Positions 1 through 33,799 of a stretch of DNA of 33,799 bases are shown here, one piece after another; positions within the stretch are counted from its first letter, which is position 1, and each line of letters begins with the position of its first letter. Source of the stretch: a virus (taxonomy: Duplodnaviria > Heunggongvirae > Uroviricota > Caudoviricetes). The DNA is taken from the IMG/VR virus record IMGVR_UViG_2537561934_000004; one strand, written 5' to 3'. The notes beneath the pieces were generated by a model. That model did not search any database. It saw only the letters and a list, made by a program, of their open reading frames with translations, and was not told the origin of the DNA. The position numbers and the translations under genes were made by a program.

Positions 1-701
1 TAAACCACGGAACTGGCTTGTGGCATTGTTACAGTTGCCAGTTTGAACCATCCAGCACCACCACTAAAAGACATGGTTGTTGAATTTGTTGTGCCGATAT
101 TACGCAGGAATAGTTTTTTATCGGGAATATCTGCACCGTTCTGGTTTTTCTGTAATGCACCAGAAGCCTGATTTACCGTTTCCTGTAAACCAAGGTTTTG
201 GATAAACAGCGGCTTATTGGGAATATCTGCTCCGTTCCGGTCTTTTGCCAGACGGGCATTGGCATTATCCATCGCAATTTTCACCGCTTTTGCGGTGGCT
301 GCCAGCGTTTCACTGGGGCTGTCAGTGGCACTGGTTAGCTGAACGAGGCCTTTTTTGTTCAGGCTGGCATCCCAGATATCCAGATTTTCACGTGCTGTAC
401 GCTGTGCTGATGCCCCGGCAATTTTAATTTCGCTGAGGTTATTTTTTATCAGCAGCGCGTTATTGCTCATAATGGCTTTAATGGACAGTGCAAGCTGGTT
501 TAATTTTGTTTTATCCGGTTGAATACCGGCTTCTTTCAGCGTGTTTAATAACTCCGCCTGCACAATATTAAACCAGTCCATGCCGGGCCATGTGATAGCA
601 TTATTCCCGTCACCTTCTGAAAACCAGCGAACGATAGCACTACGCTGGGCGGATACGGGCGGCATGACGGTTACGCCGCTGTCGTTATCAATATAAAACA
701 T
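1..701 (-). CDS. S: Tail fibre protein, N-terminal constant part (Mu S-like); continues beyond window start
   Basis: Minus-strand frame open from ATG at 701..699 (overlaps upstream stop as TAATG) to position 1, translated by hand as MFYIDNDSGVTVMPPVSAQRSAIVRWFSEGDGNNAITWPGMDWFNIVQAELLN... It carries the side-tail-fibre motif NKKGLVQLTSATDSPSETLAATAKAVK...NGADIP shared with lambda Stf. It is absent from the ORF track because no stop lies inside the window. Confidence 0.8.
   Translation of the reverse strand, partial: MFYIDNDSGVTVMPPVSAQRSAIVRWFSEGDGNNAITWPGMDWFNIVQAELLNTLKEAGIQPDKTKLNQLALSIKAIMSNNALLIKNNLSEIKIAGASAQRTARENLDIWDASLNKKGLVQLTSATDSPSETLAATAKAVKIAMDNANARLAKDRNGADIPNKPLFIQNLGLQETVNQASGALQKNQNGADIPDKKLFLRNIGTTNSTTMSFSGGAGWFKLATVTMPQASSVV
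180..205. other. gix/hix-like serine-invertase crossover site (26 bp) inside the tail-fibre gene
   Basis: Plus strand reads TTCCTGTAAACC AA GGTTTTGGATAA: two 12-bp imperfect inverted half-sites around a 2-bp core, matching the Gin/Hin/Cin site architecture as I recall it. It lies inside the tail-fibre reading frame, where Mu-type invertible segments begin. Confidence 0.6.
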
Positions 702-1243
702 TAGTTATCTCCGTCATGGTAAACAAATTTATAAATCTGATGCGCGGGTTTATATTTCTCCAGTAAACATTCCAGCGCACCCGATTCATAAACACGTAAC
801 GGCGTCAGAACATTATCCAGCACCGTTGCGTTGCGATAATTTTTAATACCGTAAATATTGACCTGCGTAACCCACTGGCCTTCTGTGGAATCCGTCAGCC
901 TGACGGTAAAACCGTACTGCGCAGCCAGCCATTCATAAAAGCGCCGACTCAGATTGCCGGTCATACGCATTTTATTCGCGGCAGCCCGCCGGCGTTCGGA
1001 CAGGGTGCCGTTTTCGCTGGTACAGTCCGGCAACCCCAGAAATGATTCCCACTCACCCAGATACCAGCGGGATGTGGACGGGAAACGCTCCCGCAGCATT
1101 TGCCGCGCATCATCCGCCGCAGTGGTAATCACGTCGCTGATGGCCTGCGCCAGCGCAGATAATTTGCTGTCGGGGCTTTTATTCCAGGCAAGCCCTGACG
1201 GCAGTAATTGCAGAAAGGCCGTCTGCCAGGGTGTTACAGCCAT
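701..1243 (-). CDS. Tail/baseplate protein (Mu gp48-like)
   Basis: 180-aa ORF immediately upstream of the tail-fibre gene and downstream of the baseplate J-like gene, matching Mu gp48 position and size. Stop overlaps the tail-fibre start. Confidence 0.7.
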   Translation of the reverse strand: MAVTPWQTAFLQLLPSGLAWNKSPDSKLSALAQAISDVITTAADDARQMLRERFPSTSRWYLGEWESFLGLPDCTSENGTLSERRRAAANKMRMTGNLSRRFYEWLAAQYGFTVRLTDSTEGQWVTQVNIYGIKNYRNATVLDNVLTPLRVYESGALECLLEKYKPAHQIYKFVYHDGDN

Positions 1244-2316
1244 TCAATTGTCCCCGGTGTTAACAGTTCCGTATTCTCCGAACGCTGGATGTCTGTCGGG
1301 AAACGCACTTCAAAATCATCCAGACCGGTAACACCTGCCACCGCACGGATAATACGGGAGGGGGCAAGTGCACCGCCCGGCGTCACCTCATTAAAAAACA
1401 TGGTATTAATGGCGTGAGTAATAGCCTGTTTCAGTTCGGCTGTCTTCGGCGATATATAAATCCGTGGATTTACCGGCTTTGCCTTTGGTGCAAATACCGT
1501 GACATTTACACCATCAGGCTGTCCGACAATCAGGCCGGTTATCGGGTCAGTATGACCGGCGATATAATCCGCCACGCGTTCCACATCTGCCGGTTGTGGA
1601 AAAATATTGCTCCGGTTATCCATAACAAACGTCACCCCGACTGTGCCACCGCCTTTCCATGTCGGAAAAGACCAGGCACGGGTAACGCCGCTGACTTCAC
1701 GTGCCCAGCGAACATAATCAAACTGATTACCGCCGAACGGAGGATACTGGACACGATATTCCAGCCGTGACAGCAGCTCCGCTGCACTCTCAATATCAGC
1801 TCCACCGGAAAACCCTTTTACAGTGATGGCATCGGAAACAACACTGGCAACCGGGGTGATCAACGTTAAAAGGGTATTCTCACCGGTATTTCCTGCCTCA
1901 CCGGCAGCCAGTGCGGTAACGGTAATTTCCGTCGTTCCTGCACGGTCAATCACAATGGCATCAGCCAGGCTGTAAACCACACCATCAGCACGCTGCCAGC
2001 GTGTACCGGCAGGAATGGTGGTCGCTGCCGATGTGGTGACAGTCAGCGGGCCGCTGGCGGCTGTCGCCTGTTTGCGGCGCACGCCCCAGAACCGGCAGTG
2101 CTCCAGCAACTCATCTTCATCTGCTGTCGACGGGATAATCTGCCGTCCAACCCATGAAATATGCTCGTGAAAACCGGCAGCAAGGCCCGCCTGAGCATAA
2201 GCAATGGCACTCAGCGTTTTTTCACGGGCCTGAGGCCAGCTACCCGGCAGGCGCTGTTCAATATTCTGTTCTGTACGGGCAATCAGCGATGATAATGTCG
2301 GTGGTGAATAAGCCAT
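1234..2316 (-). CDS. Baseplate J-like protein (Mu gp47-like)
   Basis: 360-aa ORF in the baseplate module; size and position match the Mu baseplate J-family protein. Confidence 0.8.
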   Translation of the reverse strand: MAYSPPTLSSLIARTEQNIEQRLPGSWPQAREKTLSAIAYAQAGLAAGFHEHISWVGRQIIPSTADEDELLEHCRFWGVRRKQATAASGPLTVTTSAATTIPAGTRWQRADGVVYSLADAIVIDRAGTTEITVTALAAGEAGNTGENTLLTLITPVASVVSDAITVKGFSGGADIESAAELLSRLEYRVQYPPFGGNQFDYVRWAREVSGVTRAWSFPTWKGGGTVGVTFVMDNRSNIFPQPADVERVADYIAGHTDPITGLIVGQPDGVNVTVFAPKAKPVNPRIYISPKTAELKQAITHAINTMFFNEVTPGGALAPSRIIRAVAGVTGLDDFEVRFPTDIQRSENTELLTPGTIEWL

Positions 2317-2754
2317 TTAAACCCCGTTAAATGCTGCTTTAAACTCATAAGGAATAACGGAACCATCCGGTAATGTCAGTGCAATGTAGAGGTATAACCA
2401 GCCCTGATGTAACTGTTCCGCTCTGACGTTAATCGCACTCACCCGGCCCGCTGTTTTCAGCCATTCCAGCGCCTCTTCGGCATACCCTCTGGCGCGTTCC
2501 AGCGTATCCGGTGTGGCTTTTTCACGTGATAACAGCCACAACCGCGAACCGATGGGGCGGTCGCGGTAACTGTCACCCCACCATCCACGGCGATCATCTG
2601 AACCATCCGGCAGCGTGTCAGAATCCAGCGCGCGCCGGTCGGTAAACAGGGAGATTGTCACATCGGTCGTCAGACTGTCGTCGGTCAGCATATCAATGCC
2701 ATCCTGTGCAATATCGCCGCGTCCGTTCGTCCAGATAATGGCTAAATCGGTCAT
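2317..2754 (-). CDS. Baseplate protein (Mu gp46-like)
   Basis: 145-aa ORF abutting the baseplate J-like gene; position and size as in Mu. Confidence 0.7.
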   Translation of the reverse strand: MTDLAIIWTNGRGDIAQDGIDMLTDDSLTTDVTISLFTDRRALDSDTLPDGSDDRRGWWGDSYRDRPIGSRLWLLSREKATPDTLERARGYAEEALEWLKTAGRVSAINVRAEQLHQGWLYLYIALTLPDGSVIPYEFKAAFNGV

Positions 2755-3344
2755 TGCATCGGCCCTGTGGTTCCGCCGCTGTCGCCACGGTGGATATGCT
2801 TATCCGTCGATTTGCCATTGATGATGGCATCCGGGGCAGTAATATTGCTGTCGAACTGGCTTTTACCTTTAACGCCCAGACCTTTCTGGATCTCAACGTC
2901 GCCGGTAAACGTGGTTCTGGGTGTATCAACGGTCATGCTTTCATCAGCGTAAATCTCAACCGTTTTACAGGTAATGATGCAGCGCCCGTCCTTTGTCAGC
3001 CTGATACGATGCCCCTCGTGGTGGTAAATGCCTGCATCACCCGGTTCAAGATTTGTCGGGCGGTAGCGGCGGTCTTCCACCACAACGGCAATCCCCTGAT
3101 CACGTTGTGCACCCACACAGGCAATCAGCGCCTCTGCGCCCGGCAGAGGAACGCTGAAATGCCCGTAATTTTGCAGGCGCTCCACTTCATCAGATTCCTC
3201 ATCATCCAGCAGACCGACCTGCAGGTTCTGAACCTTTCGCCCGTCGTTAATCACGTTAACAACGGCACGCGCAAGCATCAGACGCACACGACGCATCAGC
3301 GGTGTCAGCAGGCGGTTCATGGCGGAATCATTTACTCTTTCCAC
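2751..3344 (-). CDS. Baseplate assembly/spike protein V-like (Mu gp45-like)
   Basis: 197-aa ORF between the hub gene and the gp46-like gene; ATGA-type overlap with neighbours. Confidence 0.7.
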   Translation of the reverse strand: MERVNDSAMNRLLTPLMRRVRLMLARAVVNVINDGRKVQNLQVGLLDDEESDEVERLQNYGHFSVPLPGAEALIACVGAQRDQGIAVVVEDRRYRPTNLEPGDAGIYHHEGHRIRLTKDGRCIITCKTVEIYADESMTVDTPRTTFTGDVEIQKGLGVKGKSQFDSNITAPDAIINGKSTDKHIHRGDSGGTTGPMQ

Positions 3345-4465
3345 GGCGGCGTTTTCTCCGGGTGTCTGCGATAATAATCTTCAACCAGCGCATCAACGCC
3401 ATCATTACCATCCCCTCTGGATTTGCGGTCGCTTTCAACCGGCACCAGAAAGCCTTCGCGTGGTGCAAGGCTGACGCGGGTTTTCAGCCCGTCCTGGTCA
3501 TTCAGTATCAGGGTGACTTTGCTGACCAGTAATTCCGTGGTTTTGATGGCATATTTCGAGGCATCAATAGTGACCAGCAGGTTTGGCATCCAGAGTTGCC
3601 CGTCCTTGCGAGTCCATCCGTCAATTTCAGCCTCAAAGGTGATGGATTTTGCCAGTCTGCGGCGTTGCTCACGCAGGGCGCGGGCCTGTGCATCCTTCGC
3701 CGTAATTTTGCTGTCGGCAATGATGATCATCGGTCTGTAACGGGTTACATCACTGTCAGTGGCGGTCCCTTTCCGGGAGACGATACTTTTCGCATCAATA
3801 TCATCACCCTCAGCGCCGTTTGCGCGGGCATAACCCTTGACAATGTATTCGCTGAACCGGTCACGGAAATCTTCGTCAAAATCCACCGTCAGCAGATTTT
3901 TCCCGAGGATCAGCTCATCAGTGACCGTACTGGCAGCCCGGCTGAATACCAGCTCTCCGGCGGCATTGCTGGTCATCAGTACACCACGTGCGCGGGAGGC
4001 CCGCACCAGCGCTTCGTAAACCGTTTCTGAATGGTCAAGCGTAAAAGACGGAAACGACGCTGCGCTTTCCTTGTCTGACAGCTCCCAGCGAACGGTAACG
4101 CCATAAGGGGCGCACAGGTCACGCGCAATCTGCTCCAGTGTGCGGTTTTTCCACTGTCCGCCACTGTAAACGGCAGCACAGTCAATCAGGTCAGCCGTTT
4201 TGTCACGTCCGGCGACAGTGATTTTCATACTGTCAGCGGTCATCTGGCGTCGCCGTGAATCGATATAACCGGTGCAGACAATCTGCCCCCCGATTTCGAG
4301 CGTGAACTTCTTCCCCGGAGCCAGCCCGGATAAATCCGTGCCCGGTGGCACGTTCACCCCCAGCTCAAAATATCCGGCTACGGATTCAATCGAGCGGGTG
4401 ACAGAGACTGACGTCCAGCCGGTAAAAAGCCTGCCATCCGTTCGCAGCGTGACGGTATTACTCAT
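3332..4465 (-). CDS. P: Baseplate hub protein (Mu P / gp44-like)
   Basis: 377-aa ORF directly downstream of the DNA circularization gene, as in Mu (N then P). Confidence 0.75.
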
Positions 4466-5945
4466 TAATCACCTCAATACTGACACCACCGGGAACAAAC
4501 AACGGGTTGCTGATACCGTTCCTGCGGGCCAGCCGTTGCCAGTTCCGGCTGTTTCCTGTGTAACGGTACAGGGCCACCATTGCAGGCATCGTCTCCGGCA
4601 GACGGTGCGTTTCACTACCCGCCAGTTGCAGCCCGCGTTTTTCCAGGTCGGCAACAACCAGCAGACGCAGTTGCGTAAGCTGAACGCTGTCTGTCGAAAA
4701 GCCCTGCTCAGATGCCGTCAGAATGACGGTATCCAGCGCAGCCCCCAGCATGGCGGCTGTTTTTCCGATATCGGACACACTTTCAAATACCGGGGGCGTG
4801 GCTGTACCACTGTCTGAAAAGGATACCTGTGAAAAGCCGCCGTCCGGGGTTATGGCAGTTAACTGTAACTGTCCCTGTGTGACGGTAGCAGATGTGCTGC
4901 TGGCCCCGCTGGCTGTGCCGGTTGTGGTGGACGGGGCATCCAGTACAGGTGCACGGGCGGCATTATCCATCCGGCGACTGAAATCCAGTGCCGCAGTCAG
5001 TGCCTGGCTGGCAGCTTCTGCCCGGTATGTCTGCGCCGCTGCCAGCATGACGTAGTTCAGTGTGGCAATATTTTTTTCTGCAACCGGACTGTTGTACGAG
5101 GTTGTGATTGCCCCCTGTCTGCCTGCGGTGGCGGCATGGCGACGTTCGAACCGCTGCGCCAGACGGTTCCAGGTGGAAAATGCTGTCCGGGTATCGCATA
5201 ACGATGAAACGCCGGACAGCGCCCCCATCAGCGAGGAGGCCAGCATGGCAGGCTGGTTAATCAGGCCGGTCACAGAGCCTTTCATCGCAGAAAGCGATCC
5301 CATCAGACCGCTGACAGTCTGCGTAACCCCCAGATTGTCCACCGCATCACTGATATCATCGATGACACCGGTTACAGCTTCCATCACGGCGGTTGCCGCC
5401 GCAGTGCCATCTTTTACGGTCTGCCAGACAGAGGACAGCGTATCTCCCAGAGAACCGGTTACAGCAACGGACTGTGCCGGTACGGCTACACTGGTGTCTG
5501 TCTCTGCGTCCGGGGCAGTATCCTGCAACGACGGATAAACGGTAACGGTGAACGCGTAATAATTCAGTTCATCCGCTTTAGTGCGGCATTCCCATGAATC
5601 CACCATGACGGCCACAGTGCCGAAATCAGGATGTACCAGCTCACCGCTACCCGGAGCATCAAGAGCATCCATCAGCGCACCCGCTTCATCTCTGGCAGTC
5701 TCTGCGTTGCTGTTCAGAATGCAGATGCTGAATGTGCGGGAGCGAAGCTTTTTCCCCAGGTCGTTGACACCGCCGGTATCACGTAACGGGTACTCACGTT
5801 TAACCAGACGACGTCCGCCAGCCTGTTTTTGCTCCTCGATGACGAGAAACGGCACGTTACGGAACGTGCCTTTGCCGGTTGTTTTCCTGCCTCCACCGGT
5901 TTTATCCCGGACAGCATTAACGGCATTTAAAGCATCTTCAAACAT
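4458..5945 (-). CDS. N: DNA circularization protein N (Mu gp43-like)
   Basis: 495-aa ORF immediately downstream of the tape measure gene; size and position match Mu N. Confidence 0.8.
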
Positions 5946-5949
5946 GGTT

Positions 5950-8025
5950 TTACCAGCCTGTAATGTAGTTATCGCCCGCGTAAATATTCAGCCCCATACC
6001 ATCCTCGGTGACGCGGGAACTGGTCAGACGTAACCCCTCGCCAAGTTCGACGCGCAGCGAGGCTTCCGCATTCACTTTTTGCTCCTGCGGTTCCTTATCC
6101 GTGGCCGTCCACTTCTGATACAGGTCGGTTACAAAACCGCCCAGATACTCCCCGGCGACACTGCCCAGCGTGGCACCGGCAACCGTACCCAGCGGTCCGG
6201 CAAGGCTGCCAACGGCACCGCCGAGCCATGCACCGGCTGTACTGCCAATTGCGCCTGCTTTTTCATGGGTTGACGCCTGCTCATCCATCAGGACGGGGGC
6301 AAGCTGGAGTGCCCCCATTACCGGGCCACCCAGACGTGACAACGCACGCCCCGCGCCTTTCCCCATCCAGCCCAGCGCCCCGGCACCTTTTGTCACAACC
6401 CGACCGATCGCACTGCCTGCAAGTTTGTTTCCGATACCGGAAAACCACCCGCCAGCGGCACGCCCGGCATCAGCCAGCTTTCCGACCGCTCCCGTAACCA
6501 GTTGCCCGGCAGCACTGCCTGCAAGCCTGCTCAGAAGACCGGATTTACCGGGTAAAGGTAATGGTGCAGGCCGTGCCGTTACCGGTACGCCGGGTGGGGG
6601 TAATGCCAGAACAGGGCGTGGTGCAGGTAATGCCAGCGGCTGTGGCCCGGACAGCAATAACGGCTGGCGGGGTAACAGGGGCGTCATGCCTTTGCCTTTC
6701 CGGGTGCGACCACCACGGCCACCGCTTCCGTAACCGCCGAACCCGTGAGGCCAGTTAGTGACAAACACACGCTGAATGCCGATACCCTGCAACAGCGTCT
6801 CAGACGTCATGGCATCCGGGACCGGCAGACCTGCCTGCCCACGTTTGCGGTTTCGCATCCAGCGCCACATACGACGCCCGGTTTTAAACGGATAACTGGC
6901 AACCTGCCATGAGGGTTTTGCCACGGCCCAGCCTGCTCTCAGGGCTTTATTGGCAAGCCAGACAGACACCAGAACAGCAGCCAGTTTTTTCAGGCTGACA
7001 ATATTCTGGTCAACCCATGCCAGCGCATCTTTACCCGGTTTCAGCCAGCGCCATAATTCCTGCGCCGCGATTTTTACCTTTCTGAACGTGGTCAGGAATT
7101 TCTGACCAATGTTTTCTGCCAGTGCGTCCAGCTCCCCGGATTTATCCGCCGCATCGTGCCAGTTAAGCACCCGGCGCATCTCGTTCTTGATTTCTTCAAA
7201 GGGGCCGCTGTTTGCCACCTTCGTGCGAAACTCAAGCAGGTTGCCCTCCATCTGGGCCATCATCCCGTCCCAGGAGTTCATGGCAGCCGCCTGTGCGCCT
7301 TCTGACTGCTCCAGCAGGGTCCGGAATACCGTCAGAATGGCTTTCTTGCCCAGCTTGCCTTTTTCACCCAGCTTACGGATTTTTTTCTCATCCTTACCCG
7401 TTGCATCTGCCAGCACCTTGTAAACGTTGATACCGTAACCGGTCAGCAGGTTGGCGTCCGCCGCCGTGATTTGCTGGCGGGCAAACATCTGTTTGAACTG
7501 TAACGAAGCCCCCTGCGCGGTGGGTAAATCCCAGCCATGCATCGCGCCCTGATTCTGTAGCATGGTGATGAACTGTTTTACCTGGGCGTCAGTCATGCCA
7601 AACGCCGTTGATGTGCGGATTTCCTGCAGAACGCCGCCCAGCCCCCAGGTGGTTTCTTTTGCGTTCTGCTTCGCCCACGCCATCATGGCCTGTGCTCTGG
7701 CCTTATCGCCGTGATACAGCGAGTTCATGGCGATAATCTGCTGCTCACGCTGGGCGGCGGCACCAATAAACAGTTTATTGGCGGTGTAACCCACGCCAGC
7801 GATACCCAGCGCCCCGGCTGACAGCATTCGGAATGTACGGGTTGACAGTGAACCCATTCTGTCAATGGCACCAGAAACGCGCACAACCTCCATACGCAGG
7901 GCACGAAGGGAACTTTGTCCGCTACGGGACAGGGCGTTTATCTGGTTCGAATACTCGCGGGAACGCCGGGAAAGATTGCCATTAAGATCAATAATGACAG
8001 ACGCCTTTAAGCGTTTCCCGGTCAT
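5950..8025 (-). CDS. Tail tape measure protein
   Basis: 691-aa ORF between tail tube/chaperone and N. Predicted helical N-terminal two-thirds and a Gly/Ala/Pro-rich low-complexity C-terminal third. Start has an AGGAAA Shine-Dalgarno. Confidence 0.85.
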
Positions 8026-8169
8026 AGAGATTTCCTGATTTAACGGTGATATTGAGAGAGGGTTTTAGCCTGCTGGCAGTGCCGGAAAAAGCGGGACAGC
8101 GGGAGAGACAAGGCCCATTCCGGGCCACTTTTCAGAATAACGCCAATCGCTGTCGCCGCTTTCTCAATA

Positions 8170-8604
8170 TCATTCCGGCACCGCAGCCACTCGCCCCCGT
8201 TCTTGCGTCAGCGATGCCGCCACAGCCATGTCGTGCATCTCTGTGGCCAGCGACAGACGCTGGAAGTCATCGACGGACAGCTTGCGCATCAGCGCCAGCG
8301 ATAACGGGCCTTTGATGCAGCCCACGCTGGCAATCTGTCGGCGCAGCATTTCCAGTCCCATCCGGGACGGGGAACTGACCAGCACCGGGCCTTCCTTGCT
8401 CATTACCAGCTTTTCAGCCGCCGCCTGGGCATCAATCAGATCGCCTGCGGTCAGTTCACGCAGTGTCACGTCATACTGCATTTCAGTCTCGTCACCGGTG
8501 CCGAACGCCAGGCCGTCTTTCAGTTTCAGGCCACCGGACTGAAGCTCAGCCACAATACTGTCACGCAGTTCCTGTGCTTCAGGACTTAAATTCATTTCGT
8601 CCAT
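8170..8604 (-). CDS. Tail assembly chaperone-like protein (Mu gp41-like)
   Basis: 144-aa acidic ORF between tail tube and tape measure genes, the conserved chaperone position. Confidence 0.6.
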   Translation of the reverse strand: MDEMNLSPEAQELRDSIVAELQSGGLKLKDGLAFGTGDETEMQYDVTLRELTAGDLIDAQAAAEKLVMSKEGPVLVSSPSRMGLEMLRRQIASVGCIKGPLSLALMRKLSVDDFQRLSLATEMHDMAVAASLTQERGRVAAVPE

Positions 8605-8613
8605 TGTTTCCCC

Positions 8614-8970
8614 TTATGCAATGCGTTTGCTTTTTTTTGCCGTCAGTACCAGCGAAATTTCGCCGCCGTCGTTTTTCGGTTCATCCGCCTGCCAGGCATT
8701 CGCCAGCATCCAGGTTTCACCGGTATCAGCCTGGAATTCGACGGTGATGTTTTCCCAGTCGATAATTTCATCCAGCCCGATGGGACCGCCCCCCGGAATT
8801 TTGCATTCCACTTTTGCGGCACGTGGTTTACCTTTCCAGCCATAAACCCGCGAGCCGGTCACTTCTTCACGGGTGGTGCCGGAAGGCGTGAAGGAGGCAC
8901 CTTCCATTGATTCAAGCTCCATGCCATTGACACGGATGAACGCCACCCCCTGACGCTGATTTCCAGCCAT
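8614..8970 (-). CDS. M: Tail tube protein (Mu M-like)
   Basis: 118-aa ORF directly downstream of the sheath gene; size matches Mu tube protein. Confidence 0.8.
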   Translation of the reverse strand: MAGNQRQGVAFIRVNGMELESMEGASFTPSGTTREEVTGSRVYGWKGKPRAAKVECKIPGGGPIGLDEIIDWENITVEFQADTGETWMLANAWQADEPKNDGGEISLVLTAKKSKRIA

Positions 8971-8979
8971 AAATGCTCC

Positions 8980-10479
8980 TTACAGAATGAACTGAACTTG
9001 TGCCGCGAAAATGCGGAACTGGTTAATCAGATTCGGGCCGCACAGCACATCAAGACGGTCTTTGTCGTCCTTGTTACGTGCCACATACAGCTCCTCTTTG
9101 AACGTGTCGAAATCCTCGACCAGTCCGGCGTTTTCCCATTCTTCAAACAGTGCCAGCAGCTCCGTTTTGATCACGGATGGCGTCACCACGGCCTGACCGG
9201 TGGCAAAGCGGGTGCCATCACTTGCCAGCTTGTGGTTCGGGAATTTCTGCGTGATGCGGGTTCGCAGCGAATAACGCAGATAACTCAGCGTGGCGATGGT
9301 ATTCACGTTCAGATAAGACGGATCGCTGTCACCGTACTTGTTCGTGCGGTACATCGTGATCATGCGTTCAATCTGCATTTCACCACCATCATTCACGTTA
9401 AACGTGGAGATGCCGTCAAACAGCAGCGCATTACGTTCTGACCAGGTGAAACGATCCCCCACCGCAGGCGGCATTCTTCCGGGCAACGTCAGCGTCTGGA
9501 GTGGACGCGCCGGGTCGATGGAAAGCGCCTGGCTGGCAACGGCACACAGGGTGGCGGCGTACAGATATGACGGTTCCGGTGCACCGGCAATCCCCATACA
9601 GGAAATCAGATGGTCATTACGTCTGACACCAAACGTGGAAATATCCCCATACGTGCCGGACAGCACTGTCACGGCAAAGCCATCAGCCTGACTGACCGGT
9701 CCCCAGCGTTCCTGCAATTCAGTGCGTAACAGATTCAGGTTCGGTTCATCGGTATAGGGCATCACAATATATTTGTATTGCAGATCGCCCATTCCCGCGA
9801 TACTTGCGCTGATATCCGGGTTGATGTATTTCCGGGATTCGGCTTTGAATGCCGTGATAATCCCGTAAGGGGTGGTTTCACCCGCGTAATAGTTCCAGCG
9901 CACATCCACGGCAGATAATGCACCCGTAAATTTTGCAGTCAGAACTATATCTGTAGCGCCGGCATCATCCGGCGTGGTTGAGAGCAATACTGCCTTCACC
10001 GGCAAATCAGGATGACCGTTGATTCGGTCAGTCAGCAGGCCAGCCAGCTTCGATCCCTTGGTACCTGCTGCGACGGATACCGCCAGTCGCTGACCGGCAA
10101 TGTAAGTCACAAGCGAGCCGTTTTCGGTTGCCGTTCCTGACAGTGTGATTAAACCGACAGTAGTTTTAGAGATAGTATTACCGGGGTTTTTCGCCTGCGG
10201 AATACACCACAGCTCCGCCACGCGGTTAGCTTTCAGGAATGCATCTGCCATCAGTGCCAGCATGGAACCCTGACCAAACGCCGCACTGGCCTGTGAGCCG
10301 GAACGGATACGGACAGGCACGTCTGGTGCCGCACTGGCCCCCTTATTGCTTTGCCCGAACATCAGCACGCGCTGACGGGGGGCCGGTGTTCCGCTGACGG
10401 CATTACTGTTATCAAATTCGATATACGCCAGAGGAACGCGAACATCTGGCGGGATCGCGTTAAATGAAATATCGCTCAT
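8980..10479 (-). CDS. L: Contractile tail sheath protein (Mu L-like)
   Basis: 499-aa ORF followed by the tube gene, the sheath-tube order of contractile tails; size matches Mu L. Confidence 0.85.
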
Positions 10480-10485
10480 TTCGAT

Positions 10486-10716
10486 TTACTCCGTTTTTTT
10501 CAGCGCAGCGTCGGTATCATCCGCCGTGTTTTCGGTGCTCCCGACTTCAACCACATCAGTGTTTTCGGTGCTCCCGACTTCAACCACATCACCGGCTACA
10601 AGGCGACGTATCCAGAAACTGTTACGGGGCTTTTCTTCTCCCTCAGGCGCCAGTAATTCCATCGTGAGCGGGTCACGGATGGTTTTTCCCTCTGCGGGTT
10701 TAATTTTCAGCATCAT
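10486..10716 (-). CDS. Small virion-module protein (Mu gp38-like) containing an 11-aa tandem repeat
   Basis: 76-aa ORF upstream of the sheath gene; contains DVVEVGSTENT twice, encoded by a perfect 33-bp tandem duplication. Confidence 0.6.
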   Translation of the reverse strand: MMLKIKPAEGKTIRDPLTMELLAPEGEEKPRNSFWIRRLVAGDVVEVGSTENTDVVEVGSTENTADDTDAALKKTE

Positions 10717-11248
10717 TATCCTTTTCCTGATTCACATTGATATGTGCGGCAAATTCCGGGGTTTCGGCCGGGAGTTTCCAGGTCTGCCAGTGACGCTCGT
10801 AATCATCCAGCGAATCCATGTCCACCACGGACGGCAGCGGGGTAGTGCCACTCAACAGAACGCCGTAAAGCACCACGCCGGCATTGATACGGTTGTCGTC
10901 ACAAAGATTTCTGACCTGCGTCAGTCTCATCCCGGTGGTCTGGCCAAACGTCTGACCGTTAACACCGGCAATCAGTCGCTCCACAATCTGATAAATACCG
11001 GGCCGGTTTACCGGTTCCCCGTTCAGCAACTCCGCCACGACAAAAAATGCCCAGCGACTTTCAACTTCCCGACGCGTACGCCCCTCACCACAGCCCATCC
11101 ATGCCAGAAATACCGATGGCGGGGCCAGAAAGAGACGGTGTACATCCTCGTTAGTCCATGTGCCGGTAAGGGGTTCCACCTGCCGCAGGGTTGCCCCAAA
11201 CAACTCACGAACGCGCGCCAGCAGTGCGGCTTCGGTTTCTTCCAGCAT
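10700..11248 (-). CDS. Mu gp37 (K)-like tail completion protein
   Basis: 182-aa ORF in the head-tail joining block; start overlaps the stop of the upstream gene. Confidence 0.7.
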   Translation of the reverse strand: MLEETEAALLARVRELFGATLRQVEPLTGTWTNEDVHRLFLAPPSVFLAWMGCGEGRTRREVESRWAFFVVAELLNGEPVNRPGIYQIVERLIAGVNGQTFGQTTGMRLTQVRNLCDDNRINAGVVLYGVLLSGTTPLPSVVDMDSLDDYERHWQTWKLPAETPEFAAHINVNQEKDNDAEN

Positions 11249-11673
11249 CAGATAAACCCCTTCTGTTTTCGTGAAAAAACAGGTGGATCAGACTGAATCT
11301 GCACAAGATCCTCTCCCTCCGGAGAGGCTGCCGTCCTGCTTTCCACACCCGGATCTGTTTTGCCATCACGTACCTGTTCCAGCCAGCGCACCGTGTCCCT
11401 GTAAGTTGCGGTGATCTGCTCGGTGGGTTGTGATTCATTCAGATAAAACCAGGCCACCACGCAACACTGCCGTTTCAGCAGTGAGGGGACGACGGTAAGC
11501 GGCAGAACAAAGCGCGCGGCGAGATAGCCATCAATAAAGGCCGAGGCATCTGCCAGTGCCTGTTCTGCCACGGCATCATCCGGCTGCCCGTCCGCTGTTT
11601 TAGGGCGGGTGAGAATATCCAGCCGCGTACGTGTATAGCGGGCGCACAGGTCATTTACCGTCGCGTAATTCAT
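11248..11673 (-). CDS. Mu gp36 (J)-like head completion protein
   Basis: 141-aa ORF, translationally coupled (ATGA) to the upstream gene. Confidence 0.7.
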   Translation of the reverse strand: MNYATVNDLCARYTRTRLDILTRPKTADGQPDDAVAEQALADASAFIDGYLAARFVLPLTVVPSLLKRQCCVVAWFYLNESQPTEQITATYRDTVRWLEQVRDGKTDPGVESRTAASPEGEDLVQIQSDPPVFSRKQKGFI

Positions 11674-12080
11674 GCATCCGCCTCAGCCAGCGCCGCTTTG
11701 ATTTGCGCACTGCTCACCGGTTCCCCCAGCGCCGCACTGACGGCTTTCACTTTGGGTTCTCCCCCTGCGGTAAAGTGTTCCGGGTTTGCCTTATCCAGAC
11801 CGGCAAGGGTCGCACGGATACGGGCGTTCAGATCGCCCACACCCAGAACGTCCAGCCCCCCAGCCTCAGCGAGCGTTTCTGCTGACGATGCAGATACCAC
11901 AGACAGCACGCTGTCGGCACGAATGATCGCCAGTTGTTCTTCGGTGACTTCCACGGTGTTTTCGCCACGTGTAAAGGCGATTCCGGCGCGGCGGTAGACC
12001 GGACGAAGGCATTTAATAATCGCCGTGCAAGTGATGCGAGAAGTGTCCAGCCGTTGTGAATTAAGCGAAGTCCCTGACAT
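11670..12080 (-). CDS. Mu gp35-like virion protein
   Basis: 136-aa ORF directly downstream of the major head gene; AAGGAGG Shine-Dalgarno upstream. Confidence 0.6.
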   Translation of the reverse strand: MSGTSLNSQRLDTSRITCTAIIKCLRPVYRRAGIAFTRGENTVEVTEEQLAIIRADSVLSVVSASSAETLAEAGGLDVLGVGDLNARIRATLAGLDKANPEHFTAGGEPKVKAVSAALGEPVSSAQIKAALAEADA

Positions 12081-12114
12081 AACACATGCTCCTCCTTTTC
12101 CTTTATATCAGGTT

Positions 12115-12138
12115 AAAAGGCGGTCTGAACCGCCTTTT
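12115..12138 (-). terminator. Stem-loop immediately downstream of the major head gene (possible attenuator)
   Basis: AAAAGGCGG-TCTGAA-CCGCCTTTT: 9-bp GC-rich stem, with a T-run on the minus-strand transcript, located 9 nt after the head gene stop. Confidence 0.4.
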
Positions 12139-12146
12139 AATGACGG

Positions 12147-13064
12147 TTACAGGTAGTCAGCGACAACCAGTTGCAGCTTGCCCTTCATCTCGTTGGAGAC
12201 GGTGGTATTGCCATCCGCGAACAGTTCACGGTTAAGCAGTTGCTCTGCGGCTTTTTCCAGCCCGACCGGTACAACGATATGCGTCGGCTTCAGGCCCAGC
12301 TTCTTACCGCCATCACCTTCAAAAGAGCGCATCAGTTGCCAGCCCTTCCAGAGGTTATCCAGCGTCAGATCGCCTTTTACCGCGACAGCCATCTGCCAGA
12401 AGCCGTAACCGGCAGCACGCCGGGCGCTGGCACCAAACAGGAACTCGTTATCCATAAAAACGTGGTCGTCATCGATACGGGTACGTGCGACCAGTTCGGG
12501 TTTGCGGCGCTCCTGGAAAATCAGCGGTTTGACTGCGCGGGAGCAGTCCAGCAGATAGAACGGCAGACCACTGAAGCTGTCCTGTTCAACGATGTTAGAG
12601 GTATTCTTTACGTCGCCCGTGCCGTCCACATTCGGATATACCGGATGCTCCTTGTCGAAGAAGTTCTGACCGTCATAGCAGTGCTGGGTAAAGCCATCTT
12701 TCAGAAGTTTAAAAATCAGCTCATCCGGCTGAACTGCCGCAGAACGCCCCATCTCCTGAAAAATCGGCGCATAAATACCCAGATTGTCATCCTCGAAGTC
12801 ATCACGGGAAATACCCACGGTGCCTTCAAACGTTTTATTGGCGATGGAGTAGCCATGCGCTTGCATTTGCTGAATGGTTCGCTTACCCACCCATTCTTTC
12901 AGGGTCGGGAATTTACCCAGCCAGCCATAGGTATTGCTGCGGGTGGAAGAGTTCACCGCCATTGCAATTCTGCTGTACTGCGACGGGGCGTCTTCAAGAC
13001 CGCCCTGAAAATCCTTACGCCAGGAGGTCATCAGGGCTTTAATGGATGCCGGGGTGACAATCAT
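12147..13064 (-). CDS. T: Major head subunit (Mu T-like)
   Basis: 305-aa ORF directly downstream of the protease/scaffold gene (ATGA overlap); size matches Mu T. Confidence 0.85.
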   Translation of the reverse strand: MIVTPASIKALMTSWRKDFQGGLEDAPSQYSRIAMAVNSSTRSNTYGWLGKFPTLKEWVGKRTIQQMQAHGYSIANKTFEGTVGISRDDFEDDNLGIYAPIFQEMGRSAAVQPDELIFKLLKDGFTQHCYDGQNFFDKEHPVYPNVDGTGDVKNTSNIVEQDSFSGLPFYLLDCSRAVKPLIFQERRKPELVARTRIDDDHVFMDNEFLFGASARRAAGYGFWQMAVAVKGDLTLDNLWKGWQLMRSFEGDGGKKLGLKPTHIVVPVGLEKAAEQLLNRELFADGNTTVSNEMKGKLQLVVADYL

Positions 13065-14146
13065 TTTTCTTGTTCCTGTTTCATTTTCAGATACTCAGCC
13101 TCAGTAATGCCGAGCGCCTTCACTGCTGCCTGTTCATCAGCAGACAGCACCGCCACCGCCGGTTTTTCCTGTGACGGTTTTTTCGCTGTGGTGGTCTGCA
13201 TGGCAGATAACGCAGCGATGGGCTGTTTTTCCTCAAGCTGTGCCGACAGTGCCGCCACGCCAATCTGACCGCCAAGCTGTTCCAGGTAAGTGCGTTCGCT
13301 TTTGAAAATGCGGCCTTCCTGTTCCGCCTTGTCCAGAACGGCGCTCAGGCTGGCTGCGGCGCTTTGTGCAGTCGCCTGTGCCAGTTCATCACGCAGGGCG
13401 TTGTAGCTTTCCACCGGGACGTATTTCGTCAGGTCAACGGCGGCTTTCTGTGCCTTTTCCAGTTCGGCGGATAACGACGCCACTTTTCCGGCATCTGTTT
13501 CGAGTGCATCAAGCGCACTCAGGGCCGCACTGGCCTGTTCATCGGTGATGTCTGCATTTTCGGGGACCGTCACTCCAAGACGCGCAAGCAGCTTGCGCAG
13601 CGTTTCATTCATGGGTTTGTTCTCCTGTTGAAGGATGTCGGGAAGGTCTGCCGCCAGTGCGGTCAGCTTTTTCATGCCGGTGGCACCGGGGTCATTGGTC
13701 AGCGCAGCAAGGCGGATTTGCAGCACCGCACCGGTGGCGGTGTCATACGGAAAAACCGCAGAGAGATAACCAAATTCGCCGTCATCGATGCGCTGCTGCG
13801 CCGCCGCCGTCCAGCGTGGGTGGATAAATAATCCTTCACCTTCACGCCACTGCATTTCATCGGCGTTAAACCAGCCAGCCGCGACGAGTTGTTCCGGGGG
13901 TAATCCTTTGTCCTTACGTAGCTGGTTATGCTCGTAATCAATCAGTACGTCCTGGTTGAGCGCGCGAACGCCTTCAACCAGACGCCCGGCAATCTCACCG
14001 TCGATGAACCACCCCTGACCACCTGTCACATCAAACGGGCGACCATCACGGGCACTGAAATGACCGGCAGGCAATAGCTGGCACCAGCCGTCATCGTCAA
14101 TGGACAGCGCACTCAGTGCGGCAATGCCAATCGCGTGTTTTTTCAT
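13061..14146 (-). CDS. I: Prohead protease/scaffold protein (Mu I-like)
   Basis: 361-aa ORF with a globular N-terminal half and an Ala/Gln/Glu-rich predicted coiled-coil C-terminal half, as expected for a protease-scaffold fusion. Confidence 0.85.
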   Translation of the reverse strand: MKKHAIGIAALSALSIDDDGWCQLLPAGHFSARDGRPFDVTGGQGWFIDGEIAGRLVEGVRALNQDVLIDYEHNQLRKDKGLPPEQLVAAGWFNADEMQWREGEGLFIHPRWTAAAQQRIDDGEFGYLSAVFPYDTATGAVLQIRLAALTNDPGATGMKKLTALAADLPDILQQENKPMNETLRKLLARLGVTVPENADITDEQASAALSALDALETDAGKVASLSAELEKAQKAAVDLTKYVPVESYNALRDELAQATAQSAAASLSAVLDKAEQEGRIFKSERTYLEQLGGQIGVAALSAQLEEKQPIAALSAMQTTTAKKPSQEKPAVAVLSADEQAAVKALGITEAEYLKMKQEQEK

Positions 14147-14342
14147 GTCCTGCTGCTCATCATGGTTTGTGAGCAGTCAGTTTGCGGGAGGTGCGGGAAA
14201 ATCTGGGGTTATGCTATTTGAGTACTGGAGAAAGAAAGTGGAAGGAAGATAAAACGGGATTCATACACCGTTAAATACCGGTTTAAAAATCCCGTGGCGC
14301 GTTTTAAAAAATCTGTGCAGCTGATTTTATGCCTGATTCTGT
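14147..14342. promoter_or_regulatory. G-I intergenic region: predicted late promoter (P_I) and candidate central strong gyrase site
   Basis: 196-bp non-coding gap, the largest in the late region, about 18 kb from the left end, where Mu carries its central gyrase site between G and I. No motif was confirmed. Confidence 0.4.
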
Positions 14343-14813
14343 TTATTGCCTCAGAGCGGCGCTGACGCGTTTTCTGATGGCATCAAAAATTTCCTGTTCC
14401 CCGGTCTTATCCAGCCCCATATAAGGACGCGCAGGAACGCCTGCCGGGCGGGGTGCCATATCGGGTGTACCGCCCCACTGATGAATGGCAGCATAAATTT
14501 TTGGCGAACCAATCAGGGCATAATCCTGTCCATAATCGGTGGTAATACTGCGTGCCAGATCGCCATGCAGGGTAAGAATACTGCCCGGAACAAAACCATG
14601 ATCCTGACGCCATGCCTGCCACGAATCGCTCCATGCTTCCCAGCCTTTCCCTGTATCCGGATCTGCCTGCCGTTCAAATGCCTGTTCCGTGGATGACAGC
14701 AGCGCCGCAGACATCACACGGGGAATGGCGCGGTCACGTGTGACGGTTCCCAGTTCATCCAGCGCAAGCTGAATACGTCGCACATCCACGGCAACGTTCA
14801 TATCAAGACTCAC
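14343..14813 (-). CDS. G: Virion morphogenesis protein (Mu G-like)
   Basis: 156-aa ORF, ATGA-coupled to the upstream gene; size matches Mu G. Confidence 0.8.
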   Translation of the reverse strand: MSLDMNVAVDVRRIQLALDELGTVTRDRAIPRVMSAALLSSTEQAFERQADPDTGKGWEAWSDSWQAWRQDHGFVPGSILTLHGDLARSITTDYGQDYALIGSPKIYAAIHQWGGTPDMAPRPAGVPARPYMGLDKTGEQEIFDAIRKRVSAALRQ

Positions 14814-16165
14814 TTATTCACCTCCACATGCCCCTCCAGTACGTCAATCATCCCGTCAGCAATCGCGGCTTCAAGCGACTGTGCAGATACGCGGCTGATA
14901 CTGACCAGCACATCCGCCCGGTCATTCTGTTTGCTGACAGCCTGCGATGTTCTGACCACAACTTTTGCAGTGCCGTCGCGGGTTGCCACAACATACAGCA
15001 ACTGGTGGTTCTCCCTGTCCCACAATACCGCCTGTGGTTTTGCCATCAGCGACGGCAGACGCTGTAAATCTTCCGGTTTCAGGGCGGCATCAGCAGTGGT
15101 CGCCAGACTTTTCCCGTTCATCACAAGCAGACGGGCTGGCATATTCCCGGTGCGCTGATGTACGGCTTCAGCCACGGATCCCGTCATAAAACCCAGCGCC
15201 CGGATTTCATGACCGGTCTGACGTGATCCTGCCAGGCGTTTAAGCCAGAGGGAAAAAGCAAGCTGACGCTCCCGGCTGTTATTCAGCGTCTGCACAACCT
15301 GCTCACGCAGCTGCGCGTCGTGAATTTCCACCAGTTTTCGAATCAGTGCCTGATCCGTACCAAATGCTGCCGAACCGGGGTTATATGACCAGCCCACATC
15401 CGGCGTCATTTTTACCTGACCGTTGTCAAACGTGGTTGACGATGTGCGGAAAATCTCGCCGGTGCTTTCATCCGTACCGGCATCCACTTCGCGGGTATTC
15501 ATGAATGACGCACCATAACTGACCTGTAGCCCCAGTTCTTTCATGCGGGCCGCAGACAGCGCCCGGACGCGACAGCGGCAGCGCCAGCCGTTCGGCGGGT
15601 AATGCGTCTGCCAGAAAATGTCGTCATACCGGAAAACCACATTGTGCAGCCGCGCATGTTCCGGGCGCGTTCTGCTGTCCATAACGGCGACATACTGCCA
15701 GTACGGATACAGGTCCGCCGTGTTCATCATCTGCGCATAACGTCCCGCCGCATATGCTGTACGGGTGTTGACGTCATAAATGGTTGCCAGACGACGCGGA
15801 CTGCCCAGCTCAATTTTCTTCGCGTTTCCGTCTGTATCCACGATGATTTGTTTTCCCCACCATCCGAGTTTTTGCAGCCGGGGGGCCAGTGTGCGGGTAA
15901 ATTCCTCACGGGTGATACCTTCACTGACAGCCCGCTCCACTTCCTCACGGATTGTGGTCAGTACATCCATCCGGGTGGCTTTGGCAACGGTAAAGGCGCG
16001 GGCGTGCGCGTCTGCCAGTTGTTCGTACCAGTTCCAGGTGATGTTGTAGCCTTTGGCGCGGAAATACGCGACAGCCTCCTTTGGCGGGAGGCGTGCGGCA
16101 TACGCCAGATCAATGGTCTGCTGCGGCATCCAGACGCCCCCATATATCGGCAACAAAAATGGCAC
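14810..16165 (-). CDS. F: Head morphogenesis / minor head protein (Mu F-like)
   Basis: 451-aa ORF downstream of portal. The first ATG overlaps the portal 3' end by 56 nt; an alternative ATG at 16129 gives a 20-nt overlap. Confidence 0.8.
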   Translation of the reverse strand: MPFLLPIYGGVWMPQQTIDLAYAARLPPKEAVAYFRAKGYNITWNWYEQLADAHARAFTVAKATRMDVLTTIREEVERAVSEGITREEFTRTLAPRLQKLGWWGKQIIVDTDGNAKKIELGSPRRLATIYDVNTRTAYAAGRYAQMMNTADLYPYWQYVAVMDSRTRPEHARLHNVVFRYDDIFWQTHYPPNGWRCRCRVRALSAARMKELGLQVSYGASFMNTREVDAGTDESTGEIFRTSSTTFDNGQVKMTPDVGWSYNPGSAAFGTDQALIRKLVEIHDAQLREQVVQTLNNSRERQLAFSLWLKRLAGSRQTGHEIRALGFMTGSVAEAVHQRTGNMPARLLVMNGKSLATTADAALKPEDLQRLPSLMAKPQAVLWDRENHQLLYVVATRDGTAKVVVRTSQAVSKQNDRADVLVSISRVSAQSLEAAIADGMIDVLEGHVEVNK

Positions 16166-17648
16166 GGGTCAGCATGTCGATAAGTTCTGCATCATCCATC
16201 TGCGGATATAATGAAGCGGCTTTGTTCATGGCGGCTTCCGGGCCATCTTTCAGCACAGAAAAAATGACGGGTTTCAGCAGGGGATCAACCGAACGCTGCC
16301 AGTCTTCCGGTGACACGCCCATCCGGTCGATATCATCCTCCTGCGGGATATCTTCAGCGGATAATGCGGCTTCTTTCTGCGGACCGTTATCCGGGACAAC
16401 CGGTTGAGCAGTAAACACGGCTTCGTCACCGACCGGCTGTGGAATATGGAGTTTTTCCTGTATCCAGGAGACCGGAATACGCATTCCCGCCGCCAGTTTC
16501 GGAATGGCGTCAGACAGTGCCGTAATATCACCCGCTTCACTGGTATCAAACACAATGCCCGGCAGGCGGTTAATATCAATGGTGCTGTCACTGTTCAGTG
16601 CCAGCAGGGGATAAATCAGGTCACGGTTAATACTGCGGGCAAGCTGGCCCACATCCGCGTTACGGATTTCCCGGCGAACCTCATCATGCACTTCACCCAG
16701 CGACCGTGCACCTTTATCGCCGGCCTCTGTGGTCAGGGTGCCGCCCAGAATGGCTTTTGAAATCGCTTTTTCTGCCCAGCCAATCATCGCCATAAAGGGG
16801 TCTGACTGACCATCTGCGGCGCTCTGAAAATCCAGCGTCATCCCCATCGGAATAATGCCACCGGCACGTCGCCCGATATCCATCACGGCCTGCATCAGCG
16901 TGGCTTTCTCACGGTTCGTGGAGCCGGTCGGATATTTACCGACGCGCATGGGGAGTCCGTAAATTTCCAGAAACTCTGCAAAATCACGCACGGAATAGTT
17001 TTTAAAAATAAAAGGCCAGATAAGCGTGCGCACAAGGCCATTGGTGCCAACGTACCCGGTGCGGGATTTGGCCCGGTGCATAAACCAGCCGAACGGTTGC
17101 AGCTCCAGCCCGTGATAAGACGCATCACACAGGCGTAATTCGTTCAGATTGTCGGGGTTCGCACAGAACAGCGCCGGATCGCGATGATGCAGCGCCACCG
17201 GCACGCGCATTTTGCCCAGCCATCCCCATTCAATCTCCTGCATGGAATAACCCTTGAGAATGGCATCACCGGCATCAAACAGGGCATCTTCAAACCACGC
17301 CGCATCATGCAGATATTCATTCAGCATGTCGGCGTCTTTTTTCTCCTGTGCGCTGGCATCACGTGCCGGAGCGATGCGCCATTCCAGCGCCTGAATGGCA
17401 AGCCGGCGTTTGCTCAGTTCGGAAAAAAGGTGGGTGTCCTTTTCTTCCATATCAAAGGCCAGGTCAGCCTGTGCGGTCAGATCACCGCGTTCGGCATCAC
17501 GCAGCATCTGCGCGGCCCGGTTCGGCGTCACACCACTGGAAGGATGCTCCTGCGTACGCTTCATGACCATTGCCAGCTCATCGCTGCGGGTCTGCATTTC
17601 ATCGTCAAAATCAAACGGCTGCCCGGAAATATCCAGAATACGGCCCAT
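16110..17648 (-). CDS. H: Portal protein (Mu H-like)
   Basis: 512-aa ORF directly downstream of the terminase large subunit. Confidence 0.85.
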   Translation of the reverse strand: MGRILDISGQPFDFDDEMQTRSDELAMVMKRTQEHPSSGVTPNRAAQMLRDAERGDLTAQADLAFDMEEKDTHLFSELSKRRLAIQALEWRIAPARDASAQEKKDADMLNEYLHDAAWFEDALFDAGDAILKGYSMQEIEWGWLGKMRVPVALHHRDPALFCANPDNLNELRLCDASYHGLELQPFGWFMHRAKSRTGYVGTNGLVRTLIWPFIFKNYSVRDFAEFLEIYGLPMRVGKYPTGSTNREKATLMQAVMDIGRRAGGIIPMGMTLDFQSAADGQSDPFMAMIGWAEKAISKAILGGTLTTEAGDKGARSLGEVHDEVRREIRNADVGQLARSINRDLIYPLLALNSDSTIDINRLPGIVFDTSEAGDITALSDAIPKLAAGMRIPVSWIQEKLHIPQPVGDEAVFTAQPVVPDNGPQKEAALSAEDIPQEDDIDRMGVSPEDWQRSVDPLLKPVIFSVLKDGPEAAMNKAASLYPQMDDAELIDMLTRAIFVADIWGRLDAAADH

Positions 17649-19303
17649 TACCAGCCCCCTCGTTCAAACTGGTGATAATCATCAAAATCATCGTTATCAA
17701 CATCATCACCACGGTGGCGTGGTGGTAGCGGACGAACGCTGTCCTCGTCGATAACAAAACCATTCATATAAGACGCCCTGACAGCCATACAGAGCGCCAC
17801 GGCAAAGTCGCCATGTCGTCGGCCTTTACCACCTTCATCTTTTGTGCGCCCCTTATCAATCTGCGGAATACCTTTGTCCACCTTGATGTGGAGCAGGTCA
17901 TCAAGTGTGGTCTGGTGCCGGGCAATCGTGATGTTCTGCGCCTCAAACTCGCCTTTCAGTTTGGGCATCCACTCCTGATACCAGGATGCGGTCAGATTCA
18001 CACAGTCGATCATCTCCGGGCCATAAATCAGACGGGCGGCTTCTGCCAGATAACCGCCGTTACCGGTGGCATCAAATGCAGCGCCGGTAAAACGGGGCAA
18101 ACGGGACAGAATGAATAAAAGGATTTGTCGCTGCTGGTCATAGGTCACATTACGCAGCTCCACGCGGAAACATTCGCGTTTGCGTAAGTCAGGCGTGATG
18201 GCAAGCGGCACAAACACCGTCAGGTCGCCACGGCGTGCAAAGTCTTCGCCCAGTACGTGTTTATTGAGCGGCGACAGCGCATCGAGCAACGGGAGCAGCT
18301 CCTGTTCACACCAGTCCTGAACGATGCCGTGGCGCATTTGTGGTGTCAGCGATTCAAAATCGTCCGGGGCTTCAAAACGCAGAACCGGGATATCCCGCGC
18401 GGGTGTCATGGCAGCTTCAATCAGCACGCGTGACAGATAAGCGCCCCCGGATTTTTTAGGAATGCAGCCGTATTCCTCGTCGGCGCTCTCTTTATTCGGC
18501 GCATTCCGGTACAGGCCATCACGCCAGGCTTTTTCCGCTTCCGGCGACCACGGCTGATTCGTGACGTAACAGATACGCCGGTACAACCCGTCAGCGATGG
18601 CATCATCCAGCGTGATGCGGTGAACGCTGTAATCCTTGCGCCCCTCGCGCGCATCCTGAATGTACTGGTTAAACAGGTTATCGACGCCGTTATGTGTCGA
18701 TATGATGCGCACGCTGGCACCCCACATGTTTAGTGCAAAGGCCGCTTTCAGCAGTTCGTCCAGGGCTTCATGGAATGCCGCCTCATCAATCACCACGTCC
18801 CCCTGCAAACCACGCAGGTTAGACGGACGGCTTGACAGCGCCTGTATCTTAAATCCGCTGTTCGGAAAGCGGATCATGTAGGTGAGGATTTCTTCTTTTT
18901 TGTCGCTGTCCCAGAAGGTCTGCTCCCAGACGTCAGCCTTTGCCAGCTGGTTAAAGGCGCGGGCAAACAGGGCACAGGCGGCGATGTATTCCAGCGCCAT
19001 TTCCTGACGGGAACCCACATAAAAGACGTTGCGACCACCGCGACGCTTCGGCTTTGCGGCCGTCATGACATTGCGGCCCGCTTCAGCCCATGTCAGACCG
19101 GTACGACGGGATTTTTCAGCGATGCAAATCTGGCTTTCATCCTCAAACCAGCGGCGCTGATAGCCCAGAAAAACCGGTTCATTGCGGGGCTGTGCTTCCC
19201 CGATATCGGTCACGATATTCACGCCGAGCAGTCCGGCTTCCTCACGCAGGTTGATTTTGCGGGGCGCATGAAGGGCTTTAAGATTGTTTTCTCTGGTGTT
19301 CAT
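17648..19303 (-). CDS. Terminase large subunit
   Basis: ORF-track frame 17648..19495, started here at the internal ATG 19303 (MNTRENNLK...), just downstream of the small-subunit stop (19311), giving 552 aa. The upstream 64 codons overlap the preceding gene and look non-coding. Confidence 0.85.
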   Translation of the reverse strand: MNTRENNLKALHAPRKINLREEAGLLGVNIVTDIGEAQPRNEPVFLGYQRRWFEDESQICIAEKSRRTGLTWAEAGRNVMTAAKPKRRGGRNVFYVGSRQEMALEYIAACALFARAFNQLAKADVWEQTFWDSDKKEEILTYMIRFPNSGFKIQALSSRPSNLRGLQGDVVIDEAAFHEALDELLKAAFALNMWGASVRIISTHNGVDNLFNQYIQDAREGRKDYSVHRITLDDAIADGLYRRICYVTNQPWSPEAEKAWRDGLYRNAPNKESADEEYGCIPKKSGGAYLSRVLIEAAMTPARDIPVLRFEAPDDFESLTPQMRHGIVQDWCEQELLPLLDALSPLNKHVLGEDFARRGDLTVFVPLAITPDLRKRECFRVELRNVTYDQQRQILLFILSRLPRFTGAAFDATGNGGYLAEAARLIYGPEMIDCVNLTASWYQEWMPKLKGEFEAQNITIARHQTTLDDLLHIKVDKGIPQIDKGRTKDEGGKGRRHGDFAVALCMAVRASYMNGFVIDEDSVRPLPPRHRGDDVDNDDFDDYHQFERGGW

Positions 19304-19310
19304 AACCCTC

Positions 19311-19901
19311 TCATGCCTTACCCAGCAGCACATCACGGATACGCTGCTCCAGCTCTTCGCTGATGCCATCCTGCCCGCGCAGTTCTTCACTGACGGCGTT
19401 TGCCGCTTCTTCTGCGAATGCCTGGCGGATTTCTTTCTCGCGCCGGTGGCTGGACATTGCCGTGGATTCCAGACGCTGTGCCGCCAGCATGGCATTTTTC
19501 AGCAGGTCAATATCCACGTCAGATTCCGGGTTTTCGATTTGCCGCATCATGGCCTTAAAAAGCTGGCTGCGGGCCATTTCCAGAATCAGCTTTGTGGTTT
19601 CTCCCATTGGCTTGTCGCCAAGTTCTGCGGTCAGTGCTGACGTCATTTCACGCATCTGTCGCAGGTTATGGCCTACCTGCTCGACGTTCGTCGCGTAACG
19701 GTTCAGACCGGAACGGGAGAGTTTCATCTCATCCGGCAGGCCTGCGTCTTCAATCAGTGCGTTAATTTCTTCCAGAATGCGGGCCTGTGGGATCGCTTTA
19801 TCACGCAGCATTTCATGCAGCGTTTTACGTACGTTTTCCGGCAGTAAATCCACTTTTGAAGCCCGGCCCCGTGTTTTCCTGTCCATCACGCCTCCTGTCA
19901 T
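19311..19901 (-). CDS. Terminase small subunit-like protein (Mu gp27 / D-like)
   Basis: 196-aa basic/acidic ORF immediately upstream of the large terminase subunit. Confidence 0.7.
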   Translation of the reverse strand: MTGGVMDRKTRGRASKVDLLPENVRKTLHEMLRDKAIPQARILEEINALIEDAGLPDEMKLSRSGLNRYATNVEQVGHNLRQMREMTSALTAELGDKPMGETTKLILEMARSQLFKAMMRQIENPESDVDIDLLKNAMLAAQRLESTAMSSHRREKEIRQAFAEEAANAVSEELRGQDGISEELEQRIRDVLLGKA

Positions 19902-20188
19902 GCACGGGGACGAGGACGCTTGACACCGGCAACGCGGGCACGACCTTCTGCCACATCCTGACCCCGGGAAGTCAGCGTTACGACATAAAAGCCGCGCAGG
20001 TTTTCCACGGTGACCAGTTGCTGCTCTGCCAGCCAGTCAATCTGGCCGCGAACCACATCGCGGGAAACGTTGTGTCCGTATGCATCCAGACAGTCCTGAA
20101 GGATGGATTCGTTGGCTTCGTTATTGCAGTCCATCAGGGAACGCAGGATGACCAGACGACGGTCTTCGGTCAGAATATCGTTAATCAT
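19898..20188 (-). CDS. Small protein (Mu gp26-like)
   Basis: 96-aa ORF, ATGA-coupled to the small terminase gene. Confidence 0.5.
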   Translation of the reverse strand: MINDILTEDRRLVILRSLMDCNNEANESILQDCLDAYGHNVSRDVVRGQIDWLAEQQLVTVENLRGFYVVTLTSRGQDVAEGRARVAGVKRPRPRA

Positions 20189-20484
20189 GAATTACTCCGG
20201 TTTACTGCGTTTTCAAGCAGCAGCTCCAGTTGATGGGAAAATGACTGCACCCGCTGGGACAGCACCCGGATATCACCGGACAGCTCTGCAATTCGCAGGC
20301 GCATTTCGTGTACATCTTCTGTGCCGGGGATGCTGGCGTAGCGGGTTTCCATTTCGGTCATCCGGTTTTCAAGACGCTCCACACGCTCGGTGCTGGCAAA
20401 ACTACGACGCATCGCCCAGACGGCCCCACCGGCCACAACAGGCAACAGGTAAGGCCATAACGCTAAAACTGAAATCAAATCCAT
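20185..20484 (-). CDS. N-terminally membrane-anchored coiled-coil protein (Mu gp25-like; candidate endolysin-release factor)
   Basis: Hydrophobic N-terminus (LISVLALWPYLLPVVAGGAVWA) followed by a predicted coiled coil. Likely start is the ATG at 20484, which abuts the upstream stop. Confidence 0.55.
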   Translation of the reverse strand: MDLISVLALWPYLLPVVAGGAVWAMRRSFASTERVERLENRMTEMETRYASIPGTEDVHEMRLRIAELSGDIRVLSQRVQSFSHQLELLLENAVNRSNS

Positions 20485-20678
20485 TATTCTGCTCCACGGC
20501 ACCAGTGGCAGTAGTTCGCCATCGGCTGCTGTCTCAGCACATCAGGCCGCAGCTCACGACCGCAACCGGCACACAATACAGGCGGGTCATACGCCGCCGG
20601 GCGGGGAATATCACGGGTATCCCCCTGCCAGAGTTCAGCGAGCAGCAGCGCCAGCGCCCGGTTCTGGTCTTCGTTCAT
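20484..20678 (-). CDS. TraR/DksA-type C4 zinc-finger protein
   Basis: 64-aa ORF with CAGCGRE...N17...CHWCRG (CxxC-N17-CxxC). Confidence 0.6.
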   Translation of the reverse strand: MNEDQNRALALLLAELWQGDTRDIPRPAAYDPPVLCAGCGRELRPDVLRQQPMANYCHWCRGAE

Positions 20679-20976
20679 AAATTTCTTTCCTTCGGGTCTC
20701 CTGTTCCCGGACTGATGCCTTGTCGCGGTTGCACTGCCCGAGCGCCATCAACAGGTCAGCATTCCAGAGAAGGGATGCTCCCCACGTCAGGGGCTGTGGC
20801 ATGGGCGGAACGGGCGTTGCTTCCGTCAGTTCTGCATCAGTTTCGGGCTGGAGCACCACCGATGGCACGGGTGCGTTTTTCGAGTTCCCGCAACCTGTCA
20901 GCAGCAACGGCAGGCACAGGACGAGTGCTGCAATTGTCACCGGTAATGGCGGTTGTAATTTTTTGTTTTGCATCAT
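20635..20976 (-). CDS. o-spanin lipoprotein (Rz1-like), overlapped with the i-spanin gene
   Basis: Internal ATG at 20976 in the +1 frame of the Rz-like gene; signal peptide with lipobox LLLTGC followed by a Pro-rich segment (PVPSVVLQPETDAELTEATPVPPMPQP). Confidence 0.6.
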   Translation of the reverse strand: MMQNKKLQPPLPVTIAALVLCLPLLLTGCGNSKNAPVPSVVLQPETDAELTEATPVPPMPQPLTWGASLLWNADLLMALGQCNRDKASVREQETRRKEIYERRPEPGAGAAAR

Positions 20977-21223
20977 GATGTTCTGTCTCGTCTGCCAGCC
21001 GTGCGGCACGATTTGCGGCACGGATAGCGGAAAATACCTGCATCGTCTGTTCCTGACCGTGTAACAACCATTCAGCAGTGTGGCGGGCCTGTTGCTCCGT
21101 CTGTAATTCACGGCGCAGCGTCTGGTTATCGTGGCGGGTGCTGTCCAGCCTGTGCCACAACACCCCGGACAGAACGGCGGCAAACACGGCAGCCAGCAGT
21201 AAACTTTTACTGGCGAAGGTCAT
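20837..21223 (-). CDS. i-spanin (Rz-like)
   Basis: 128-aa ORF with an N-terminal transmembrane helix (LLLAAVFAAVLSGVLW) and a charged predicted coiled coil; immediately downstream of the endolysin. Confidence 0.65.
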   Translation of the reverse strand: MTFASKSLLLAAVFAAVLSGVLWHRLDSTRHDNQTLRRELQTEQQARHTAEWLLHGQEQTMQVFSAIRAANRAARLADETEHHDAKQKITTAITGDNCSTRPVPAVAADRLRELEKRTRAIGGAPARN

Positions 21224-21725
21224 CCGCCCCCCTGATATTCCAGATAGCCATTTCCACTTCGCGACGGTTCATCAGTCCTTTCCATTTATGGCCTGCGGCA
21301 AACACCCAGCGGGCCATCTGGTCACGCGCTCCGGCGTAATCACCGGCATTGAGTTTTTTCAGCAGCGTTGATTTACTGAATGCGGTAACACCGGTGTTGA
21401 AAATAAACGTTGCCAGCGCCGTTTTCTGATATGGCGTCAGCGGCACCCTGACAAGACGATCGATTGCCGCATAAACCGGTTTTAAATCACTGTCGAGAAG
21501 AGCCATACACTCCGCATGGCTGTAACGGCGCATTTCGATATCCGGCCCGGTATGTCCCACACAGACCGTAAGCACACCGGCAATATCGCGGTAAGGCATA
21601 TAAGCGATATTTTCCAGATGGATCAGAGACTGACGGGTCATTTCCTGATAACCACCCACACCGCCACCGGCAATCGTTGCCGCCAGCAGTGCGGCTTTCA
21701 GTTTTTTTGGTATCCCCGCCATCAT
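21207..21725 (-). CDS. lys: Endolysin (lysozyme) with N-terminal signal-anchor-release (SAR) domain
   Basis: 172-aa ORF; N-terminus KKLKAALLAATIAGGGVGGY is a weakly hydrophobic Gly/Ala-rich helix typical of SAR endolysins; first gene after C, as Mu lys. Confidence 0.8.
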   Translation of the reverse strand: MMAGIPKKLKAALLAATIAGGGVGGYQEMTRQSLIHLENIAYMPYRDIAGVLTVCVGHTGPDIEMRRYSHAECMALLDSDLKPVYAAIDRLVRVPLTPYQKTALATFIFNTGVTAFSKSTLLKKLNAGDYAGARDQMARWVFAAGHKWKGLMNRREVEMAIWNIRGADDLRQ

Positions 21726-21796
21726 GCTTCCCTGAAAAAATGCGCTGATGGCAGTCTAAAAAATCAGATGGCAGGTGCGGGATTATGGTGACAGGA

Positions 21797-21823
21797 AATA
21801 ACCGGCAGGATGCCGGTTATTTT
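21797..21823 (-). terminator. Hairpin overlapping the C stop codon (possible middle-transcript terminator)
   Basis: AAATAACCGGCA-GGA-TGCCGGTTATTT, an 11-12-bp perfect inverted repeat spanning the C stop, with U-rich flanks. Confidence 0.35.
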
Positions 21824-22239
21824 GGGCTTTCAGGTGAGAACAGATCAGGCTGATGACGTCGTGTATGCAGCTTTCTCTGGCGGGCAATAATCTGGTAGAT
21901 CTGCGGCTGGGACAGGCGATACTGGCGACGCAGTTCTTCCATGTTACGACCATTGAACTGGCAGTAAAGCAAATCGTCGCGTAACGCGGTCAGGATCGTA
22001 TCGCCGCAGGGGATGTAAAACTGCCGCCCGCCCAGAAAACAGGACAGGGCAACGGCCTGTTTACGGGCAAGCTCACGGGGATTGCTGACGTTCTGGCGTT
22101 TCAGTTCGTTTTCCAGAATATCAATCAGATCAACCACTGAACGGGGCCAGCGTGATTCCAGTTCCGGGGCCGGGATGTTATCAATATGCCCGATTAACTG
22201 GCGAATTGCCGGATCGTGTTCAAATAAATCATGCTGCAT
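21817..22239 (-). CDS. C: Late transcription activator C (Mor/C family)
   Basis: 140-aa ORF, same size as Mu C; its C-terminal half (GGRQFYIPCGDTILTALRDDLLYCQFNGRN...LSQPQIYQIIARQRK) parallels Mor at 23032..23421 (GGGQVYIPRGQVLDSLIRDLRIWNDFNGRN...GVTFNTVYKAIRRMR). Confidence 0.85.
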   Translation of the reverse strand: MQHDLFEHDPAIRQLIGHIDNIPAPELESRWPRSVVDLIDILENELKRQNVSNPRELARKQAVALSCFLGGRQFYIPCGDTILTALRDDLLYCQFNGRNMEELRRQYRLSQPQIYQIIARQRKLHTRRHQPDLFSPESPK

Positions 22240-22251
22240 ATTTTCCCCCGG

Positions 22252-22371
22252 TTAACAGACAAAAAGATACACCACGGCACTGATGGTTATCAGAACCACA
22301 AGGGCAATCACTTTTATCGCATTAATCAGCGTGGACGGCCCGAAACATTCATCACTGAATTTTCTGTACAT
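22252..22371 (-). CDS. Small hydrophobic protein (39 aa)
   Basis: Hand-found ORF between the membrane-protein gene and C: MYRKFSDECFGPSTLINAIKVIALVVLITISAVVYLFVC, with one predicted transmembrane helix and a weak Shine-Dalgarno. Below the ORF-track size cutoff. Confidence 0.4.
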   Translation of the reverse strand: MYRKFSDECFGPSTLINAIKVIALVVLITISAVVYLFVC

Positions 22372-22380
22372 GGTGCCCCT

Positions 22381-22743
22381 TTACCCGAACAGACGAGCGC
22401 GAAAACGAAAGGAGAGCCAGAACGTCAGCAATCCGGCCAGCGCCCAGATGACATACTCAGGACCCGTTTTCAGTTGAGACGTTGCCATCACGGCTAATCC
22501 CAGCCCGGACAGCCCCCCCAGCCAGGTCAGAGGCCAGACGAACCGGGCAAAATGTTCAGGCACCCGGCAGCTCATTATCAGCGCATCCAGATAATCACCG
22601 GCAACACATAAAGCAACACTGAAAACCGAGGCACAGCAAAACATCAGCGCGCGCCAGCCACAAAACAGACTTATCCACAATAACAGCGCCAGTAATACCA
22701 CCGATAAAAAATCAGGCCACTGACGAGCAGAACGCTCAGACAT
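22381..22743 (-). CDS. Multi-pass membrane protein (middle operon; holin-like candidate)
   Basis: Started at ATG 22743 (MSERSARQWPDFLSVVLLALLLW...), which has a GGAG Shine-Dalgarno 8 nt upstream; three or more hydrophobic segments. The ORF-track start at 22794 lacks an obvious ribosome-binding site. Confidence 0.55.
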   Translation of the reverse strand: MSERSARQWPDFLSVVLLALLLWISLFCGWRALMFCCASVFSVALCVAGDYLDALIMSCRVPEHFARFVWPLTWLGGLSGLGLAVMATSQLKTGPEYVIWALAGLLTFWLSFRFRARLFG

Positions 22744-22954
22744 AATGTTTCTCCCTGTAAAGCAGGCAATGATGAAGAATTTCCGGCATATCAACTGACT
22801 GCCAGCCTTTCATGTAATAACTGCCGTGGGTGCCATCATGACCGGTATAGTCGCGGGGCGCAGGACGTGGCCCACCGGCGACACGGCGCAAAACCTCCTG
22901 ACGCAGCCGCTCACGTCTGCCAAGATGAAAGGATGCATTCCAGCCTTTACCCAT
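22736..22954 (-). CDS. Hypothetical protein (72 aa), first ORF after the early terminator
   Basis: ORF-track entry with a GGGGAA Shine-Dalgarno; basic, no recognised motif. Coding status uncertain. Confidence 0.4.
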   Translation of the reverse strand: MGKGWNASFHLGRRERLRQEVLRRVAGGPRPAPRDYTGHDGTHGSYYMKGWQSVDMPEILHHCLLYREKHYV

Positions 22955-23001
22955 GATGATTTTCCCCGGTACGGTTATTCATCACAGGATATTGAGGACG
23001 T

Positions 23002-23024
23002 AAAAAAAGCCGGATTAACCGGCT
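23002..23024 (-). terminator. Rho-independent terminator immediately after mor (end of early transcript)
   Basis: Minus strand reads AGCCGG-TTAAT-CCGGCT followed by TTTTTTT, starting 8 nt after the Mor stop; about 9.3 kb from the left end. Confidence 0.6.
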
Positions 23025-23031
23025 TTACTGT

Positions 23032-23421
23032 TTACAGAAGTGAGGGCTGGTACTGGCGGTATTTCAGCCGTCGCATCCGGCGAATGGCCTTGTAAACCGT
23101 ATTGAAAGTGACACCATAACGGGTGGTCAGTTCGCTGACGTTGCGACCGTTAAAATCATTCCAGATACGCAAATCCCGAATCAGCGAGTCCAGAACCTGA
23201 CCGCGTGGAATGTAGACCTGACCGCCGCCCAGATGCTTACAGATAGCCACAACAATCTCCAGTGAATGGGCAGGATCAACACCCAGCCGGGACAATTCCC
23301 CGCGTAGTAAATCGTTCAGCTCCGCCAGCAGTGCCGGAAAGCGTGACGTATCCTCTGCGGGATTGTCAAGATGTGCCAGGATGGTGTCATCCTGCAAATC
23401 ACCAAATAAATCTTCCGTCAT
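23032..23421 (-). CDS. mor: Middle operon regulator Mor (Mor/C family activator)
   Basis: 129-aa ORF (Mu Mor is 129 aa) with a C-terminal region paralleling C; last gene before the early terminator. Confidence 0.85.
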   Translation of the reverse strand: MTEDLFGDLQDDTILAHLDNPAEDTSRFPALLAELNDLLRGELSRLGVDPAHSLEIVVAICKHLGGGQVYIPRGQVLDSLIRDLRIWNDFNGRNVSELTTRYGVTFNTVYKAIRRMRRLKYRQYQPSLL

Positions 23422-23969
23422 TGTGCCATCCTCCGCGTCTTTCTGGCATGGGCATAAGCCGCCGTCATGGCATCATAGCCGCGCAGTTCACGACCGGACG
23501 GACTGACCGGCAATGGAAGCCCGTGACGGGAAAAGGCTTCACGAATACAGCGGATGTGCCACTGCTTGAGTGTTTCGAGGACTGTCAGCAGCGTGTCGCC
23601 ATGACACCACGCCAGTGTGGAAACGCCCTGTCCGCCGTTGCGTTTCGCGGTCAGGCGCTGAACATATTTATCCAGCGCCACATCACCGCCATCGGTAATA
23701 AAACCGTCTTCTGCCATCTGCTGCCAGACTTTGTACACCTTCTCGCGGGGCGTGACATGTTCCTTAAAGCGGCGACGTGGATGTTTATTCAGCTTCTTAA
23801 AGCCGCGTTCTTTCATTGCATCGAGCGTCTGTTCCAGTTGCGTAACCGTCAGCTCGCGGCAACTGGTTTTGCCCGTTTTCTGCATCAGAAAGGCGCGGTA
23901 AGTGTCATCGTCGAGTTGTAGCTCCCGACGGGCGACATGGATTAATTTAATAAGCGATGTGCGATTCAT
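23418..23969 (-). CDS. gemA: GemA-like protein (Mu gp16-like)
   Basis: Frame 23418..24137, started at internal ATG 23969 (MNRTSLIKLIHVARRELQLDDDTYRAFL...), which has a GAGGTG Shine-Dalgarno; ATGA-coupled to mor. Confidence 0.7.
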   Translation of the reverse strand: MNRTSLIKLIHVARRELQLDDDTYRAFLMQKTGKTSCRELTVTQLEQTLDAMKERGFKKLNKHPRRRFKEHVTPREKVYKVWQQMAEDGFITDGGDVALDKYVQRLTAKRNGGQGVSTLAWCHGDTLLTVLETLKQWHIRCIREAFSRHGLPLPVSPSGRELRGYDAMTAAYAHARKTRRMAQ

Positions 23970-23999
23970 TTGCTCACCTCTCATATTAAGGAATGAGAT

Positions 24000-24416
24000 A
24001 TGAAAATTGATTATGACGAGATAGCCAGAATATTTGATGTTTTTCTGGAGGCCGACACCGCATTCATTCGACTGGAAGATGTCGGCTGGGAGCGTTCTCA
24101 GCGGCACAGCGACAGCCATCAGAAGCTGGTTTTCCATCTTCTGTTGCTGGTTGAAAATGGTTTTATCAGCAACAGATATCTGGAAACAGGCACCGCAAAA
24201 AGCATTGGTCTCACCCCAACAAGCCTCGGATATTCATATTCAGGCACCAGTGTCAGACTTACACAAGATGGTCATGATTTTGCGAAAGCACTACATCAAA
24301 AACCCATTCTTGAGCGCATAAAACAGGACCTTGCCGACGCCCCGATGACGCTCGTAACAGACGTCGGCAAACAGTGGTTAACCTCGTTTCTTAAAAAGAA
24401 ACTCGGGATTGAATAG
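24000..24416 (+). CDS. Hypothetical protein (138 aa) on the strand opposite to the early operon
   Basis: ATG at 24000 preceded by AAGGAA 8 nt upstream; no internal stops. Its 3' end converges on and overlaps the 24378..24689 gene by 39 nt. No family recognised. Confidence 0.6.
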   Translation: MKIDYDEIARIFDVFLEADTAFIRLEDVGWERSQRHSDSHQKLVFHLLLLVENGFISNRYLETGTAKSIGLTPTSLGYSYSGTSVRLTQDGHDFAKALHQKPILERIKQDLADAPMTLVTDVGKQWLTSFLKKKLGIE

Positions 24417-24689
24417 TTCCCGGTTCATACGTTGCAGCACATCAAGGGCGGCGACAGCCGCCACTTTATCGTTACCATCAGCAATAGTGCGGAGATTTTC
24501 AATAATCCAGTGAGGACTCAGTGACTCAGCAATAATGCCAAACCGGTACGCCATGACTTCATCAATAGCTTTTTCATGAGACGGCTCATATACAAAATTC
24601 ACAAAGTCATGCACTTCTTTTTTCGGCAAACCACCGGCAATCAGCAGGGCGGCAAGCTCTTCTGATTTTGAAAATACACCATTATTCAT
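24378..24689 (-). CDS. Hypothetical early protein (about 103 aa)
   Basis: The ORF-track start at 24704 is a GTG; the first ATG is 24689 (MNNGVFSKSEELAALLIAGG...), preceded by GAAGGTGAG and abutting the upstream stop. Confidence 0.5.
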   Translation of the reverse strand: MNNGVFSKSEELAALLIAGGLPKKEVHDFVNFVYEPSHEKAIDEVMAYRFGIIAESLSPHWIIENLRTIADGNDKVAAVAALDVLQRMNRELFNPEFLFKKRG

Positions 24690-24690
24690 A

Positions 24691-25449
24691 TCACTCACCT
24701 TCACAATTCATGCACGCCGTGTCATCGCCCATATCGCAGTGGTTGCATTTCTGCCCACCACAATGAGGGCACTCTTTCAGATATTCAGGGTTTTCATTAC
24801 CGCAGGTCGGGCATTCCTGTTTCACCGTGGTGAATGTCCCCAGCCACGAATACGAATTTTCACCGACTGTCTTTTTCCCCGTTATTTCTGAATCAGAACT
24901 AATACAGTGTTTTTCAACCCATGCCACACGTGCTGAATTCAGGTGGCATCTGGCCAATTTGCTTTCGTTTCTGTAATGTTTGCTGTCCCGGTTAAATGGC
25001 AATTTCTCATTCAGCCCTGCTGAGATAAAGTCCGCATGTAATTGTTCTAATGCGGCTTCACTGTCTGCACCGGTTGATTCAAAATAATCGTAAGCATTGG
25101 CACATAATCCGGCAGCCCGGGTAAATACATCATCGCCCGTCTCCATTGCCCCATTCTTTAACCATCGGTTGTAGGCTGTATAAAAACTATAAAGTTGCTT
25201 TCTGATACAGGTAGTGGCAGTTCCGCCATTAACTGACGCTGGCGTAACATAGCCAGCTCTGCATAAAGCAGAACGAAGTATATCCAGAACCTGCCAGGCA
25301 TCTTCTCCTTCAATCACGCTACAGTTTTTGTACACCAGGACGTCCCGGCCACAACTTTTATCAATACCCCAGTCTTCAAATTTCACAACCAGCCTCCTGC
25401 ACCACACCCGGTGCTGATGAAAAATCAATGATGAGATAACGCAGTACAT
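24691..25449 (-). CDS. Hypothetical early protein with a C-terminal four-CxxC cluster
   Basis: C-terminus CPTCGNENPEYLKECPHCGGQKCNHCDMGDDTACMNCEGE. The ATG at 25449 overlaps the upstream gene by 74 nt; a GTG at 25386 has an AGGAGG 6 nt upstream and is the more likely start (231 aa). Confidence 0.6.
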   Translation of the reverse strand: MYCVISSLIFHQHRVWCRRLVVKFEDWGIDKSCGRDVLVYKNCSVIEGEDAWQVLDILRSALCRAGYVTPASVNGGTATTCIRKQLYSFYTAYNRWLKNGAMETGDDVFTRAAGLCANAYDYFESTGADSEAALEQLHADFISAGLNEKLPFNRDSKHYRNESKLARCHLNSARVAWVEKHCISSDSEITGKKTVGENSYSWLGTFTTVKQECPTCGNENPEYLKECPHCGGQKCNHCDMGDDTACMNCEGE

Positions 25450-25915
25450 GGTCGGTGATATTCCAGGCGCTGGAACTGCAAATAAACCGCCCCAGCCGGA
25501 TATCGATATAAGCCATCACAAAACGGGGCATTCCCTGTTTGCACATCTCGTCATCCACTTCTGCAACGATGTGAACGGACTCACAGGTCAGTACGCCTGT
25601 CGCAAACTCTTTTGCCAGTGCGGGGATGGTATTACCTTCCACCCAGGGTAATGAGCGACGCCAGTTGCACCACACCGCATCATCAACAGCAGGCTGCTCA
25701 GTTGCGTTTCGTCTTACCGGCGGCGTCTGACGCGGGCGCGGAACGTCATAAAATCCGTTGCATTCGGTGAGCACTCCGGCATCAACCGCATCACGCAGGA
25801 AATACACCATTGCGGAGGGTGGCATCTGCATTTTTTCAGCCAGAACCCCGCAGGTCAGGCGTCCGTAAGCCCGTAATAATGTGCTGACACCATTCAGAAT
25901 TTTTGCATCAACCAT
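25376..25915 (-). CDS. Hypothetical early protein with a possible N-terminal winged-helix domain
   Basis: 179-aa ORF with GAGGAA Shine-Dalgarno; the helix-turn-helix call on residues ~1-55 (LAEKMQMPPSAMVYFLRDAVDAGVL) is a visual impression only; Cys/Trp-rich C-terminal domain of unknown function. Confidence 0.6.
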   Translation of the reverse strand: MVDAKILNGVSTLLRAYGRLTCGVLAEKMQMPPSAMVYFLRDAVDAGVLTECNGFYDVPRPRQTPPVRRNATEQPAVDDAVWCNWRRSLPWVEGNTIPALAKEFATGVLTCESVHIVAEVDDEMCKQGMPRFVMAYIDIRLGRFICSSSAWNITDHVLRYLIIDFSSAPGVVQEAGCEI

Positions 25916-26013
25916 GTTTTATTCCTCAGTAATCTGTTTCAGGCGCGAGCAATCCCCTGACGCATCGCGCCATAATTAAAAGAATGTGAATTAATTAAAT
26001 ATTAATGGTGGTA

Positions 26014-26538
26014 TTAAATACCGGCTTCCTGTTCAAACGGAATAATGGAAAAATCTTCAATTCCCGATTTAACCGTAATTCCGGCAACACCTGCGACGGC
26101 TTTTGGTTCCAGTAAAATCGCCTCCTTGTTGATTTCCTGCTTCGTGCGAATAAAGCGTTGCAGGCCAAGACGCTCCAGCGTTTCCATCACTGCATCCATA
26201 CCACGAATACTTACTGATGGTGGACGGACCCGCCACGATACATCACCGGTGACAAGATTCGCCGTCTTCACTTTGCCGCCGTTCGTCAGTTCGTCGCGGT
26301 TCGCTTCACACCATCCCTGAACGCCTTTTGAAAGGGTTTCAATATCGGTTTTAATCGGTGCAATCCGGGCCGCAAATTTCTCCGTAATTTCCGCGATGGC
26401 ATCATTCATTTCCGTTTCCAGACGTGATGCTTCGCGCTGTAAATCCCCGATGCGTTTAATATCGGTAATCACCGCATCGCGGTTTTGTGGCACATAAGCC
26501 GCTGCGGCACTCTTGATACGTTTTGCTGGTTTAGCCAT
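26014..26538 (-). CDS. gam: Host-nuclease inhibitor Gam (DNA end-binding)
   Basis: 174-aa ORF of Mu Gam length in the Mu gam position; the sequence MAKPAKRIKSAAAAYVPQNRD... matches Mu Gam as I recall it. Confidence 0.9.
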   Translation of the reverse strand: MAKPAKRIKSAAAAYVPQNRDAVITDIKRIGDLQREASRLETEMNDAIAEITEKFAARIAPIKTDIETLSKGVQGWCEANRDELTNGGKVKTANLVTGDVSWRVRPPSVSIRGMDAVMETLERLGLQRFIRTKQEINKEAILLEPKAVAGVAGITVKSGIEDFSIIPFEQEAGI

Positions 26539-26557
26539 AAATTAAAGCTCCTGTTAA

Positions 26558-26857
26558 TTAATATCCGCTGTATACAATGCTGGATACAGCTCGATTGCTT
26601 AATTCCATCTTTCGGGCAATGACATGAATATCCAGCCCTTCTTTATAAAGTTCACGACATAAATATTTGTCGTGTTCACTGATTCGGTATACACACAATG
26701 ATATTCCGTGCCTTCTGGCATGTGCCCGGAGGGCGGTTGTGGCGACTTTCAGTTTTTCCGCCATTTCTTCAACGGTCATTTTCCCGACGTTGGCTTCGAT
26801 AAATTCCCGGTCTTCGCGTGACCAGCGCTTACGATTACACTTCATGTCAGCCACCAT
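26558..26857 (-). CDS. Small early protein with two helix-turn-helix-like segments
   Basis: 99-aa ORF between B and gam; segments WSREDREFIEANVGKMTVEEMAEKLKV and ISEHDKYLCRELYKEGLDIHVIARKMELS look like HTH repeats. Confidence 0.55.
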   Translation of the reverse strand: MVADMKCNRKRWSREDREFIEANVGKMTVEEMAEKLKVATTALRAHARRHGISLCVYRISEHDKYLCRELYKEGLDIHVIARKMELSNRAVSSIVYSGY

Positions 26858-27277
26858 TCAGTACAGCAGAGGCTCGCGCAGTGATGCCGGAATATGCCGC
26901 AGCGATAACTGAACCGCTTTCAGGGCAAGCGAGGAATAACAGCAGCGCGCCCAGCCTTTTGCCATTAACCGGTAATCGCGCCAGATACGCTGCCACATTT
27001 CACGGGCCTCAGGGTCTGATGCGCAGATGTATTCCCGGTCCATGACGTACTCCCATAAATCCACGTTGAACGCACCGCCAAATGCAATGGCGCGGGATAT
27101 GCTTTCGCCGCAATAACGCGCACAAATGCTGTAATGGTCGAAAGCAATCAGGTAAGTCTTTTCACCACAATCATCAACTTTCCGGGCGCAAATAAACTCG
27201 CGTAATTCACCACCGTTGTTATTGCGTTCCTGAATTCGGATTAATGCCTGAATTTCATTTCGGATTTTGACGTTCAT
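26858..27277 (-). CDS. Hypothetical early protein (139 aa)
   Basis: ORF abutting the downstream gene within the B-gam block; no recognised motif. Confidence 0.55.
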   Translation of the reverse strand: MNVKIRNEIQALIRIQERNNNGGELREFICARKVDDCGEKTYLIAFDHYSICARYCGESISRAIAFGGAFNVDLWEYVMDREYICASDPEAREMWQRIWRDYRLMAKGWARCCYSSLALKAVQLSLRHIPASLREPLLY

Positions 27278-27297
27278 TGTCAGCGTTCCTTTGCGAA

Positions 27298-27567
27298 TTA
27301 ATGTCTGGCTGTATTCGGGTTATAGCTGAATAATTCCCCCTCGGCTTCCAGCCCAAGCTCCCTGGCTGATTTCAACAACTCCTCGGTCGCTTTTTTAATG
27401 ATTTCAGGAGCCATGCTCTTGATGATGCCTGCCATTACATCATGTGGCCCGGTCTGGTCCTCAGGTGAGGATTCTTCCAGTCGCACATTCATATTTACGG
27501 CAAAACCTCCATTTTCCTGAAACTCAATATTTCTTGTATTGTTAAATTCAAAGATTACTTTTGCCAT
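27298..27567 (-). CDS. Hypothetical early protein (89 aa), acidic
   Basis: ORF in the B-gam block; no recognised motif. Confidence 0.55.
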   Translation of the reverse strand: MAKVIFEFNNTRNIEFQENGGFAVNMNVRLEESSPEDQTGPHDVMAGIIKSMAPEIIKKATEELLKSARELGLEAEGELFSYNPNTARH

Positions 27568-27587
27568 TTTTCTTCTCCTTATTGATT

Positions 27588-27833
27588 CTAAATAACTGCG
27601 CTGGCTTTTACCTTCGCGCCTTTTACCTGCTTAAAGAAAACTGCGCTGCACCACGGACAACATGTCAGGGAATCCCAAATTTCCTTTTCGTGTGAGCATT
27701 GCGTCATAATCTGTTCACCGCATCCGGGGCATTTATATGTCGTCAGCGGCACCCCGTGGCACTGACAGTGTTTAACCCATTCAATATATTTTTCAGCTTT
27801 AATACACATCGTTATCTCCAGATAATCTGACAA
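27588..27833 (-). CDS. Cys-rich putative zinc-binding small protein
   Basis: CxC and CPGC/CCPWC motifs (HCQCHG...KCPGCGEQ...CCPWC). Likely start is ATG 27809 (MCIKAEK...), which avoids overlap with the upstream gene. Confidence 0.55.
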
Positions 27834-28039
27834 CCATTAAGACGGGCCGTCCATACAGAACGGGCCACCCCGGACTTATGCTCCATAATCCTGACCGCGT
27901 TTTTTACCAGTTCCACCGGTGGGTAAGTGATTTCAAGAATCGGACGCGCCACGCCGAGATATGATTCATTTACATGACTCCCGCGCGCCTGTAACCAGTT
28001 CTGCGCATCCGTTGCCATTTTTATATTTCGGGCCATCAT
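27812..28039 (-). CDS. Kil-like small protein (first gene after B)
   Basis: 75-aa ORF at the position Mu kil occupies; assignment is by position and size only. Confidence 0.5.
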
Positions 28040-28054
28040 AATTTCTTCTCCTTC

Positions 28055-28993
28055 TTAATTACGCAGCAGCGTTGAAATATCAACGTCCAGGTCTAATTCA
28101 CGGAAAGCCTGACGCAGATAATCTTCGTTAACACGCTCACCTTTACCGTGAGCCGTCATGGCGGCAAGGCGAAGTGAATGATTCAGAATGCGAAGCGCAC
28201 CTGGTTTCTGCGCAATCTGCTGTAATAACTCCAGTTCATTTTCGCCGTTAATCTGCCAGGCATCCGCAATAGCTTTTACATCGGCTTTTTTTGTTTTATT
28301 AATTGCAGTGCGCTTTGCAATACGGGAAAACAGACGGGCAAATTCAACCGTTCTGTTACCCCCCGTCATATTTGAATAAACCCGGTGATTTCCCATCAGC
28401 ACAAGGCCAGTGCGGGTTGATTCCTGTAACAGGCGGAGTTCTTCCAGAACTTCGGCACCAAGATGATCAGCTTCGTCGATGATAACCAGCCCCTGTGTAC
28501 CTTCAAGGCGACGTCGCAGGGCACGGGAAAGTGGCCCTTTACGGCGTGGTGCGTCATTCATTCCCAGCTCAAACGCCAGTTCAGTAAGACATTCCAGAAC
28601 ACTGGCGCAGGATGGCGTAATGGTGATCATCCAGACATTGTTATTGGTGCGGCGATATTCACGGGCCGCTTCGGTTTTGCCCACACCAGGATTGCCACAT
28701 ACAACAGCAATACTTTCAGTCAGGCTGGCAAAACGCATACTTGTCCAGATTTGTTTTACCGTCTGCGTTTCCACAAAGCGGGGCGGTTCAGGTAGTTCTG
28801 CAACTGCATGATATTTTTCCAGCCAGCGTTGCAGCATTTGTGAAACACGCTCGTTATCCCCGTTGTACTTATCATTGATAAAACTACTGATAGTTCCGGT
28901 AGAAAGTCCGCTCTCAAGAGCAATTTGTTTAAAGGTGGTTTCTTCATTTTCTACAAGCGTGCGCAGTCCTGCGCGAATATCGGAAATATTCAT
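28055..28993 (-). CDS. B: Transposition target-DNA activator MuB (AAA+ ATPase)
   Basis: 312-aa ORF (Mu B is 312 aa) with Walker A GNPGVGKT and Walker B-like IIDEAD; immediately downstream of the transposase. Confidence 0.9.
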   Translation of the reverse strand: MNISDIRAGLRTLVENEETTFKQIALESGLSTGTISSFINDKYNGDNERVSQMLQRWLEKYHAVAELPEPPRFVETQTVKQIWTSMRFASLTESIAVVCGNPGVGKTEAAREYRRTNNNVWMITITPSCASVLECLTELAFELGMNDAPRRKGPLSRALRRRLEGTQGLVIIDEADHLGAEVLEELRLLQESTRTGLVLMGNHRVYSNMTGGNRTVEFARLFSRIAKRTAINKTKKADVKAIADAWQINGENELELLQQIAQKPGALRILNHSLRLAAMTAHGKGERVNEDYLRQAFRELDLDVDISTLLRN

Positions 28994-29031
28994 CTGAATA
29001 ACCTCGTAATTAAATTTTGTTTAAACGTTAA

Positions 29032-31020
29032 TTAAATGGCTTTTTTACGTCTGTTCTGTTCCAGAATATCCAGCGAATGATTCAGATATTCATCACGCTC
29101 AGTTTCGTATTCATCATCACGCTCCTGATTCTTCACCCGTTCCGTATTACCGGAAGGCCGGAAAATGCCGACAATTCGTGATTCTGGTGCTTCAGGTTCG
29201 GCTATCTGCGGCAGCAGCTCTGCCACTTCCAGTGCATCCATTTGTTTCTGTGCCTTAATCGCTGCTTTCGTCGCAGATTTCAGTTGTTTCTGGCGGCGGC
29301 GATATTCACGGCCTGCCGCAGCATCATTAAACGCAACAGGTGCCAGACATTCCGCTTCACAGATAAACCGACCGTCCAGGGTGTAACAATAAACCGTGCT
29401 GTGTAGCTGCTGCGGATCAAACCTGACCACAACTTTTTTCACGCCGGCATTCATTAATGCCATGTTGTAATAAACGTTTTTCGCGCCTTTAAGGGAGCCG
29501 CCAACTTTAAGCGTAAACTCGCCTTTGCGTGAAACGTTCACCGCCTCGGCAGGCAGTAACAGCATCCGTTTTTGTTCTTCGGTTGGCTTACGCACAATCG
29601 TTCTGGCGTATTCACGCTCGAAAACATCATCAAACGAGAGTTTGCCCCCGCACATTTCTGTTTCACGGCCTGTTCTGGCATTGAACATCGCCACACCTTC
29701 GGCAAGGTTTTTCAGAAACAGCTCTGCATCAACAGCGCGGTTGCCATAGTTATCAGGTTTTGCCTGCGGATTTGGCCCCGTATATGCGCCAGCCAGTGCC
29801 GGATGCTTATCAACGTATTCCTCAAGCCCACCAACACCGAAAGCACGTTCAACAGGTTTTGCCTGGCCCCAGCCTTTACCGGCAACAACGCTTGTCCAGT
29901 GCATTTTCGCACCCATCAGTAAAAACAATCCCTTTGGATCGTCTTCTTTCACCTTAAAGCGGTAGCGATTGGGCGCGCCTCCCGTCAGCCATTTATTCGC
30001 AGCACCACGGGTGTTATCAATGGTGATGTGAAAATCCTCCGGGATACCGTAGCGAGTCACAACATCCATGAACGAGAGGCGAATTGAATCAATGTTCTCG
30101 CTCACATCGCAGCGCCAGCCCAGAATTTTTCGGGTTTTCACATCCTGCCAGAACCATGTTTTCGGGCGGATCACATCACCGTTAAACCAGCGTACAAAGA
30201 CGTTATGCAGATAACCGTCGCCGTTGATCCACTGCATGGCGTCCAGGTGTTCCACAGTTCGCTGCTGTGCCGGTATCAGATGCATCAGTGCATGTTCACC
30301 TTCACGACAGGCAACAACCATTGCCTCGTCCAGTTGCTGAATCCGGCGAAAGGCCGTGGCACGGGAGGGAATACTCCAGCCATGCTCGCGGGCTGCCAGT
30401 TCCAGACGCTCATAACATTTGCGGAAGGCGGGTTTTTCCGGTCGCAGATAATCTGCAATCAGAAACTGCCAGGCATCCTCGTCAAATTCACTTTTGTGAA
30501 CATTGCGACGGGATGCACCACGTCCATCAACAAGTGCAGCCGCCCAGTCAGGCTTCGCAAACTTCTGTACCTGGTAATACTTGTCCCGCAAAGTGGATGC
30601 GCTGACCTGGTAATGCCCTGCAACGGTCGCAAAAGCCGTTTTCGTTGAAATCCCCTGGTTCAGCATTTCGTCTGCAGCCTGAACCGCAGGCAACCATTTT
30701 TCAGCAAGTCTGCGCTGGGAATCGCTGGCTTTATCCCATTTGCTCCACAGCACCTCACGATCATAATCATGGGCTTCCAGCGTGGGGCGGGCGATTTCAA
30801 AACGGCCCAGGCTTGTTTCAATTCTCCCTTGTTGCAACAGAATTTCAGCACGTAATGCGACAGGGAATGATTTGATATTGAATTCAAATGATACACCTTT
30901 AGTCCCTGCAACCTGTCTGAACTCCCAGCCTTCTCTTTGTGCCTTACGTGTAATGTTAGTGGCTTGCTTTGGTAAACCTGCCAAACCGAGCAACTCTTTT
31001 GCTGTATACCATTCTTTCAT
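29032..31020 (-). CDS. A: DDE transposase MuA
   Basis: 662-aa ORF. Acidic residues at D268 (WINGDGY), D335 (HITIDNTRG) and E391 (KPVERAF) sit one residue before MuA D269/D336/E392. The C-terminus ends QNRRKKAI, the MuA tail recognised by ClpX. Confidence 0.95.
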
Positions 31021-31027
31021 AGCGCAC

Positions 31028-31249
31028 CTAGTATCGAGACGGCCAAATATCTTGCGGTGTCATTCCCAGTGCATCTGCAATGATTTTCTCCGCTTTCGGA
31101 TATCTCTTATCCAAAGCATTTTTTAATGTTGAAGACGAAAGATGATTAGATCTTCCCAATTCAGCTAGTGACATATTGCGTTTTCGTAGCTCTGCAACGA
31201 TGTCAGCTCTGTGCCAATCTTGGCGGTTAGTTCTTTTATTCATATGCAT
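31028..31249 (-). CDS. ner: Ner-like DNA-binding regulator
   Basis: 73-aa ORF between the operator region and the transposase; ends ...[14 protein letters not shown], resembling the Ner/Nlp family C-terminus as I recall it. Confidence 0.8.
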
Positions 31250-31434
31250 TTCATGTAATCCTTTCAGATTCCCCCGCGAGCTACGCTATAAAGTAGCTCA
31301 CGGCATATCGTGCAATGTAGTGTGGAATCACTTTCAAATCAATAGTGATTTGAAAGGATTTGCCATGATTTCATATAACAGCATGATTTTTATATGAATT
31401 TATTTTGTCTCTATTGAAATCACTAGGATTTTAA
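31250..31434. promoter_or_regulatory. Divergent early/repressor promoter and operator region (expected to overlap the transposition enhancer)
   Basis: 185-bp gap between divergent ner and c, about 0.95 kb from the left end. Contains an 11-bp perfect inverted repeat CTTTCAAATCA-ATAG-TGATTTGAAAG at 31331..31356 and AT-rich tracts. Confidence 0.6.
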
Positions 31435-31959
31435 ATGATGTCTTTTGAAATCAAAGAATGGTTTAATGCGAAAGAGCTGGAAGGGATGCCTGGTGTACCA
31501 AAGTTGGCGACTAACATTACCAGGAAAGCTGTGGCGGAAGATTGGGTAAAACGTCAGCGTCACGGTGGGAAAGGTGTCGCTTATGAGTATCACATCAACA
31601 GTCTGCCAGAAGAAACACGCAGGGCCATTAAAGGAGCCTCACTTTCTGATAAACCAGTGCATACATCAATCGCCCATACAGTTGATGAGAGGCTAATTTA
31701 TGCAATGAGCTTCTTAACACCAGATGAGCAGGCCGCAGCTGTGGAGATCATTCGTGTGGCAGGGATTAAAGGACTTATGCCTACAATTGTCAGTAAAGAT
31801 AAGGCATTAGAGGCATTAGGGATTACTGTGGAGCAACAGAAAACCCTGCAAACTCTTCAGGCATTACCACCGGAAAAAGTGAGAGAGATTTTGTCTCAGT
31901 ATGAAGGCAAAGAACATAATTTCCCTGTAAGAGAAAACGATGTAAAGAAAGCTGTATAA
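31435..31959 (+). CDS. c: Mu-type repressor (c)
   Basis: 174-aa ORF divergent from ner. Its N-terminus ([61 protein letters not shown]) parallels the transposase N-terminus ([60 protein letters not shown]). Confidence 0.8.
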   Translation: MMSFEIKEWFNAKELEGMPGVPKLATNITRKAVAEDWVKRQRHGGKGVAYEYHINSLPEETRRAIKGASLSDKPVHTSIAHTVDERLIYAMSFLTPDEQAAAVEIIRVAGIKGLMPTIVSKDKALEALGITVEQQKTLQTLQALPPEKVREILSQYEGKEHNFPVRENDVKKAV

Positions 31960-32124
31960 CAACCAGGTAATAGCTAAGACATAAACTTCACTCCAGGCAA
32001 TTACATATGTAAGATACCCAAACAGTGATGATTGTTTTTGACACACATCACTTGCTGAAAGCCTGGTTGTTACCGTTTTTGAAGCATTTTTGAAGCTGTA
32101 CTTGAAATGATGCGTGAAGTAATT

Positions 32125-32298
32125 GCTTTTCGTGTCTTTAATGAATCAAAAGCTGTTTCCAACAATCTTTCGCGTTTCAAGATGTAACGGCTAAAATCTG
32201 TCCTACAGGCTTGCAAGCCCCACTAAATCTAATCCCGCCAAATCCCGAATAATCCAATGTCCTCCCGGTTTTTTTCGTACTTCAAGTGAATCAATACA
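32125..32298 (-). repeat. Prophage left end with three MuA-binding repeats (L1, L2, L3)
   Basis: On the minus strand: L1 TGTATTGATTCACTTGAAGTACGAAAAAA (32298..32270), L2 CATCTTGAAACGCGAAAG (32184..32167), L3 TGATTCATTAAAGACACGAAAAGC (32148..32125). All carry the (A/C)CGAAA(A) core and the spacing (about 0-28, 114-131, 150-173 bp from the end) matches Mu attL. Confidence 0.8.
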
Positions 32299-32706
32299 CC
32301 CGATTATATTTCCCGCTACGGGAAGCCAGAAACGATCGACGATTTAAAGCAACATATTTGCCTGGGATTCACTGAACCCGCTTCCCTCAATACCTGGCCG
32401 ATAGCCCGTAGCGATGGACAATTACATGAGGTGAAGTACGGTTTGTCATCCAATAGTGGGGAAACACTGAAACAGCTTTGCCTGAGTGGCAACGGGATTG
32501 CGTGTTTGTCCGACTACATGATCGACAAAGAAATCGCTCGCGGAGAATTGGTGGAGTTAATGGCAGATAAAGTGTTGCCAGTGGAAATGCCATTCAGTGC
32601 CGTCTATTACAGCGACCGTGCGGTAAGTACGCGCATCCGGGCTTTTATCGATTTCCTTAGCGAGCATGTAAAAACAGCTCCCGGAGGAGCTGTCAGAGAG
32701 GCTTAA
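32299..32706 (+). pseudogene. yafC: LysR-type regulator gene (yafC-like) truncated at its 5' end by the prophage
   Basis: The frame translating ...[56 protein letters not shown]... is open from the prophage junction to the stop at 32706. It has no start codon or N-terminal helix-turn-helix; only the C-terminal effector domain remains. Convergent with dkgB as in E. coli. Confidence 0.75.
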
Positions 32707-33506
32707 TCCCATTCAGGAGCCAGACCTTCCGGGCTAACCAGGCGGTCGTTGCAATCCAGTGCGGCGATCGCTTTTTTATCTTCGGCATCAAGCTGTAAAT
32801 TTTGTGCCTTAAGATTACTTTCCAGGTTTTTACGTTTAGTAGAAGAAGGAATTACTGAGTAACCTTCCCCCATAGCCCACGCCAGAATCACTTGTGCCGG
32901 AGTCGCATTGTGTTTAGCTGCGATACGAGCAATAACCTCATCTTTCAGGGCCTTACCATACGCCAGCGTCATATAGGAAGTAATATGGATGCCGTGCTGT
33001 TTAGCCCAGGCAACCACTTTACGGTTTTGCAGATAAGGAGAGAGTTCAATCTGGTTAGTAGCGATGTTTTCAGCACCAACAGCAGCAATCGCTTTTTCCA
33101 TCAACGGGATCGTGAAGTTGGAAATACCGATCTCACGCGTCAGCCCTTGTTTTTTGGCTTCCAGCAGCGCCTGCATAAACTCTTCAACAGAGACTTCATC
33201 GTTTGGTGACGGCCAGTGGATTAGCGTCAGATCAACATAATCGGTACGCAATTTTTGCAGGCTCTCTTTCAGACTTGGGATCAATTTGTCTTTGCTGAGA
33301 TTTTCAATCCAGATTTTAGTGGTGATGTAGAGTTCATGACGTGGCACGCCACTTTCTGCAATCGCCTGACCTACTGCGGCTTCGTTATCATAGATTTGTG
33401 CGGTATCAATTGCGCGATAACCAAGTTCAAGCGCCGTTATCACAGATGAAATAACAACGTCGTCTTTCAGACGGAAAGTACCTAAACCAAATGCAGGGAT
33501 AGCCAT
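32703..33506 (-). CDS. dkgB: Aldo-keto reductase, 2,5-diketo-D-gluconate reductase B
   Basis: 267-aa [21 protein letters not shown]... with aldo-keto reductase motifs ([27 protein letters not shown]); length equals E. coli DkgB. Confidence 0.9.
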
Positions 33507-33628
33507 AATATGCCTCTTTTAATGCTATTTTCGTTAACTGAGGTGATTATGGGCTTCAGACTGTTGAGGAAAAAGAGCGTAAAATGCAGAGGATTTTTGC
33601 GATTCTGGCAATAATAGATATACAGACG

Positions 33629-33656
33629 AAAAAAAACCTCGAGCGTTAACTCGAGG
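33629..33656 (-). terminator. Rho-independent terminator downstream of tRNA-Asp
   Basis: Minus strand reads CCTCGAG-TTAACG-CTCGAGG followed by TTTTTTTT, about 12 nt after the tRNA 3' end. Confidence 0.7.
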
Positions 33657-33668
33657 CTTCTTAATAAG

Positions 33669-33745
33669 TGGCGGAACGGACGGGACTCGAACCCGCGACC
33701 CCCTGCGTGACAGGCAGGTATTCTAACCGACTGAACTACCGCTCC
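33669..33745 (-). tRNA. aspU: tRNA-Asp (anticodon GUC)
   Basis: Minus strand reads GGAGCGGTAGTTCAGTCGGTTAGAATACCTGCCTGTCACGCAGGGGGTCGCGGGTTCGAGTCCCGTCCGTTCCGCCA (77 nt, encoded CCA), anticodon loop CUGUCAC. The symbol aspU is inferred from adjacency to dkgB; it could be another Asp copy. Confidence 0.9.
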
Positions 33746-33799
33746 ACCGAATTCTTTTACAACCACCGGTTTTATGACCGGCTTACTGCTTAATTTGAT

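Follow-up and report, generated by a model that had tools for sequence, protein, structure and literature searches.

The window, a stretch of 33,799 nucleotides of DNA that was analysed over its whole length (IMG/VR record IMGVR_UViG_2537561934_000004), opens inside a tail-fibre gene that runs off its left edge, and the locus raises the question of whether that edge falls at an arbitrary point in an ordinary gene or within the invertible part of a segment that switches host range. An earlier note, made from the sequence alone, had placed a 26-bp site with the architecture of the Gin/Hin/Cin crossover sites at 180 to 205 in the open tail-fibre frame. The position proved exact, and we assign a probability of about 0.93 to the reading that this sequence is the left crossover site, gixL, of the invertible G segment in a D108/Mu-like prophage carried in E. 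coli yafC. Because the partner site, the alternative fibre genes and the invertase of this genome all lie outside the window, what can be said of them rests on relatives; the window's own genome would be expected to hold a partner site and may still invert its segment. The features discussed below are collected in Table 1.

Table 1. Coordinates, strands and supporting observations for the features of the window (a dot marks a feature without strand)
Feature	Position	Strand	Support or remark
Sv (non-Mu type), first 59 codons, aa 175–233	1..179	-	identity to JCKP02 S; divergence from Mu S
89-bp inverted repeat at the segment ends, left arm	117..205	.	arms in JCKP02, SE11 and L010
Inner coding repeat KNQNGADIPDKKLF	118..149	-	within the inverted repeat, at the start of the variable part
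gixL, Gin/Din-family crossover site	180..205	.	two imperfect 12-bp inverted half-sites around a 2-bp core
Central crossover dinucleotide AA (GA in Mu)	192..193	.	alignment and core survey
Sc, constant part of S, aa 1–166	206..701	-	96% identity to Mu S; Phage_fiber_2
Outer coding repeat KDRNGADIPNKPLF	214..245	-	in Sc
ORF	24000–24416	+	opposite to the phage genes; in the non-D108 region
ORF	24378–24704	-	in the non-D108 region
ORF, Cys-rich C-terminus	24691–25449	-	in the non-D108 region

The identity of the element as a whole is clear from its gene content and its ends. Window positions 167–1300 are 98.7% identical to phage Mu, and SfMu, D108 and Mu-like Yersinia phages match the same region at 98%; the minus-strand genes here correspond to Mu gp47, gp48 (Pfam Phage_Mu_Gp48) and the tail-fibre gene S (Pfam Phage_fiber_2). 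Collinearity with D108 extends from position 165 to the D108 left end (D108 position 1), which falls at window 32298, and positions 32298–33799 lie beyond the prophage in E. coli DNA that is 100% identical to K-12 and contains the 3′ part of yafC (the gene interrupted by the prophage), dkgB and a tRNA-Asp gene (33669–33745, minus strand). Its gene order is that of Mu, its ends are of the Mu type and it interrupts a host gene (yafC), so that the window is a D108/Mu-like prophage (Muvirus) lying on the minus strand in E. coli yafC. The same yafC junction was found in none of the complete E. coli genomes; it is shared, together with the right end, by a clonal relative, IMG/VR contig 2534681761_000009 (L019, L021), which starts at window 170. 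That contig is listed at 22,755 bp yet holds window 170–1731 and 25799–33799, and so about 10.9 kb of prophage is missing from it relative to the window, or the contig is stored differently. The next K-12 feature after the tRNA-Asp gene is a 5S rRNA gene, and the window ends just short of the corresponding point; probably, then, the window is a whole draft contig that stops at an rRNA repeat on the right and within the G segment on the left. As a separate observation, positions 23970–25388, in the semi-essential early region, are alone in the prophage in having almost no D108 counterpart. A Pfam scan of the three open reading frames of region 24000–25449 gave no match, and all three fall in PHROGs families of unknown function.

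The sequence at 180–205, TTCCTGTAAACCAAGGTTTTGGATAA, agrees at 25 of its 26 bases with the gixL and gixR sites of phage Mu, both of which read TTCCTGTAAACC GA GGTTTTGGATAA; the sequence used for this comparison is the same as the published one (PMC3241671 Table 3). The sole difference is base 192, the first base of the central dinucleotide, where the window has AA for GA. In match coordinates, the ‘G-segment boundary’ annotated in the Mu record (record position 31966) maps to window base 192, at the centre of the site. The site thus has the 26-bp, 12-2-12 organization of the published gix, hix and cix sites (PMC3241671 Table 3), and it is situated in a tail-fibre reading frame at the point where a constant N-terminal part meets a variable C-terminal part, as is characteristic of the Din family. 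It is single-copy in the 33.8-kb window even when 3 mismatches are allowed, its inner core AAACCNNGGTTT occurs nowhere else in the window, and no chance match was obtained in 100 dinucleotide-preserving shuffles (0 expected). The partner site and the invertase had been predicted to lie outside the window, and within it we find neither a second gix copy, at up to 3 mismatches, nor a Gin homologue (best tblastn E = 4.9). The idea that the two might be located elsewhere in the window through circular permutation was rejected, given that neither was found and that the right end of the window is host DNA. A candidate pseudo-gix at 84–109, 96 nt upstream of the site in the second protein repeat, was likewise set aside, as it bears no resemblance to the site.

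The reading frame that contains the site runs on the minus strand from an ATG at 701, whose codon overlaps the gp48 stop codon, to base 3, a stop-free stretch of 233 codons that continues off the window edge, with a Pfam Phage_fiber_2 match at aa 113–153 (E = 2.5e-18). The site itself encodes F166-IQNLGLQ-E174. Relative to Mu S, the product is 96% identical over aa 1–186 and unrelated beyond, the break falling 12 aa past the site, whereas with the S protein (507 aa) of the JCKP02 prophage identity is 97% over the full 233 aa and 100% over aa 175–233. At the DNA level, homology to Mu-like phages and prophages is shared above the site and stops at window 167, 165, 140, 137, 124 or 117, and, approached from the other side, 12 IMG/VR contigs share only window 1–205 or 1–213. 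Judged from these alignments, a loss of homology at the site from both sides reads as the signature of a cassette boundary. The proposal that the sequence below the site is the variable part of the fibre gene is borne out by the end of identity to Mu S and by the DNA breaks at 117–167. In the window, Sc is joined to the non-Mu type of Sv, as it is in the JCKP02 and SE11 prophages, and positions 1–179 represent about 6% of a segment of roughly 3 kb that extends to the left of the window.

The remainder of such a segment can be followed in full-length relatives. Two complete E. coli genomes match window 1–1300, JCKP02 at 98.4% and SE11 at 97.8%, and in both an inverted partner site lies 2.9 kb to the left, at the outer end of an 89-bp inverted repeat. 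The segment that is enclosed carries S′v, U′ and U, and beyond it follow a 197-aa recombinase (Resolvase and HTH_7), com and mom; Mu and D108 have the same layout. Taken over JCKP02, SE11, Mu, D108 and the sibling contig L010, the partner site is 2.9–3.0 kb away, and a serine recombinase gene adjoins gixR in Mu, D108, JCKP02, SE11 and E. coli W. Two Caudo_TAP chaperone genes lie on opposite strands of the segment in L010 and JCKP02, each beside a fibre C-terminus. The earlier note had anticipated an inverted site about 3 kb to the left together with a serine recombinase gene, and this is the arrangement that the relatives JCKP02 and SE11 display, at 2.9 kb and outside the window itself.

The inverted repeat that bounds the segment is longer in this lineage than in Mu. 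The arms corresponding to window 117–205 are 96% complementary and 2,914 nt apart in JCKP02, and 92% complementary and 2,895 nt apart in SE11, and in L010 the other arm matches window 124–205 at 96.3%; in L002 the arms lie at 4114–4202 and 7117–7205. The repeat measures 89 bp in JCKP02, SE11 and L010, in contrast to about 34–41 bp in Mu, because Sv and S′v share their first ~28 codons. Two direct repeats, 27-bp copies according to the earlier note (123..149 and 219..246) and described there as flanking the site, are real, and the peptides given for them (NGADIPDKKLF and NGADIPNKPLF) are right; their span is longer (32 nt), and they are not flanking signals of the site but part of a protein repeat. 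The copies at 118–149 and 214–245 are 88% identical and offset by 96 nt, which is exactly 32 codons and in frame, and they belong to two units of a 32-aa protein repeat (...LAKDRNGADIPNKPLFIQNLGLQETV... and ...LQKNQNGADIPDKKLFLRNIGTTNST...). Since the inner copy lies inside the 89-bp inverted repeat, Sv and S′v both begin with it.

Both orientations of the segment are documented among relatives, which is where the expectation that they should exist has been confirmed. The E. coli W RefSeq assemblies NC_017635 and NC_017664 contain the same Mu-like prophage at the same coordinates with the segment inverted: 3,084 bp that are 100% identical (1999–5082 in L016 and 1955–5038 in L017), with the two chaperone proteins trading places. 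One of the E. coli W assemblies annotates the unexpressed fibre part as a pseudogene. Closer to the window, IMG/VR contig 2531839130_000014 (L018) is 99.986% identical to window 124–14319, with 2 mismatches in 14.2 kb, and past the inverted repeat it runs into the S′v end (L018 14197–14260; L010 232–295) rather than the Sv end. In L010, JCKP02 and SE11 the Sv and S′v ends are the two ends of one segment; the window and L018 therefore represent two states of the switch in the same phage. In L010 the 5′ end of gin appears on both sides of the G segment (1–238 and 3134–3369), a fold-back that reflects either the presence of both orientations in the culture that was sequenced or a misassembly through the inverted repeat. 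An assembler working with small k could produce it, as the arms are identical for about 41–47 nt next to the site.

These observations bear on two readings in which the crossover site, or its surroundings, would mean something else. The 26-bp match might be a by-product of the conserved fibre peptide FIQNLGLQE with no role in recombination, the window edge then being an arbitrary cut in a non-invertible gene; the site does lie in coding sequence, and the protein flanking it is conserved among many tail fibres. Peptide conservation of this kind is hard to reconcile, however, with homology to dozens of relatives that breaks at or next to the site in both directions, with an inverted 26-bp copy that bounds a 3-kb segment beside a serine recombinase gene in every full-length relative, and with a segment that is physically inverted between assemblies, so that this reading is already contradicted and we consider it scarcely credible. 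Almost as improbable is the suggestion that the direct repeats at 118–149 and 214–245 act as auxiliary signals for recombination (additional binding sites for recombinase or Fis, for instance) on either side of the crossover site. Their distances from the site (30 nt on the left, 8 nt on the right) and their 88% identity would fit such a role, but their spacing is exactly 32 codons, in frame, and both translate to one peptide motif, K-x-x-NGADIP-x-K-x-LF. Moreover, Mu Sv lacks the inner copy (homology ends at 167) and the Mu G segment is nonetheless the textbook invertible segment; because Mu inverts without the inner copy, the repeats are not needed for recombination. The Fis-dependent recombinational enhancer (sis) of this system is, by established knowledge of Gin/Hin and by PMC3798978, placed in the 5′ part of gin, outside the window, and not beside gixL. 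We accordingly dismiss the repeats as recombination signals and regard them as an in-frame peptide repeat, with 180–205 as the gixL site between constant and variable parts of S.

The one base in which this gixL departs from Mu deserves attention since it falls in the overlap at which strands are exchanged. Base 192 is A in the window and G in Mu, D108, SfMu, JCKP02, SE11 and E. coli W. It occupies the third position of the Leu170 codon, and the change from CTC to CTT is synonymous in the fibre frame while altering the 2-bp overlap of strand exchange. The Hin, Cin, Pin and Min sites all have an AA core, and only gix and bix have GA (PMC3241671). Partner sites need matching 2-bp overhangs (PMC1904230, PMC5175349, PMC3985619), and a single mismatched core base stops religation after one exchange, yielding knots and no inversion (PMC1904230). 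The exact sequence of window 150–235, and likewise an AA core in a Mu-like gixL context, is absent from 5,426 complete E. coli genomes and 50,697 phage records, and no AA-core site was found in GTDB species representatives; the AA variant is present in three IMG/VR contigs (two genomes) and in one contig of a metagenome collection. Among the siblings, gixL has AA in L018 and L019, and gixR has AA in L010 and, independently, in L023, the site reading TTATCTAAAACCTTGGTTTACAGGAA in both. Both sites have therefore changed together in this lineage and their cores still match, as they do in all nine of the site pairs surveyed (L001–L015), eight of which are GA/GA and one, L010, AA/AA. That GA has naturally become AA at both sites is a modest example from the field of the requirement for a shared core.

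The right end of the lineage, seen in L010 and independently in L023, is made up of gixR, a gin gene truncated to 171 aa, a 655-bp deletion, D108 gene 56 and the right end of the phage. The prophage copy in L010 and L023 is at an insertion site other than that of the window prophage. Through the deletion com and the 5′ end of mom are lost as well, and gin, interrupted after aa 161, continues directly into the 3′ part of mom (L010 3277–4120; L023 38–1674), with the junction GCACAAGGAATCCCCCGCACTCTGAATCACGGGCC; the independent contig L023 shows that both this deletion and the gin-gixR-S′v junction are real. In the truncated gin, HTH_7 is matched over 25 of its 45 positions and the recognition helix is gone. 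From established knowledge of the DNA-binding domain of Hin and Gin, this product, without helices 2 and 3, would not be expected to bind gix, and because L010 and L023 carry it, the phage’s own invertase may be dead.

It follows that 180–205 could be a genuine gix site that is now frozen, either through truncation or loss of the phage’s own gin or through cores of gixL (AA) and gixR that are no longer shared. The 171-aa gin with its incomplete HTH_7 in L010 and L023 is consistent with such an end state, as are the rarity of the AA core in the 5,426 E. coli genomes, the phage collection and the GTDB species representatives (0 in each) and the block to religation that a single core mismatch imposes (PMC1904230). 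A loss of shared cores, on the other hand, does not fit siblings that have AA at gixL (L018, L019) as well as at gixR (L010, L023). Inversion has also been recent, for only 2 bases in 14.2 kb separate the window from L018, and yet Sc is joined to opposite segment ends in the two. The invertase of another prophage could act in trans on the site, given that Gin, Hin and their sites are interchangeable (PMC1904230), and a gix-like site also occurs on another contig (L004) of the genome to which L018 belongs. A frozen site is for these reasons unlikely, though it is an alternative that should be kept in view. A more specific scenario, which we regard as doubtful, makes the G segment an orphan switch that is operated in trans by a different resident invertase of the Din family, the cores of the lineage having changed from GA to AA and gin having been lost in the siblings. 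The incompatibility of GA and AA normally keeps the Mu segment from productive recombination with AA-core segments. If the orphan scenario were true, the core change would remove this incompatibility with the AA-core segments of co-resident prophages, and a route would open to cassette exchange or rearrangements between phages.

Under the preferred reading, a gixL that still serves as one boundary of a switch, the sequence of events can be proposed from what is established for Gin and Hin. Dimers of the serine invertase would bind at gixL and at gixR, which lies in inverted orientation some 3 kb away, and the two sites would synapse at a Fis-bound enhancer. Both would be cut with 2-nt staggers at the central dinucleotide, which corresponds to window 192–193, and a 180-degree rotation followed by religation would leave the segment flipped. 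Sc (aa 1 to about 170) would in this way be fused either to Sv, with chaperone U, or to S′v, with chaperone U′, and the swap of the fibre end would change receptor specificity and so host range. The invertase for the window’s segment may act in trans, a step that is proposed because sibling assemblies carry the truncated gin.

A practical consequence concerns the annotation of draft genomes. In three independent assemblies of what is essentially one prophage, the contig ends lie within about 180 nt of gixL: inside the site by 179 nt in the window and by 10 nt in L019, and 64 nt beyond the inverted repeat in L018. Such breaks fit failure of an assembler at the inverted repeat, mixed orientations, or fibre sequence common to other prophages. 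With draft assemblies ending at or close to gixL, fibre genes that look truncated are often to be expected for Mu-like prophages in data of this kind.

Switching of tail fibres and host range by a Mu-type G segment is ordinary and already known; for more than 40 years the Mu G segment has served as the textbook host-range switch by site-specific inversion, and the window adds little that is new beyond a correct annotation. Phage Mu (AF083977) is of the same genus, has the gene order gp47, gp48, S, and carries its site at the same codon of S, with 25 of 26 bases in common and an Sc that is 96% identical; S′v, U′ and U of the sibling segment are about 94% identical to those of Mu. The window departs from Mu in its AA rather than GA core, in an Sv unrelated to Mu Sv beyond aa 186, and in belonging to a lineage whose inverted repeat is 89 bp rather than about 34–41 bp. 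D108 is a close match for the early region and left end, which are D108-type at 98–99% identity (apart from the stretch at 23970–25388 described above), and JCKP02 and SE11 have the same Sv type and the same 89-bp inverted repeat. All three nevertheless differ from the window in having GA cores, and they retain an intact 197-aa gin in contrast to the truncated gin of the siblings closest to the window. Further afield, hix/Hin of Salmonella, cix/Cin of P1, pix/Pin of e14, mix/Min of p15B and bix/PinB of Shigella boydii share the 12-2-12 site and the same mechanism, and hix, cix, pix and mix share the AA core of the window site (PMC3241671 Table 3). The half-sites of the window are of the gix/bix type, unlike those of hix, cix and pix, and the sibling gixR, TTCCTGTAAACC AA GGTTTTAGATAA, equals bixR of Shigella boydii but for the core. 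In contrast to a flagellar switch, a plasmid prophage or a defective lambdoid element, the element in the window is a transposable Mu-like phage.

Follow-up and report, generated by a model that had tools for sequence, protein, structure and literature searches.

Phage Mu gp38 and the prophage context of the window

In phage Mu, gene Mu_38 (gp38, AAF01116.1) occupies the slot between gp37 (K) and gp39 (L), and in the GenBank Mu record it carries the label 'putative sheath terminator'. In a 2025 cryo-EM study of the whole Mu virion, the tail tube and sheath were found to be capped by a hexamer of gp37, the tail terminator, and gp38 was described as 'probably structural', its density not being resolved in the particle (PMC11915804). 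A literature search on DUF2635, the domain carried by gp38, found no paper. Sequence searches of the PDB with gp38 recovered no relatives, a PDB profile search returned a sole match to uL16 that is noise (E = 0.58), and a Foldseek comparison of the gp38 model with the PDB gave only matches with E > 1, the best at a probability of 0.30.

The DNA analysed here, referred to as the window, is a stretch of 33,799 nt made up of approximately 32.3 kb of Mu-like prophage and 1.5 kb of E. coli host DNA. Its features relevant to this work are the following:

8980..10479, minus strand: tail sheath gene (gpL / gp39 homolog, 499 aa; Phage_sheath_1 and Phage_sheath_1C), directly downstream of gp38, with Mu_39 in the same place in Mu
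10486..10716, minus strand: Mu gp38 homolog (DUF2635) gene, 76 aa; N-domain at about aa 5-47, followed by a 29-residue acidic tail
10494..10500, minus strand: A7 run (T7 on the plus strand), where Mu has A6
10526..10558, minus strand: repeat copy 2, gp38 residues 54-64, the second DVVEVGSTENT; a net 11-residue insertion relative to Mu
10559..10591, minus strand: repeat copy 1, gp38 residues 43-53 (DVVEVGSTENT), of which DVVEV is the last beta-strand completing the DUF2635 domain
10700..11248, minus strand: tail terminator gene (gpK / gp37 homolog, 182 aa; Phage_Mu_Gp37), directly upstream of gp38
32264..32298, minus strand: Mu left end, the first 35 nt of Mu with 0 mismatches
32299-33799: host flank, E. 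coli chromosome (tRNA-Asp / yafC / dkgB), 100% identical to E. coli chromosomes

To the left of the Mu end at 32264..32298 the window is prophage throughout. The presence of the Mu terminal sequence at the host junction, together with the scattered insertion sites described below, identifies the element as a Mu-like transposable prophage (Muvirus). The tail terminator gene overlaps the start of gp38 by 17 nt, and homologs of gp36/J, gp35 and gpT were recognized by Pfam further upstream of gp37/K. This gene order is that of Mu, and the placement of the small ORF between the gp37 and sheath genes is the same in an E. coli prophage and in the loci that encode two other gp38 proteins, P0009 and P0016. 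At the DNA level the region is approximately 90% identical to Mu, D108, SfMu and Yersinia Mu-like phages; identity to the prophages of 44 complete E. coli genomes is approximately 96%. Several sequences are cut off within the tail-fibre gene, some 10.5-10.7 kb downstream of gp38: the window at its position 1, loci L029, L030 and L031 at their ends, and the contigs of L004-L006. Assembly breaks at the invertible G segment could account for this.

A perfect 33-bp tandem duplication within gp38

An original prediction, made from the letters of the window, proposed a perfect in-frame 33-bp tandem duplication at 10526-10591 that doubles the peptide DVVEVGSTENT inside a small structural gene. Tandem Repeats Finder reported at these positions two back-to-back copies of GTGTTTTCGGTGCTCCCGACTTCAACCACATCA with zero mismatches (period 33, 2.0 copies, 100% matches, 0 indels, score 132), by far the strongest tandem array within the 33,799-nt window, and an independent repeat search returned the identical pair at 10526-10558 and 10559-10591. 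The array comprises exactly 2.0 copies, as the bases of neither flank prolong the unit. No other occurrence of the 33-mer was found in the window at up to 3 mismatches, and 0 of 100 shuffled windows held any match; a simple calculation puts the number of perfect 33-bp tandems expected by chance in 33.8 kb at about 33799 x 4^-33, or roughly 5e-16. The repeat is in frame with the minus-strand ORF 10486..10716, the 76-aa product of which (MMLKIKPAEGKTIRDPLTMELLAPEGEEKPRNSFWIRRLVAGDVVEVGSTENTDVVEVGSTENTADDTDAALKKTE) carries the doubled peptide, so that both the tandem and its translation are as predicted. The description of the gene as small and structural stands in its first part; 'structural' follows from its position, and gp38 was not found in the Mu virion by cryo-EM (PMC11915804).

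The duplication lies at the edge of the conserved domain

The 76-aa protein matched PF10948 (DUF2635) with 77.4 bits against a cutoff of 26.6 (E = 6.7e-22), the match being limited to residues 5-48, which correspond to profile positions 1-44 of 46. The window ORF also occupies the gene position of the gp38 family, with the tail terminator gene (gp37) on one side and the tail sheath gene on the other, and its product shares with Mu gp38 the DUF2635 consensus core KPxG..VRDP.T..L..G..P...W.RRL..GDV. An exhaustive HMMER search of the family gave 479 clusters at E <= 0.001, from which 146 representatives were used for the tallies given here. W35 is invariant among the 146, residues G10, D15, P16, L22, G26, R37, R38 and V44 are each present in at least 88-90% of them by either of two tallies, and the G-D-V motif is present in 86-91%. 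The window protein keeps W35 and all of these nearly invariant residues. The duplication starts at D43, and its first copy leaves G42-D43-V44 contiguous.

Beyond the GDVxxV strand the picture is one of variability. Tails in the 146 representatives are 3-75 residues long (median 24.5; the window tail has 29) and are rich in A, K, E, P, S and T; no conserved column was found past the V47 column among these sequences. An AlphaFold2 model based on a 105-sequence alignment had a pLDDT of approximately 90 for residues 1-48 and of 49-62 afterwards. The predicted elements are strands at residues 2-7 and 27-30, a helix at 33-41, and a strand at 44-46 (pLDDT about 82-91); secondary structure ends at residue 46, and pLDDT falls below 50 at residues 58-65. 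Repeat copy 2, at residues 54-64, thus lies within the tail that is predicted to be disordered. Two very large proteins, P0031 (4104 aa) and P0145 (1056 aa), matched the gp38 query in 10 and 6 stretches respectively, and these matches are probably due to low-complexity acidic or repeat sequence and not to homology.

Copy number in related phages and prophages

The comparison of copy number among related prophages that had been proposed along with the duplication was carried out, and the relatives proved to be single-copy, so the duplication is genuine with respect to them. Mu, D108, SfMu and the Yersinia Mu-like phages have one copy, spanning approximately 567 bp against the 601-bp query; the same is true of 14 of 14 phage records, and of the matches listed from the 44 matching complete E. 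coli genomes, two rows of these comparisons spanning 566 bp. The duplicated allele was found neither among the isolated, plaque-forming phage records nor among the complete RefSeq E. coli genomes. Alignment to Mu and to E. coli 22KM0354 gave a clean gap of 33 nt, or 11 aa. Within the gp38 cluster at 90% identity, which has four members, the 76-aa form occurs on 102 contigs, a 75-aa form with an alternative start on 19, a 65-aa form on 2, and a 79-aa form on 1; a three-copy form is absent from this cluster. Outside the insertion, Mu gp38 has approximately 88% aa identity to the window protein, which differs from it by the additional DVVEVGSTENT, by ending in ALKKTE in place of APKKRSKSK, and by a stop 6 nt before the sheath ATG.

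The nearest single-copy sibling is P0023 (65 aa), encoded on a 36.9-kb metagenome scaffold (L008, ERZ28590838), which shares with the window E9, T12, E20 and V40 as well as the A7 run and ALKKTE end. Over 6.2 kb this scaffold is identical to the window except for the 33 bp, of which it holds a single copy. It may represent either the immediate ancestor of the duplicated allele or a revertant by collapse; collapse by the assembler is unlikely, because any junction-spanning k-mer longer than 33 nt is unique. The reverse combination, two copies with the ancestral CCG-A6 end on the same E9/T12/E20/V40 background, is found in P0024 (L009), a 1.26-kb sewage-metagenome contig that is the sole basis for this form, has the A6 end within its last 45 nt, and may be chimeric. 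All four combinations of one or two copies with A6 or A7 are therefore seen (Mu-type, L008, the window and L009), and at least one reversal, recombination event or chimeric contig (L009) is needed to account for them. A perfect 33-bp tandem is easily reversed by collapse.

Other E. coli gp38 alleles have changed at the same place. P0009 (79 aa), P0016 (76 aa) and P0013 (75 aa) have acidic residues inserted at the same point, after GDVxEV, but unlike the insertion in the window these are unrelated in sequence and are not perfect repeats. The DNA of the P0009 tail holds a degenerate internal repeat (30 nt at 70% identity, offset 36) that was equalled in 0 of 200 shuffles, and its product has a DVLEV/DIAEV match at offset 33. 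Tails of the P0009 type may have grown by earlier duplications that have since decayed, a suggestion tempered by the low complexity of the sequence. A further E. coli allele, P0017 (73 aa), is frameshifted directly after GDVVEVG; it may show that the tail-coding part of the gene tolerates or accumulates frameshifts, or it may be a pseudogene or a sequencing error.

A second lesion at the gp38 C-terminus

The original prediction made no mention of a second lesion in the same gene. At 10486-10501 on the minus strand, the window reads CTG-AAAAAAA where Mu reads CCG-AAAAAA. The extra A shifts the frame, so that the C-terminus APKKRSKSK becomes ALKKTE, and the stop, which in Mu forms an ATGA overlap with the start of the sheath gene, becomes a TAA (10486-10488) located 6 nt upstream of the sheath ATG. 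The A7 run and the CTG change are present in all carriers of the duplication and in the one-copy sibling L008. Counting both the duplication and the loss of KRSKSK, the net charge of the tail goes from about +1 in Mu to about -6 in the window. P0009 (locus L032) arrives at this GAG-TAA stop, likewise 6 nt ahead of the sheath gene, through a different indel; as P0009 lacks the basic end independently, loss of the basic C-terminus is also tolerated in nature. If one A were lost from the run, through +1 or transcriptional slippage, the ancestral tail would be expected to return.

Distribution and insertion sites of the duplicated allele

In the public collection, 106 blocks index a protein identical to the 76-aa product, and the 76-aa and 75-aa gene calls are found on 102 and 19 contigs, which are E. 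coli by NCBI naming. The duplication junction was present in the DNA of 17 fetched loci representing 14 distinct contigs, and in 2 IMG/VR contigs. The carrier assemblies are independent (NCBI, ENA and IMG) and span more than a decade, with GCA_000357145.2, GCA_012065325.1 and GCA_045080665.1 as examples. On these numbers the possibility raised at the outset, that the duplication is an assembly artefact, was not borne out. Searches for the junction in species-representative genomes and in JGI metagenome contigs gave 0 matches each; this carries no weight, since the allele is found in E. coli draft assemblies outside the representative set.

Carrier loci were retrieved using gp48 (701-1243 in the window) with 10-kb flanks, which span both gp38 and the Mu right end; gp48 was used in place of the repressor, which is too widespread (4190 blocks) and lies at too great a distance from gp38. 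All nine loci reached from gp48 have the perfect two-copy tandem and the A7 tail. Seven of the nine run past the Mu right end into host DNA, and each of the seven has a different flank: flhDC/motAB, asnS/pncB/pepN, a lambdoid prophage (lom/tail fibre), cobUST, rna/rnk, a peptide ABC transporter, and ppnN/queF. In each case the prophage ends in ...CGTGCGCCGCTTCA or ...CATGAGCCGGCTCA, followed by unrelated host DNA. The left flank of the window itself is dkgB/yafC, which on the K-12 map presumably adjoins none of the seven, and the window is probably an eighth insertion site.

Across the 10.5-kb tail block, the carriers differ from one another by only 0-18 substitutions (<=0.17%). Mu integrates by near-random transposition upon infecting a cell, and the differing sites therefore imply infectious cycles with the duplication on board. 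With insertion-site diversity as the only guide to infectivity, we infer a young phage lineage that has passed through many infectious cycles while keeping the duplication. At a divergence of <=0.17%, fewer than 0.2 substitutions are expected in 66 bp, and the identity of the two copies consequently says little about their age. The proposal that zero divergence marks a very recent event was right as to the youth of the lineage, given at most 18 substitutions per 10.5 kb and a sibling that is identical over 6.2 kb, but the event is not private to one prophage, being found at seven or more sites.

Carrier diversity elsewhere in the prophage

Two kinds of right-end module, at about 14100-15850 in locus coordinates, were observed in L022-L028. 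L025 and L028 combine a full-length invertase (193-197 aa) with com, mom and ...CGTGCGCCGCTTCA, the canonical Mu end; in L022-24, L026 and L027 the invertase call is shorter (171 aa), a 148-aa ORF takes the place of com/mom, and the end is the variant ...CATGAGCCGGCTCA. No Pfam match was found for the 148-aa ORF. The tape-measure gene (5950-8025, minus strand) encodes 691 aa in the window and most carriers, and 706 aa in L023 and L029. The 45-bp indel responsible lies at about 4580-4670 in L023/L029. A 10-bp direct repeat, CACGCCCTGT, borders it; the window has this sequence once, at 6611-6620. The indel is in frame and of the classic microhomology-mediated type, and should alter tail length slightly.

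Compared with the window, L007 / L028 (GCA_045102655.1) has 64 clustered substitutions, at L007 142-1434 and 2309-2441. The clusters cover the gpI/gpT region and the 3' end of gp36, with the remainder nearly identical, and L009 shares the gp36 patch; this clustering points to mosaic recombination between Mu-like prophages. In the metagenome scaffold L031 (ENA ERZ28644628, scaffold_41), at approximately 9277-10010, a truncated gpT (142 aa) is fused to a 55-aa baseplate J-like C-terminal fragment, a deletion that spans gp35 through gp46, gp38 included; the locus is either a defective prophage or a misassembly. The duplication-carrying prophage of L024 (GCA_044906255.1, approximately 15645-20543) is located in or next to a lambdoid lom / tail-fibre region, and prophages with the same repressor are found inside P2-like tail genes (L017 and L018).

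Origin of the duplication

On the coding strand, the single-copy context reads ...GCCGG|TGATGTGG...AAAACAC|GGCGG.... No microhomology was found at the breakpoints: the left flank ...GCCGG was compared with the unit end ...AACAC, and the unit start TGATG... with the right flank GGCGG.... As no base is common at either boundary, slippage between short direct repeats, the origin that had been suggested for the duplication, is without support. Direct or inverted short repeats at the unit boundaries were likewise not found, and folding of the repeat region as single-stranded DNA was unremarkable (z = -1.3; 21 of 200 shuffles folded equally well). In this respect the duplication differs from the tape-measure indel of the same prophages, which has its 10-bp direct repeat, although both are in-frame length polymorphisms. 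The duplication probably originated in an illegitimate, microhomology-independent replication or recombination event. A phase-variable contingency repeat was also considered and was rejected, because a 33-bp unit, its length being divisible by 3, keeps the frame, and because the cluster shows no copy number other than 1 or 2.

Interpretation

Taken together, these results are very probably explained by a heritable and tolerated 33-bp duplication that arose once in a young, circulating lineage of E. coli Mu-like phages and that lengthens the disordered tail of gp38. A single event would have occurred in a recent ancestor of the lineage, which still circulates. The unit spans the last beta-strand (DVVEV) and six tail residues, so copy 1 would still complete the domain, and the net result would be 11 extra residues in a low-complexity, predicted-disordered C-terminal tail that appears free to vary across the family. 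Since tail length and sequence vary so freely, the change is likely to be tolerated, being neutral or nearly so, with the phage presumably continuing to infect and to integrate at new sites. If gp38 is dispensable, the spread of the phage says little about impairment of the protein. The duplication is apparently an ordinary, harmless length polymorphism.

Three other accounts fit the data poorly. The perfect identity of the copies and the single copy in the near-identical metagenome scaffold L008 are what would be expected if a 33-mer had been written twice during assembly or sequencing of a one-copy genome, but the junction recurs in distinct contigs from independent assemblies and at different chromosomal sites, and a 33-bp unit is shorter than normal reads, so that both junctions fit in one read and the repeat is an atypical substrate for misassembly; the probability of an artefact is negligible. 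Zero divergence between the copies would also suit a de novo slip private to the prophage of this strain, which is nevertheless highly improbable for an allele that is present on more than 100 contigs, at 7 or more insertion sites and with two right-end modules, in carriers that vary by the 45-bp tape-measure indel and by the recombinant head segment of L007 with its 64 substitutions. The repeat could instead act at the DNA or RNA level, as a binding site or as an mRNA structure tuning sheath translation with the coding effect incidental, and its position 50-110 nt upstream of the sheath start in a translationally coupled gene pair lends this some appeal. The folding energy is unremarkable, however, there are no notable inverted repeats involving the unit, and the unit reads as normal coding sequence, found once and unchanged in Mu, with the frame kept, all of which make such an element highly improbable.

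Selection for a longer, more acidic tail that alters the role of gp38, whether in tail/sheath assembly or in escape from host defence, is less improbable than these but still unlikely, and the observations do not call for it. The two-copy form is found on 121 contigs against 2 for the one-copy sibling of the same background, two independent changes toward acidity fall within the same 80 nt, and P0009 and P0016 are independently long and acidic, with P0009 also without the basic end. Against this, how often a form turns up in databases depends on sampling and on hitch-hiking with a phage or host clone that does well, and a tail of 3-75 residues without a conserved column is the signature of weak constraint. 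A more elaborate version, which we consider very doubtful, would have the gp38 tail be a module growing by repeated duplication of 'DVxEV plus linker', fresh in the window and decayed in P0009 and P0016, with both the acidic extension and the A7 run being functional. The A7 run would then give rise to ALKKTE and slippage-made KKRSKSK isoforms, the latter restoring ATGA coupling, and would tune sheath synthesis or gp38 activity.

The duplication has little significance beyond bookkeeping. It indicates that a perfect tandem repeat in a phage gene can be a stable, inherited allele and not an artefact, and it provides a handy 33-bp marker with which to track one spreading lineage of E. coli Mu-like phages. 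The natural tolerance of both an 11-residue insertion and the loss of the basic C-terminus indicates that the tail of gp38, a widely conserved protein with 479 family clusters, is not constrained in sequence, and functional work is therefore best aimed at the 47-residue N-domain.

Follow-up and report, generated by a model that had tools for sequence, protein, structure and literature searches.

The segment between mor and the late activator gene C in the window (the whole 33,799-nt stretch of DNA analyzed here) is very probably the point where early transcription gives way to middle transcription in a phage Mu-type prophage; one element would serve there as both terminator and operator ahead of a middle operon in the order 18, 19, 20 and C. 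On the sequence, the early terminator and the operator for the activator Mor are a single overlapping element. The terminator, the middle promoter (Pm) and genes 18-20 are already known, and the work on them in Mu (mapping, mutation and annotation) goes back decades. The identity of the locus, its anatomy and the anchoring of its positions come from the present analysis; Mor binding, the transcription start site and the dispensability of genes 18-20 are taken from published Mu work and are expected to hold here by homology.

Over 1.8 kb, window positions 21700-23500 are 98.5% identical at the nucleotide level to phage Mu (AF083977, 8702-10502), and the same query is 98.3% identical to D108 (GQ357916). 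The prophage of E. coli W, LY180 and S17-1 is 99.0% identical over an 861-bp query. The curated Mu (AF083977) and D108 records annotate the same junction features; together with the identity to Mu, these matching annotations bear out an earlier note on this DNA, which had claimed a Mu early-terminator/middle-operon junction here. Across the middle region the window differs from Mu by point substitutions only, with zero indels, so that a window coordinate equals 32202 minus the Mu coordinate, and every base from 23060 to 22964 is that of Mu. Residue differences from the Mu proteins are few (Mor, one; gp18, one; gp19, four; gp20, one; C, two). The prophage lies on the minus strand, as do mor, both hairpins, the promoter elements and the middle genes described below; its left end is at 32298, positions 32299-33799 are host DNA, and its immunity region is of the D108 type (99.1% identical).

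The last early gene, mor (gp17; 23032-23421), is annotated in AF083977 as encoding the activator of the middle promoter. The gene is intact and directly upstream of Pm, and its 129-aa product matches the Pfam Mor family (PF08765, E = 4e-33). Six nucleotides past its stop codon (TAA, 23034-23032) begins the predicted intrinsic terminator of the early transcript (23002-23026). The hairpin, AAAGCCGG-TTAAT-CCGGCTTT at 23026-23006, has a GC-rich stem of 8 bp (23026-23019 / 23013-23006) that includes five G-C pairs and closes a 5-nt loop, and the T-run extends to 23002, giving seven consecutive U at 23008-23002. A G+C-rich stem-loop past a stop codon, with a U-run directly after it, is the expected form of an intrinsic terminator. 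With the left end of the prophage at 32298, the hairpin lies 9.27 kb from that end, matching the earlier note's hairpin and T-run after mor at about 9.3 kb. In 1990, Stoddard and Howe reportedly mapped the 3' end of the early transcript at about 9.2 kb. The predicted RNA fold has an energy of -14 kcal/mol, compared with -5.7 +/- 2.0 in shuffled sequences (z = -4.1), and none of 200 shuffles equaled it. A generic terminator scan returned 10 sites against 6.1 +/- 2.6 expected and is not discriminating here; the case for a terminator is therefore built on position, fold energy, conservation (the element is invariant in 12 diverged loci) and the annotations in Mu (TransTermHP) and D108 (rho-independent), both of which are predictions. 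The only hit of an Rfam scan of 21700-23500 is one to sroD that covers the hairpin; at 20 bits (E = 0.55) it stays below the gathering score of 50, and we attribute it to chance.

Promoter positions could be anchored with published primers. Primer JM6 covers Pm -87 to -48 with Ns at -57 to -52, and primer MLK7 covers +10 to -9 (PMC4390567); on the window these place the start site (+1, an A) at 22978, -57G at 23035 and -54A at 23032. The annotated Mu promoter (9163-9233) corresponds to window 23039-22969, consistent with a start at 22978, and the sequence from -62 to +10 (23040-22969) is identical to Mu. The Mor-binding dyad is reported at Pm -51 to -36 (PMC4287176; PMC4390567), and the window carries an imperfect 16-bp dyad at this position (23014-23029, no strand assigned; center -43.5). 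It reads AGTAA-AGCCGG-TTAAT, with 5-bp arms that match as an inverted repeat at four of five positions and a G/C-rich spacer of 6 bp. The hairpin stem occupies Pm -48 to -28, and the operator coincides with the 5' arm and loop of the hairpin. Immediately upstream, the alpha-CTD/proximal UP subsite (GTAAAC, -57 to -52; 23030-23035), located by primer JM6 and identical to Mu, overlaps the mor stop codon.

Pm has been described as having a -10 element and lacking a -35 (PMC4287176). In agreement with this description, a sigma-70 scan found no full, two-hexamer promoter at Pm, and the window contains a likely -10 hexamer (TATCCT, -13 to -8; 22986-22991), whose spacing is kept in 12 relatives, with neither a -35 nor an extended -10. 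The start codon of gene 18 is at +25, leaving a 24-nt leader. The earlier note had located Pm within 22955-23001. Because the primers fix +1 at 22978, that interval takes in no more than the start site and the likely -10 (22991-22986); the Mor operator (23029-23014) falls outside it, inside the terminator hairpin rather than downstream of it, and the promoter had thus been put too far downstream.

From these features we propose how the junction works. One 35-bp sequence would do two jobs, as an RNA terminator and as a DNA operator. The early transcript from Pe, which encodes Mor, would end at the hairpin and U-run just past mor. A Mor dimer would bind the imperfect dyad at -51 to -36, on the 5' arm and loop of the hairpin, and the alpha-CTD of RNA polymerase would contact the A-tract that overlaps the mor stop codon. 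Together with sigma-70 contacts, these interactions would bring RNA polymerase to an otherwise silent Pm, and the sigma-70 polymerase would initiate at 22978 from a promoter with a -10 and without a -35. Both Mor binding and Mor-dependent activation of Pm are drawn from published Mu work (PMC4287176; PMC4390567). As Mor from the early transcript is needed at Pm, middle transcription would start only afterwards. The middle transcript would consist of the 24-nt leader followed by gp18, gp19, gp20 and C, with its probable end at the hairpin behind C, and C would next activate Plys and the other late promoters.

The three open reading frames that the earlier note had placed before C (one basic of 72 aa, one multi-pass membrane and one single-helix of 39 aa) are all present and correspond to Mu genes 18, 19 and 20. 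The middle genes are tightly packed, with an 8-nt overlap and then gaps of 9 and 12 nt. Gene 18 (E18; 22736-22954) encodes a 72-aa basic, soluble protein (K+R, 12; D+E, 7; His, 6) that matches phrog_2121 (E = 5.5e-36). We assign it to the Phage_Mu_gp18 family through homologues 58-92% identical that bear a precomputed PF26867 match, this family being missing from our local Pfam copy. An alignment with homologues 63-92% identical has 33 invariant columns, and dN/dS values of 0.04-0.28 indicate purifying selection comparable to that on mor. Only 18 representatives at 50% identity were found among 1.8 billion proteins. The AlphaFold model is a confident fold of three helices (pLDDT 85.5; good in only two of five models). 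In a Foldseek comparison with PDB structures its best hit had E = 2, too weak to count as a match, so the fold gives no function.

Gene 19 (E19; 22381-22743) encodes a 120-aa inner-membrane protein that is 96.7% identical to Mu gp19 and matches phrog_4975 (E = 7e-73). Its start is the ATG at 22743; the mechanical reading frame from the TTG at 22794 has 137 aa. The AF083977 annotation gives gp19 an N-in, C-in topology with four transmembrane domains (TMDs). Hydropathy (KD19 of at least 1.6) resolves a single long stretch, residues 8-58, and the count of four is therefore taken from the annotation. Compared with its most diverged relative (L024), gp19 has a dN/dS of 0.28, and it changes more quickly than its flanking genes (dS 0.28 vs 0.064 for mor and 0.065 for C). 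A wide protein search yielded only six clusters, confined to Mu/D108-type prophages.

Gene 20 (22252-22371) encodes a 39-aa single-pass membrane peptide that is 97% identical to its Mu counterpart, matches phrog_19823 (E = 2.6e-30) and is hydrophobic from residue 9 to 39. Its 39 codons carry no purifying-selection signal; we consider it a probable gene because it has a ribosome-binding site and a helix and is retained in all operon variants. Searches with gp18, gp19 and gp20 against Pfam, NCBIfam and PADLOC assigned no family, PHROGs returned only families of unknown function, and wide protein searches with gp18 and gp19 revealed no distant annotated relatives. On the opposite, plus strand, antisense reading frames (e.g., 22826-23095) correspond to old "putative" entries of M64097 that are absent from the curated annotation.

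The last middle gene, C (gp21; 21817-22239), encodes the late-transcription activator, another member of the Mor family (PF08765, E = 2.4e-33), 98.6% identical to Mu C. A hairpin at its end (21796-21822), identified from its fold and from the Mu annotation, is the likely end of the middle transcript and adjoins Plys. It has a 12-bp stem, and a 56-nt segment containing it folds at -16.3 kcal/mol (z = -5.4); its T-run is weak. In the Mu annotation, the terminator at 10383-10406 and Plys at 10403-10469 correspond to window 21819-21796 and 21799-21733, respectively. As this hairpin sits just upstream of the C-dependent Plys, a design in which a terminator abuts an activated promoter appears to be used twice.

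The composition of the middle operon varies among close Mu siblings. We typed the segment from Pm to C in 41 complete E. coli genomes, one of which gave only a partial match. The order 18-19-20-C, found in the window, E. coli W and S17-1, occurs in 19 genomes, and 18-20-C in 17; phage SfMu, outside these 17, has the latter form. In three genomes, and also in phages vB_YpM_5/6, the order is GH108-18-20-C, and a single genome (E. coli elppa5) has GH108-18-19-20-C. A GH108 endolysin is thus still in the middle operon of four sibling E. coli prophages. Both GH108 forms have an intact Pm, and their first middle gene encodes a soluble endolysin with GH108 and PG_binding_3 domains. Gene 19 is exactly absent (372 bp, window 22743-22372) from SfMu, Tongde and 17 E. 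coli prophages, and gene 20 is retained in all four configurations. The gp18 of vB_YpM_5 is saturated in dS relative to that of the window, one example of the mosaic character of this region. GH108 also directly precedes gp18 in three further loci (L005, L019 and L020).

The same gene pair is found in diverged Mu-like prophages. Context was read for 14 diverged loci (L007-L010, L012-L017, L021-L023 and L011, which is cut off and ends in a 3' fragment of the GH108 gene), and in every one the gene right after GH108 encodes a gp18 homologue. The loci belong to E. coli, Enterobacter, Pluralibacter, Klebsiella, Raoultella and Serratia or were taken from metagenomes, and one gp18 family member beside GH108 matches at only E = 4e-9. 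The stop and start codons of the pair overlap or nearly abut. The small protein encoded in the slot after gp18 varies among the loci; in most it has 115-136 aa and two long hydrophobic blocks, compatible with four TMDs. The next gene product has weak-to-moderate similarity to a 3TM holin family and is followed by TraR/DksA and DUF2730 proteins. Comparison of gp19 with the relatives' four-TMD proteins gave a BLASTP E of 0.13 and an hhalign probability of 16% over 90 collinear columns, and we treat them as apparent positional analogues only.

Upstream of the endolysin gene, the relatives carry the junction element itself. The sequence AGCCGG-TWAAT-CCGGC-T7 is invariant directly upstream of this gene in 12 Enterobacterales loci, and a -10-like hexamer (A at position 2, T at position 6) lies 17 nt past the hairpin in all 12, an arrangement that holds even with a cargo gene between the element and mor. 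In the prophage of E. coli VL40, whose lineage accounts for 50 of 5426 complete E. coli genomes, no C paralogue was found; a single Mor-family gene is annotated in the 31 kb read, which extends to the cut tail-fibre assembly gene. Within an incomplete coverage of the literature, the papers on SfMu and the Yersinia phages make no mention of a GH108-gp18 link.

Because GH108 precedes gp18 in all diverged relatives examined, behind the same hairpin and promoter, four siblings keep the endolysin and about half of the siblings lack gene 19, the accessory genes of the window look like remnants of a lysis cassette. We speculate that gp18, gp19 and perhaps gp20 are accessory leftovers of a GH108-endolysin lysis cassette, non-essential here and not holins, a reading whose chances we judge to be about even. 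More tentatively, and at somewhat less than even chances, the whole Mu middle operon may be a decayed lysis cassette from an ancestral two-tier Mor cascade, the Mu lineage having gained C and lost GH108. In such an ancestor, Mor would have directly switched on a promoter with the same hairpin and operator, and this promoter would have driven the genes for a soluble GH108 endolysin, for gp18 (translationally coupled to the endolysin), for a small membrane protein and for a protein resembling 3TM holins. C, Plys, a SAR lysozyme and spanins would then have replaced the holin-like gene in the Mu lineage, and GH108 would have been lost afterwards, so that gp18, gp19 and gp20 stayed behind as dispensable genes. 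Loss of GH108 rather than its gain would be the simplest reading, based on outgroup parsimony in a mosaic region.

If this account holds, gp18 would be a dedicated, uncharacterized endolysin-associated factor, and some present-day siblings of Mu would produce an endolysin from Pm during the middle phase as well. This is a modest lead. It may explain why three dispensable genes lie ahead of C in Mu. It also offers a candidate function for the Phage_Mu_gp18 family, as a partner of GH108 endolysins, and a plausible route from a two-tier cascade to the three-tier Mor-to-C cascade of Mu.

Alternatively, gp18-gp20 could be cargo ("moron") genes that act on the host or in competition, for instance in exclusion or by modifying membranes, and have nothing to do with lysis; the proximity to an endolysin in relatives would then be incidental. 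Such a role would fit their dispensability for plaque formation (PMC9239132), their presence/absence polymorphism, the faster divergence of gp19 than of its flanks, and the tiny gp18 and gp19 families, which are confined to Enterobacterales Mu-like prophages. However, it is hard to regard as incidental that gp18 adjoins a GH108 endolysin in each of the diverged lineages examined; moreover, no known defense family matches gp18-gp20 and, by analogy with Mu, these genes would be expressed in the lytic middle phase and not from a lysogenic promoter. We therefore consider a cargo role unlikely, although less so than the other alternatives, and retain the lysis-cassette origin as our working interpretation.

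The invariance of the junction element among the relatives also bears on what the hairpin does. Its stem shows no compensatory changes among the 12 diverged loci, and because it never varies, there is no covariation by which to tell constraint on RNA from constraint on DNA. An invariant stem of this kind is what would be expected of a protein-binding site; the left half of the hairpin is covered by the Mor dyad and footprint and, where a cargo gene separates promoter from mor, the hairpin stays by the promoter. It might therefore be kept only as DNA, as Mor operator and promoter spacer, and terminate inefficiently, with early transcription reading into the middle genes. Yet the right arm and the 7-T run, which lie outside the footprint of Mor alone on Pm (-56 to -36; PMC4287176), are equally invariant, and the hairpin has all the features of an intrinsic terminator, which is how the Mu and D108 records list it. 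Published Mu work, in which middle genes are not expressed without Mor, speaks against substantial read-through; our literature search found no Mu RNA-seq paper. The DNA-site and terminator roles are, moreover, compatible with each other. We consider a purely DNA-level role improbable and favor the dual role, in which the hairpin would terminate early transcription in the present prophage with an efficiency assumed from Mu.

A holin function for the two membrane proteins is the least probable of the alternatives. Samanta et al. (2021) proposed Mu gp19 and gp20 as holin and antiholin, which here would time lysis by the SAR endolysin, and the earlier note had called them the only holin-like candidates near the lysis genes. 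Both are small membrane proteins (annotated with four TMDs and one TMD, and thus at least one each) encoded less than 1 kb from lys, and in the diverged relatives a membrane protein of 115-136 aa follows gp18 within a true lysis cassette, beside a weakly 3TM-holin-like protein. In these respects they resemble lambda S105/S107 and phage 21 S68, which are likewise small membrane proteins encoded near the endolysin. Unlike those holins, gp19 and gp20 are middle-expressed, dispensable, non-lethal on triggering and without a family match. [quoted passage not shown] Neither product matches a described holin family (no match in Pfam, NCBIfam or PADLOC, and PHROGs families of unknown function), and gene 19 is missing from 20 of the 41 sibling prophages (17 without GH108 and 3 with it) as well as from SfMu and Tongde.

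Published tests with the Mu proteins, which are about 95-97% identical to gp19 and gp20 of the window, weigh most directly against this function. According to the account given in PMC9239132, Mathee & Howe (1993) found that genes 19 and 20 can both be inactivated with lysis unaffected. Chamblee et al. (2022) found that Mu 19, 20 or both were not lethal upon DNP triggering, nor was expression of all candidates together, unlike lambda S105 and phage 21 S68 (PMC9239132). Mu relies instead on the releasin gp25, which in the window is encoded at 20185-20502 (DUF2730, E = 2.5e-13) as a membrane protein within the lysis cluster. Since gp25 lies there, gp19 and gp20 are not the sole membrane proteins near the lysis genes, and the spanin gp23 is also close by. 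The holin role suggested for the two membrane reading frames is thus contradicted by the Mu tests, and the holin reading of Mu gp19 and gp20 is largely refuted; we regard a holin-antiholin pair as highly improbable, and the proteins as more plausibly cassette leftovers.

Among known systems, the middle operon of Mu itself is the closest match: gene order and spacing are the same as in the window, and not a base differs in the terminator, the Mor operator, the -10 or the start site. The prophage differs from Mu in its immunity, which is D108-type rather than Mu-type, and carries other cargo in part of its semi-essential early region. D108 and the E. coli W / LY180 / S17-1 prophage have the same operon, with no difference of substance here. 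Operons of the SfMu and vB_YpM_5 type share mor, the hairpin, Pm, gp18, gp20, C and lys with the window; in vB_YpM_5/6 and three E. coli prophages the GH108 endolysin comes first and gene 19 is absent, the reverse of the window. A more distant comparison is offered by the Mor-only Enterobacterales prophages (E. coli VL40, Pluralibacter, Klebsiella, Raoultella and Serratia), which have gemA and a mor orthologue 56-64% identical, and which share with the window a gp18 homologue 58-67% identical and a membrane protein in the gene-19 slot. Unlike in the window, their promoter drives the GH108 endolysin directly, and a weakly 3TM-holin-like protein of ~200 aa stands in place of the gp20-C-Plys-SAR lysozyme-spanin segment.

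The hairpin that overlaps the Mor operator of the middle promoter Pm (AGCCGG-TWAAT-CCGGC-T7; window 23002-23029) is invariant among diverged Mu-like prophages (L007-L017; for example, L010 1834-1890) whose Mor proteins are just 56-64% identical. Where cargo genes lie between mor and the promoter in these prophages, the hairpin/operator stays with the downstream promoter and not with mor. The same design recurs at the end of the middle operon, where a strong 12-bp hairpin (window 21796-21822) directly follows C and adjoins the C-dependent promoter Plys (window 21733-21799). This second hairpin has a weak T-run and was overlooked by a simple terminator scan.

Between these elements, gene 19 shows a clean presence/absence polymorphism when the window (22372-22743) is compared with two SfMu-type loci (L004 and L006) and 17 E. 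coli genomes. The SfMu-type prophages lack exactly 372 bp, extending from the gene 19 ATG to just before the gene 20 ATG, and encode a gp18 of 76 aa. In the comparison with L024 (window 22381-22743 versus L024 2501-2863), gp19 has a dS of 0.28 and a dN of 0.078, whereas dS is 0.064 in mor and 0.065 in C. The several-fold faster divergence of gp19 relative to its neighbors suggests that constraint on it is relaxed or that it has recombined with a diverged allele.

Gene content at Pm also varies among very close Mu relatives, some of which carry an intact soluble endolysin with GH108 and PG_binding_3 domains as the first Pm-driven middle gene (L005 852-1412; L019 and L020, both 1949-2509), at the site matching window 22955-22978. 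Examples include phages vB_YpM_5/6 and, in E. coli, the elppa5 and FDAARGOS_1059 prophages. In these siblings the middle-operon endolysin, on which the paper describing the Yersinia phages (PMC10434027) is silent, exists alongside the late SAR lysozyme.

Over the 31 kb that were read of a Mu-like prophage of E. coli VL40 (L025 11583-42342), C is absent and just one gene is annotated as belonging to the Mor family, implying that transcription in this lineage would follow a two-tier rather than a three-tier cascade. The lineage is present in 50 of 5426 E. coli genomes, which puts it on a par with Mu itself in that species.

The semi-essential early region (window 23900-26000) is only 41-51% matched by any Mu-group phage. 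Its unmatched ORFs, which have no Pfam match, encode 138 aa (24000-24416, plus strand, opposite to the prophage), 108 aa (24378-24704, minus) and 252 aa with a Cys-rich C-terminus (24691-25449, minus). Position 32298 is the left end of the prophage; the 1.5 kb beyond it (window 32299-33799) is host DNA and contains a 267-aa ORF (32703-33506, minus). The immunity region of the prophage (c, ner; window 31000-32298) is D108-type, with 99.1% identity, whereas the prophage outside this region is equally close to Mu.

Follow-up and report, generated by a model that had tools for sequence, protein, structure and literature searches.

A divergent DUF2513 winged-helix gene and a convergent phrog_1988 gene as a swappable cassette in Mu-like prophages

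A 138-amino-acid open reading frame that opposes the early operon of a Mu-like Escherichia coli prophage is a genuine gene, and together with the early-strand gene that it meets tail to tail it forms a swappable two-gene cassette exchanged as a unit. The prophage was analyzed as one window of 33,799 nucleotides (IMG/VR record IMGVR_UViG_2537561934_000004), in which the gene occupies positions 24000-24416 of the plus strand. Its product is a small winged-helix protein of the PadR/MarR type that probably binds DNA, and its partner belongs to the phage family phrog_1988. With a probability of roughly 0.55, we favor a reading in which this accessory gene is one half of a mobile cassette and would encode a regulator made in the silent prophage, the partner being made in lytic growth. 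The convergent cassette and its mobility are new here, no description of either having been found in the literature searched.

The tail, head and lysis genes of the window all lie on the minus strand, as do the Mu-like genes C (21817-22239), mor (23032-23421, encoding a protein 99% identical to Mu Mor), gemA (23418-23969, gp16 family, Pfam GemA E 8e-31), gam (26014-26538), B (28055-28993) and A (29032-31020); the repressor gene (31435-31959) is on the plus strand. The gene mor marks the distal end of the cassette-bearing operon, where a terminator-like hairpin is present on the minus strand at 23026-23006 (AAAGCCGG..CCGGCTTT, tail TTTTACG). A first-pass annotation had described a rightward 138-residue frame amid leftward genes, with its own AAGGAA ribosome-binding site and a 39-nt 3′ overlap with a leftward early gene, and each of these points agrees with the coordinates: the frame opens with an ATG at 24000, a Shine-Dalgarno sequence AAGGAA read from the sequence lies at 23988-23993 on the plus strand, 6 nt 5′ of the ATG, and the two coding regions overlap convergently at 24378-24416. 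The orientation is also borne out by the prophage of E. coli 22KM0354, which is 99.8% identical to the window over 23418-24689 and in whose PGAP annotation, from the baseplate genes to ner, every coding sequence is on the early/late strand save the winged-helix gene and the repressor. The leftward frame spans 24378-24704; its likeliest start is the ATG at 24689, which gives a protein of 103 amino acids (24378-24689, minus strand) that matches phrog_1988 over its full length (E 5e-52). On its other side the winged-helix gene diverges from gemA, with the two start codons 30 nt apart and both ribosome-binding sites held within the intergenic region (23970-23999, 30 nt). Neither this 5′ divergence nor the conserved status of the overlapping gene as a partner had figured in the first-pass annotation. 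Apart from the genes described, the minus strand of the 408-nt gap between partner and gemA contains no open reading frame longer than 42 amino acids.

The frame at 24000-24416 is a gene, not a chance reading frame, because it matches PHROG 585 over its full length (E 3.2e-31, residues 1-137 against profile positions 1-127 of 128), has homologues at 30-99% identity, shows dN/dS values of 0.03-0.21 across ten pairs from several lineages, which indicate purifying selection, and gives a confident AlphaFold2 model. A word search recovered 29 homologues; those in the 30-99% identity range come from E. coli, Salmonella, Enterobacter, Citrobacter, Serratia, Pantoea and marine Gammaproteobacteria, and the distant relatives L006, L009 and L019 likewise match PHROG 585. 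A profile search with the protein reached 453 cluster representatives (50% identity clusters), nearly all of them stand-alone proteins of 130-146 amino acids, and the longer family members carried no informative additional Pfam domain. No motif had been recognized in the protein at first pass; it is in fact already named in RefSeq and by PGAP as a “DUF2513 domain-containing protein”, and several homologues have precomputed PF10711 hits. The window protein itself falls below the Pfam cut-off, and it is best placed in a divergent DUF2513/PHROG 585 subfamily because it scores 15.9 bits against DUF2513 (PF10711; E 0.017, residues 39-110 only) where the gathering score is 29.6. Among the relatives reached from its profile, P0104 (48.4 bits) and P0167 (34.5 bits) pass that cut-off, P0110 scores 29.4 bits, and one also passes the Pfam cut-off of YjcQ (PF09639). 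Like the DUF2513, PHROG 585 and YjcQ proteins, it is a stand-alone protein in the range of ~130-145 amino acids from a family spread over phages and bacterial mobile elements. NCBIfam gave no match to it, nor did the PadR and MarR models of Pfam. A literature search found no functional study for DUF2513, PF10711 or IPR019650; the family thus has no characterized member, and membership is therefore uninformative about function.

The AlphaFold2 model of the protein (mean pLDDT 84, pTM 0.76) contains the H1-H2-H3 helices and beta wing of a winged-helix fold, followed by C-terminal helices with pLDDT values of 50-60. The most conserved motifs in the alignment, FH..LL..NG.IS and RLTQDGHDFA, would map onto helix three and the wing, respectively, in our reading of the model, guided by what winged-helix proteins have in common. 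The same winged-helix core, with a “...LLxxxGxI...” helix and an “RLTxxGhxF” wing motif, is shared with DUF2513 and PHROG 585. The best Foldseek matches of the model were all MarR/PadR-DNA complexes, albeit non-significant ones: nothing in BFVD or the PDB reached E <=0.001 (E at least 0.03), and profiles of the winged-helix protein and its partner found nothing significant among PDB sequences (best E 0.2 and 0.11). Sequence identity to PadR/MarR regulators, F93 of STIV and TubR is only 8-21%. The protein is slightly acidic overall, the predicted recognition helix is mostly hydrophobic as judged from the alignment, and no enzymatic, toxin or membrane domain accompanies the winged helix. Because winged-helix domains can bind proteins too, DNA binding is not assured.

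Mu markers were located by tblastn in a set of 90 loci, and jackhmmer was run with phrog_1988 over all of their open reading frames. The constant neighbor is the convergent phrog_1988 gene, not gemA: in all 40-odd Mu-like loci a gene of this family lies immediately 3′ of the DUF2513-like gene and converges with it. The two coding regions overlap by 39, 30, 18 or 15 nt depending on the lineage, or are separated by 2-3 nt (L042, L061 and L065) or 23 nt (L069). In the E. coli, Salmonella and Citrobacter types the pair is found 30-71 nt upstream of gemA, in the Kluyvera type (L009, L010 and L067) it lies downstream of gemA, before a 119-residue gene and the early terminator, and in L061, L065 and L066 it sits within the baseplate operon between a gpV-like spike gene and Baseplate_J; further pairs were found in L064, L042 and L005. 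Adjacency to gemA was considered as the defining feature and was ruled out by the Kluyvera type, which uses the other side of gemA, and by the baseplate-operon pairs of L061 and L065. In each context the phrog_1988 gene shares its strand with the operon around it, which the winged-helix gene opposes. The two proteins differ from the window in step, with identities for winged-helix protein and partner of 99% and 89%, 63% and 51%, 49% and 38%, and 44% and 29%. A phrog_1988 gene stands without the winged-helix gene in SfMu (gp14) and in two E. coli prophages (L023 and L024), and the partner therefore does not need the winged-helix gene. The partner protein had no match in Pfam, NCBIfam or PADLOC and belongs to no family beyond PHROG 1988; its AlphaFold2 model, from an alignment of six sequences, consists of helices only at low confidence (pLDDT 58).

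In Mu-like prophages the slot beside gemA is a mosaic junction, and this end of the early operon is probably a hot spot of recombination. Segment 23950-24450 is present at 98-99.6% identity in five of 5,426 complete E. coli genomes, SE11 included, and the window allele occurs in five of the 81 E. coli genomes that have gemA at no less than ~80% DNA identity. In the other 76, as in Mu, D108 and SfMu, megablast homology ends at the gemA start codon, which marks the left boundary of the mosaic. Compared with L026, the window has flanks that are 93-99% identical, only 43-63% identity across 24000-24650, and a recovery at ~24700; the comparison with SE11 gives the reverse pattern, with a winged-helix gene that is 96-100% identical and a gemA at ~80-87%. 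The cassette is swapped as one unit between Mu-like prophages that are otherwise nearly identical. Other prophages hold something else at this position: SfMu (gp16), E. coli W and RMDEC465 have an unrelated 88-residue opposite-strand open reading frame, STEC719 and JCKP02 have no opposite-strand gene, and strain 06-00048 has a gap. The proposal that the gene is accessory is supported by its restricted distribution, by the other occupants or empty versions of the slot, by the sharp mosaic boundaries and by relatives inserted in other operons. Its expected conservation in related prophages was also found across Mu-like loci, where homologues at 48-63% identity occupy the same slot in diverged lineages; it is therefore not a one-off recent acquisition, and the cassette has the look of a long-standing resident that recombination exchanges. 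The gene has no counterpart among the conserved Mu early genes: across 50,697 phage records, tblastn returned three distant matches only, none in Mu, D108 or SfMu, and the megablast homology of the window to these three phages skips the winged-helix segment. The GC content of the cassette (0.44-0.47) differs from that of gemA and not from that of the upstream early genes, so that as a sign of foreign origin it amounts to a contrast with gemA only.

Independent expression had also been proposed, and the signals around the gene divide on this point. On the supporting side, a terminator-like hairpin (GGCGGC-GACA-GCCGCC, tail ACTTTATCGT) follows on the plus strand at 24447-24472, 31 nt past the stop codon. 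Its T-rich tail is on the plus strand only and its minus-strand version lacks a T-run, making it terminator-like in one direction. An equivalent hairpin was flagged in L014, of the Salmonella type, and RNAalifold across nine lineages retained a 7-pair stem in which three pairs have pair-preserving changes on both sides. The hairpin lies inside the codons for DK.AAVAAL, the most conserved motif of the partner, and although it may act as a terminator it may also be a dual-use element or a by-product of coding. On the other side, a scan for sigma-70-like promoters upstream of the winged-helix gene, of a kind that misses weak or activator-dependent promoters, found none in the window, and such sites were present in three of 20 lineages, a rate no different from the 7% background. 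A TGgATTAAT-like element inside gemA was discounted as a promoter because the conserved LIH codons of GemA account for it. Independent transcription of the gene is thus plausible, with a candidate end and no detected beginning. Between the divergent genes, an imperfect palindrome at 23974-24003 (TCACCTCTCAT-N8-ATGAGATATGA; an 11-nt inverted repeat, 82% complementary) may serve as a putative operator. The 30-nt divergent stretch is near-invariant among alleles whose proteins share 46-63% identity, and with its palindrome it is kept in L003, L013, L026, L038 and L039. The equivalent region of the Salmonella type holds a hairpin that is terminator-like in both directions, with a T7 tail for the early strand, just before the gemA Shine-Dalgarno sequence.

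Under the favored reading, the winged-helix gene would be a short transcription unit of its own, with its own Shine-Dalgarno sequence and a one-way terminator placed within the coding sequence of its partner. It opposes the early operon head-on, and would therefore be expressible in the lysogen only, when that operon is silent. During lytic transcription, converging RNA polymerases and antisense RNA would switch it off, and the phrog_1988 partner would be produced in this phase only. The winged-helix protein would most likely act as a dimeric DNA-binding regulator of the repressor type, with the gemA-mor unit, the activity of the partner or foreign DNA as candidate targets. Several observations weigh against this scheme. 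No sigma-70-like promoter was detected in the window or in 17 of the 20 lineages, the protein is slightly acidic with a mostly hydrophobic predicted recognition helix, and the hairpin, which falls on a conserved Ala-rich motif in the partner protein, could be a coding by-product. Phrog_1988 genes also occur without the winged-helix gene (SfMu gp14, L023 and L024), and the distant DUF2513-like genes of a lambdoid phage (before xis/int), a Yersinia phage and an integrase-bearing island stand alone and are co-directional with their neighbors. As these relatives have no partner and no opposing orientation, the convergent logic is not family-wide.

The divergence from gemA raises the alternative that the protein times the gem operon, binding the 30-nt divergent region or its vicinity and repressing or modulating transcription and translation of gemA-mor, so that Mor and the middle/late cascade stay off in the lysogen. 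Small PadR/MarR-type regulators are classically encoded divergently from the genes that they control, and here the divergence from gemA, at 30-71 nt, recurs in ~35 loci from lineages whose GemA proteins are 43-100% identical. The intergenic stretch with its palindrome is better conserved than both flanking genes, the Mu record (AF083977) places a “semi-early” promoter at the same spot, and the gem operon of Mu is reportedly expressed in lysogens (Paolozzi & Ghelardini 1992, as cited in PMC3820752). We nevertheless consider this alternative unlikely: the cassette keeps its phrog_1988 partner and not its position relative to gemA, as the downstream Kluyvera pairs and the L061 and L065 pairs without gemA nearby illustrate, Mu and most E. 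coli Mu-like prophages do without the winged-helix gene, and the palindrome, short and imperfect, would be conserved anyway through its overlap with both Shine-Dalgarno sequences. A defensive role, in which the protein alone or with phrog_1988 shields the lysogen from superinfection, for instance as a repressor or sensor of incoming DNA, would suit the position of the gene, which like a moron sits on the opposite strand in three unrelated operon contexts, and the strong diversification of alleles among otherwise near-identical prophages. Chromosomal relatives adjoin a CBASS Cap15 effector with its cyclase and PDC-S19, others adjoin a PDC-S02-like NucS nuclease, and still others an AriA/PD-T4-4_A-like ATPase (PARIS-like). 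A Mu-like Pseudomonas phage also has lysogen-expressed exclusion genes on its repressor strand (PMC9936078). The first-pass annotation had leaned toward the class of genes that often serve exclusion, defense or anti-defense, but this assignment is not supported. PADLOC-DB v2, searched with E up to 1, matched neither the winged-helix protein nor phrog_1988 nor the two upstream genes; the protein is a winged helix only, with enzymatic, toxin and membrane domains absent; the island neighbors of distant relatives are a handful of cases, anecdotal and carrying no enrichment statistic; and a regulator beside defense operons is not a defense effector. We regard a defensive role as a doubtful, minority explanation.

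Strict adjacency of the two genes across several genomic contexts, their parallel divergence and their exchange as a unit would also fit an antitoxin-like or immunity-like pair in which the winged-helix protein neutralizes phrog_1988, a lytic host-takeover or toxic factor, and so renders leaky early transcription harmless in the lysogen; the low-confidence C-terminal helices are of a kind common for interface segments. Parallel divergence is, however, expected from linkage alone, and phrog_1988 occurs by itself in SfMu and two E. coli prophages and so need not be toxic. Protein toxin-antitoxin pairs are usually co-directional operons and this one is convergent, and no toxin or antitoxin family in Pfam, NCBIfam or PADLOC is matched, which together make such a pair quite improbable. 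An anti-defense protein, inhibiting a host immune system for the benefit of the phage, is more improbable still. The protein is small, variable and accessory, the semi-essential early region also keeps the host-interaction genes gam and kil, and the neighboring GemA, though molecularly uncharacterized, sensitizes phage JBD30 to Gabija (PMC12407980). Yet a gene opposed to the early operon would be silenced exactly when an infecting phage needs counter-defense, the fold is a generic winged helix of the DNA-binding type rather than a known inhibitor or DNA mimic, and no related anti-defense family was found. A spurious or decaying frame with no functional protein, to which the missing promoter might point, is effectively refuted by purifying selection, the full-length PHROG match, the confident fold and conservation at 30-99% identity. 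A broader and decidedly speculative extension, which we think improbable as a whole, is that the pair is an undescribed mobile two-gene module, a head-to-head lysogeny-versus-lytic switch that can insert into any operon (early, baseplate or capsid) with one gene riding on it and the other opposing it, and whose fast-diversifying alleles would mediate immunity or exclusion or an early-to-middle checkpoint.

The gene shares several traits with morons, accessory genes that, in the definition quoted in PMC4378225, are inserted singly between two genes lying side by side in related phages and carry a promoter and a terminator of their own. In Mu-like phages, moron-like genes occur at defined regions of plasticity (PMC4378225). 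The winged-helix gene is present or absent among close relatives at a fixed slot, reads from the opposite strand and is followed by a terminator-like hairpin, and relatives of it are inserted in structural-gene operons, as opposite-strand genes within a baseplate operon and beside a capsid gene. Unlike a typical moron, it is part of a convergent two-gene unit, has no detected promoter and resembles an old resident rather than a recent insertion. A parallel in layout is provided by olg1/olg2 of the Mu-like Pseudomonas phage Fc02, which are expressed in the lysogen and for which exclusion has been shown experimentally (PMC9936078). These too belong to a transposable phage, are accessory, lie on the strand opposite the early lytic operon and overlap a lytic-strand gene; they differ in flanking the repressor, at the opposite end of the early operon, and in encoding unrelated proteins. 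Type II toxin-antitoxin modules are not matched, the window pair being convergent rather than co-directional and having no toxin or antitoxin domain.

The gene was already annotated as encoding a DUF2513 protein, and what is gained here is the setting of a prophage accessory gene from an uncharacterized winged-helix family. At its gemA boundary, the largely unassigned semi-essential early region of Mu-like phages holds a cassette that recurs and is exchangeable, to which a predicted fold, a fixed partner and a testable convergent logic of lysogen versus lytic expression can now be attached, turning a “hypothetical protein” into a defined experiment. Proteins of the DUF2513/PHROG 585 type are found in prophages, satellites and defense islands, and a result obtained in the tractable E. 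coli host would annotate the whole family.

The 88-residue open reading frame of Mu, SfMu and E. coli W (phrog_8747) reproduces the same arrangement with different proteins; in Mu it reads from the reverse complement of ~7896-8162 of AF083977. It is immediately upstream of and divergent from gemA, is the sole gene on its strand, and converges with the ~100-residue early gene Mu_14 with an overlap of ~62 nt. It has no sequence similarity to the winged-helix protein, and Mu_14 has no phrog_1988 match. SfMu gp16, the 88-residue frame of Mu and an extra opposite-strand frame of L017 were all rejected as relatives (BLASTP E >2). At this slot the Mu GenBank record (AF083977) has Mu_54, annotated on the other strand over the DNA of the 88-residue frame, together with the semi-early promoter, which suggests that the classic Mu genome record may lack an opposite-strand gene at the same position.

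The 30-nt intergenic region between gemA and the winged-helix gene contains an imperfect palindrome, TCACCTCTCAT-N8-ATGAGATATGA (window 23974-24003), which covers both ribosome-binding sites. The stretch that bears this palindrome is almost invariant across cassette alleles, although the proteins they encode are only 46-63% identical.

Phage Mu itself carries an intact 88-aa ORF that lies directly upstream of gemA and is oriented against the early operon (L002, 2141-2407, +; the reverse complement of AF083977 at about 7896-8162). This ORF is convergent with Mu_14, which it overlaps by ∼62 nt, and it matches phrog_8747 over its full length (E 7e-60). Equivalents are found in SfMu, as gp16 (L001, 2140-2406), in E. 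coli W (L020, 2223-2489), and in a further locus (L024, 1422-1688), and the ORF is annotated by PGAP in E. coli W and SfMu. In the Mu GenBank record, AF083977, the same DNA is instead annotated with Mu_54, a 55-aa product on the other strand, for which no PHROG match was found. While the Mu ORF resembles the window cassette in architecture, the proteins are unrelated.

A single Salmonella-associated Mu-like contig (L017) contains an additional, unrelated opposite-strand ORF of 134 aa with an acidic tail, located between Mor and gemA (4982-5386, +) and without a PHROG match. This suggests that both flanks of gemA are open to opposite-strand cargo. In the Salmonella-type Mu-like prophage L014, a strong terminator-like hairpin on the early strand (5943-5971; GGCGGTG-N6-CACCGCC, tail TCTTTTTTT) is positioned directly 5' of the gemA Shine-Dalgarno, and a second terminator-like site on the same strand (5385-5408) separates gemA from the Mor/C-family gene, so that gemA has a predicted terminator on each side. 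The window has a strong terminator-like hairpin directly after mor (23006-23026, -; AAAGCCGG-TTAAT-CCGGCTTT, tail TTTTACG), which is likely the end of the early operon.

The 252-aa early gene at window 24691-25449 (-) matches phrog_6418 over residues 22-252, whereas its correspondence to Mu gp13 is limited to the last 56 aa (91% identity), and Mu lacks the extra N-terminal region. The C-terminus of the product contains several zinc-ribbon-like CxxC motifs, with weak matches to Zn_Ribbon_1, DZR, and DnaJ_CXXCXGXG.

In eight IMG/VR viral contigs (L071-L078, e.g., L074, 5010-5162), the match to the window protein is limited to residues 84-137 (61-63% identity), and no full-length ORF was found. 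These contigs may contain a truncated copy, or another protein with just the C-terminal helices in common. DUF2513-like genes of chromosomal and metagenomic origin, whose products share 41-46% identity with the window protein, adjoin defence genes. Their neighbours include a CBASS Cap15 2TM effector and cyclase, PDC-S19, and toxin-antitoxin genes (L027, 2899-5106; L028; L029), a DUF7669-NucS_C nuclease that is PDC-S02-like (L006, 6001-7840), and an AriA/PD-T4-4_A-like ATPase (L092, 1419-4447; L092-L094). The Alcanivorax and Hydrogenovibrio copies encode proteins that are 92% identical, yet their neighbours differ.

What the first reader, a model, noticed from the sequence alone, without database searches (positions are those of the whole stretch)
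24378..25915. Non-Mu-looking three-gene block between gam and gemA, including a four-CxxC protein and a putative winged-helix protein
B, gam, gemA and mor on either side are Mu-like, but the three tightly coupled leftward ORFs between them (about 179, 231-252 and 103 aa) look unrelated to anything I recall from Mu. One ends in four CxxC pairs (a likely double zinc ribbon) and one appears to begin with a winged helix. This semi-essential early region is where Mu-type phages carry host-interaction genes such as gam, so a swapped module here is a candidate anti-defence or host-takeover cassette.
Basis: partly seen in the sequence, partly recalled or inferred. Interest (0 to 1): 0.65.

Follow-up and report, generated by a model that had tools for sequence, protein, structure and literature searches.

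The report
Ordinary, reshuffled Mu early accessory genes
The three genes between gam and gemA are not foreign to Mu: they are the Mu gp11 gene, a reshuffled gene ending in the Mu gp13 zinc ribbon, and a gene shared with Shigella phage SfMu, all of unknown function and already present in identical form in public E. coli prophage sequences.

Summary
The window is a Mu-type prophage in an E. coli chromosome, with attL at 32298. The three leftward ORFs are real, tightly coupled genes, but "non-Mu-looking" is mostly wrong.

- **ORF1 (179 aa)** is Mu gp11: 92.5% identity and a Pfam Gp11_C match. Its N-terminus does model as a winged helix.
- **ORF2** is best read as 231 aa, starting at GTG 25386.
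  - Its last ~55 aa, with the four CxxC pairs, are Mu gp13 (94% identity), fused in frame.
  - Only its first ~175 aa replace Mu gp12. They consist of a short N-module and a ~100-aa helical domain.
  - That domain is common in phages and prophages (559 clusters) but has no Pfam family and no PDB fold match.
- **ORF3 (103 aa)** is SfMu gp14 (87-88% identity).

The gam-to-gemA stretch is 100% identical in two IMG/VR contigs. The 231-aa protein is catalogued as phrog_6418 and WP_244588664.1. All three genes are intact in relatives; dN/dS is 0.1-0.3 for gp11 and about 0.3 (0.55 in one near-identical copy) for the fusion.

No defence (PADLOC) or named family matched. No anti-defence library was available, so an anti-defence role is untested. 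An overlooked antisense DUF2513-like gene (24000..24416) replaces Mu gp14 and gp15. Overall this is an ordinary mosaic variant of Mu's semi-essential early region.

The parts
25376..25915 (-). Mu gp11 orthologue (179 aa). It has an N-terminal winged-helix-like domain (aa 1-57, window 25745..25915) and a Gp11_C domain (aa 90-166, window 25418..25648).
24691..25386 (-). 231-aa chimeric protein occupying the gp12 and gp13 slots. The start is GTG 25386; the alternative ATG 25449 would give 252 aa.
   Evidence: AGGAGG lies 6 nt upstream of the GTG. phrog_6418 matches 1-231 of 231 at E 3.5e-166. The same protein is WP_244588664.1 in two E. coli genomes and P0001, which differs by 1 aa and has 138 member sequences. 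It is intact in all copies; dN/dS is about 0.3 against the 93%-identical copies.
25231..25386 (-). N-module of the 231-aa protein (aa 1-52).
   Evidence: It occurs on its own or attached to other C-termini: P0128 (112 aa, 69% identity) and P0138 (64 aa). The model is low to moderate confidence, pLDDT 53-73.
24901..25203 (-). Core helical domain of the 231-aa protein (aa ~62-162). This is a widespread phage and prophage domain with no Pfam family.
24694..24864 (-). Mu gp13-type module with four CxxC pairs (a presumed two-zinc ribbon), fused in frame (aa 175-231). The stop codon is at 24691..24693.
   Evidence: It is 94% identical to Mu, SfMu and YpM gp13. DNA similarity to Mu spans 24680..24855 at 95.5%. 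It matches phrog_5584. Eight Cys plus G, P, K, D, G and D are invariant in 12 relatives. Pfam zinc-ribbon and DnaJ CXXCXGXG matches are all below cutoff.
24378..24689 (-). 103-aa orthologue of SfMu gp14 / vB_YpM_5 gp21. Phage Mu itself lacks this gene.
   Evidence: It is 87-88% identical over 100 aa and matches phrog_1988 at 1-103 of 106. DNA similarity to SfMu and YpM_5 spans 24438..24862 at 95%. Its C-terminal ~20 aa differ because the recombination junction is at 24438. There is no Pfam, NCBIfam, PADLOC or PDB match.
24000..24416 (+). It occupies the place of Mu gp14 and gp15, and overlaps the 3' end of the 103-aa gene by 39 nt.
   Evidence: It matches phrog_585 at E 3.2e-31. A 99%-identical DNA copy in E. 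coli 22KM0354 is annotated 'DUF2513 domain-containing protein', WP_000687312.1. Pfam DUF2513 scores only 15.9 bits against a cutoff of 29.6. AAGGA lies upstream of its ATG.
26014..26538 (-). gam (flank, for context).
   Evidence: 100% identical to Mu Gam; Pfam Phage_Mu_Gam.
23418..23970 (-). gemA (flank, for context). The true start is at 23970, not the 239-aa ORF start at 24137.
   Evidence: 95.6% identical to Mu GemA over 183 aa; Pfam GemA. The start and its Shine-Dalgarno sequence were read.

Best explanation
The block is an ordinary mosaic variant of the semi-essential early region of an E. coli Mu-type prophage. It is transcribed leftward as part of the early (Pe) operon and translated as a coupled string.

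- Gene 1 is the Mu gp11 orthologue (winged helix plus Gp11_C domain).
- Gene 2 fills the gp12 slot with a different cargo: a short N-module and a widespread ~100-aa phage helical domain. A recombination junction inside the first codons of gp13 removed its start codon. The cargo now reads straight into the gp13 four-CxxC zinc ribbon, giving one 231-aa protein.
- Gene 3 is the SfMu-type gp14.

Shown: orthology, module boundaries, intactness, purifying selection, and recurrence of the same arrangement in other prophages.

Inferred, with rough probabilities:

- The proteins are small non-enzymatic binding proteins (winged helix, zinc ribbon, helical bundle) made early in lytic growth. They act on host or phage macromolecules and are dispensable in the laboratory, like the rest of this region (about 0.5).
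- The zinc ribbon is a constant partner or anchor for a variable cargo, encoded either as a separate overlapping gene (Mu gp12/gp13) or as a fusion, as here (about 0.3).
For: - **Orthology and mosaic boundaries.** BLASTP and BLASTN against Mu, SfMu and vB_YpM_5; Pfam Gp11_C; PHROG matches for every ORF, including a full-length match to phrog_6418.
- **Same arrangement elsewhere.** The gam-to-gemA stretch (3,121 bp) is 100% identical in IMG/VR contigs L025 and L051, 98.75% in L021 and 97.1% in L018. The 231-aa protein is annotated with the same start in E. coli RefSeq genomes and in Logan contigs.
- **Slot behaviour.** 69 loci (the window plus IMG/VR and Logan contigs) contain both gam and gemA. 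Of these, 47 carry recognisable modules and 42 have gp11 first. The next slot holds gp12+gp13 (13 loci), the core domain fused to gp13 (7 loci, counting the window), or the core domain alone (5 loci).
- **Residents of Mu-like prophages.** The stand-alone 129-aa core protein P0004 lies between gp11 and gemA, and the index lists it in 395 blocks. Another gp13-type ribbon fused to an unrelated N-terminus (P0012) lies in the same interval of a further Mu-like prophage.
- **Ribbon as a module.** Five proteins carry the ribbon behind N-terminal regions that match none of the block's other modules: P0012, P0122, P0131, P0147 and P0171.
- **Real genes.** There are no internal stops in any copy. dN/dS is 0.12-0.31 for gp11 and 0.29-0.31 for the fusion against 93%-identical copies. 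Shine-Dalgarno sequences and overlapping stop/start codons are present.
- **Literature.** The semi-essential genes are largely of unknown function and are transcribed at a low level from Pe even in lysogens (PMC3820752).
Against: - Nothing here tests function.
- The gp11 model is of moderate confidence overall (mean pLDDT 64).
- The partner/anchor idea could instead be a by-product of recombination at a conserved gene boundary, with no functional link.
- No complete E. coli RefSeq genome carries the whole combination in one piece: 0 of 5,426 cover at least 80% of the query. IMG/VR contigs do carry it.
Confidence: 0.85

Rival explanations
1. The block, or at least the swapped gp12-slot cargo fused to the zinc ribbon, is an anti-defence or host-takeover cassette. 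Variation in the slot reflects an arms race with host immunity.
For: - The slot is hypervariable among close relatives, while the flanks stay 93-100% identical.
- The core domain is phage-restricted, multi-copy in large coliphages, and fused to other accessory-region domains such as DUF551 and a dATP/dGTP pyrophosphohydrolase.
- It is expressed early, next to gam, a known host-nuclease inhibitor.
Against: - There is no match to any named anti-restriction or defence-related family. The Pfam Lar hit has E 2.1, and there were no PADLOC hits.
- No anti-defence library was available, and no literature was found.
- Hypervariability is equally expected for neutral mosaicism of dispensable genes.
- Most of the block (gp11, gp13, SfMu gp14) is conserved rather than swapped.
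Confidence: 0.15
2. The proteins act on Mu's own DNA transactions rather than on the host. gp11 (winged helix) and the zinc-ribbon protein would be accessory DNA-binding factors that boost Mu replication or transposition or tune early and middle transcription. This corresponds to the classical 'arm' (amplified replication) phenotype, which I recall from the older Mu literature as mapping near gam; that recollection was not verified here.
For: - gp11 has a winged-helix fold.
- gp11 is nearly universal as the first gene after gam in close relatives, in 42 of 47 loci with recognisable modules, and is under purifying selection.
- The neighbours gam, gemA and mor all deal with DNA ends, DNA topology or transcription.
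Against: - Winged helices also bind RNA and proteins; the top hits include SelB, eS25 and APC2.
- The region is classed as semi-essential, with functions largely unknown (PMC3820752).
- No DNA target or repeated operator-like site was looked for or found.
- The variable gp12 slot argues against a core replication role for gene 2.
Confidence: 0.15
3. The 231-aa ORF is a decaying or artefactual fusion: a frameshift, deletion or assembly error joined a dead gp12-slot gene to gp13.
For: - Mu encodes gp13 as a separate 60-aa protein whose start overlaps the gp12 stop.
- The fusion lacks the gp13 ATG.
Against: - The same in-frame fusion is present and intact in independent assemblies. These are two RefSeq genomes, two Logan contigs and four IMG/VR contigs, at 93-100% DNA identity.
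- The P0001 cluster has 138 member sequences.
- dN/dS is about 0.3 against the 93%-identical copies, with no internal stops.
- A full-length PHROG family exists.
- Other proteins also carry this ribbon as a C-terminal module.
Confidence: 0.03

Closest known systems
Phage Mu gp11 (Mup11; Pfam PF25754 Gp11_C; phrog_1949)
   Same: It is 92.5% identical over 174 aa. It holds the same position directly after gam, behind the same 98-nt spacer, and has the same length class (179 vs 176 aa).
   Different: The last ~8 residues differ (…SSAPGVVQEAGCEI vs …CSPAPAAVQEVA), because the mosaic junction at 25393 lies inside the 3' end of the gene. The function of Mu gp11 is itself unknown.
Phage Mu gp13 (Mup13, 60 aa; phrog_5584)
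   Same: It is 94% identical over 54-56 aa. All eight Cys and the motif CPxCGN…EY…CPxC…KCxxCDMGDD…CxxC are kept, and it sits in the same place upstream of the gp14-type genes.
   Different: Here it is not a separate gene. The start codon and three codons are missing, and it forms the C-terminus of a 231-aa protein.
Phage Mu gp12 (Mup12; Pfam PF26885 Phage_Mu_Gp12 as listed; phrog_2314)
   Same: It occupies the same slot between gp11 and gp13, has a similar size (176 aa vs ~175 aa of cargo), and is tightly coupled to its neighbours.
   Different: There is no detectable sequence similarity, and the PHROGs differ (phrog_6418/2510 vs phrog_2314). This is a replacement, not an orthologue.
Shigella phage SfMu gp14 / Yersinia phage vB_YpM_5 gp21 (phrog_1988)
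   Same: It is 87-88% identical over 100 aa and lies directly downstream of the gp13-type ribbon.
   Different: The C-terminal ~20 residues differ, with the junction at 24438. Downstream lies an antisense DUF2513-like gene instead of gp15 and gp16 of SfMu.
Stand-alone ~100-130-aa core-domain proteins of phages and prophages (phrog_2510; for example P0002-P0005), and the same domain inside modular lambdoid accessory proteins
   Same: The helical domain is the same, at 50-73% identity to the enterobacterial prophage copies and 30-40% to copies in lytic coliphages. In Mu-like prophages it sits in the same slot after gp11.
   Different: Here the domain carries an extra N-module and a C-terminal zinc ribbon. 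Elsewhere it stands alone, occurs in tandem, or is fused to DUF551 or a dATP/dGTP pyrophosphohydrolase domain. No member has a known function.

Membership tests
Mu Gp11 family (PF25754) | Gp11_C domain scoring above Pfam's gathering score | tested here: met
   133.7 bits against a cutoff of 27, E 2.9e-39, aa 90-166.
Mu Gp11 family (PF25754) | Full-length similarity to Mu gp11 and position directly downstream of gam | tested here: met
   92.5% identity over 174 of 179 aa. The order gam, 98-nt spacer, gp11 is as in Mu. gp11 is the first gene after gam in 42 of 47 related loci with recognisable modules.
Mu gp13 family (phrog_5584) | Conserved four-CxxC motif with eight invariant Cys | tested here: met
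   94% identity to Mu gp13. phrog_5584 matches at E 1.1e-38. The eight Cys are invariant in 12 relatives.
Mu gp13 family (phrog_5584) | Stand-alone small protein (~60 aa) with its own start codon | tested here: not met
   There is no in-frame ATG at the junction, and the reading frame is continuous from GTG 25386.
Mu gp12 family (phrog_2314 / PF26885) | Sequence similarity to Mu gp12 | tested here: not met
   There is no BLASTP hit at E<=0.01. The PHROGs differ. There is no DNA similarity across 24863..25392.
phrog_6418 (231-aa Mu-like prophage protein) | Full-length match to the profile | tested here: met
   1-231 of 231, E 3.5e-166. It has the same length as, and 93% DNA identity to, RefSeq WP_244588664.1.
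SfMu gp14 family (phrog_1988) | Full-length similarity and position downstream of the gp13-type ribbon | tested here: met
   87-88% identity over 100 aa. phrog_1988 matches 1-103 of 106 at E 5.1e-52. Synteny was seen.
Winged helix-turn-helix fold (gp11 N-terminus) | Three-helix bundle plus beta-hairpin wing, superposable on known winged helices | tested here: met
Winged helix-turn-helix fold (gp11 N-terminus) | Sequence-specific DNA binding | not testable with these tools
   This needs EMSA or ChIP.
Double zinc ribbon (Pfam DZR PF12773 and other zinc-ribbon families) | Score above the gathering threshold | tested here: not met
   DZR 14.6 bits against 27.3, Zn_Ribbon_1 15.8 against 25, DnaJ_CXXCXGXG 16.3 against 32.7. 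The Cys pattern fits a two-zinc ribbon, but membership of a named family is not shown.
Known anti-phage defence systems (PADLOC) and named restriction-alleviation proteins | Profile match | tested here: not met
   None of the ORFs has a PADLOC hit. The Lar_restr_allev hit has E 2.1 and is not significant. No dedicated anti-defence library was available.
DUF2513 (PF10711), for the antisense ORF 24000..24416 | Score above Pfam's gathering threshold | tested here: inconclusive
   Pfam gives 15.9 bits against a cutoff of 29.6 (E 0.017). RefSeq names the 99%-identical copy 'DUF2513 domain-containing protein', and phrog_585 matches at E 3.2e-31.

The most novel reading that the evidence does not exclude
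The gp12/gp13 position of Mu-type phages is a cargo-plus-anchor system. A conserved two-zinc ribbon (gp13) docks onto a fixed host or phage target. It delivers interchangeable cargo domains, encoded either as an overlapping upstream gene (Mu gp12) or fused to it, as with the 231-aa protein here or P0012 elsewhere. The widespread ~100-aa helical domain would then be a new family of phage inhibitors of a host function, possibly an immune system.
Probability: 0.12. Interest if true: 0.55.

Novelty: already known. Interest (0 to 1): 0.2.

Why it matters
This finding should be filed as ordinary rather than as a foreign cassette. Every gene in the block belongs to the known accessory gene pool of enterobacterial Mu-type phages, and the exact arrangement is already in public catalogues.

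The remaining value is modest:

- It documents how the gam-gemA interval is built from exchangeable modules, with junctions inside gene ends.
- It shows that Mu's own gp13 is the four-CxxC protein.
- It flags a common phage helical domain (559 clusters at 50% identity) that has no Pfam family, no solved fold relative and no known function.

If someone later finds a phenotype for Mu gp11, gp12 or gp13, this natural fusion would be a useful hint that the gp12-slot protein and the ribbon work together.

Tried and rejected
**Searches that gave nothing**

- Pfam, NCBIfam and PADLOC scans gave nothing for the 231-aa, 103-aa and antisense proteins beyond sub-threshold zinc-ribbon and DUF2513 hits.
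- PDB sequence searches on all four proteins gave only chance-level hits, E>0.3.
- BFVD gave only uncharacterised phage proteins.
- The AlphaFold-database fold library was not available.
- Literature searches found no functional study of these genes. Terms tried were gp11/gp12, Mup10-15, DUF2513, semi-essential region, SfMu/D108 and Mu anti-defence. The Gabija preprint mentions only Gam and GemA.

**Readings considered and rejected**

- The 252-aa ATG start. It lies deep inside gp11, has no Shine-Dalgarno sequence, and other annotations do not use it.
- The 108-aa GTG start for ORF3.
- The 239-aa form of gemA.
- An internal start for a separate gp13. There is only one in-frame GTG, at V188, with no Shine-Dalgarno sequence.
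- A pseudogene or artefact origin for the fusion.

**Other**

- A consensus scan found no sigma-70 promoter for the antisense gene. This is not informative either way.
Full report
**Context.** The window is a Mu-type prophage in an E. coli chromosome.
- The exact Mu left-end sequence lies at 32272..32298 on the minus strand.
- DNA from 32299 onward is E. coli tRNA-Asp/dkgB/yafC at 99.9-100% identity.
- The early operon runs leftward: c repressor (+ strand, 31435..31959), A (29032..31020), B (28055..28993), kil, gp6, a gp7 replacement, gp8, gp9, gam, the block in question, gemA, mor, gp18, gp19 and C.
- The flanking proteins are 96-100% identical to those of phage Mu: gam 100%, kil 100%, mor 99.2%, gp9 99%, gemA 95.6%.

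**The observation.** Three minus-strand ORFs do fill the gam-gemA interval.
- ORF1 (25376..25915, 179 aa) has GAGGA 7 nt before its ATG.
- ORF2 is listed as 252 aa from ATG 25449. The convincing start is GTG 25386 (231 aa).
  - It has AGGAGG 6 nt upstream and overlaps the ORF1 stop by 11 nt.
  - It is the start used for the same protein in RefSeq (WP_244588664.1) and in Logan contigs.
  - phrog_6418 matches 1-231 of 231.
- ORF3 starts at ATG 24689, 1 nt after the ORF2 stop and behind AGGTGA, giving 103 aa.
- The four CxxC pairs sit at residues 192-228 of the 231-aa form, window 24703..24813.

**Relation to Mu.** The claim that the block looks unrelated to Mu does not hold.
- By BLASTP, ORF1 is Mu gp11 (92.5% over 174 aa).
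- The last 54-56 aa of ORF2 are Mu/SfMu gp13 (94-95%).
- ORF3 is SfMu gp14 / vB_YpM_5 gp21 (87-88% over 100 aa), a gene of the genus Muvirus that Mu itself lacks.
- ORF1 also hits Pfam PF25754, "Phage Mu Gp11 C-terminal domain", at 133.7 bits.
- At DNA level, Mu-like sequence covers 22038..23969, 24680..24855, 25393..27292 and 27535..28512. SfMu-like sequence adds 24438..24862.
- Only three patches are non-Mu:
  - 24863..25392, the gp12 slot, which is the first ~175 aa of ORF2.
  - 23970..24437, next to gemA.
  - 27293..27534, a gp7 replacement outside the finding.

**Anatomy of the 231-aa protein.** It has three modules.
- *Residues 1-52.* This short module also occurs alone or with other C-termini (P0128, P0138).
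- *Residues ~62-162.* This is a confidently modelled all-helical domain (pLDDT 84-98, above 95 for most of it).
  - It matches 559 clusters (50% identity level) at E<=1e-3 among 1.84 billion representatives. Most are stand-alone proteins of 100-115 aa; some are tandem or fused.
  - A profile search gave 86 clusters, all named "hypothetical" or "prophage protein" and without a Pfam domain.
  - tblastn finds it in 239 phage records, with up to five places per genome in large coliphages.
  - It has no Pfam match and no PDB sequence relative.
  - In other proteins it is fused to DUF551 or to a dATP/dGTP pyrophosphohydrolase domain.
- *Residues 175-231.* This is the gp13 ribbon.
  - In 12 diverse relatives, all eight Cys plus G, P, K, D, G and D are invariant.
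  - The module occurs alone (53-70 aa) or at the C-terminus behind N-terminal regions that match none of the block's other modules.
  - One such fusion, P0012, lies in the same interval of a different Mu-like prophage.
- *The junction.* Comparing it with Mu shows that the gp13 ATG and three codons are missing. The upstream frame therefore runs straight into gp13.

**Comparative genomics of the interval.** I fetched 80 IMG/VR loci with a Gam relative and mapped reference modules onto them.
- 69 loci contain both gam and gemA (counting the window and two Logan contigs). Of these, 47 carry recognisable modules.
- gp11 comes first in 42 of the 47.
- The next slot holds Mu-type gp12 plus gp13 (13 loci), the core domain fused to gp13 (7 loci, counting the window), or the stand-alone core domain (5 loci). 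gp13 follows gp11 directly in 2 loci.
- Further downstream come various mixes of the SfMu-gp14 type, the Mu gp14 type, and an antisense gene (gp15 type, a 79-aa type, or DUF2513-like).
- The window's full architecture recurs in four IMG/VR contigs. Over the 3,121-bp gam-to-gemA stretch, two are 100% identical, one 98.75% and one 97.1%.
- The stand-alone 129-aa core protein P0004 lies between gp11 and gemA, and the index lists it in 395 blocks.
- No complete E. coli RefSeq genome has the whole combination in one piece. Each half is present at 94-99% identity.
- The interval is thus a well-populated mosaic, and this window is one catalogued combination.

**Are the genes alive?** Yes.
- All copies are intact.
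- dN/dS is 0.12-0.31 for gp11 against 20 relatives.
- dN/dS is 0.29-0.31 for the 231-aa gene against the 93%-identical copies, and 0.55 against a 97.6%-identical copy with few changes.
- The 103-aa gene has too few substitutions in full-length comparisons to judge.
- The P0001 cluster of the fusion has 138 member sequences. This rules out decay or an assembly artefact for practical purposes.

**Winged helix.**
- The gp11 model built on 43 homologues has mean pLDDT 64: about 60 in the N-terminal part and 78-90 in the Gp11_C part.
- Helices at 4-17, 22-29 and 33-45 are followed by the segment VLTECNGFYDV.
- Pfam HTH hits are sub-threshold.
- I accept the fold assignment with moderate confidence. 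What it binds is unknown.

**Function.**
- None of the proteins matches a defence (PADLOC) profile or any named restriction-alleviation family; no anti-defence library was available.
- I found no paper on them.
- The literature states that the semi-essential genes are largely of unknown function and are transcribed at a low level from Pe even in lysogens (PMC3820752).
- My best inference is that these are small, early, non-enzymatic binding proteins acting on host or phage macromolecules (about 0.5).
- The ribbon would be a constant partner for variable cargo (about 0.3).
- A specific anti-defence role remains possible (about 0.15), as does a role in Mu's own DNA transactions (about 0.15). These are inferences, not results.

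**Overlooked gene.**
- A plus-strand ORF (24000..24416, 138 aa) lies antisense to the operon. It starts 29 nt from the gemA start and overlaps the 3' end of the 103-aa gene by 39 nt.
- It matches phrog_585.
- In a 99%-identical E. coli copy it is annotated as a DUF2513 domain protein. Pfam's own threshold is not reached.
- It takes the place of Mu gp14 and the likewise antisense gp15.

**Verdict.**
- Novelty is "already known".
- Interest is low (0.2).

Noticed in passing
window 24000..24416 (+): A 138-aa antisense ORF lies inside the early operon. It matches phrog_585, and RefSeq names a 99%-identical E. coli copy 'DUF2513 domain-containing protein'. It replaces Mu gp14 and gp15, starts 29 nt from the gemA start, and overlaps the 103-aa gene by 39 nt. 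Its orientation suggests it could be expressed in the lysogen. The consensus scan found no sigma-70 promoter.
   Followed up: partly
window 27298..27567 (-): An 89-aa ORF replaces Mu gp7, within non-Mu DNA at 27293..27534. It matches phrog_2230 over its full length. A weak Pfam RraB hit (E 0.0098, 16.9 bits) is below the cutoff of 23.3.
   Followed up: partly
window 32272..32298 (-) and 32299..33799: The exact Mu left-end sequence ends at 32298. E. coli chromosomal DNA follows (tRNA-Asp, dkgB, yafC), so the window is an integrated prophage. Its right end lies beyond the window start.
   Followed up: yes
window ~25939..25968 (-), in the 98-nt gam-gp11 spacer: An inverted repeat GGCGCGA, 16 nt, TCGCGCC lies in the spacer, with no T-run after it. 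SfMu and some E. coli prophages carry an extra DUF5420 gene at this position.
   Followed up: no
L090 5001..5816 (Mu-like prophage in GCA_917191115.1): A 271-aa protein (P0012) carries the same gp13-type four-CxxC ribbon behind an unrelated N-terminal region. It lies in the same interval, downstream of gp11, a Mu-type gp12 and a 108-aa ORF. The ribbon is therefore a recurrent fusion partner.
   Followed up: partly
L091-L094 4001..4390: In a common type of Mu-like prophage, the whole gam-gemA interval is just gp11 plus a stand-alone 129-aa core-domain protein (P0004, listed in 395 blocks of the collection).
   Followed up: partly
window 23418..24137 (-): The mechanical ORF for gemA is 239 aa. 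The real gene starts at 23970 (183 aa, as in Mu), so the upstream 56 codons are read-through of the ORF finder and overlap the antisense gene.
   Followed up: yes
Tool note: Mu gp12 gave no hit in the local Pfam copy. The precomputed annotations nevertheless list PF26885 Phage_Mu_Gp12, so the local library lacks some recent Mu families.
   Followed up: no

Follow-up and report, generated by a model that had tools for sequence, protein, structure and literature searches.

The five tightly packed open reading frames which fill the interval between B and gam at positions 26558-28039 of the minus strand of the analyzed window (the whole stretch of 33,799 nucleotides) are, judged by the identity of their DNA, the already catalogued genes kil, 6, 7, 8 and 9 of a D108-type Mu prophage of E. 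coli. The semi-essential early region of Mu and D108 begins with this block. It is highly probable that it represents the first part of this region in a D108-type Mu prophage residing in an E. coli chromosome, and that it constitutes a host-takeover and accessory module. Such a module would be expressed at induction or infection and would stand outside the transposition machinery. All five ORFs are standard textbook content for Mu and D108 and therefore add no new element. The upstream flank is formed by the gene of the transposition ATPase B (28055-28993, minus strand), identified by Pfam matches to Phage-MuB_C (E 6.5e-34) and AAA_22 and by the D108 annotation, and the downstream flank by the gene of the host nuclease inhibitor Gam (26014-26538, minus strand; Pfam Phage_Mu_Gam, E 4.1e-42; D108 annotation). 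Positions 26400-28200 of the window are identical to positions 4099-5899 of D108 (100% DNA identity), where the five genes are annotated. The initial annotation had described five small ORFs between B and gam and had assigned the interval to the region in which Mu carries kil and other small genes. Both statements are confirmed by the 100% DNA identity to kil-9 of D108, by the minus-strand orientation and D108 annotation of all five ORFs and by their dN/dS values of 0.09-0.28. Among the D108 genes of the block only kil has a published phenotype; the Mu counterpart of gene 7 (gnarl2) also has one. For the remaining genes of the block the functions given here are inferred.

All five genes are under purifying selection. 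Pooled pairwise dN/dS ratios, calculated from 12-29 distinct alleles per gene with dS reaching up to 0.8, were 0.09 for kil, 0.27 for gene 6, 0.18 for gene 7, 0.18 for gene 8 and 0.28 for gene 9, and the ORF lengths were kept across these alleles. Shine-Dalgarno sites precede four of the five genes, while gene 9 instead abuts the stop codon of gene 8, and the coding density of the block is 97%. That four of the five proteins have neither a function nor a curated family and that gp8 is limited to one narrow phage lineage might be taken to mean that chance reading frames or annotation artefacts are among the five ORFs. With the low dN/dS of every gene at such dS values, the conserved lengths, the ribosome binding sites, the start of gene 9 adjoining the stop of gene 8 and the high coding density all speaking against it, this idea has next to no probability. 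ORFs on the plus strand which overlap the block (e.g., 26667-26912 and 26818-27045) were read as antisense artefacts, as the signal of selection sits in the minus-strand frames. The block is without matches to RNA families in Rfam.

In Mu, one early transcript is described as spanning the semi-essential region (PMC3820752), and neither promoter-like nor terminator-like sites were predicted on the minus strand inside the block. On the basis of this literature and of the absence of predicted signals, the long early (Pe) transcript appears to include kil, 6, 7, 8 and 9 along with A and B. The intergenic gaps of 0-20 nt would be tight enough for coupled translation. The genes of the semi-essential region are still largely uncharacterised and, as a block, lethal to the host (PMC3325207, PMC3820752, PMC8705779), in agreement with what had been said beforehand about small early proteins of transposable phages. 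After infection with MuBam, viability was regained once the region had been deleted (PMC3325207).

The first gene after B, kil (gene 5 of D108 and Mu; 27812-28039, minus strand), starts 15 nt after the stop codon of B on the same strand, is preceded by an AAGGAG Shine-Dalgarno site and encodes a basic protein of 75 aa (pI 10.2). It had initially been noted as Kil-sized, and the likeness goes considerably further: the annotated Mu Kil has 74 residues, and each of them is found unchanged in the protein of the window, whose residues 1-75 match phrog_2743 (E 2.8e-43). By this identity, the protein is the known host-killing protein of Mu. The alignment to Mu and D108 thereby revealed, in part and at least for Kil, the close identity to a Mu protein of assigned function that the initial annotation had named as evidence against its view. 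Kil is the first gene after B also in D108, Mu and Klebsiella-type prophages, and homologues with 49-53% identity occupy the same position in Mu-like prophages of Klebsiella, Raoultella and Pluralibacter. According to PMC3961180, which cites Waggoner 1989, Mu Kil turns host cells spherical and does not lead to filaments; killing of the host without phage replication is described in the literature (PMC3961180, PMC3325207). The rounding of the cells is probably brought about by a block of cell elongation. The FtsZ-directed division inhibitors Kil of lambda and KilR of Rac share with Mu Kil the name and the lethality within an early operon, but they cause filaments rather than spheres and, according to PMC3961180, have no sequence similarity to it. 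In view of this, the database label "septation inhibition" on Kil of Mu and D108 seems to be a carry-over by name. Filamentation, which had been suggested as readout for a kil-like gene, is the wrong choice for Mu Kil, and the phenotype to score is cell rounding.

A comparison with related prophages revealed a conserved frame of Kil and gp9, found in every related prophage examined, with genes 6, 7 and 8 as cargo which is present, absent or exchanged between them. For this comparison 46 IMG/VR loci were retrieved, of which 44 span the whole interval; as they were fetched with gp8 as query, the cargo frequencies are biased to gp8-positive phages. In prophages of Klebsiella, Raoultella and Pluralibacter, B and Kil are followed by at most one variable ORF and then by gp9, and a prophage of E. 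coli AF60 exhibits the order B, Kil, gp7, gp9, Gam. The layout of Kil, variable genes and gp9 serves as a simple guide when accessory genes are to be collected from Mu-like prophages.

The first cargo gene, gene 6 (27588-27809, minus strand; 73 aa), begins with an ATG located 2 nt after the kil stop codon and preceded by GGAG. A longer form listed among the ORFs (81 aa, TTG start) runs into kil and was rejected as an over-extension. The protein matches phrog_3786 (E 1.2e-41) and carries the motifs CPGC and CCPWC. The initial annotation had suggested zinc binding from CxC, CPGC and CCPWC motifs. This holds for the latter two: the putative ligand cysteines C27, C30, C51 and C54 are conserved down to homologues of 32-34% identity, with the exception of a Shewanella Mu-like phage, in which position 27 is occupied by T and a CC lies next to it. 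It does not hold for CxC, as the CQC motif is, together with C2, C38 and C50, not conserved among homologues. A WD motif is conserved in Chi, KPP25 and the Shewanella Mu-like phage. Sub-threshold matches to zinc ribbons were obtained with TIGR02605 (E 0.0014), NF047912 and PDB entry 6ydh. None of the curated cut-offs was reached by TIGR02605 (18.6 vs. 31.3 bits), NF047912 (14.4 vs. 37 bits) or DUF7459 (15.9 vs. 27 bits). On the basis of the conserved motifs and the sub-threshold matches, gp6 is a candidate for a zinc ribbon of the type CPxC...CPxC. The family is also found in Chi-like and Pseudomonas phages, and gp6 would be a small zinc-ribbon protein whose family is passed between unrelated phages. 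At the 44 related loci gene 6 is intact in 25, replaced by an unrelated ORF of 70 aa in five, absent in 13 and disrupted in one.

Gene 7 (27298-27567, minus strand), which encodes an acidic protein of 89 aa (pI 4.8), is the single one of the five genes that differs from Mu, a difference on which the initial annotation was silent, as it was on the gnarl2 phenotype of the Mu counterpart (PMC12373910). A blastn comparison of the window with Mu yielded two blocks, 25901-27292 and 27535-28300, each about 97.7% identical, and nothing between them. The gap marks a replacement cassette of 242 bp (27293-27534; strand not assigned) without DNA homology to Mu, with one end at codon 12 of gene 7 and the other 5 nt beyond the stop codon of this gene. 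The slot, which has gene 6 or kil on one side and gene 8 or gene 9 on the other, and its flanking DNA are the same as for Gnarl2 of Mu (E6/Mup07, NP_050611.1; Silas et al., Nat Commun 2025, PMC12373910), the expression of which shifts O-antigen bands downward (PMC12373910). The Mu allele of gnarl2 also sensitises ECOR strains to T5 (PMC12373910). A literature search on Mu early genes by locus tag, accession and old name (cim, arm, sot, lig) retrieved nothing beyond two papers of Silas et al. on Mup07, and no entry for the D108 allele turned up in the text-format supplementary files of PMC12373910.

The two proteins are similar in size (89 aa for D108 gp7, 87 aa for Gnarl2) and identical in their first 8-11 residues, but differ in PHROG family, charge and hydropathy. 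The gp7 of the window belongs to phrog_2230 and that of Mu to phrog_10252. Judged by these assignments, D108 gp7 is a member of a family other than that of Gnarl2 and a different, acidic protein; most likely it would be a binder of a host envelope or defence factor. The slot might be a plug-in effector site of Mu-type phages, in which an invariant N-terminal strand, MAKVI(F/I)E(F/I), retained as protein sequence by every class, is combined with interchangeable bodies of about 78 residues, the D108 body being a second, mechanistically distinct effector; we put this forward as a tentative idea only. If it is true, the D108-class body may hit an envelope-biosynthesis or defence target other than that of Gnarl2, and D108-type lysogens would acquire a different superinfection or serotype phenotype. 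Alternatively, D108 gp7 could be a very diverged orthologue of Gnarl2 with the same O-antigen activity, i.e., an old allele and not a different effector. The same position and near-equal length, the N-terminal motif present in both with a dN of 0 despite a dS of 0.3-0.5 in both classes, and a shared C-terminal His (a minority of alleles end in Tyr) would fit this alternative, as would a global hhalign alignment that runs end to end with 24% identity and the beta-hairpin and long helix predicted for the D108 allele. The probabilities of the hhalign alignments are, however, just 26% (global) and 43% (local), the latter covering residues 1-13 only, and no homology of the window gp7 to NP_050611.1 beyond residue 13 could be demonstrated by hhalign or PHROG. 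In addition, PHROGs, which cluster by remote homology, assign the two proteins to different families, the near neutral and more hydrophobic Mu protein (GRAVY +0.06) contrasts with the acidic and hydrophilic D108 protein (GRAVY -0.51), and the conserved ends fall at recombination junctions. Orthology with retained activity is, taken together, possible but doubtful.

For the D108-class gp7, 36 homologues were found, all from Escherichia or Salmonella where the organism is named, and matches occurred in only six of 50,697 phage records. A slot protein from Klebsiella exhibits weak similarity (38%) to this class. The 44 related loci comprise 15 D108-type, 10 "FEFTW" and 19 Mu-type alleles, and the Mu class and the D108-type subclass are each found behind all three upstream contexts. 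Within gene 7, the dN/dS rises from 0.18 overall to 0.53 in codons 10-35. The AlphaFold model of D108 gp7 is poor (pLDDT 61.4), and a Foldseek search of the PDB with it gave a best E of 2.9. A Pfam match to RraB (E 0.0098) was below the cut-off, had no other support and was discarded.

Gene 8 (26858-27277, minus strand; 139 aa) encodes a protein which matches phrog_3690 and for which no match was found in Pfam, NCBIfam, PADLOC or PDB. A profile search of 1.84 billion cluster representatives returned 11 matches with a single full-length cluster; informative remote relatives were not among them, two weak matches being to short proteins. The gene is absent from the prophage of E. coli AF60 and from Klebsiella-type prophages. 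By these matches gp8 is an orphan whose occurrence is limited to Mu-type phages of Enterobacterales. Its AlphaFold model (pLDDT 46.5) is, like that of gp7, not usable, as the alignments are too shallow.

The presence or absence and the allele swaps of genes 6, 7 and 8 between conserved flanks are the signature by which phage accessory genes have been found, many of them counter-defence genes (PMC12373910). This, the occurrence of the gp6 family in virulent phages that are unrelated (e.g., Chi and KPP25) and the raised dN/dS of 0.53 in the variable part of gp7 might indicate that the three genes counteract specific anti-phage systems and are not general modifiers of host physiology. Yet the sole tested allele of the slot, Gnarl2, acts on the O-antigen and on no intracellular defence system (PMC12373910), dN/dS never exceeds 1, and profile and PDB searches revealed no similarity to known anti-defence proteins. 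A dedicated counter-defence role appears rather unlikely on this balance. PADLOC models gave no meaningful match for the five proteins, apart from two faint ones for gp9 (E about 0.01), a result that says little on an anti-defence role as the library is without anti-defence genes. In a PDB sequence search, none of the five proteins had a significant match.

The last gene of the block, gene 9 (26558-26857, minus strand), comprises 99 aa as ORF, and its first ATG follows directly on the stop codon of gene 8 (TGAATG). A second ATG at 26845, which is preceded by GGTGG and is used by most homologues, is the more likely start, giving 95 aa. Residues 5-98 of gp9 match positions 142-244 of 319 in phrog_323, a "transcriptional regulator, D5-like" (E 6.9e-29). 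Ten Pfam and eight NCBIfam models, mostly of helix-turn-helix (HTH) or DNA-binding type, matched gp9, all of them below their cut-offs, with HTH_Tnp_1 (19.8 bits, cut-off 24.1) and RWP-RK (19.7 bits, cut-off 29.3) scoring best. The HTH matches group into two separate stretches (about residues 9-62 and 64-98), which fits two HTH units, so that the two HTH-like segments seen initially in one ORF are recovered here by several sub-threshold models each. The C-terminal unit, LCRELYKEGLxIxVIAxKMELS, is near invariant down to 46% overall identity. These features make gp9 a candidate two-HTH DNA-binding protein, which would probably act as a regulator. In phage Mu_3F6, gp9 bears the RAST label "COG1209 dTDP-glucose pyrophosphorylase". 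A link to sugar metabolism was dismissed, as the protein has 95 residues and is HTH-like.

Whereas the genes between them vary, Kil and gp9 themselves are constant: each of the 44 IMG/VR loci spanning the interval carries both, as do nine of nine loci from Klebsiella, Raoultella and Pluralibacter, in several of which the two are directly adjacent with a gap of 2 nt. Together with the DNA-binder features of gp9, this could point to a functional pair in which gp9 limits the expression or toxicity of Kil, either as DNA-binding regulator or as antidote. We regard this as improbable. What links the two genes is synteny, the presence of gp9 is partly built into loci that were fetched with gp8 or gp9 as query, Mu kills its host despite gene 9 (PMC3325207), and conserved borders are expected anyway, as homologous recombination requires conserved flanks.

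Compared with known phages, the block is closest to D108 (NC_013594, 4260-5741; EP-D108_gp05-gp09, i.e., kil, 6, 7, 8 and 9), with which it shares identical DNA throughout as well as gene order, spacing and the flanks B and gam. Identity to D108 drops to 95.8-98.3% in the remainder of the window and genes 12-14 are partly replaced, which is why the window is regarded as a D108-like prophage and not as D108 itself. With Mu (kil, Mup06-Mup09; E5-E8 in older records) the block has the gene order in common, and protein identities amount to 100% for Kil, 97% for gp6, which is three residues longer in Mu, 96% for gp8 and 99% for gp9, but to only 23% for gp7, the gene of which is swapped from codon 12 through the stop relative to the window. 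Beyond the Mu-type phages, the putative zinc-ribbon proteins of phrog_3786 (e.g., chi_037 of Chi and ORF037 of KPP25) share with gp6 the CPxC...WD...CPxC core and 32-34% identity over most of its length, although the Chi-like and KPP25 carriers of this family are not transposable and some of them are virulent. As the gp6 family is common to virulent phages, a single functional result would extend to many phages.

Five consecutive ORFs were called on the minus strand between B (28055-28993, minus strand) and gam (26014-26538, minus strand), which confirms the five small ORFs of the initial annotation (26558-28039). From 26400 to 28200 the DNA matches phage D108 (NC_013594, 4099-5899) at 100% identity, and the D108 annotation names these ORFs kil, 6, 7, 8 and 9. 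Elsewhere in the window the identity to D108 is 95.8-98.3%, and the whole window is a D108-like prophage rather than D108 itself. The left end of D108 (D108 position 1) corresponds to 32298, and the last 1.5 kb (32299-33799) are E. coli chromosome carrying dkgB, yafC and a tRNA-Asp (GTC; 33669-33745, minus strand). As bacterial chromosome lies beyond the left end, the window represents an integrated prophage and not a phage genome record. Compared with Mu, the products Kil, gp6, gp8 and gp9 are 100%, 97%, 96% and 99% identical, respectively, and gp7 only 23%. Both the observation and its initial reading are sound, but the five-gene feature is already catalogued in these two model phages. Among 5,426 complete E. 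coli genomes, 92 harbour Mu-type prophages with the region, about half of them in the full five-gene version. Further along the early region, the only part of 23970-25388 that aligns with D108 is a gene 13-like piece (24680-24862). ORFs of 252 aa (24691-25449, minus strand; phrog_6418, with a C-terminal zinc-ribbon-like CxxC cluster), 108 aa (24378-24704, minus strand; phrog_1988) and 138 aa (24000-24416, on the opposite, plus strand; phrog_585) are found there, and the stretch resembles a further mosaic patch of accessory genes.

Inspection of the coding strand revealed a plausible ribosome-binding context at all five starts, with AAGGAG upstream of kil (27812-28039, minus strand) and gene 7, and AAGGA upstream of gene 8. 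Since gene 6 has an ATG at 27809 (minus strand), 2 nt past the kil stop, with GGAG upstream, its product comprises 73 aa and is not the 81-aa TTG form of the ORF list. Gene 9 has an ATG directly adjoining the stop of gene 8 (TGAATG) and, four codons downstream, another one preceded by GGTGG; the latter is the annotated start of most gp9 homologues in the databases (95 aa). Neither a sigma-70-like promoter nor an intrinsic terminator was predicted on the minus strand of 25900-28300, and no Rfam family matched within the block. Going by the Mu literature, kil to 9 would be co-transcribed from Pe. Pooled Nei-Gojobori dN/dS ratios from 46 fetched related viral contigs were 0.09 for kil, 0.27 for gene 6, 0.18 for gene 7, 0.18 for gene 8 and 0.28 for gene 9, with 0.08 and 0.09 for the flanking B and gam. 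These low ratios are informative, as synonymous divergence reaches up to 0.2-0.8. All five ORFs are real, selected genes.

The first ORF after B, initially noted as Kil-sized, turned out to carry the actual Mu Kil sequence, identical at every residue (phrog_2743, E 2.8e-43). PHROGs and RefSeq name this product "Kil protein for bacterial septation inhibition". A passage in Haeusser et al. (PMC3961180, after Waggoner et al. 1989) states that Mu kil has no sequence relationship to the kil genes of lambda and Rac and leads to spherical cells, pointing to a block of cell elongation. The septation label conflicts with both statements of that passage and was apparently transferred along with the name that these genes have in common. 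Lethality and cell rounding by Kil are derived from the literature; upon deletion of the whole semi-essential region, hosts were viable again after MuBam infection (PMC3325207).

At the other end of the block, gp9 matches phrog_323 ("transcriptional regulator, D5-like"; E 6.9e-29). The two HTH-like segments proposed for one of the ORFs were recovered in this protein by many HTH models, all with sub-threshold scores: HTH_Tnp_1, RWP-RK, Sigma70_r4_2 and HTH_17 at about residues 9-62, and GerE and HTH_40 at about residues 64-98. The C-terminal unit is nearly invariant even at 46% overall identity. Weak links were obtained to Cbp1, a multi-HTH CRISPR repeat-binding protein, and to PDB chain 2lvs_A; the deposited entry describes the latter as uncharacterised, and we take it to be a CRISPR repeat-binding protein as well. 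Judged from its sequence, gp9 may bind DNA. Homologues from Pluralibacter gergoviae (L054 5001-5462 and L058 2815-3297, loci with their own coordinates, as for all L-numbers; 153-160 aa) have a doubled N-terminal HTH-like unit, and these three-unit proteins recall multi-HTH repeat-binding proteins. The label "COG1209: dTDP-glucose pyrophosphorylase" on the orthologue of phage Mu_3F6 (LR595867.1, L003 659-946) is hardly credible for an HTH-like protein of 95 residues and probably an annotation error.

Mu-like prophages of Klebsiella, Raoultella and Pluralibacter contain B, Kil (41-54% identical), no or one unrelated small ORF, and gp9 (47-57% identical), followed by DUF3164 instead of Gam in those loci whose gene calls were read. 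These reduced intervals show that Kil and gp9 form the conserved frame, with genes 6, 7 and 8 as exchangeable cargo, which fits the description of this phage region as poorly conserved and rich in small uncharacterised proteins (PMC8705779). Small ORFs between Kil and gp9 lie at L056 2725-2982 (Raoultella), L058 2552-2818 (Pluralibacter) and L057 2708-2977 (Klebsiella). One such spacer product has about 86-89 aa and the N-terminus MET(K/A)KITAYAWASGLIEFG; another one (89 aa, MPIIIIDIV...H) bears a weak likeness to D108-class gp7 (hhalign probability 38%). The block as a whole would serve host takeover.

Within the cargo, gp6 has nine cysteines, of which only C27, C30, C51 and C54 are conserved, together with a WD motif, in 16 distinct alleles and in remote homologues (32-34% identical) from phage Chi, Pseudomonas phage KPP25 and a Shewanella Mu-like phage, the latter with its first cysteine shifted. 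As for the zinc binding suggested for this Cys-rich ORF, the four-cysteine pattern is kept, whereas the CxC motif (CQC) varies, as do C2, C38 and C50. Zinc-ribbon matches stayed below threshold (TIGR02605, E 0.0014, and NF047912, both below the curated one; PDB 6ydh, weak), and gp6 is a putative zinc-binding protein. Its family is widespread, with 107 records of phages that are for the most part Chi-like and infect Salmonella, and lies amid runs of small hypothetical genes in Chi (chi_037, L062 1465-1737) and KPP25 (ORF037, L063 1450-1701). As these two are not transposable, this zinc-ribbon family passes between phages of very different kinds. Among the 44 IMG/VR loci spanning the interval, whose frequencies are biased towards gp8-positive phages, gene 6 is intact in 25, replaced by an unrelated 70-aa ORF (phrog_3375) in five, absent from 13 and disrupted in one; it is dispensable in Mu-type phages. 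On one Mu-type contig (L017 3468-3655) it is broken into pieces of 42 and 33 aa, as fits a dispensable gene.

Searches of Pfam, NCBIfam, PADLOC and PDB yielded no match for gp8, whose homologues occur only in Mu-type prophages of Enterobacterales. When 1.84 billion cluster representatives were searched in full with a HMMER profile, a single full-length cluster came up, besides several fragments and two short, weakly matching relatives. Only C52 and C56 (CARYC) are conserved cysteines, and the predicted model is unusable (pLDDT 46.5). As the E. coli AF60 prophage lacks gp8 (order B, Kil, gp7, gp9, Gam), the gene is optional.

Besides the Kil-gp9 frame, the interest of this region rests on the D108-type gp7. 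Gene 7 is the sole difference from Mu within the block: homology to Mu DNA is lost at 27534 and returns at 27292, and the exchanged 242 bp extend from codon 12 to 5 nt beyond the stop. The same 44 gp8-biased loci carry 15 D108-type, 10 "FEFTW" and 19 Mu-type alleles, the "FEFTW" type being 40% identical to the D108 type and sharing its PHROG. Both the Mu class and the D108-type subclass are preceded by all three upstream contexts, which indicates that gene 7 is shuffled by recombination. Variability peaks at codons 10-35 (dN/dS about 0.5). The peptide of the first 8-9 codons (27535-27567 and matching positions of the related loci L005-L048) is invariant in every allele class, with synonymous changes present. 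The D108 class is rare (six of 50,697 phage records); its 36 database clusters all derive from Escherichia or Salmonella where the source names an organism.

Silas et al. gave the name gnarl2 to the Mu occupant of this slot, E6/Mup07 (NP_050611.1), which moved O-antigen bands downward and made ECOR strains T5-sensitive (PMC12373910; bioRxiv 10.1101/2023.04.06.535777). The D108 class was not found in the text-form supplementary files of that study. An AlphaFold model of D108 gp7 (pLDDT 61) suggests a beta-hairpin and, after it, a helix of 30 residues; a structure search with this model gave no match. We infer that D108 gp7 may act on the host envelope or on a defence factor. It is conceivable that the D108 and Mu proteins are one extremely diverged gene, given their nearly equal lengths, a C-terminal His in most alleles of both classes and the shared N-terminal MAKVI(F/I)E(F/I). 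The latter shows zero amino-acid change at a dS of 0.3-0.5 in both classes alike; the peptide itself is under constraint, and not only the recombination junction. However, profile-profile comparison aligned only residues 1-13 (probability 43%; 26% in global mode). With this short alignment, 23% identity and separate PHROGs, 2230 for D108-type gp7 and 10252 for Mu gp7, the D108 type falls outside the Gnarl2 family.

Follow-up and report, generated by a model that had tools for sequence, protein, structure and literature searches.

The analysed stretch of DNA, called the window in the following, has a length of 33,799 nucleotides and contains the early region of a Mu-like phage with a repressor gene and a transposase gene oriented divergently. 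The repressor gene c (31435-31959, plus strand) codes for a protein of 174 amino acids and is directed toward the phage end, whereas the early operon ner-A-B runs the opposite way, and both diverge from a control region of 185 bp that lies between c and ner. The first gene of the early operon, ner (31249-31028, minus strand), encodes 73 amino acids and is followed by the transposase gene A (31020-29032, minus strand), encoding 662 amino acids, and by B (28993-28055, minus strand), which encodes the transposition ATPase and served as conserved backbone comparator. The genes c, ner and A are intact ORFs, the former two being of the D108 type. The Pfam domains PF02316, PF09039, PF02914, and PF09299 were identified in the transposase, and B contains PF09077 and AAA_22. 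Ner was assigned to the Ner/Nlp family (PF13693, HTH_35) with 99.3 bits at a cut-off of 25, and it matches the structures of Mu Ner (PDB 1NEQ/1NER, E = 2e-18) and of EnrR (7F9H, E = 2e-22).

The left end of the prophage, attL, is located at 31960-32298 on the minus strand and could be read directly from the sequence. Its terminus (TGTATTGATTCAC...) ends at position 32298; on the minus strand, the phage terminus reads TGTATTGATTCACTTGAAGTACGAAAAAAA. Two A-binding sites (32272-32288 and 32127-32143) are predicted in attL by transferring the coordinates from the D108 annotation. The remaining sequence, from 32299 to 33799, is the flank of the E. coli host with the 3′ part of yafC, dkgB and tRNA-Asp, all of which gave megablast matches of 100% to E. 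coli chromosomes. The chromosomal identity starts exactly at position 32299, and yafC is interrupted by the prophage. The junction between prophage and yafC is spanned by none of the 5,426 complete E. coli genomes in RefSeq.

The repressor and the transposase had been seen by eye to align closely over their first approximately 60 residues, and pairwise alignment confirmed this. Residues 6-65 of c and 1-60 of A were aligned by BLASTP without gaps and with 33 of 60 identities (55%, E = 7e-18). The local alignment of c and A reached a score of 164, compared to a maximum of 46 across 300 shuffles (z = 31), and the similarity is significant. A profile-profile comparison with hhalign, covering 26 repressors and the N-terminal regions of 26 transposases, revealed a single shared stretch, in which residues 6-67 of c correspond to residues 1-65 of A (probability 99.7%, E = 8e-26), and this places the limit of the similarity at about 65 residues. 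A homology extending past this point, as hinted at by Pfam matches of 134 positions in both proteins, was rejected, since only the first 65 columns were found by the profile-profile comparison.

Both proteins also passed the gathering threshold of 23.3 bits for PF02316 (HTH_Tnp_Mu_1), c with 173.6 bits and A with 142.7 bits; the domain shared by c and A is already encoded as a Pfam family. The N-terminus of c matches residues 1-76 of MuA (PDB 1TNS, E = 7e-8) as well as the DNA-binding domain of the Mu repressor (1G4D, E = 6e-4), and the same two structures were found for the N-terminus of A (E = 1e-16 and E = 1e-4, respectively). These matches in both proteins support the Mu-type arrangement with a common N-terminal DNA-binding domain which the original prediction had proposed. 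Judging from the sequence, the shared domain is the winged-helix domain of the Mu family, known as the I-alpha domain in the transposase and as the DNA-binding domain in the repressor. The DNA-binding domain of the repressor (c residues 6-65) is encoded at 31450-31629 on the plus strand and is paralogous to the enhancer-binding I-alpha domain of the transposase (A residues 1-60), which is encoded at 30841-31020 on the minus strand and is specific for D108. Within this domain, a putative recognition stretch, ATNITRKA, is identical between c (residues 25-32) and A (residues 20-27). In Mu, the corresponding stretch differs, with AGVHYRA in c and AGVIYVA in A. Because the putative stretch is the same in both proteins of the window, c and A would both be expected at the same TGATTT(S)A repeats, and its being unlike the pair in Mu agrees with heteroimmunity and an enhancer that has been re-keyed along with it.

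To place the region relative to the known phages, 29032-32100 was compared to D108 (GQ357916) and to Mu_3F6 by megablast, resulting in a DNA identity of 98.3% over 100% of the query. Mu matched only the query positions 1-1801, i.e., 29032-30832 of the window. In a blastn comparison at the whole-genome level, Mu (AF083977) matched 27535-30832 with 98.2% and 31939-32298 with 79.6% identity, whereas no nucleotide match to it was found for 30833-31938. The homology to D108 is unbroken from 25393 to 32298 (blastn) and amounts to 98.3% over 29032-32298. The boundary of the Mu homology at position 30832 lies at about codon 63 of A, and the block without nucleotide homology to Mu (30833-31938) comprises codons 1 to approximately 63 of A, ner, the operators and nearly all of c. 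Absence of Mu homology from this block, while the D108 match continues across it, shows that the I-alpha part of A, ner, the operators and c have been replaced together as a unit relative to Mu. The G+C content across 30833-31938 is 41-44%, compared to 50-57% in most of the prophage.

The same pattern was found for the proteins. The repressor c is 98.9% identical to D108 c (172/174) and differs from Mu_3F6 c at a single position (173/174), but it shows only 31% identity to Mu c. Ner agrees with its D108 counterpart at every residue (73/73, 100%), and its identity to Mu Ner is 49%. The complete transposase shows 98.9% identity to D108 and 93.2% to Mu, with nearly all differences to Mu in residues 1-63: residues 1-70 are identical to D108, residues 1-62 are about 40% identical to Mu, and from about residue 64 onward the identity to Mu is about 99%. 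B is 100% identical to D108 and 99.4% to Mu, and Kil and Gam are each 100% identical to both phages. The N-terminus of A, Ner and the repressor are therefore indeed more diverged from Mu than B and Gam, as had been stated from the sequence, and the suggestion of a possibly D108-like immunity type holds for the DNA as well as for all three proteins. Near-identity of c, ner and the operators to those of Mu, as in the Mu immunity type, was not found. What characterizes the D108 type is present, namely c, Ner, an A I-alpha domain joined to a Mu-like remainder, and the operator/Ner-site region.

D108 (GQ357916/NC_013594) has the same gene order and the same gene sizes (c 174, ner 73, and A 662 amino acids). 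Over the last 2,066 bp it differs from the window by 22 substitutions. Five changes are located in the c-ner spacer, and only two differences were counted over 31960-32298. The backbone of late genes (165-23969) is only about 96.6% identical to D108, and the cargo stretch 23970-25392 of the window is unrelated to it. The architecture is also like that of Mu, with repressor and early operon being divergent and a winged-helix domain being common to repressor and I-alpha, and B, kil, gam and the part of A beginning at about residue 64 are 98-100% identical between Mu and the window. The c/A pair of Mu itself is about 40% identical, and its c is annotated with 196 amino acids in AF083977 compared to 174 in the window.

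The c-ner spacer is identical to that of D108 at 180 of its 185 positions (201 of 206 columns including the flanking coding bases). The predicted Ner operator is located on the ner side of the spacer, at 31274-31303, and consists of an 11-bp inverted repeat with an AT-rich spacer of 8 bp (CCGCGAGCTAC gctataaa GTAGCTCACGG), which we take to be the published Ner operator of D108. The inverted repeat is perfect in D108, in Mu_3F6 and in three E. coli prophages; the window carries a private T to C substitution at position 31277.

A putative operator and transposition enhancer region (31331-31453) comprises a cluster of TGATTT(S)A repeats, a palindrome and an IHF-like site. The motif TGATTTSA occurs five times within 120 bp (31334-31453), out of ten copies in the whole window of 33.8 kb; 3.1 copies were expected there, and none of 100 shuffles reached ten. 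The perfect palindrome CTTTCAAATCA-4-TGATTTGAAAG is found at 31331-31356, and the IHF-like site, which has one mismatch, at 31376-31388 between two sub-clusters of the repeats. The exact IHF consensus was not found in the control region, where only sites with one mismatch are present. D108 shares both the Ner inverted repeat and TGATTT-type repeats with the window, whereas TGATTTSA was not found in the operator region of Mu. The latter contains five copies of CTTTTYNRWAW, presumably the consensus of the Mu repressor, of which there is none in the control region of the window. The control regions of the two phages carry different sets of repeats. By analogy, the repressor and A would bind TGATTTSA and Ner the inverted repeat. 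A sigma-70 consensus scan of 31000-32300 yielded no more matches than shuffled sequences, and for the early promoter on the minus strand it gave no strong sigma-70 match.

Based on these results, we assign a probability of about 95% to the region being the left-end module that controls lysogeny and transposition of a Muvirus (Mu family) prophage in yafC of E. coli, with the immunity type of D108. It could be objected that the element is a defective remnant whose control region is no longer functional, as the window does not reach the right end of the prophage, yafC is interrupted and the Ner inverted repeat carries its private substitution at 31277. However, neither truncations nor stops were found in c, ner, A, B, kil, gp6-9, and gam, whose products are 99-100% identical to the D108 proteins, the left terminus and the A-binding sites are intact, and the sequence preceding the region is collinear and Mu/D108-like over about 32 kb. 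Such a decay seems unlikely.

Whether c and A are matched in Mu-like prophages more generally was examined by scanning one genome per species with the A protein. This yielded 80 loci, 63 of which had enough upstream sequence. At 30 of these 63 loci, a divergent upstream gene shares the N-terminal domain of the transposase with 42-65% identity. From the non-redundant c-A pairs, 26 in number including those of the window and of Mu, the mean identity of c to the A of its own locus was calculated as 51% compared to 37% across loci, and none of 20,000 permutations reached the observed mean. The A of the same locus is the closest one to its c at only nine of the 26 loci. The recognition stretches are matched within each of several Mu-like phages. 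After a lone ancient duplication and subsequent independent drift, pairs within and across loci should be equally similar, so that the excess speaks for a co-evolution of the c-A pair. On balance, the DNA-binding domain of the repressor and the I-alpha domain seem to co-diversify as a matched pair in the Mu-like prophages of many Gammaproteobacteria.

The same excess of 51% over 37%, which is not expected from a single ancient duplication and independent drift, could also arise if the likeness of c and A resulted from recent gene conversion between their inverted 5′ ends and not from selection that has long favored a common DNA target. This is doubtful, as the two c/A segments of 180 nt are only 59% identical in their DNA, and matches at third codon positions (26/60) are less frequent than those at first and second positions (40/60), which indicates an old divergence under constraint at the protein level; the limited number of loci at which the own A is nearest to its c also argues against it. 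For the phage of the window, a recent conversion of the 5′ ends was rejected due to the third-codon identity of only 26/60, and selection on a shared target is favored over recent conversion because of the low DNA and third-codon identity.

The idea that the prophage represents a new, third immunity type which merely resembles D108 and has an altered operator or repressor specificity starts from two amino acid differences in c, where D108 has N50 and V80 and the window Y50 and A80 (N50Y, V80A; the former lies in the DNA-binding domain), and from the five substitutions in the control region, two of which perfect the palindrome at 31331-31356 while one falls into the Ner repeat. It is highly improbable and was rejected, since Y50 is shared by the four further natural copies that were examined (Mu_3F6 and E. 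coli 22KM0354, E24377A, and A20), with the D108 reference being the outlier, since only 5 of 2,066 bases differ between 22KM0354 and the window, since Ner and residues 1-70 of A are identical to D108, and since the 45 E. coli copies normally vary by 1-2% as alleles. The differences between the window and the D108 reference are allelic.

With the immunity type being that of D108, a mechanism can be proposed in analogy to Mu. The Mu repressor silences the early promoter via the operators O1-O3, and the enhancer, which overlaps O1-O2 and is bound by the transposase, consists of two clusters of MuA sites with an IHF site between them (PMC3145075). The anatomy of the c-ner spacer in the window matches this arrangement of operator and enhancer. 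Following the Mu model (PMC3145075), c and A would bind in the operator/enhancer region at 31331-31453, and the identical ATNITRKA stretch together with the repeat cluster suggests that they would use one and the same operator/enhancer DNA. The winged-helix domains with which repressor and transposase start, each comprising about 65 residues, are paralogous. Bound to the TGATTT(S)A repeats as operators, c would shut off the early promoter, and the I-alpha domain of the transposase, on the same repeats as transposition enhancer (IAS), would help in the assembly of the transpososome. By competing for the enhancer sites, the repressor could additionally block transposition directly. Ner, a small HTH protein, would bind to the adjoining 11-8-11 inverted repeat and damp both divergent promoters during lytic growth. 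As the I-alpha part of A, ner, the operators and c have been swapped jointly and the remainder of A, B, kil, and gam resembles Mu at about 99-100%, the specificities of immunity and enhancer would shift together as one unit, and the phage would be heteroimmune to Mu. These pairings of proteins and sites, the positions of the promoters and the heteroimmunity are predicted from the biochemistry of Mu and D108.

The homology between repressor and transposase has been described before. It is stated in a passage of PMC3820752, which cites Harshey et al. (1985) and Mizuuchi et al. (1986) for it (refs 51-52). Of the works cited there, Harshey et al. (1985; PNAS 82:7676) concerns the c/A homology of Mu, and Mizuuchi, Weisberg and Mizuuchi (1986; Nucleic Acids Res 14:3813) already states the arrangement for D108 in its title. 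The observation of a shared domain and of a D108-type region is real and was read correctly, but it has been known since 1985-86. The coupling of immunity to enhancer specificity, established for Mu and D108 from 1985 to 1989, is a textbook example of the modular evolution of regulation.

The D108-type block is also found in further elements. SfMu (KP010268) carries the same immunity block with 93.9% DNA identity over 96% of the region, and for its c and Ner proteins, identities of 89% and 98% to D108 compared to 24% and 47% to Mu are reported (PMC4406740). In D108-type prophages of E. coli, e.g., of E24377A and 22KM0354, the same block is 98.6-99.6% identical. SfMu and these E. coli prophages differ from the window in their chromosomal insertion sites and in the cargo of the early region. 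Among the 5,426 complete E. coli genomes, the D108-type block was found in 45 (80-100% identity) and the Mu-type block in 27, many of the Mu-type matches listed being laboratory or engineered strains (e.g., BW2952, W derivatives, and S17-1). Among the complete E. coli genomes examined, the block of the D108 type is somewhat commoner than that of the Mu type.

The window itself is one more copy of the D108 type and moves no open question. Its main value lies in the correct annotation as a prophage of the D108 immunity type and not of the Mu type, which predicts which superinfecting phages are excluded and which enhancer the transposase uses. The probable co-diversification of c and A extends the two-phage observation of 1986 to many Mu-like prophages, although the mechanism itself is not new. 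Several such prophages can reside in one genome, as exemplified by Avibacterium paragallinarum NCTC11296 with at least six MuA loci. If the co-diversification holds true, every change of immunity would necessarily re-key the transposition enhancer, and co-resident Mu-like prophages could be kept from cross-repressing or cross-activating one another.

Sequence comparison shows the prophage to be a mosaic. Its late-gene backbone (165-23969) is about equally distant from the two reference phages, with identities of 96.8% to Mu and 96.6% to D108, and the early region of the window (25393-32298) is 98.3% identical to D108. Within the early genes, gp11 (25385-25915) is nearer to Mu (91.5%) than to D108 (86.9%). 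Gene 7 (27298-27567) encodes an 89 amino acids long protein of phrog_2230, which has 100% identity to its D108 counterpart and only 23% to gp7 of Mu. This gene forms a second small D108-specific replacement in an early region which is otherwise Mu-like.

In addition, a stretch of the early region at 23970-25392 was found without a match to Mu, D108 or Mu_3F6, and SfMu and the Yersinia Mu-like phages cover only 30% of it. The stretch contains a 138-aa ORF on the plus strand (24000-24416), which is antisense to the early operon and belongs to phrog_585 and for which no Pfam match was found, as well as two ORFs on the minus strand, coding for 108 aa (phrog_1988) and 252 aa (phrog_6418). The whole stretch looks like a variable cargo slot.

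At its left end (32298/32299), the prophage adjoins the 3′ part of the E. coli gene yafC coding for a LysR-family regulator, and the insertion therefore disrupts this gene. This junction was not found in any of the complete RefSeq E. coli genomes. The right end of the prophage and the target duplication fall outside the window.

Two single positions of the immunity region differ among close relatives. The first one is position 31277 in the inverted repeat 31274-31303, the presumed Ner operator. Here, the window carries a private T to C change, which breaks an otherwise perfect 11-bp repeat; a T is present in D108, in Mu_3F6 and in three prophages of E. coli. This change could weaken Ner binding, be neutral or be a sequencing error. 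The second one is codon 50 of the repressor gene c (31582-31584), located in the DNA-binding domain. It encodes Tyr50 in the window, in Mu_3F6 and in three E. coli prophages (strains 22KM0354, E24377A, and A20), and Asn50 in the D108 reference (GQ357916). Paralogues and orthologues have a hydrophobic or aromatic residue at this site: F in the prophage's own transposase A, I in MuA and V in the Mu repressor. Asn50 may be a laboratory repressor mutation, possibly temperature-sensitive, in the sequenced D108 stock.

Among the other MuA loci compared, two from Shigella flexneri SFBU1023 (L006) and E. coli ECMA0423 (L007) seem to combine a close Mu backbone with a third immunity type. Their A protein is 91% identical, but stops at 544 aa. 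A different matched stretch, GVHKRA, is present in the upstream repressor and in the Iα domain at the N-terminus of A, and these two share only about 39-42% identity.

An upstream ORF with the transposase N-terminal domain is absent in 33 of the 63 MuA loci with enough upstream sequence, about half (e.g., L010, L015, L025, and L050), which presumably have another kind of repressor. Two loci (L009 and L063) lie on 1.5-1.6 kb scaffolds of Streptomyces sp. E11-3 and encode MuA fragments that share 99% and 83% identity with the protein of the E. coli phage; the assembly is probably contaminated by enterobacterial or Mu-derived DNA.

Finally, at least six distinct MuA loci were identified in the single genome of Avibacterium paragallinarum NCTC11296 (L068, L070, L072, L073, L080, and L083), three of them with a repressor sharing the N-terminal domain. 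The repressor DNA-binding domains vary among the copies, with 37-44% identity between the repressors, a pattern that fits heteroimmune Mu-like prophages residing together in one genome.

Follow-up and report, generated by a model that had tools for sequence, protein, structure and literature searches.

How is a perfect inverted repeat lying between the ner and c genes of a Mu-like prophage to be explained: as an operator (and if so, for which protein), as a pair of promoter elements, or as a structure formed in DNA or RNA? The question was raised by a sequence-only reading of the 33,799-nucleotide stretch of DNA analysed here, the whole of which is referred to as the window. That reading had put the repeat forward as a candidate repressor or Ner operator in a divergent promoter region, within an interval that in Mu overlaps the transposition enhancer.

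The ner-c interval and its palindrome

The window carries a D108-like (Mu-family) prophage in E. coli. Its segment 31000-32300 was found to be 99.1% identical to the left end of Escherichia phage D108 (GQ357916), with c, ner and A in the D108 gene order, and 86% identical to Shigella phage SfMu; positions in D108 are obtained by subtracting the window position from 32299. The placement of the palindrome between ner and c was borne out by this identity and by the coordinates of the two genes, which are divergently oriented and separated by an intergenic region of 185 bp. The left end of the prophage was located at 32298, where it interrupts the LysR-family gene yafC of E. coli. Beyond it are found dkgB (32703-33506, minus strand) and a tRNA-Asp gene (33669-33745, minus strand), and this bacterial flank (32298-33799) is 100% identical to several E. 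coli genomes. In the GenBank record of D108, the transposase end sites are the only sites annotated, without operators, and in that of Mu the promoters are annotated and operators are absent. The phage genes that bear on the palindrome are as follows.

31028-31249, minus strand: ner, 73 aa, first gene of the predicted Pe transcript.
31435-31959, plus strand: c repressor gene, 174 aa, the N-terminal Mu-type winged-helix domain of its product being the presumed ligand of the palindrome.
29032-31020, minus strand: transposase A, of which the N-terminal 65 codons (30826-31020) would encode the presumed second ligand, with the enhancer function.

The two 11-bp arms and the ATAG spacer that had been described proved to be exact. 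Positions 31326-31360 read AATCA-CTTTCAAATCA-ATAG-TGATTTGAAAG-GATT, with arms complementary at 11 of 11 positions, and the partial symmetry claimed for the flanks (AATCA/GATT) is likewise present: AATC at 31326-31329 faces GATT at 31357-31360, shifted by an unpaired A at 31330. The palindrome proper is made up of three parts.

31331-31341, plus strand: left arm, inner sub-site B, CTTTCAAATCA, with an invariant AAATCA core at 31336-31341.
31342-31345, no strand: central spacer, ATAG (ATGA in SfMu-type alleles), with the dyad centre at 31343/31344.
31346-31356, minus strand: right arm, inner sub-site B', TGATTTGAAAG, which is CTTTCAAATCA on the minus strand; GATTTG (31347-31352) is invariant and the outer GAAAG varies, GATAG, GGAGG and GAGAG being among the right-arm alleles.

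The palindrome is not due to chance. With inverted repeats counted when the arms matched perfectly over 11 nt or more and the loop did not exceed 10 nt, and with dinucleotide shuffles as the control, 0.0018 would be expected per shuffle of the 185-bp ner-c region, and 0.12% of 5000 shuffles contained any. Over the entire window, the expectation is 0.15 per shuffle and three were observed. The other two, at 12113-12140 (TTAAAAGGCGGT-CTGA-ACCGCCTTTTAA) and 21796-21822 (AAATAACCGGCA-GGA-TGCCGGTTATTT), have GC-rich stems with A/T runs on either side and resemble bidirectional intrinsic terminators.

Half-site repeats and the proteins predicted to read them

The arms of the palindrome are two copies of an 11-bp unit, yTTTnAAATCA, with AATC at its core and a 5' flank rich in T, which recurs within the interval. 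A scan for additional half-site copies, proposed together with the palindrome, was productive: in 211 bp there are eight copies of AAATC, where shuffles of that AT-rich region give an expectation of 1.4, and TTTNAAATC is present in four copies in the interval against 0.06 expected, with only seven in the whole 33.8-kb window. Besides the arms, copies of the motif were found at 31324-31330, 31357-31365, 31427-31435 and 31444-31452. In the first of two clusters, which are 80 bp apart and are termed here O2-like and O1-like, four AATC-core sub-sites lie between 31324 and 31365 at a spacing of 11 bp, two pointing rightward and then two leftward. These four sub-sites lend meaning to the partial symmetry that flanks the palindrome, and they indicate a functional unit that extends beyond the 11-bp arms. 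The elements that accompany the arms are listed below.

31324-31330, plus strand: outer sub-site A, GGAATCA, its AATC core 11 bp from the core of B.
31357-31365, minus strand: outer sub-site A', GGATTTGCC, which is GGCAAATCC on the minus strand, its core 11 bp from the core of B'.
31412-31453, no strand: second (O1-like) cluster, TATTGAAATCA-CTA-GGATTTTAAAT followed by CTTTTGAAATCA, with three AATC-core sub-sites; it overlaps the c start codon.
31376-31388, minus strand: IHF-like site, AATCATGCTGTTA, one mismatch to WATCAANNNNTTR, midway between the clusters, with its centre at -75 from the predicted +1 of Pe.

One-mismatch matches to the IHF consensus were no rarer than chance across the window, and the match at 31376-31388 is not significant alone. 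Judged by the order and spacing of its elements, the interval has the layout of the Mu O2-IHF-O1 operator/enhancer arrangement. The proposal of a Mu-like repressor operator/enhancer interval is thus favoured by the two repeat clusters around an IHF-like site, as in Mu (PMC3145075), together with the overlap of a predicted -35 element described below.

The repressor and the transposase of the prophage have a DNA-binding domain in common. Both c and the first 140 residues of A match PF02316 (E = 3e-51 and 1e-42), and c is 55% identical to the N-terminal domain of A over 60 residues. The c protein also matches the solved I-alpha domain of MuA (1TNS; E=7e-8) and the Mu repressor-DNA complex (1G4D; E=6e-4), and Ner matches PF13693, Mu Ner (1NER) and EnrR. 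The likely ligands of the palindrome are the c repressor and the N-terminal domain of the transposase, not Ner.

This assignment was examined with 27 related loci drawn from IMG/VR, E. coli genomes and the protein database, comprising D108, SfMu, E. coli prophages, IMG/VR contigs, and relatives from Morganella, Salmonella and metagenomes; a scan of genome contigs with the c protein as query returned no match. At every locus of D108 specificity among the 27, the arms are complementary at 9-11 of 11 positions (the value for L009, 9/11, being recounted from its sequence). The perfect 11/11 allele is found in the window, in three IMG/VR contigs and in E. coli JCKP02. The palindrome of D108, TTTTTAAATCA/TGATTTGAAAG, pairs at 9/11, the full symmetry of the window being due to C at 31331 and 31335 where D108 has T. 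Perfect symmetry is therefore allele-specific rather than conserved. The invariant positions are AAATCAATAG (31336-31345) and GATTTG (31347-31352), which correspond to the AAATC cores, and the outer positions of the arms vary.

The symmetry of the flanks is more extensive in some relatives. In SfMu-type loci the outer sub-sites are complementary at 11 of 12 positions, and in L025 each arm reads GTGGAATCATTT(A)AAATCA and the flanks extend to a 19/20-nt inverted repeat. SfMu-type and D108-type loci are identical in residues 1-62 of c and 79% identical in their intergenic regions, and the segments that survive between the two types are the AATC cores, Pe and a GAGCTAC dyad discussed below. The recognition helices are near-identical among phages of the D108, SfMu, L027 and L025 types, all of which retain the AAATCA cores. 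A different combination was observed in a Mu-like Salmonella enterica prophage (L024), the c protein of which is 57% identical to that of the window. Its TNITRKA has changed to ANSISRKA and SSAISRKA in the helices of c and A, and at the corresponding places of its own interval (1296-1520) are found ATTCA-type repeats, such as GATTCATTTTCAATTCAAT and AATTCATTTTCAATACGCA, instead of AAATCA. Given that helix and repeat have both changed, the palindrome motif tracks the DNA-binding domain common to c and A. The L024 prophage is apparently of a separate immunity type.

Taken with homology to Mu and with the footprinting reported for D108, from which binding is argued, the palindrome is very probably the inner half-site pair of an O2-type operator in a Mu-family prophage of D108 immunity. 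Conservation matches the half-sites better than promoter hexamers, GATTTG (31347-31352) being fixed and TTGAAA (31350-31355) variable. A counterpoint is offered by the outer four to five positions of each arm, which vary freely and would not be expected to do so if the protein read all 11.

Promoters, hairpins and other readings of the palindrome

Position-weight-matrix scans for sigma-70 matches were applied to the ner-c interval and its alleles, and gave two predicted promoters that touch the palindrome.

31314-31342, minus strand: predicted early promoter Pe, with -35 TTGATT (31342..31337), a 17-nt spacer and -10 TACATT (31319..31314), and a +1 placed near 31307.
31350-31379, plus strand: candidate c-direction promoter, TTGAAA (31350-31355), an 18-nt spacer and TATAAC (31374-31379), with its -35 in the right arm and the best sigma-70 score in the interval.

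The -35 element of Pe falls within the left arm and spacer of the palindrome. The offset of Pe from the dyad centre was constant in all nine alleles scanned, including relatives with c identities of 75% and 57%, and both hexamers are invariant in 15 alleles. A simple promoter scan had missed Pe because it matches at 8 of 12 positions, below the threshold of 9/12. The pairing TTGAAA-18-TATAAC is limited to the window and D108-like alleles and is degraded in RIVM, vr013, vr017, SfMu, L027 and L025; since it is not conserved among alleles, a c promoter that shares the palindrome is a candidate only. Hence, of the divergent promoter region that had been proposed, the early side stands on the overlap with the predicted Pe, and the c side is a candidate. 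An alternative c promoter within the Ner dyad (TTCAGA-18-TATAAA, 31263-31292) was considered and rejected, being weak and not conserved beyond D108-type alleles. The Mu promoters PcM and Pe have been described as divergent (PMC3820752).

The positions of these elements raise the notion that the conserved bases are simply those of back-to-back promoters, namely the -35 of Pe and the -35 or an UP element of a c promoter, and that the palindrome is their by-product, with no dedicated repressor site. Consistent with this, the two best sigma-70 matches of the interval place their -35 hexamers in the two arms, TTGATT at 31342..31337 and TTGAAA at 31350-31355. The plus-strand promoter, however, is the one lost in most of the alleles as given above, and the invariant bases of the right arm (31347-31352) do not coincide with its hexamer (31350-31355). 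Four further copies of the motif, those of the outer O2 sub-sites and at 31427-31435 and 31444-31452, would be left without explanation, as would the change of the motif alongside the recognition helices of c and A in L024. An origin of the palindrome in promoter elements is thus considered improbable.

A second alternative is that the symmetry serves a hairpin. In DNA this would be a cruciform, formed under supercoiling and modulating the promoter or enhancer; in RNA it would be a stem-loop within a long c leader, the transcript of which would begin at a promoter on the far side of the Ner site, as with PcM in Mu. The 45-nt region does fold well, at -17.4 kcal/mol (z = -5.0), compared to -11.4 for D108 and -16.2 for SfMu. 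The complementarity of 9-11/11 is kept in the alleles, and pairs are preserved by one G-C swap (L027) and by a C-G to T-A change (SfMu type). A stable hairpin is predicted for the dyad of each allele type, and symmetry alone therefore cannot separate the readings. Against a selected stem, paired cells amounted to 92.7% compared with 92.0% in a shuffle control, with 114 of 500 shuffles reaching 92.7%; the covariation term from RNAalifold was just -0.4; and about half of the independent arm changes, as counted from the allele alignment, break pairs. The O1-like cluster has the same repeat in arrangements that are unable to pair. Moreover, there is no T-run 3' of the stem, a terminator scan was negative at the palindrome, and an Rfam search of the palindrome gave only a sub-threshold chance match. 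A hairpin function is accordingly regarded as quite improbable.

The non-randomness of the palindrome, its repeat architecture, its overlap with a predicted promoter, the pattern of its conservation and the DNA-binding domain shared by c and A are established by the sequence. A third alternative would assign the palindrome to a host nucleoid protein (IHF, Fis or CRP) instead of a phage protein. In its favour are the AT-rich composition of the palindrome and its place upstream of a promoter, and both IHF and Fis take part in the Mu control region (PMC3820752). No match to WATCAANNNNTTR with at most one mismatch occurs inside the palindrome, the sole intergenic one being that at 31376-31388, and the motif varies across relatives with the recognition helices of the phage c and A proteins. 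Assignment to a host protein is consequently highly improbable.

There remains Ner. A second dyad with features of a Ner site was found close to the palindrome.

31274-31303, no strand: Ner-type dyad, CCGCGAGCTAC-GCTATAAA-GTAGCTCACGG, its spacer 8 bp long and rich in A/T, which corresponds to positions of about +5 to +34 in the transcript predicted from Pe.

Its arms are complementary at 11/11 in D108 and at 10/11 in the window, the latter because of a C at 31277 where D108 and 14 other distinct alleles have T. In the form CCG(T/C)GAGCTAC-N8-GTAGCTCACGG, it is nearly invariant across all alleles. The D108 Ner operator is said, in work of 1989, to consist of two 11-bp inverted repeats 8 bp apart, and the GAGCTAC dyad at 31274-31303 is what we take that operator to be. 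The L024 prophage, with its changed recognition helix and repeat and a Ner that is 70% identical, keeps a D108-type Ner dyad, ATGAGCTAC-N8-GTAGCTCAT (GAGCTAC-N8-GTAGCTC). On this retention, and on the 1989 description, the Ner operator is assigned to the GAGCTAC dyad and not to the palindrome. The palindrome departs from a Ner recognition dyad at the start of Pe in sequence, spacer and position: it has no sequence in common with the GAGCTAC dyad, its spacer is 4 bp versus 8 bp, and it lies upstream of the Pe -10. That the palindrome is itself the Ner operator, as its 11-bp inverted repeat within the ner-c interval might suggest from the D108 description, has a probability close to negligible, given the other 11-bp inverted repeat with its 8-bp AT-rich spacer just downstream of the Pe start, the unrelated sequences of the two dyads, and the retention of one and replacement of the other in L024. 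Of the two ligands named in the sequence-only reading, then, the repressor type is upheld by a motif that tracks the c/A domain, and Ner is given up in favour of its own dyad.

Known systems, proposed mechanism and allelic variation

Phage D108, the sister of Mu, is a classical model phage, the control region of which was sequenced in 1986 and the repressor characterised in 1991. Its c operators O1 and O2 are reported, in work from those two years, to have an IHF site between them, and in the later study the c protein was reportedly footprinted on two operators flanking that site. The window has the same locus and the same c, ner and A proteins, and its palindrome corresponds to D108 943-968; it differs in having C for T at 31331 and 31335 within the palindrome and a T-to-C change at 31277 in the Ner dyad. 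Converted to D108 positions, the predicted O2 would fall at about 934-975, the IHF-like site at about 911-923, O1 at about 846-887 and the Ner site at 996-1025, with the Pe +1 at about 992. Since this control region was first characterised decades ago, the palindrome is ordinary and not new; it would appear to be already known biology, the core of the main repressor/transposase site over the early lytic promoter. The presumed Ner operator, which is situated 28 bp from the palindrome between ner and c, is likewise an 11-bp inverted repeat and differs in its GAGCTAC core, 8-bp spacer, location downstream of the Pe start, pattern of conservation and retention in L024.

The enhancer of Mu (the internal activation sequence, or E element) contains MuA sites grouped in two clusters, overlapping the repressor operators and with an IHF site in between (PMC3145075), and the order O1-IHF-O2(-O3) has been described (Krause & Higgins 1986; Mizuuchi & Mizuuchi 1989; as summarised in PMC3145075). 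In the window, as in Mu, repeats of about 11 bp form two clusters, and the one nearer the promoter overlaps the -35 of Pe, which is predicted in the window. Between the clusters, Mu has an IHF site and the window an IHF-like match, in both cases at -75 from Pe; the site of Mu (TATCAACGCGTTA, 947-959, with Pe +1 annotated at 1028) has the position and orientation of the match in the window. The repeats of both start with CTTT, and in both phages the repressor and transposase have a common N-terminal winged-helix domain. The repeats of Mu are of the type CTTTTCAGTAA, as opposed to yTTTnAAATCA, a difference in keeping with DNA-binding domains of low identity (28% for c and 46% for A). In addition, the O2 sites of Mu are arranged tail-to-tail or directly, whereas O2 of the window is a head-to-head dyad, and no O3-like cluster was seen in the window between Pe and the Ner site.

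A more distant likeness is to the OR/OL operators of lambda, where dyad repressor sites also cover the -35 of a lytic promoter beside the repressor gene and binding is cooperative across separated operators. The lambda sites are bound by lambda-type HTH dimers rather than by a winged helix, with a long-range OL-OR loop in place of an IHF-bent spacer, and the sites in the window, by analogy with Mu, would double as a transposition enhancer.

How these elements may work together can be proposed for the O2-type operator favoured above, with all protein binding, looping and the enhancer role argued from homology to Mu and from the D108 footprinting literature. In a lysogen, oligomers of the c repressor would bind, through the N-terminal winged-helix domain, to the four O2 sub-sites and to O1 (31412-31453), with IHF bending the spacer between the two. 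Occupation of the left arm and sub-site A by c would cover the -35 and spacer of Pe, and so switch off ner-A-B and confer immunity. Following induction, the N-terminal domain of transposase A would bind the same O2 sub-sites as c; O1-IHF-O2 would then function as the transposition enhancer (internal activation sequence), for which repressor and transposase may compete. Ner would act at the neighbouring dyad (31274-31303), a short distance into the Pe transcript.

The outer arms of the palindrome and the 25 bp that follow form a hotspot of variation among alleles. An alignment of 16 D108-type sequences (otherwise roughly 99% identical; 1002 columns, with L019 excluded as it has no anchor) was found to hold 21 of its 51 variable columns within the 53 bp of 31330-31382, which is 5% of its length (hypergeometric P about 8e-16). 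Some sites in this hotspot are tri-allelic, for example 31331 (C/T/A) and 31346 (T/G/A). Outside the hotspot, both the coding DNA and the intergenic region, with Pe, the Ner dyad and O1, are nearly invariant. The hotspot could reflect relaxed constraint on the non-core positions of the operator. It may alternatively be ascribed to diversifying selection among D108-type prophages on the outer arms of O2 and the adjoining 25 bp (31330-31382), a tuning of the operator rather than neutral drift, which is thought unlikely. Were it so, alleles would differ in their affinity for repressor or transposase, or in the strength of the c promoter, and hence in the set-point of lysis-lysogeny and transposition, and the 11/11 palindrome of the window would represent an operator variant of high symmetry and high affinity.

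What the present analysis adds to the known control region is an explicit model of the sub-sites of a D108-type operator, four AATC-core sites in a two-plus-two arrangement with the proposed consensus yTTTnAAATCA, and a distinction in the allele of the window between the predicted repressor/transposase dyad and the Ner dyad. A passage in one report suggests that D108-type prophages are present in laboratory strains and are inducible by a Ner-like protein (PMC9023278). The natural alleles differ sharply at the outer positions of the operator, and may be used to study how operator strength relates to the switch of a transposable prophage.

Follow-up and report, generated by a model that had tools for sequence, protein, structure and literature searches.

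Where exactly does the prophage on this stretch of DNA end, which host gene did it enter, and did its insertion duplicate the target as expected of phage Mu and its relatives? The window, by which we mean the whole stretch of 33,799 nt analysed here (IMG/VR virus record IMGVR_UViG_2537561934_000004), holds most of a prophage and, at its far end, a short piece of bacterial chromosome. An initial annotation, made from the sequence alone, had placed a Mu-type left end inside a LysR-type regulator gene next to dkgB, and had predicted a 5-bp duplication at a right junction lying outside the window.

The left phage-host boundary and the interrupted gene

The features on which the argument rests are the following.

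1..32298, minus strand: Mu-family (D108-type) prophage, running from the left terminus into the invertible G segment, colinear with D108 32043..1
29032..31020, minus strand: MuA-type DDE transposase of 662 aa with a D108-type N-terminus (open reading frame over D108 gene A)
31028..31249, minus strand: ner, 73 aa, D108-type (open reading frame list and D108 annotation)
31435..31959, plus strand: c repressor, 174 aa, D108-type (Pfam HTH_Tnp_Mu_1, E = 3e-51; D108 c annotation), pointing to the junction
32127..32143, minus strand: predicted inner left-end MuA-binding site, one mismatch to the consensus YMYNWRAARYRCGAAAR, equivalent to the annotated D108 site 156-172
32272..32288, minus strand: predicted terminal MuA-binding site L1, an exact match to YMYNWRAARYRCGAAAR, equivalent to D108 site 11-27
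32297..32298, plus strand: terminal CA, the last phage bases (5'-TG when read on the phage strand), the same terminus as in D108
32299..32303, plus strand: target pentamer CCCGA, left copy of the putative duplication (right copy inferred from the protein P0130, see below)
32299..32706, plus strand: 3' remnant of yafC, codons 170-304 and stop, encoding the C-terminal part only of the LysR effector-binding domain
32703..33506, minus strand: dkgB, an intact aldo-keto reductase gene (267 aa), convergent with yafC, the two genes sharing 4 bp
33669..33745, minus strand: tRNA-Asp (GTC), from ARAGORN and the K-12 annotation, last gene of the adjacent rRNA operon

The phage-host boundary falls exactly between 32298 and 32299, where the initial annotation had put it. 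The sequence across it reads ...CTTCAAGTGAATCAATACA/CCCGATTATATTTCC... (the slash marks the junction; also written GTGAATCAATACA/CCCGATTATATTTCC, and in a longer form ...TTTTTTTCGTACTTCAAGTGAATCAATACA/CCCGATTATATTTCCCGCTACGGG...), and the phage side, when reverse-complemented, is the canonical left terminus of Mu and D108, TGTATTGATTCACTTGAAGTACGAAAAAAACC. A megablast comparison of window 29000-32298 with phage records aligned position 1 of D108 (GQ357916) with base 32298. On the host side, a 301-nt query spanning the junction was compared with 5,426 complete E. coli genomes; the alignment begins at query base 150, that is, window 32299, in nearly all of 5415 genomes, while none of the 5,426 covers both halves of the query. 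Phage and host alignments abut, with no base shared and none left over. In addition, all 10 of the other D108-type prophage loci that we examined stop at the same nucleotide, 339 nt past the stop codon of c, and run on into 8 different host sequences, which identifies 32298 as the true phage end rather than a chance break in similarity. The identical left junction is also found in an independent assembly, IMGVR_UViG_2534681761_000009, which stops at the same base as the window, and a chimeric assembly is thereby excluded. This second record differs from the window by 2 SNPs in 8 kb, at positions 28532 and 30966 (the latter within the N-terminal coding region of the transposase), which points to a single lysogen lineage sampled as two closely related isolates.

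The interrupted gene is yafC. From 32299 to 33799, the alignment to the K-12 dkgB-yafC region that the initial annotation had called for gives 1501 of 1501 bases identical to E. coli K-12 MG1655, without a mismatch, over yafC nt 508-915, dkgB and tRNA-Asp. Base 32299 is equivalent to nt 508 of yafC, where codon 170 begins, so that the reading frame does resume there, and the 135-aa translation of the remnant is identical to K-12 YafC 170-304 (135/135). Orthology and synteny are both upheld: the gene is convergent with dkgB and adjoined by tRNA-Asp, as in K-12, and the window stops just short of the 5S rRNA gene. The identity to K-12 is shared widely: in a sample of 40 evenly spaced rows, 12 complete E. 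coli genomes (~30%) have the same 1501-nt allele at 100% identity, and its carriers come from humans, poultry, calves, dogs and other sources.

Intact K-12 YafC has Pfam domains HTH_1 at residues 7-64 and LysR_substrate at 89-293. The remnant matches LysR_substrate at profile positions 86-208 only and is devoid of HTH_1; because HTH_1 and a full LysR_substrate domain are not present in one polypeptide, the remnant is a gene fragment and not a functional member of the LysR family, and yafC is inactivated as a full-length LysR regulator. The expectation that no intact start codon with an N-terminal HTH would be found for the remnant was borne out: its first in-frame start is a GTG at 32431 (91-aa open reading frame) lacking a spaced Shine-Dalgarno sequence, the remnant has no usable start codon, and an in-frame TGA at 32287-32289 upstream precludes its fusion to any phage open reading frame. 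The initial annotation had gone further and stated that the insertion removed the N-terminal, DNA-binding half of the regulator. The loss of the HTH from the remnant stands, but the 5' part was not removed; it would be displaced to the other end of the prophage, the split lies at codon 170 of 304, and the displaced part carries ~80 residues of the effector domain in addition to the linker and the HTH (7-64). Used as a query, the 91-aa open reading frame returned, among the 24 blocks with the longest contigs, mostly assemblies with fragmented calls for yafC and its neighbours, probably as a result of frameshift errors.

A D108-type prophage and its relatives

Apart from two divergent blocks, the prophage is 96.6-98.3% identical to D108 along 32043..1. 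The genes c, ner, A (the DDE transposase) and B adjoin the left end, the late region is colinear with Mu, and the Pfam domains HTH_Tnp_Mu_1, HTH_Tnp_Mu_2, DDE_2 and Mu-transpos_C are recorded on a protein identical to the window transposase. D108 (GQ357916 / NC_013594, Muvirus) shows a gene order colinear with the window throughout, carries MuA-binding sites at the same positions, and is 98.4% identical over the left 3.3 kb (c, ner, the A N-terminus and the attL terminus); across the window, the MuA-binding consensus is matched 3 times against 0.33 expected by chance. Phage Mu (AF083977 / NC_000929) is ~97-98% identical in the transposase core and late genes and would share the integration chemistry, with TG...CA ends and, probably, a duplication of 5 bp at the target. 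In the immunity region (c, ner, A N-terminus) it is unlike the window. As D108 aligns over 100% of window 29000-32298 and Mu only over 29000-30832, the region of c, ner and the A N-terminus is D108-type, and so is the immunity group of the prophage. The terminus and its MuA-site matches are in line with the Mu-type left end originally proposed, with the refinement that in its immunity region the phage is of the D108 type and not Mu proper.

The two blocks with little or no similarity to D108, at 23970-24679 and 24863-25392, lie in the early region. They hold a 138-aa open reading frame (24000-24416, phrog_585) on the strand opposite to the early operon, a 108-aa open reading frame (phrog_1988) and a 252-aa Cys-rich one (phrog_6418); none of these three has a Pfam match, and the 138-aa protein is found repeatedly in Mu-like prophages (182 collection blocks). 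At its other extremity, the window begins with 164 nt of the invertible G segment, whose inverted repeat occupies positions 165-205; positions 124-164 match the flank of the other repeat copy of D108 (the S' side), which places G in the orientation opposite to that of the D108 record. No match to D108 was obtained for positions 1-123, and this variable part of the tail fibre is unlike that of D108; the contig may break here because of G inversion or tail-fibre repeats. About 4.4 kb of the right end would lie beyond the window, for a full prophage of about 36.7 kb.

The repressor is widespread, with an identical c protein on thousands of contigs, and 40 of the 5426 complete E. coli genomes carry the left end of the window at many loci, including potE, nrdE, ygfK, pduA, ssuA and yehR. 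Scattered, unrelated flanks of this kind are the signature of non-site-specific transposition, and together with the 8 flanks among 10 relatives they agree with the earlier view that the insertion site was not specifically chosen; integration at many unrelated sites, with no att site and no integrase, is what is expected of the Mu family. The terminal TG...CA of the family is found at the left end, and the right ends of the relatives read ...CTCA or ...TTCA. Mu-like prophages in ssuA (E24377A), potE (STEC383) and nrdE (JCKP02) have the same left end and likewise split a host gene, each flanked by an exact 5-bp duplication (TCGGC, TCCGG and CTGAT); their target genes differ from that of the window. 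For the two closest relatives, GCA_045080665.1 and GCA_012065325.1, both junctions were recovered, again with exact duplications (GGCAA and CCTCG), so that the duplication is exact in all 5 relatives for which both ends are available. Deletion has shortened several D108-type prophages: that of E24377A measures 12.6 kb and retains both ends and the duplication, while others have IS1 in place of A and B, or c-ner abutting tail genes.

The closest relatives share the exact MuA and gp48 proteins of the window and 700/700 nt of window 1..700, and they are informative as to the missing right end. Their right terminus, in window orientation, reads TGAGCCGGCTCATGAAAAGCGCGAAAGCG..., unlike Mu and D108; the end itself is TGAGCCGGCTCATG (L064, L065, L067 and L068, about 12166-13656) as opposed to TGAAGCGGCGCACG, the end of Mu and D108. 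These relatives retain TG/CA but differ in the terminal bases contacted by MuA, and in the interval from gin to the D108 gene 56 homologue no com or mom gene is called.

The right junction and the probable target duplication

Transposition by Mu prefers targets of the form N-Y-(G/C)-R-N (NYSRN), and CCCGA fits this consensus at all three constrained positions. In uninterrupted yafC the pentamer is present once at the target, as ...CGCCTCC CCCGA TTATAT... (...ATCGCCTCC CCCGA TTATAT...). A second copy would have to lie at the right junction, where yafC read from its own start would run through CCCGA into the phage end and yield a truncated fusion protein. A homology search with YafC 1-170 joined to the initial residues that the translated right ends of Mu and D108 have in common, followed by a cluster listing, retrieved such a protein, P0130, of 194 aa (NCBI EMU66129.1, EMU67667.1, EMU72337.1 and EMV24280.1; sources include E. 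coli C-34666). It consists of YafC residues 1-171 followed by a 23-residue tail, EPAHEKRESVSNKTRKYKLSRFN, and it carries A79S relative to K-12 YafC, in a part of yafC that lies outside the window. The right end of the closest relatives, when translated after the host 'GA', gives DEPAHEKRESVSNKTRKYKLSRFN and then a stop, identical to the tail of P0130 at 23/23 residues and with the same stop. P0130 therefore requires ...TCC CCC GA/T GAG CCG... where yafC meets the right phage end, the sequence that a 5-bp duplication predicts.

The junction implied by P0130 thus joins yafC, up to and including CCCGA, to the right end of this prophage subtype, oriented as predicted from the window. For the window itself we would expect a right junction of ...ATCGCCTCCCCCGA/TGAGCCGGCTCATG, that is, ...AAATTATCGCCTCC CCCGA TGAGCCGGCTCATGAAAAGCG..., and P0130 would belong to the same lineage; it is very improbable that this subtype inserted a second time, independently, at that base and in that orientation. 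The several P0130 accessions suggest that several sequenced isolates carry this lysogen. Support for the duplication of CCCGA outside the window, as foreseen in the initial annotation, is accordingly indirect but strong, coming from the P0130 fusion and from the exact duplications in the relatives.

Direct scans for the right junction gave no match. The predicted junction with the Mu/D108 end TGAAGCGG had 0 exact matches in viral, genome and metagenome contigs, and this is explained by the pattern having assumed TGAAGCGG, while the end of the subtype is TGAGCCGG. The left junction was also absent from the genome and metagenome contig collections in exact scans, which makes the right-junction negatives in those collections uninformative. 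There were 0 matches to the yafC 5' sequence in viral contigs, and a scan of all Mu right ends in IMG/VR yielded 24 loci, none of them from genome 2534681761. Three predicted fusion proteins, made from K-12 YafC and known right ends, were not found by exact look-up in the protein collection, since the real P0130 differs at A79S and in the tail. In IMG/VR sample 3300045125, many contigs have ~55 nt from the right end of Mu, joined through a shared GGTTAAACACC-like linker to unrelated sequences, often ~60 nt from the contig end; the arrangement resembles an engineered library of mini-Mu transposons and not natural prophages.

Based on the family properties, the relatives and the fusion protein, we infer both the transposition mechanism and the duplication, and we consider it very probable that a D108-type Mu-family prophage transposed into E. 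coli yafC at CCCGA, splitting the gene and duplicating the pentamer. A temperate phage with D108-type immunity would have integrated into the chromosomal gene by MuA-catalysed DDE transposition, with cuts staggered by 5 bp at CCCGA (yafC nt 508-512) and the 3'-CA ends of the phage joined to the target; repair would then have copied CCCGA onto both sides. At the left junction this would leave the order c-ner-A, two MuA-binding sites, CA at 32298, CCCGA, yafC 170-304, dkgB and tRNA-Asp, while the yafC 5' part would be found at the far right end, ~36.7 kb off, reading through CCCGA into the phage end to give the 194-aa truncated fusion.

Other histories could produce the same left junction. Mu prophages are known to generate adjacent deletions, and since the right junction lies outside the window and was not recovered as DNA, the insertion might have been followed by a Mu-mediated deletion or rearrangement in which the 5' half of yafC was lost together with any right copy of CCCGA. 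We regard this as very unlikely, because public genomes encode P0130, in which the yafC 5' part through CCCGA is fused to the same prophage subtype, and because the duplications are clean in 5/5 relatives. The perfect match of the host flank to K-12 MG1655 could also point to a laboratory construct, either K-12 lysogenised with D108 or Mu or an engineered Mud element. This is less likely still: ~30% of the complete E. coli genomes match these 1501 nt just as perfectly, the prophage reaches no more than 96.6-98.3% identity to D108, with divergent blocks, and is most closely related to prophages of wild isolates, and P0130 departs from K-12 YafC at residue 79.

A further alternative is that the window represents packaged virion DNA, or an assembly chimera, instead of an integrated prophage. 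Headful packaging by Mu attaches variable host DNA to both phage ends, and a window that stops inside the G segment could be read in the same way. Host tails at the left end of virion DNA are, however, only ~50-150 bp long and heterogeneous, whereas here 1501 bp of one locus follow with 0 mismatches, and neither virion DNA nor a chimera agrees with a second assembly that has the identical junction or with the existence of a matching right-junction product. We consider this the least probable of the three, and hardly credible. Transposition into yafC with duplication of CCCGA is thus the reading that we retain.

Consequences for yafC and its neighbours

The initial annotation had also raised the question of whether the prophage provides an outward promoter for what remains of yafC. 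A consensus scan between the c stop codon and the junction gave nothing above chance (2 found against 3.9 expected) and does not favour this idea. A consensus scan of the 339-nt spacer from the c stop codon to the junction found no terminator, and folding of window 32190-32285 revealed no stable hairpin (z = 0.48). As c faces the junction, the lack of a terminator or hairpin would make low-level read-through into the remnant possible, and such transcripts might run antisense to the convergent dkgB. The fusion of the P0130 type keeps the HTH and the linker helix; it is conceivable, if improbable, that the split yields new products rather than a plain null allele. The 194-aa protein, made from the native yafC promoter, might then act as an effector-blind binder of YafC sites and, separately, c transcripts might act as antisense RNA against dkgB.

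YafC is a transcription factor verified by ChIP-exo; a deletion strain was built for expression profiling and is viable, and the regulator is non-essential (PMC6237786). An independent mobile element also interrupts this dispensable gene in E. coli S171-1 (NZ_CP058725.1, H98), in that case the insertion sequence IS1A rather than a phage.

The insertion is an ordinary, textbook Mu-type event of an already known kind, involving no new mechanism and no new family. It adds little beyond annotation, in that the left boundary is fixed to the base and the disrupted host gene is identified; it does account for two annotation artefacts, the 'partial LysR substrate-binding protein' beside dkgB and the 194-aa 'LysR family protein' found elsewhere in the same lineage. 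Since YafC is non-essential and its gene is split, strains of this lineage are natural yafC mutants, and the locus provides a clean worked example of Mu-type transposition in wild E. coli.
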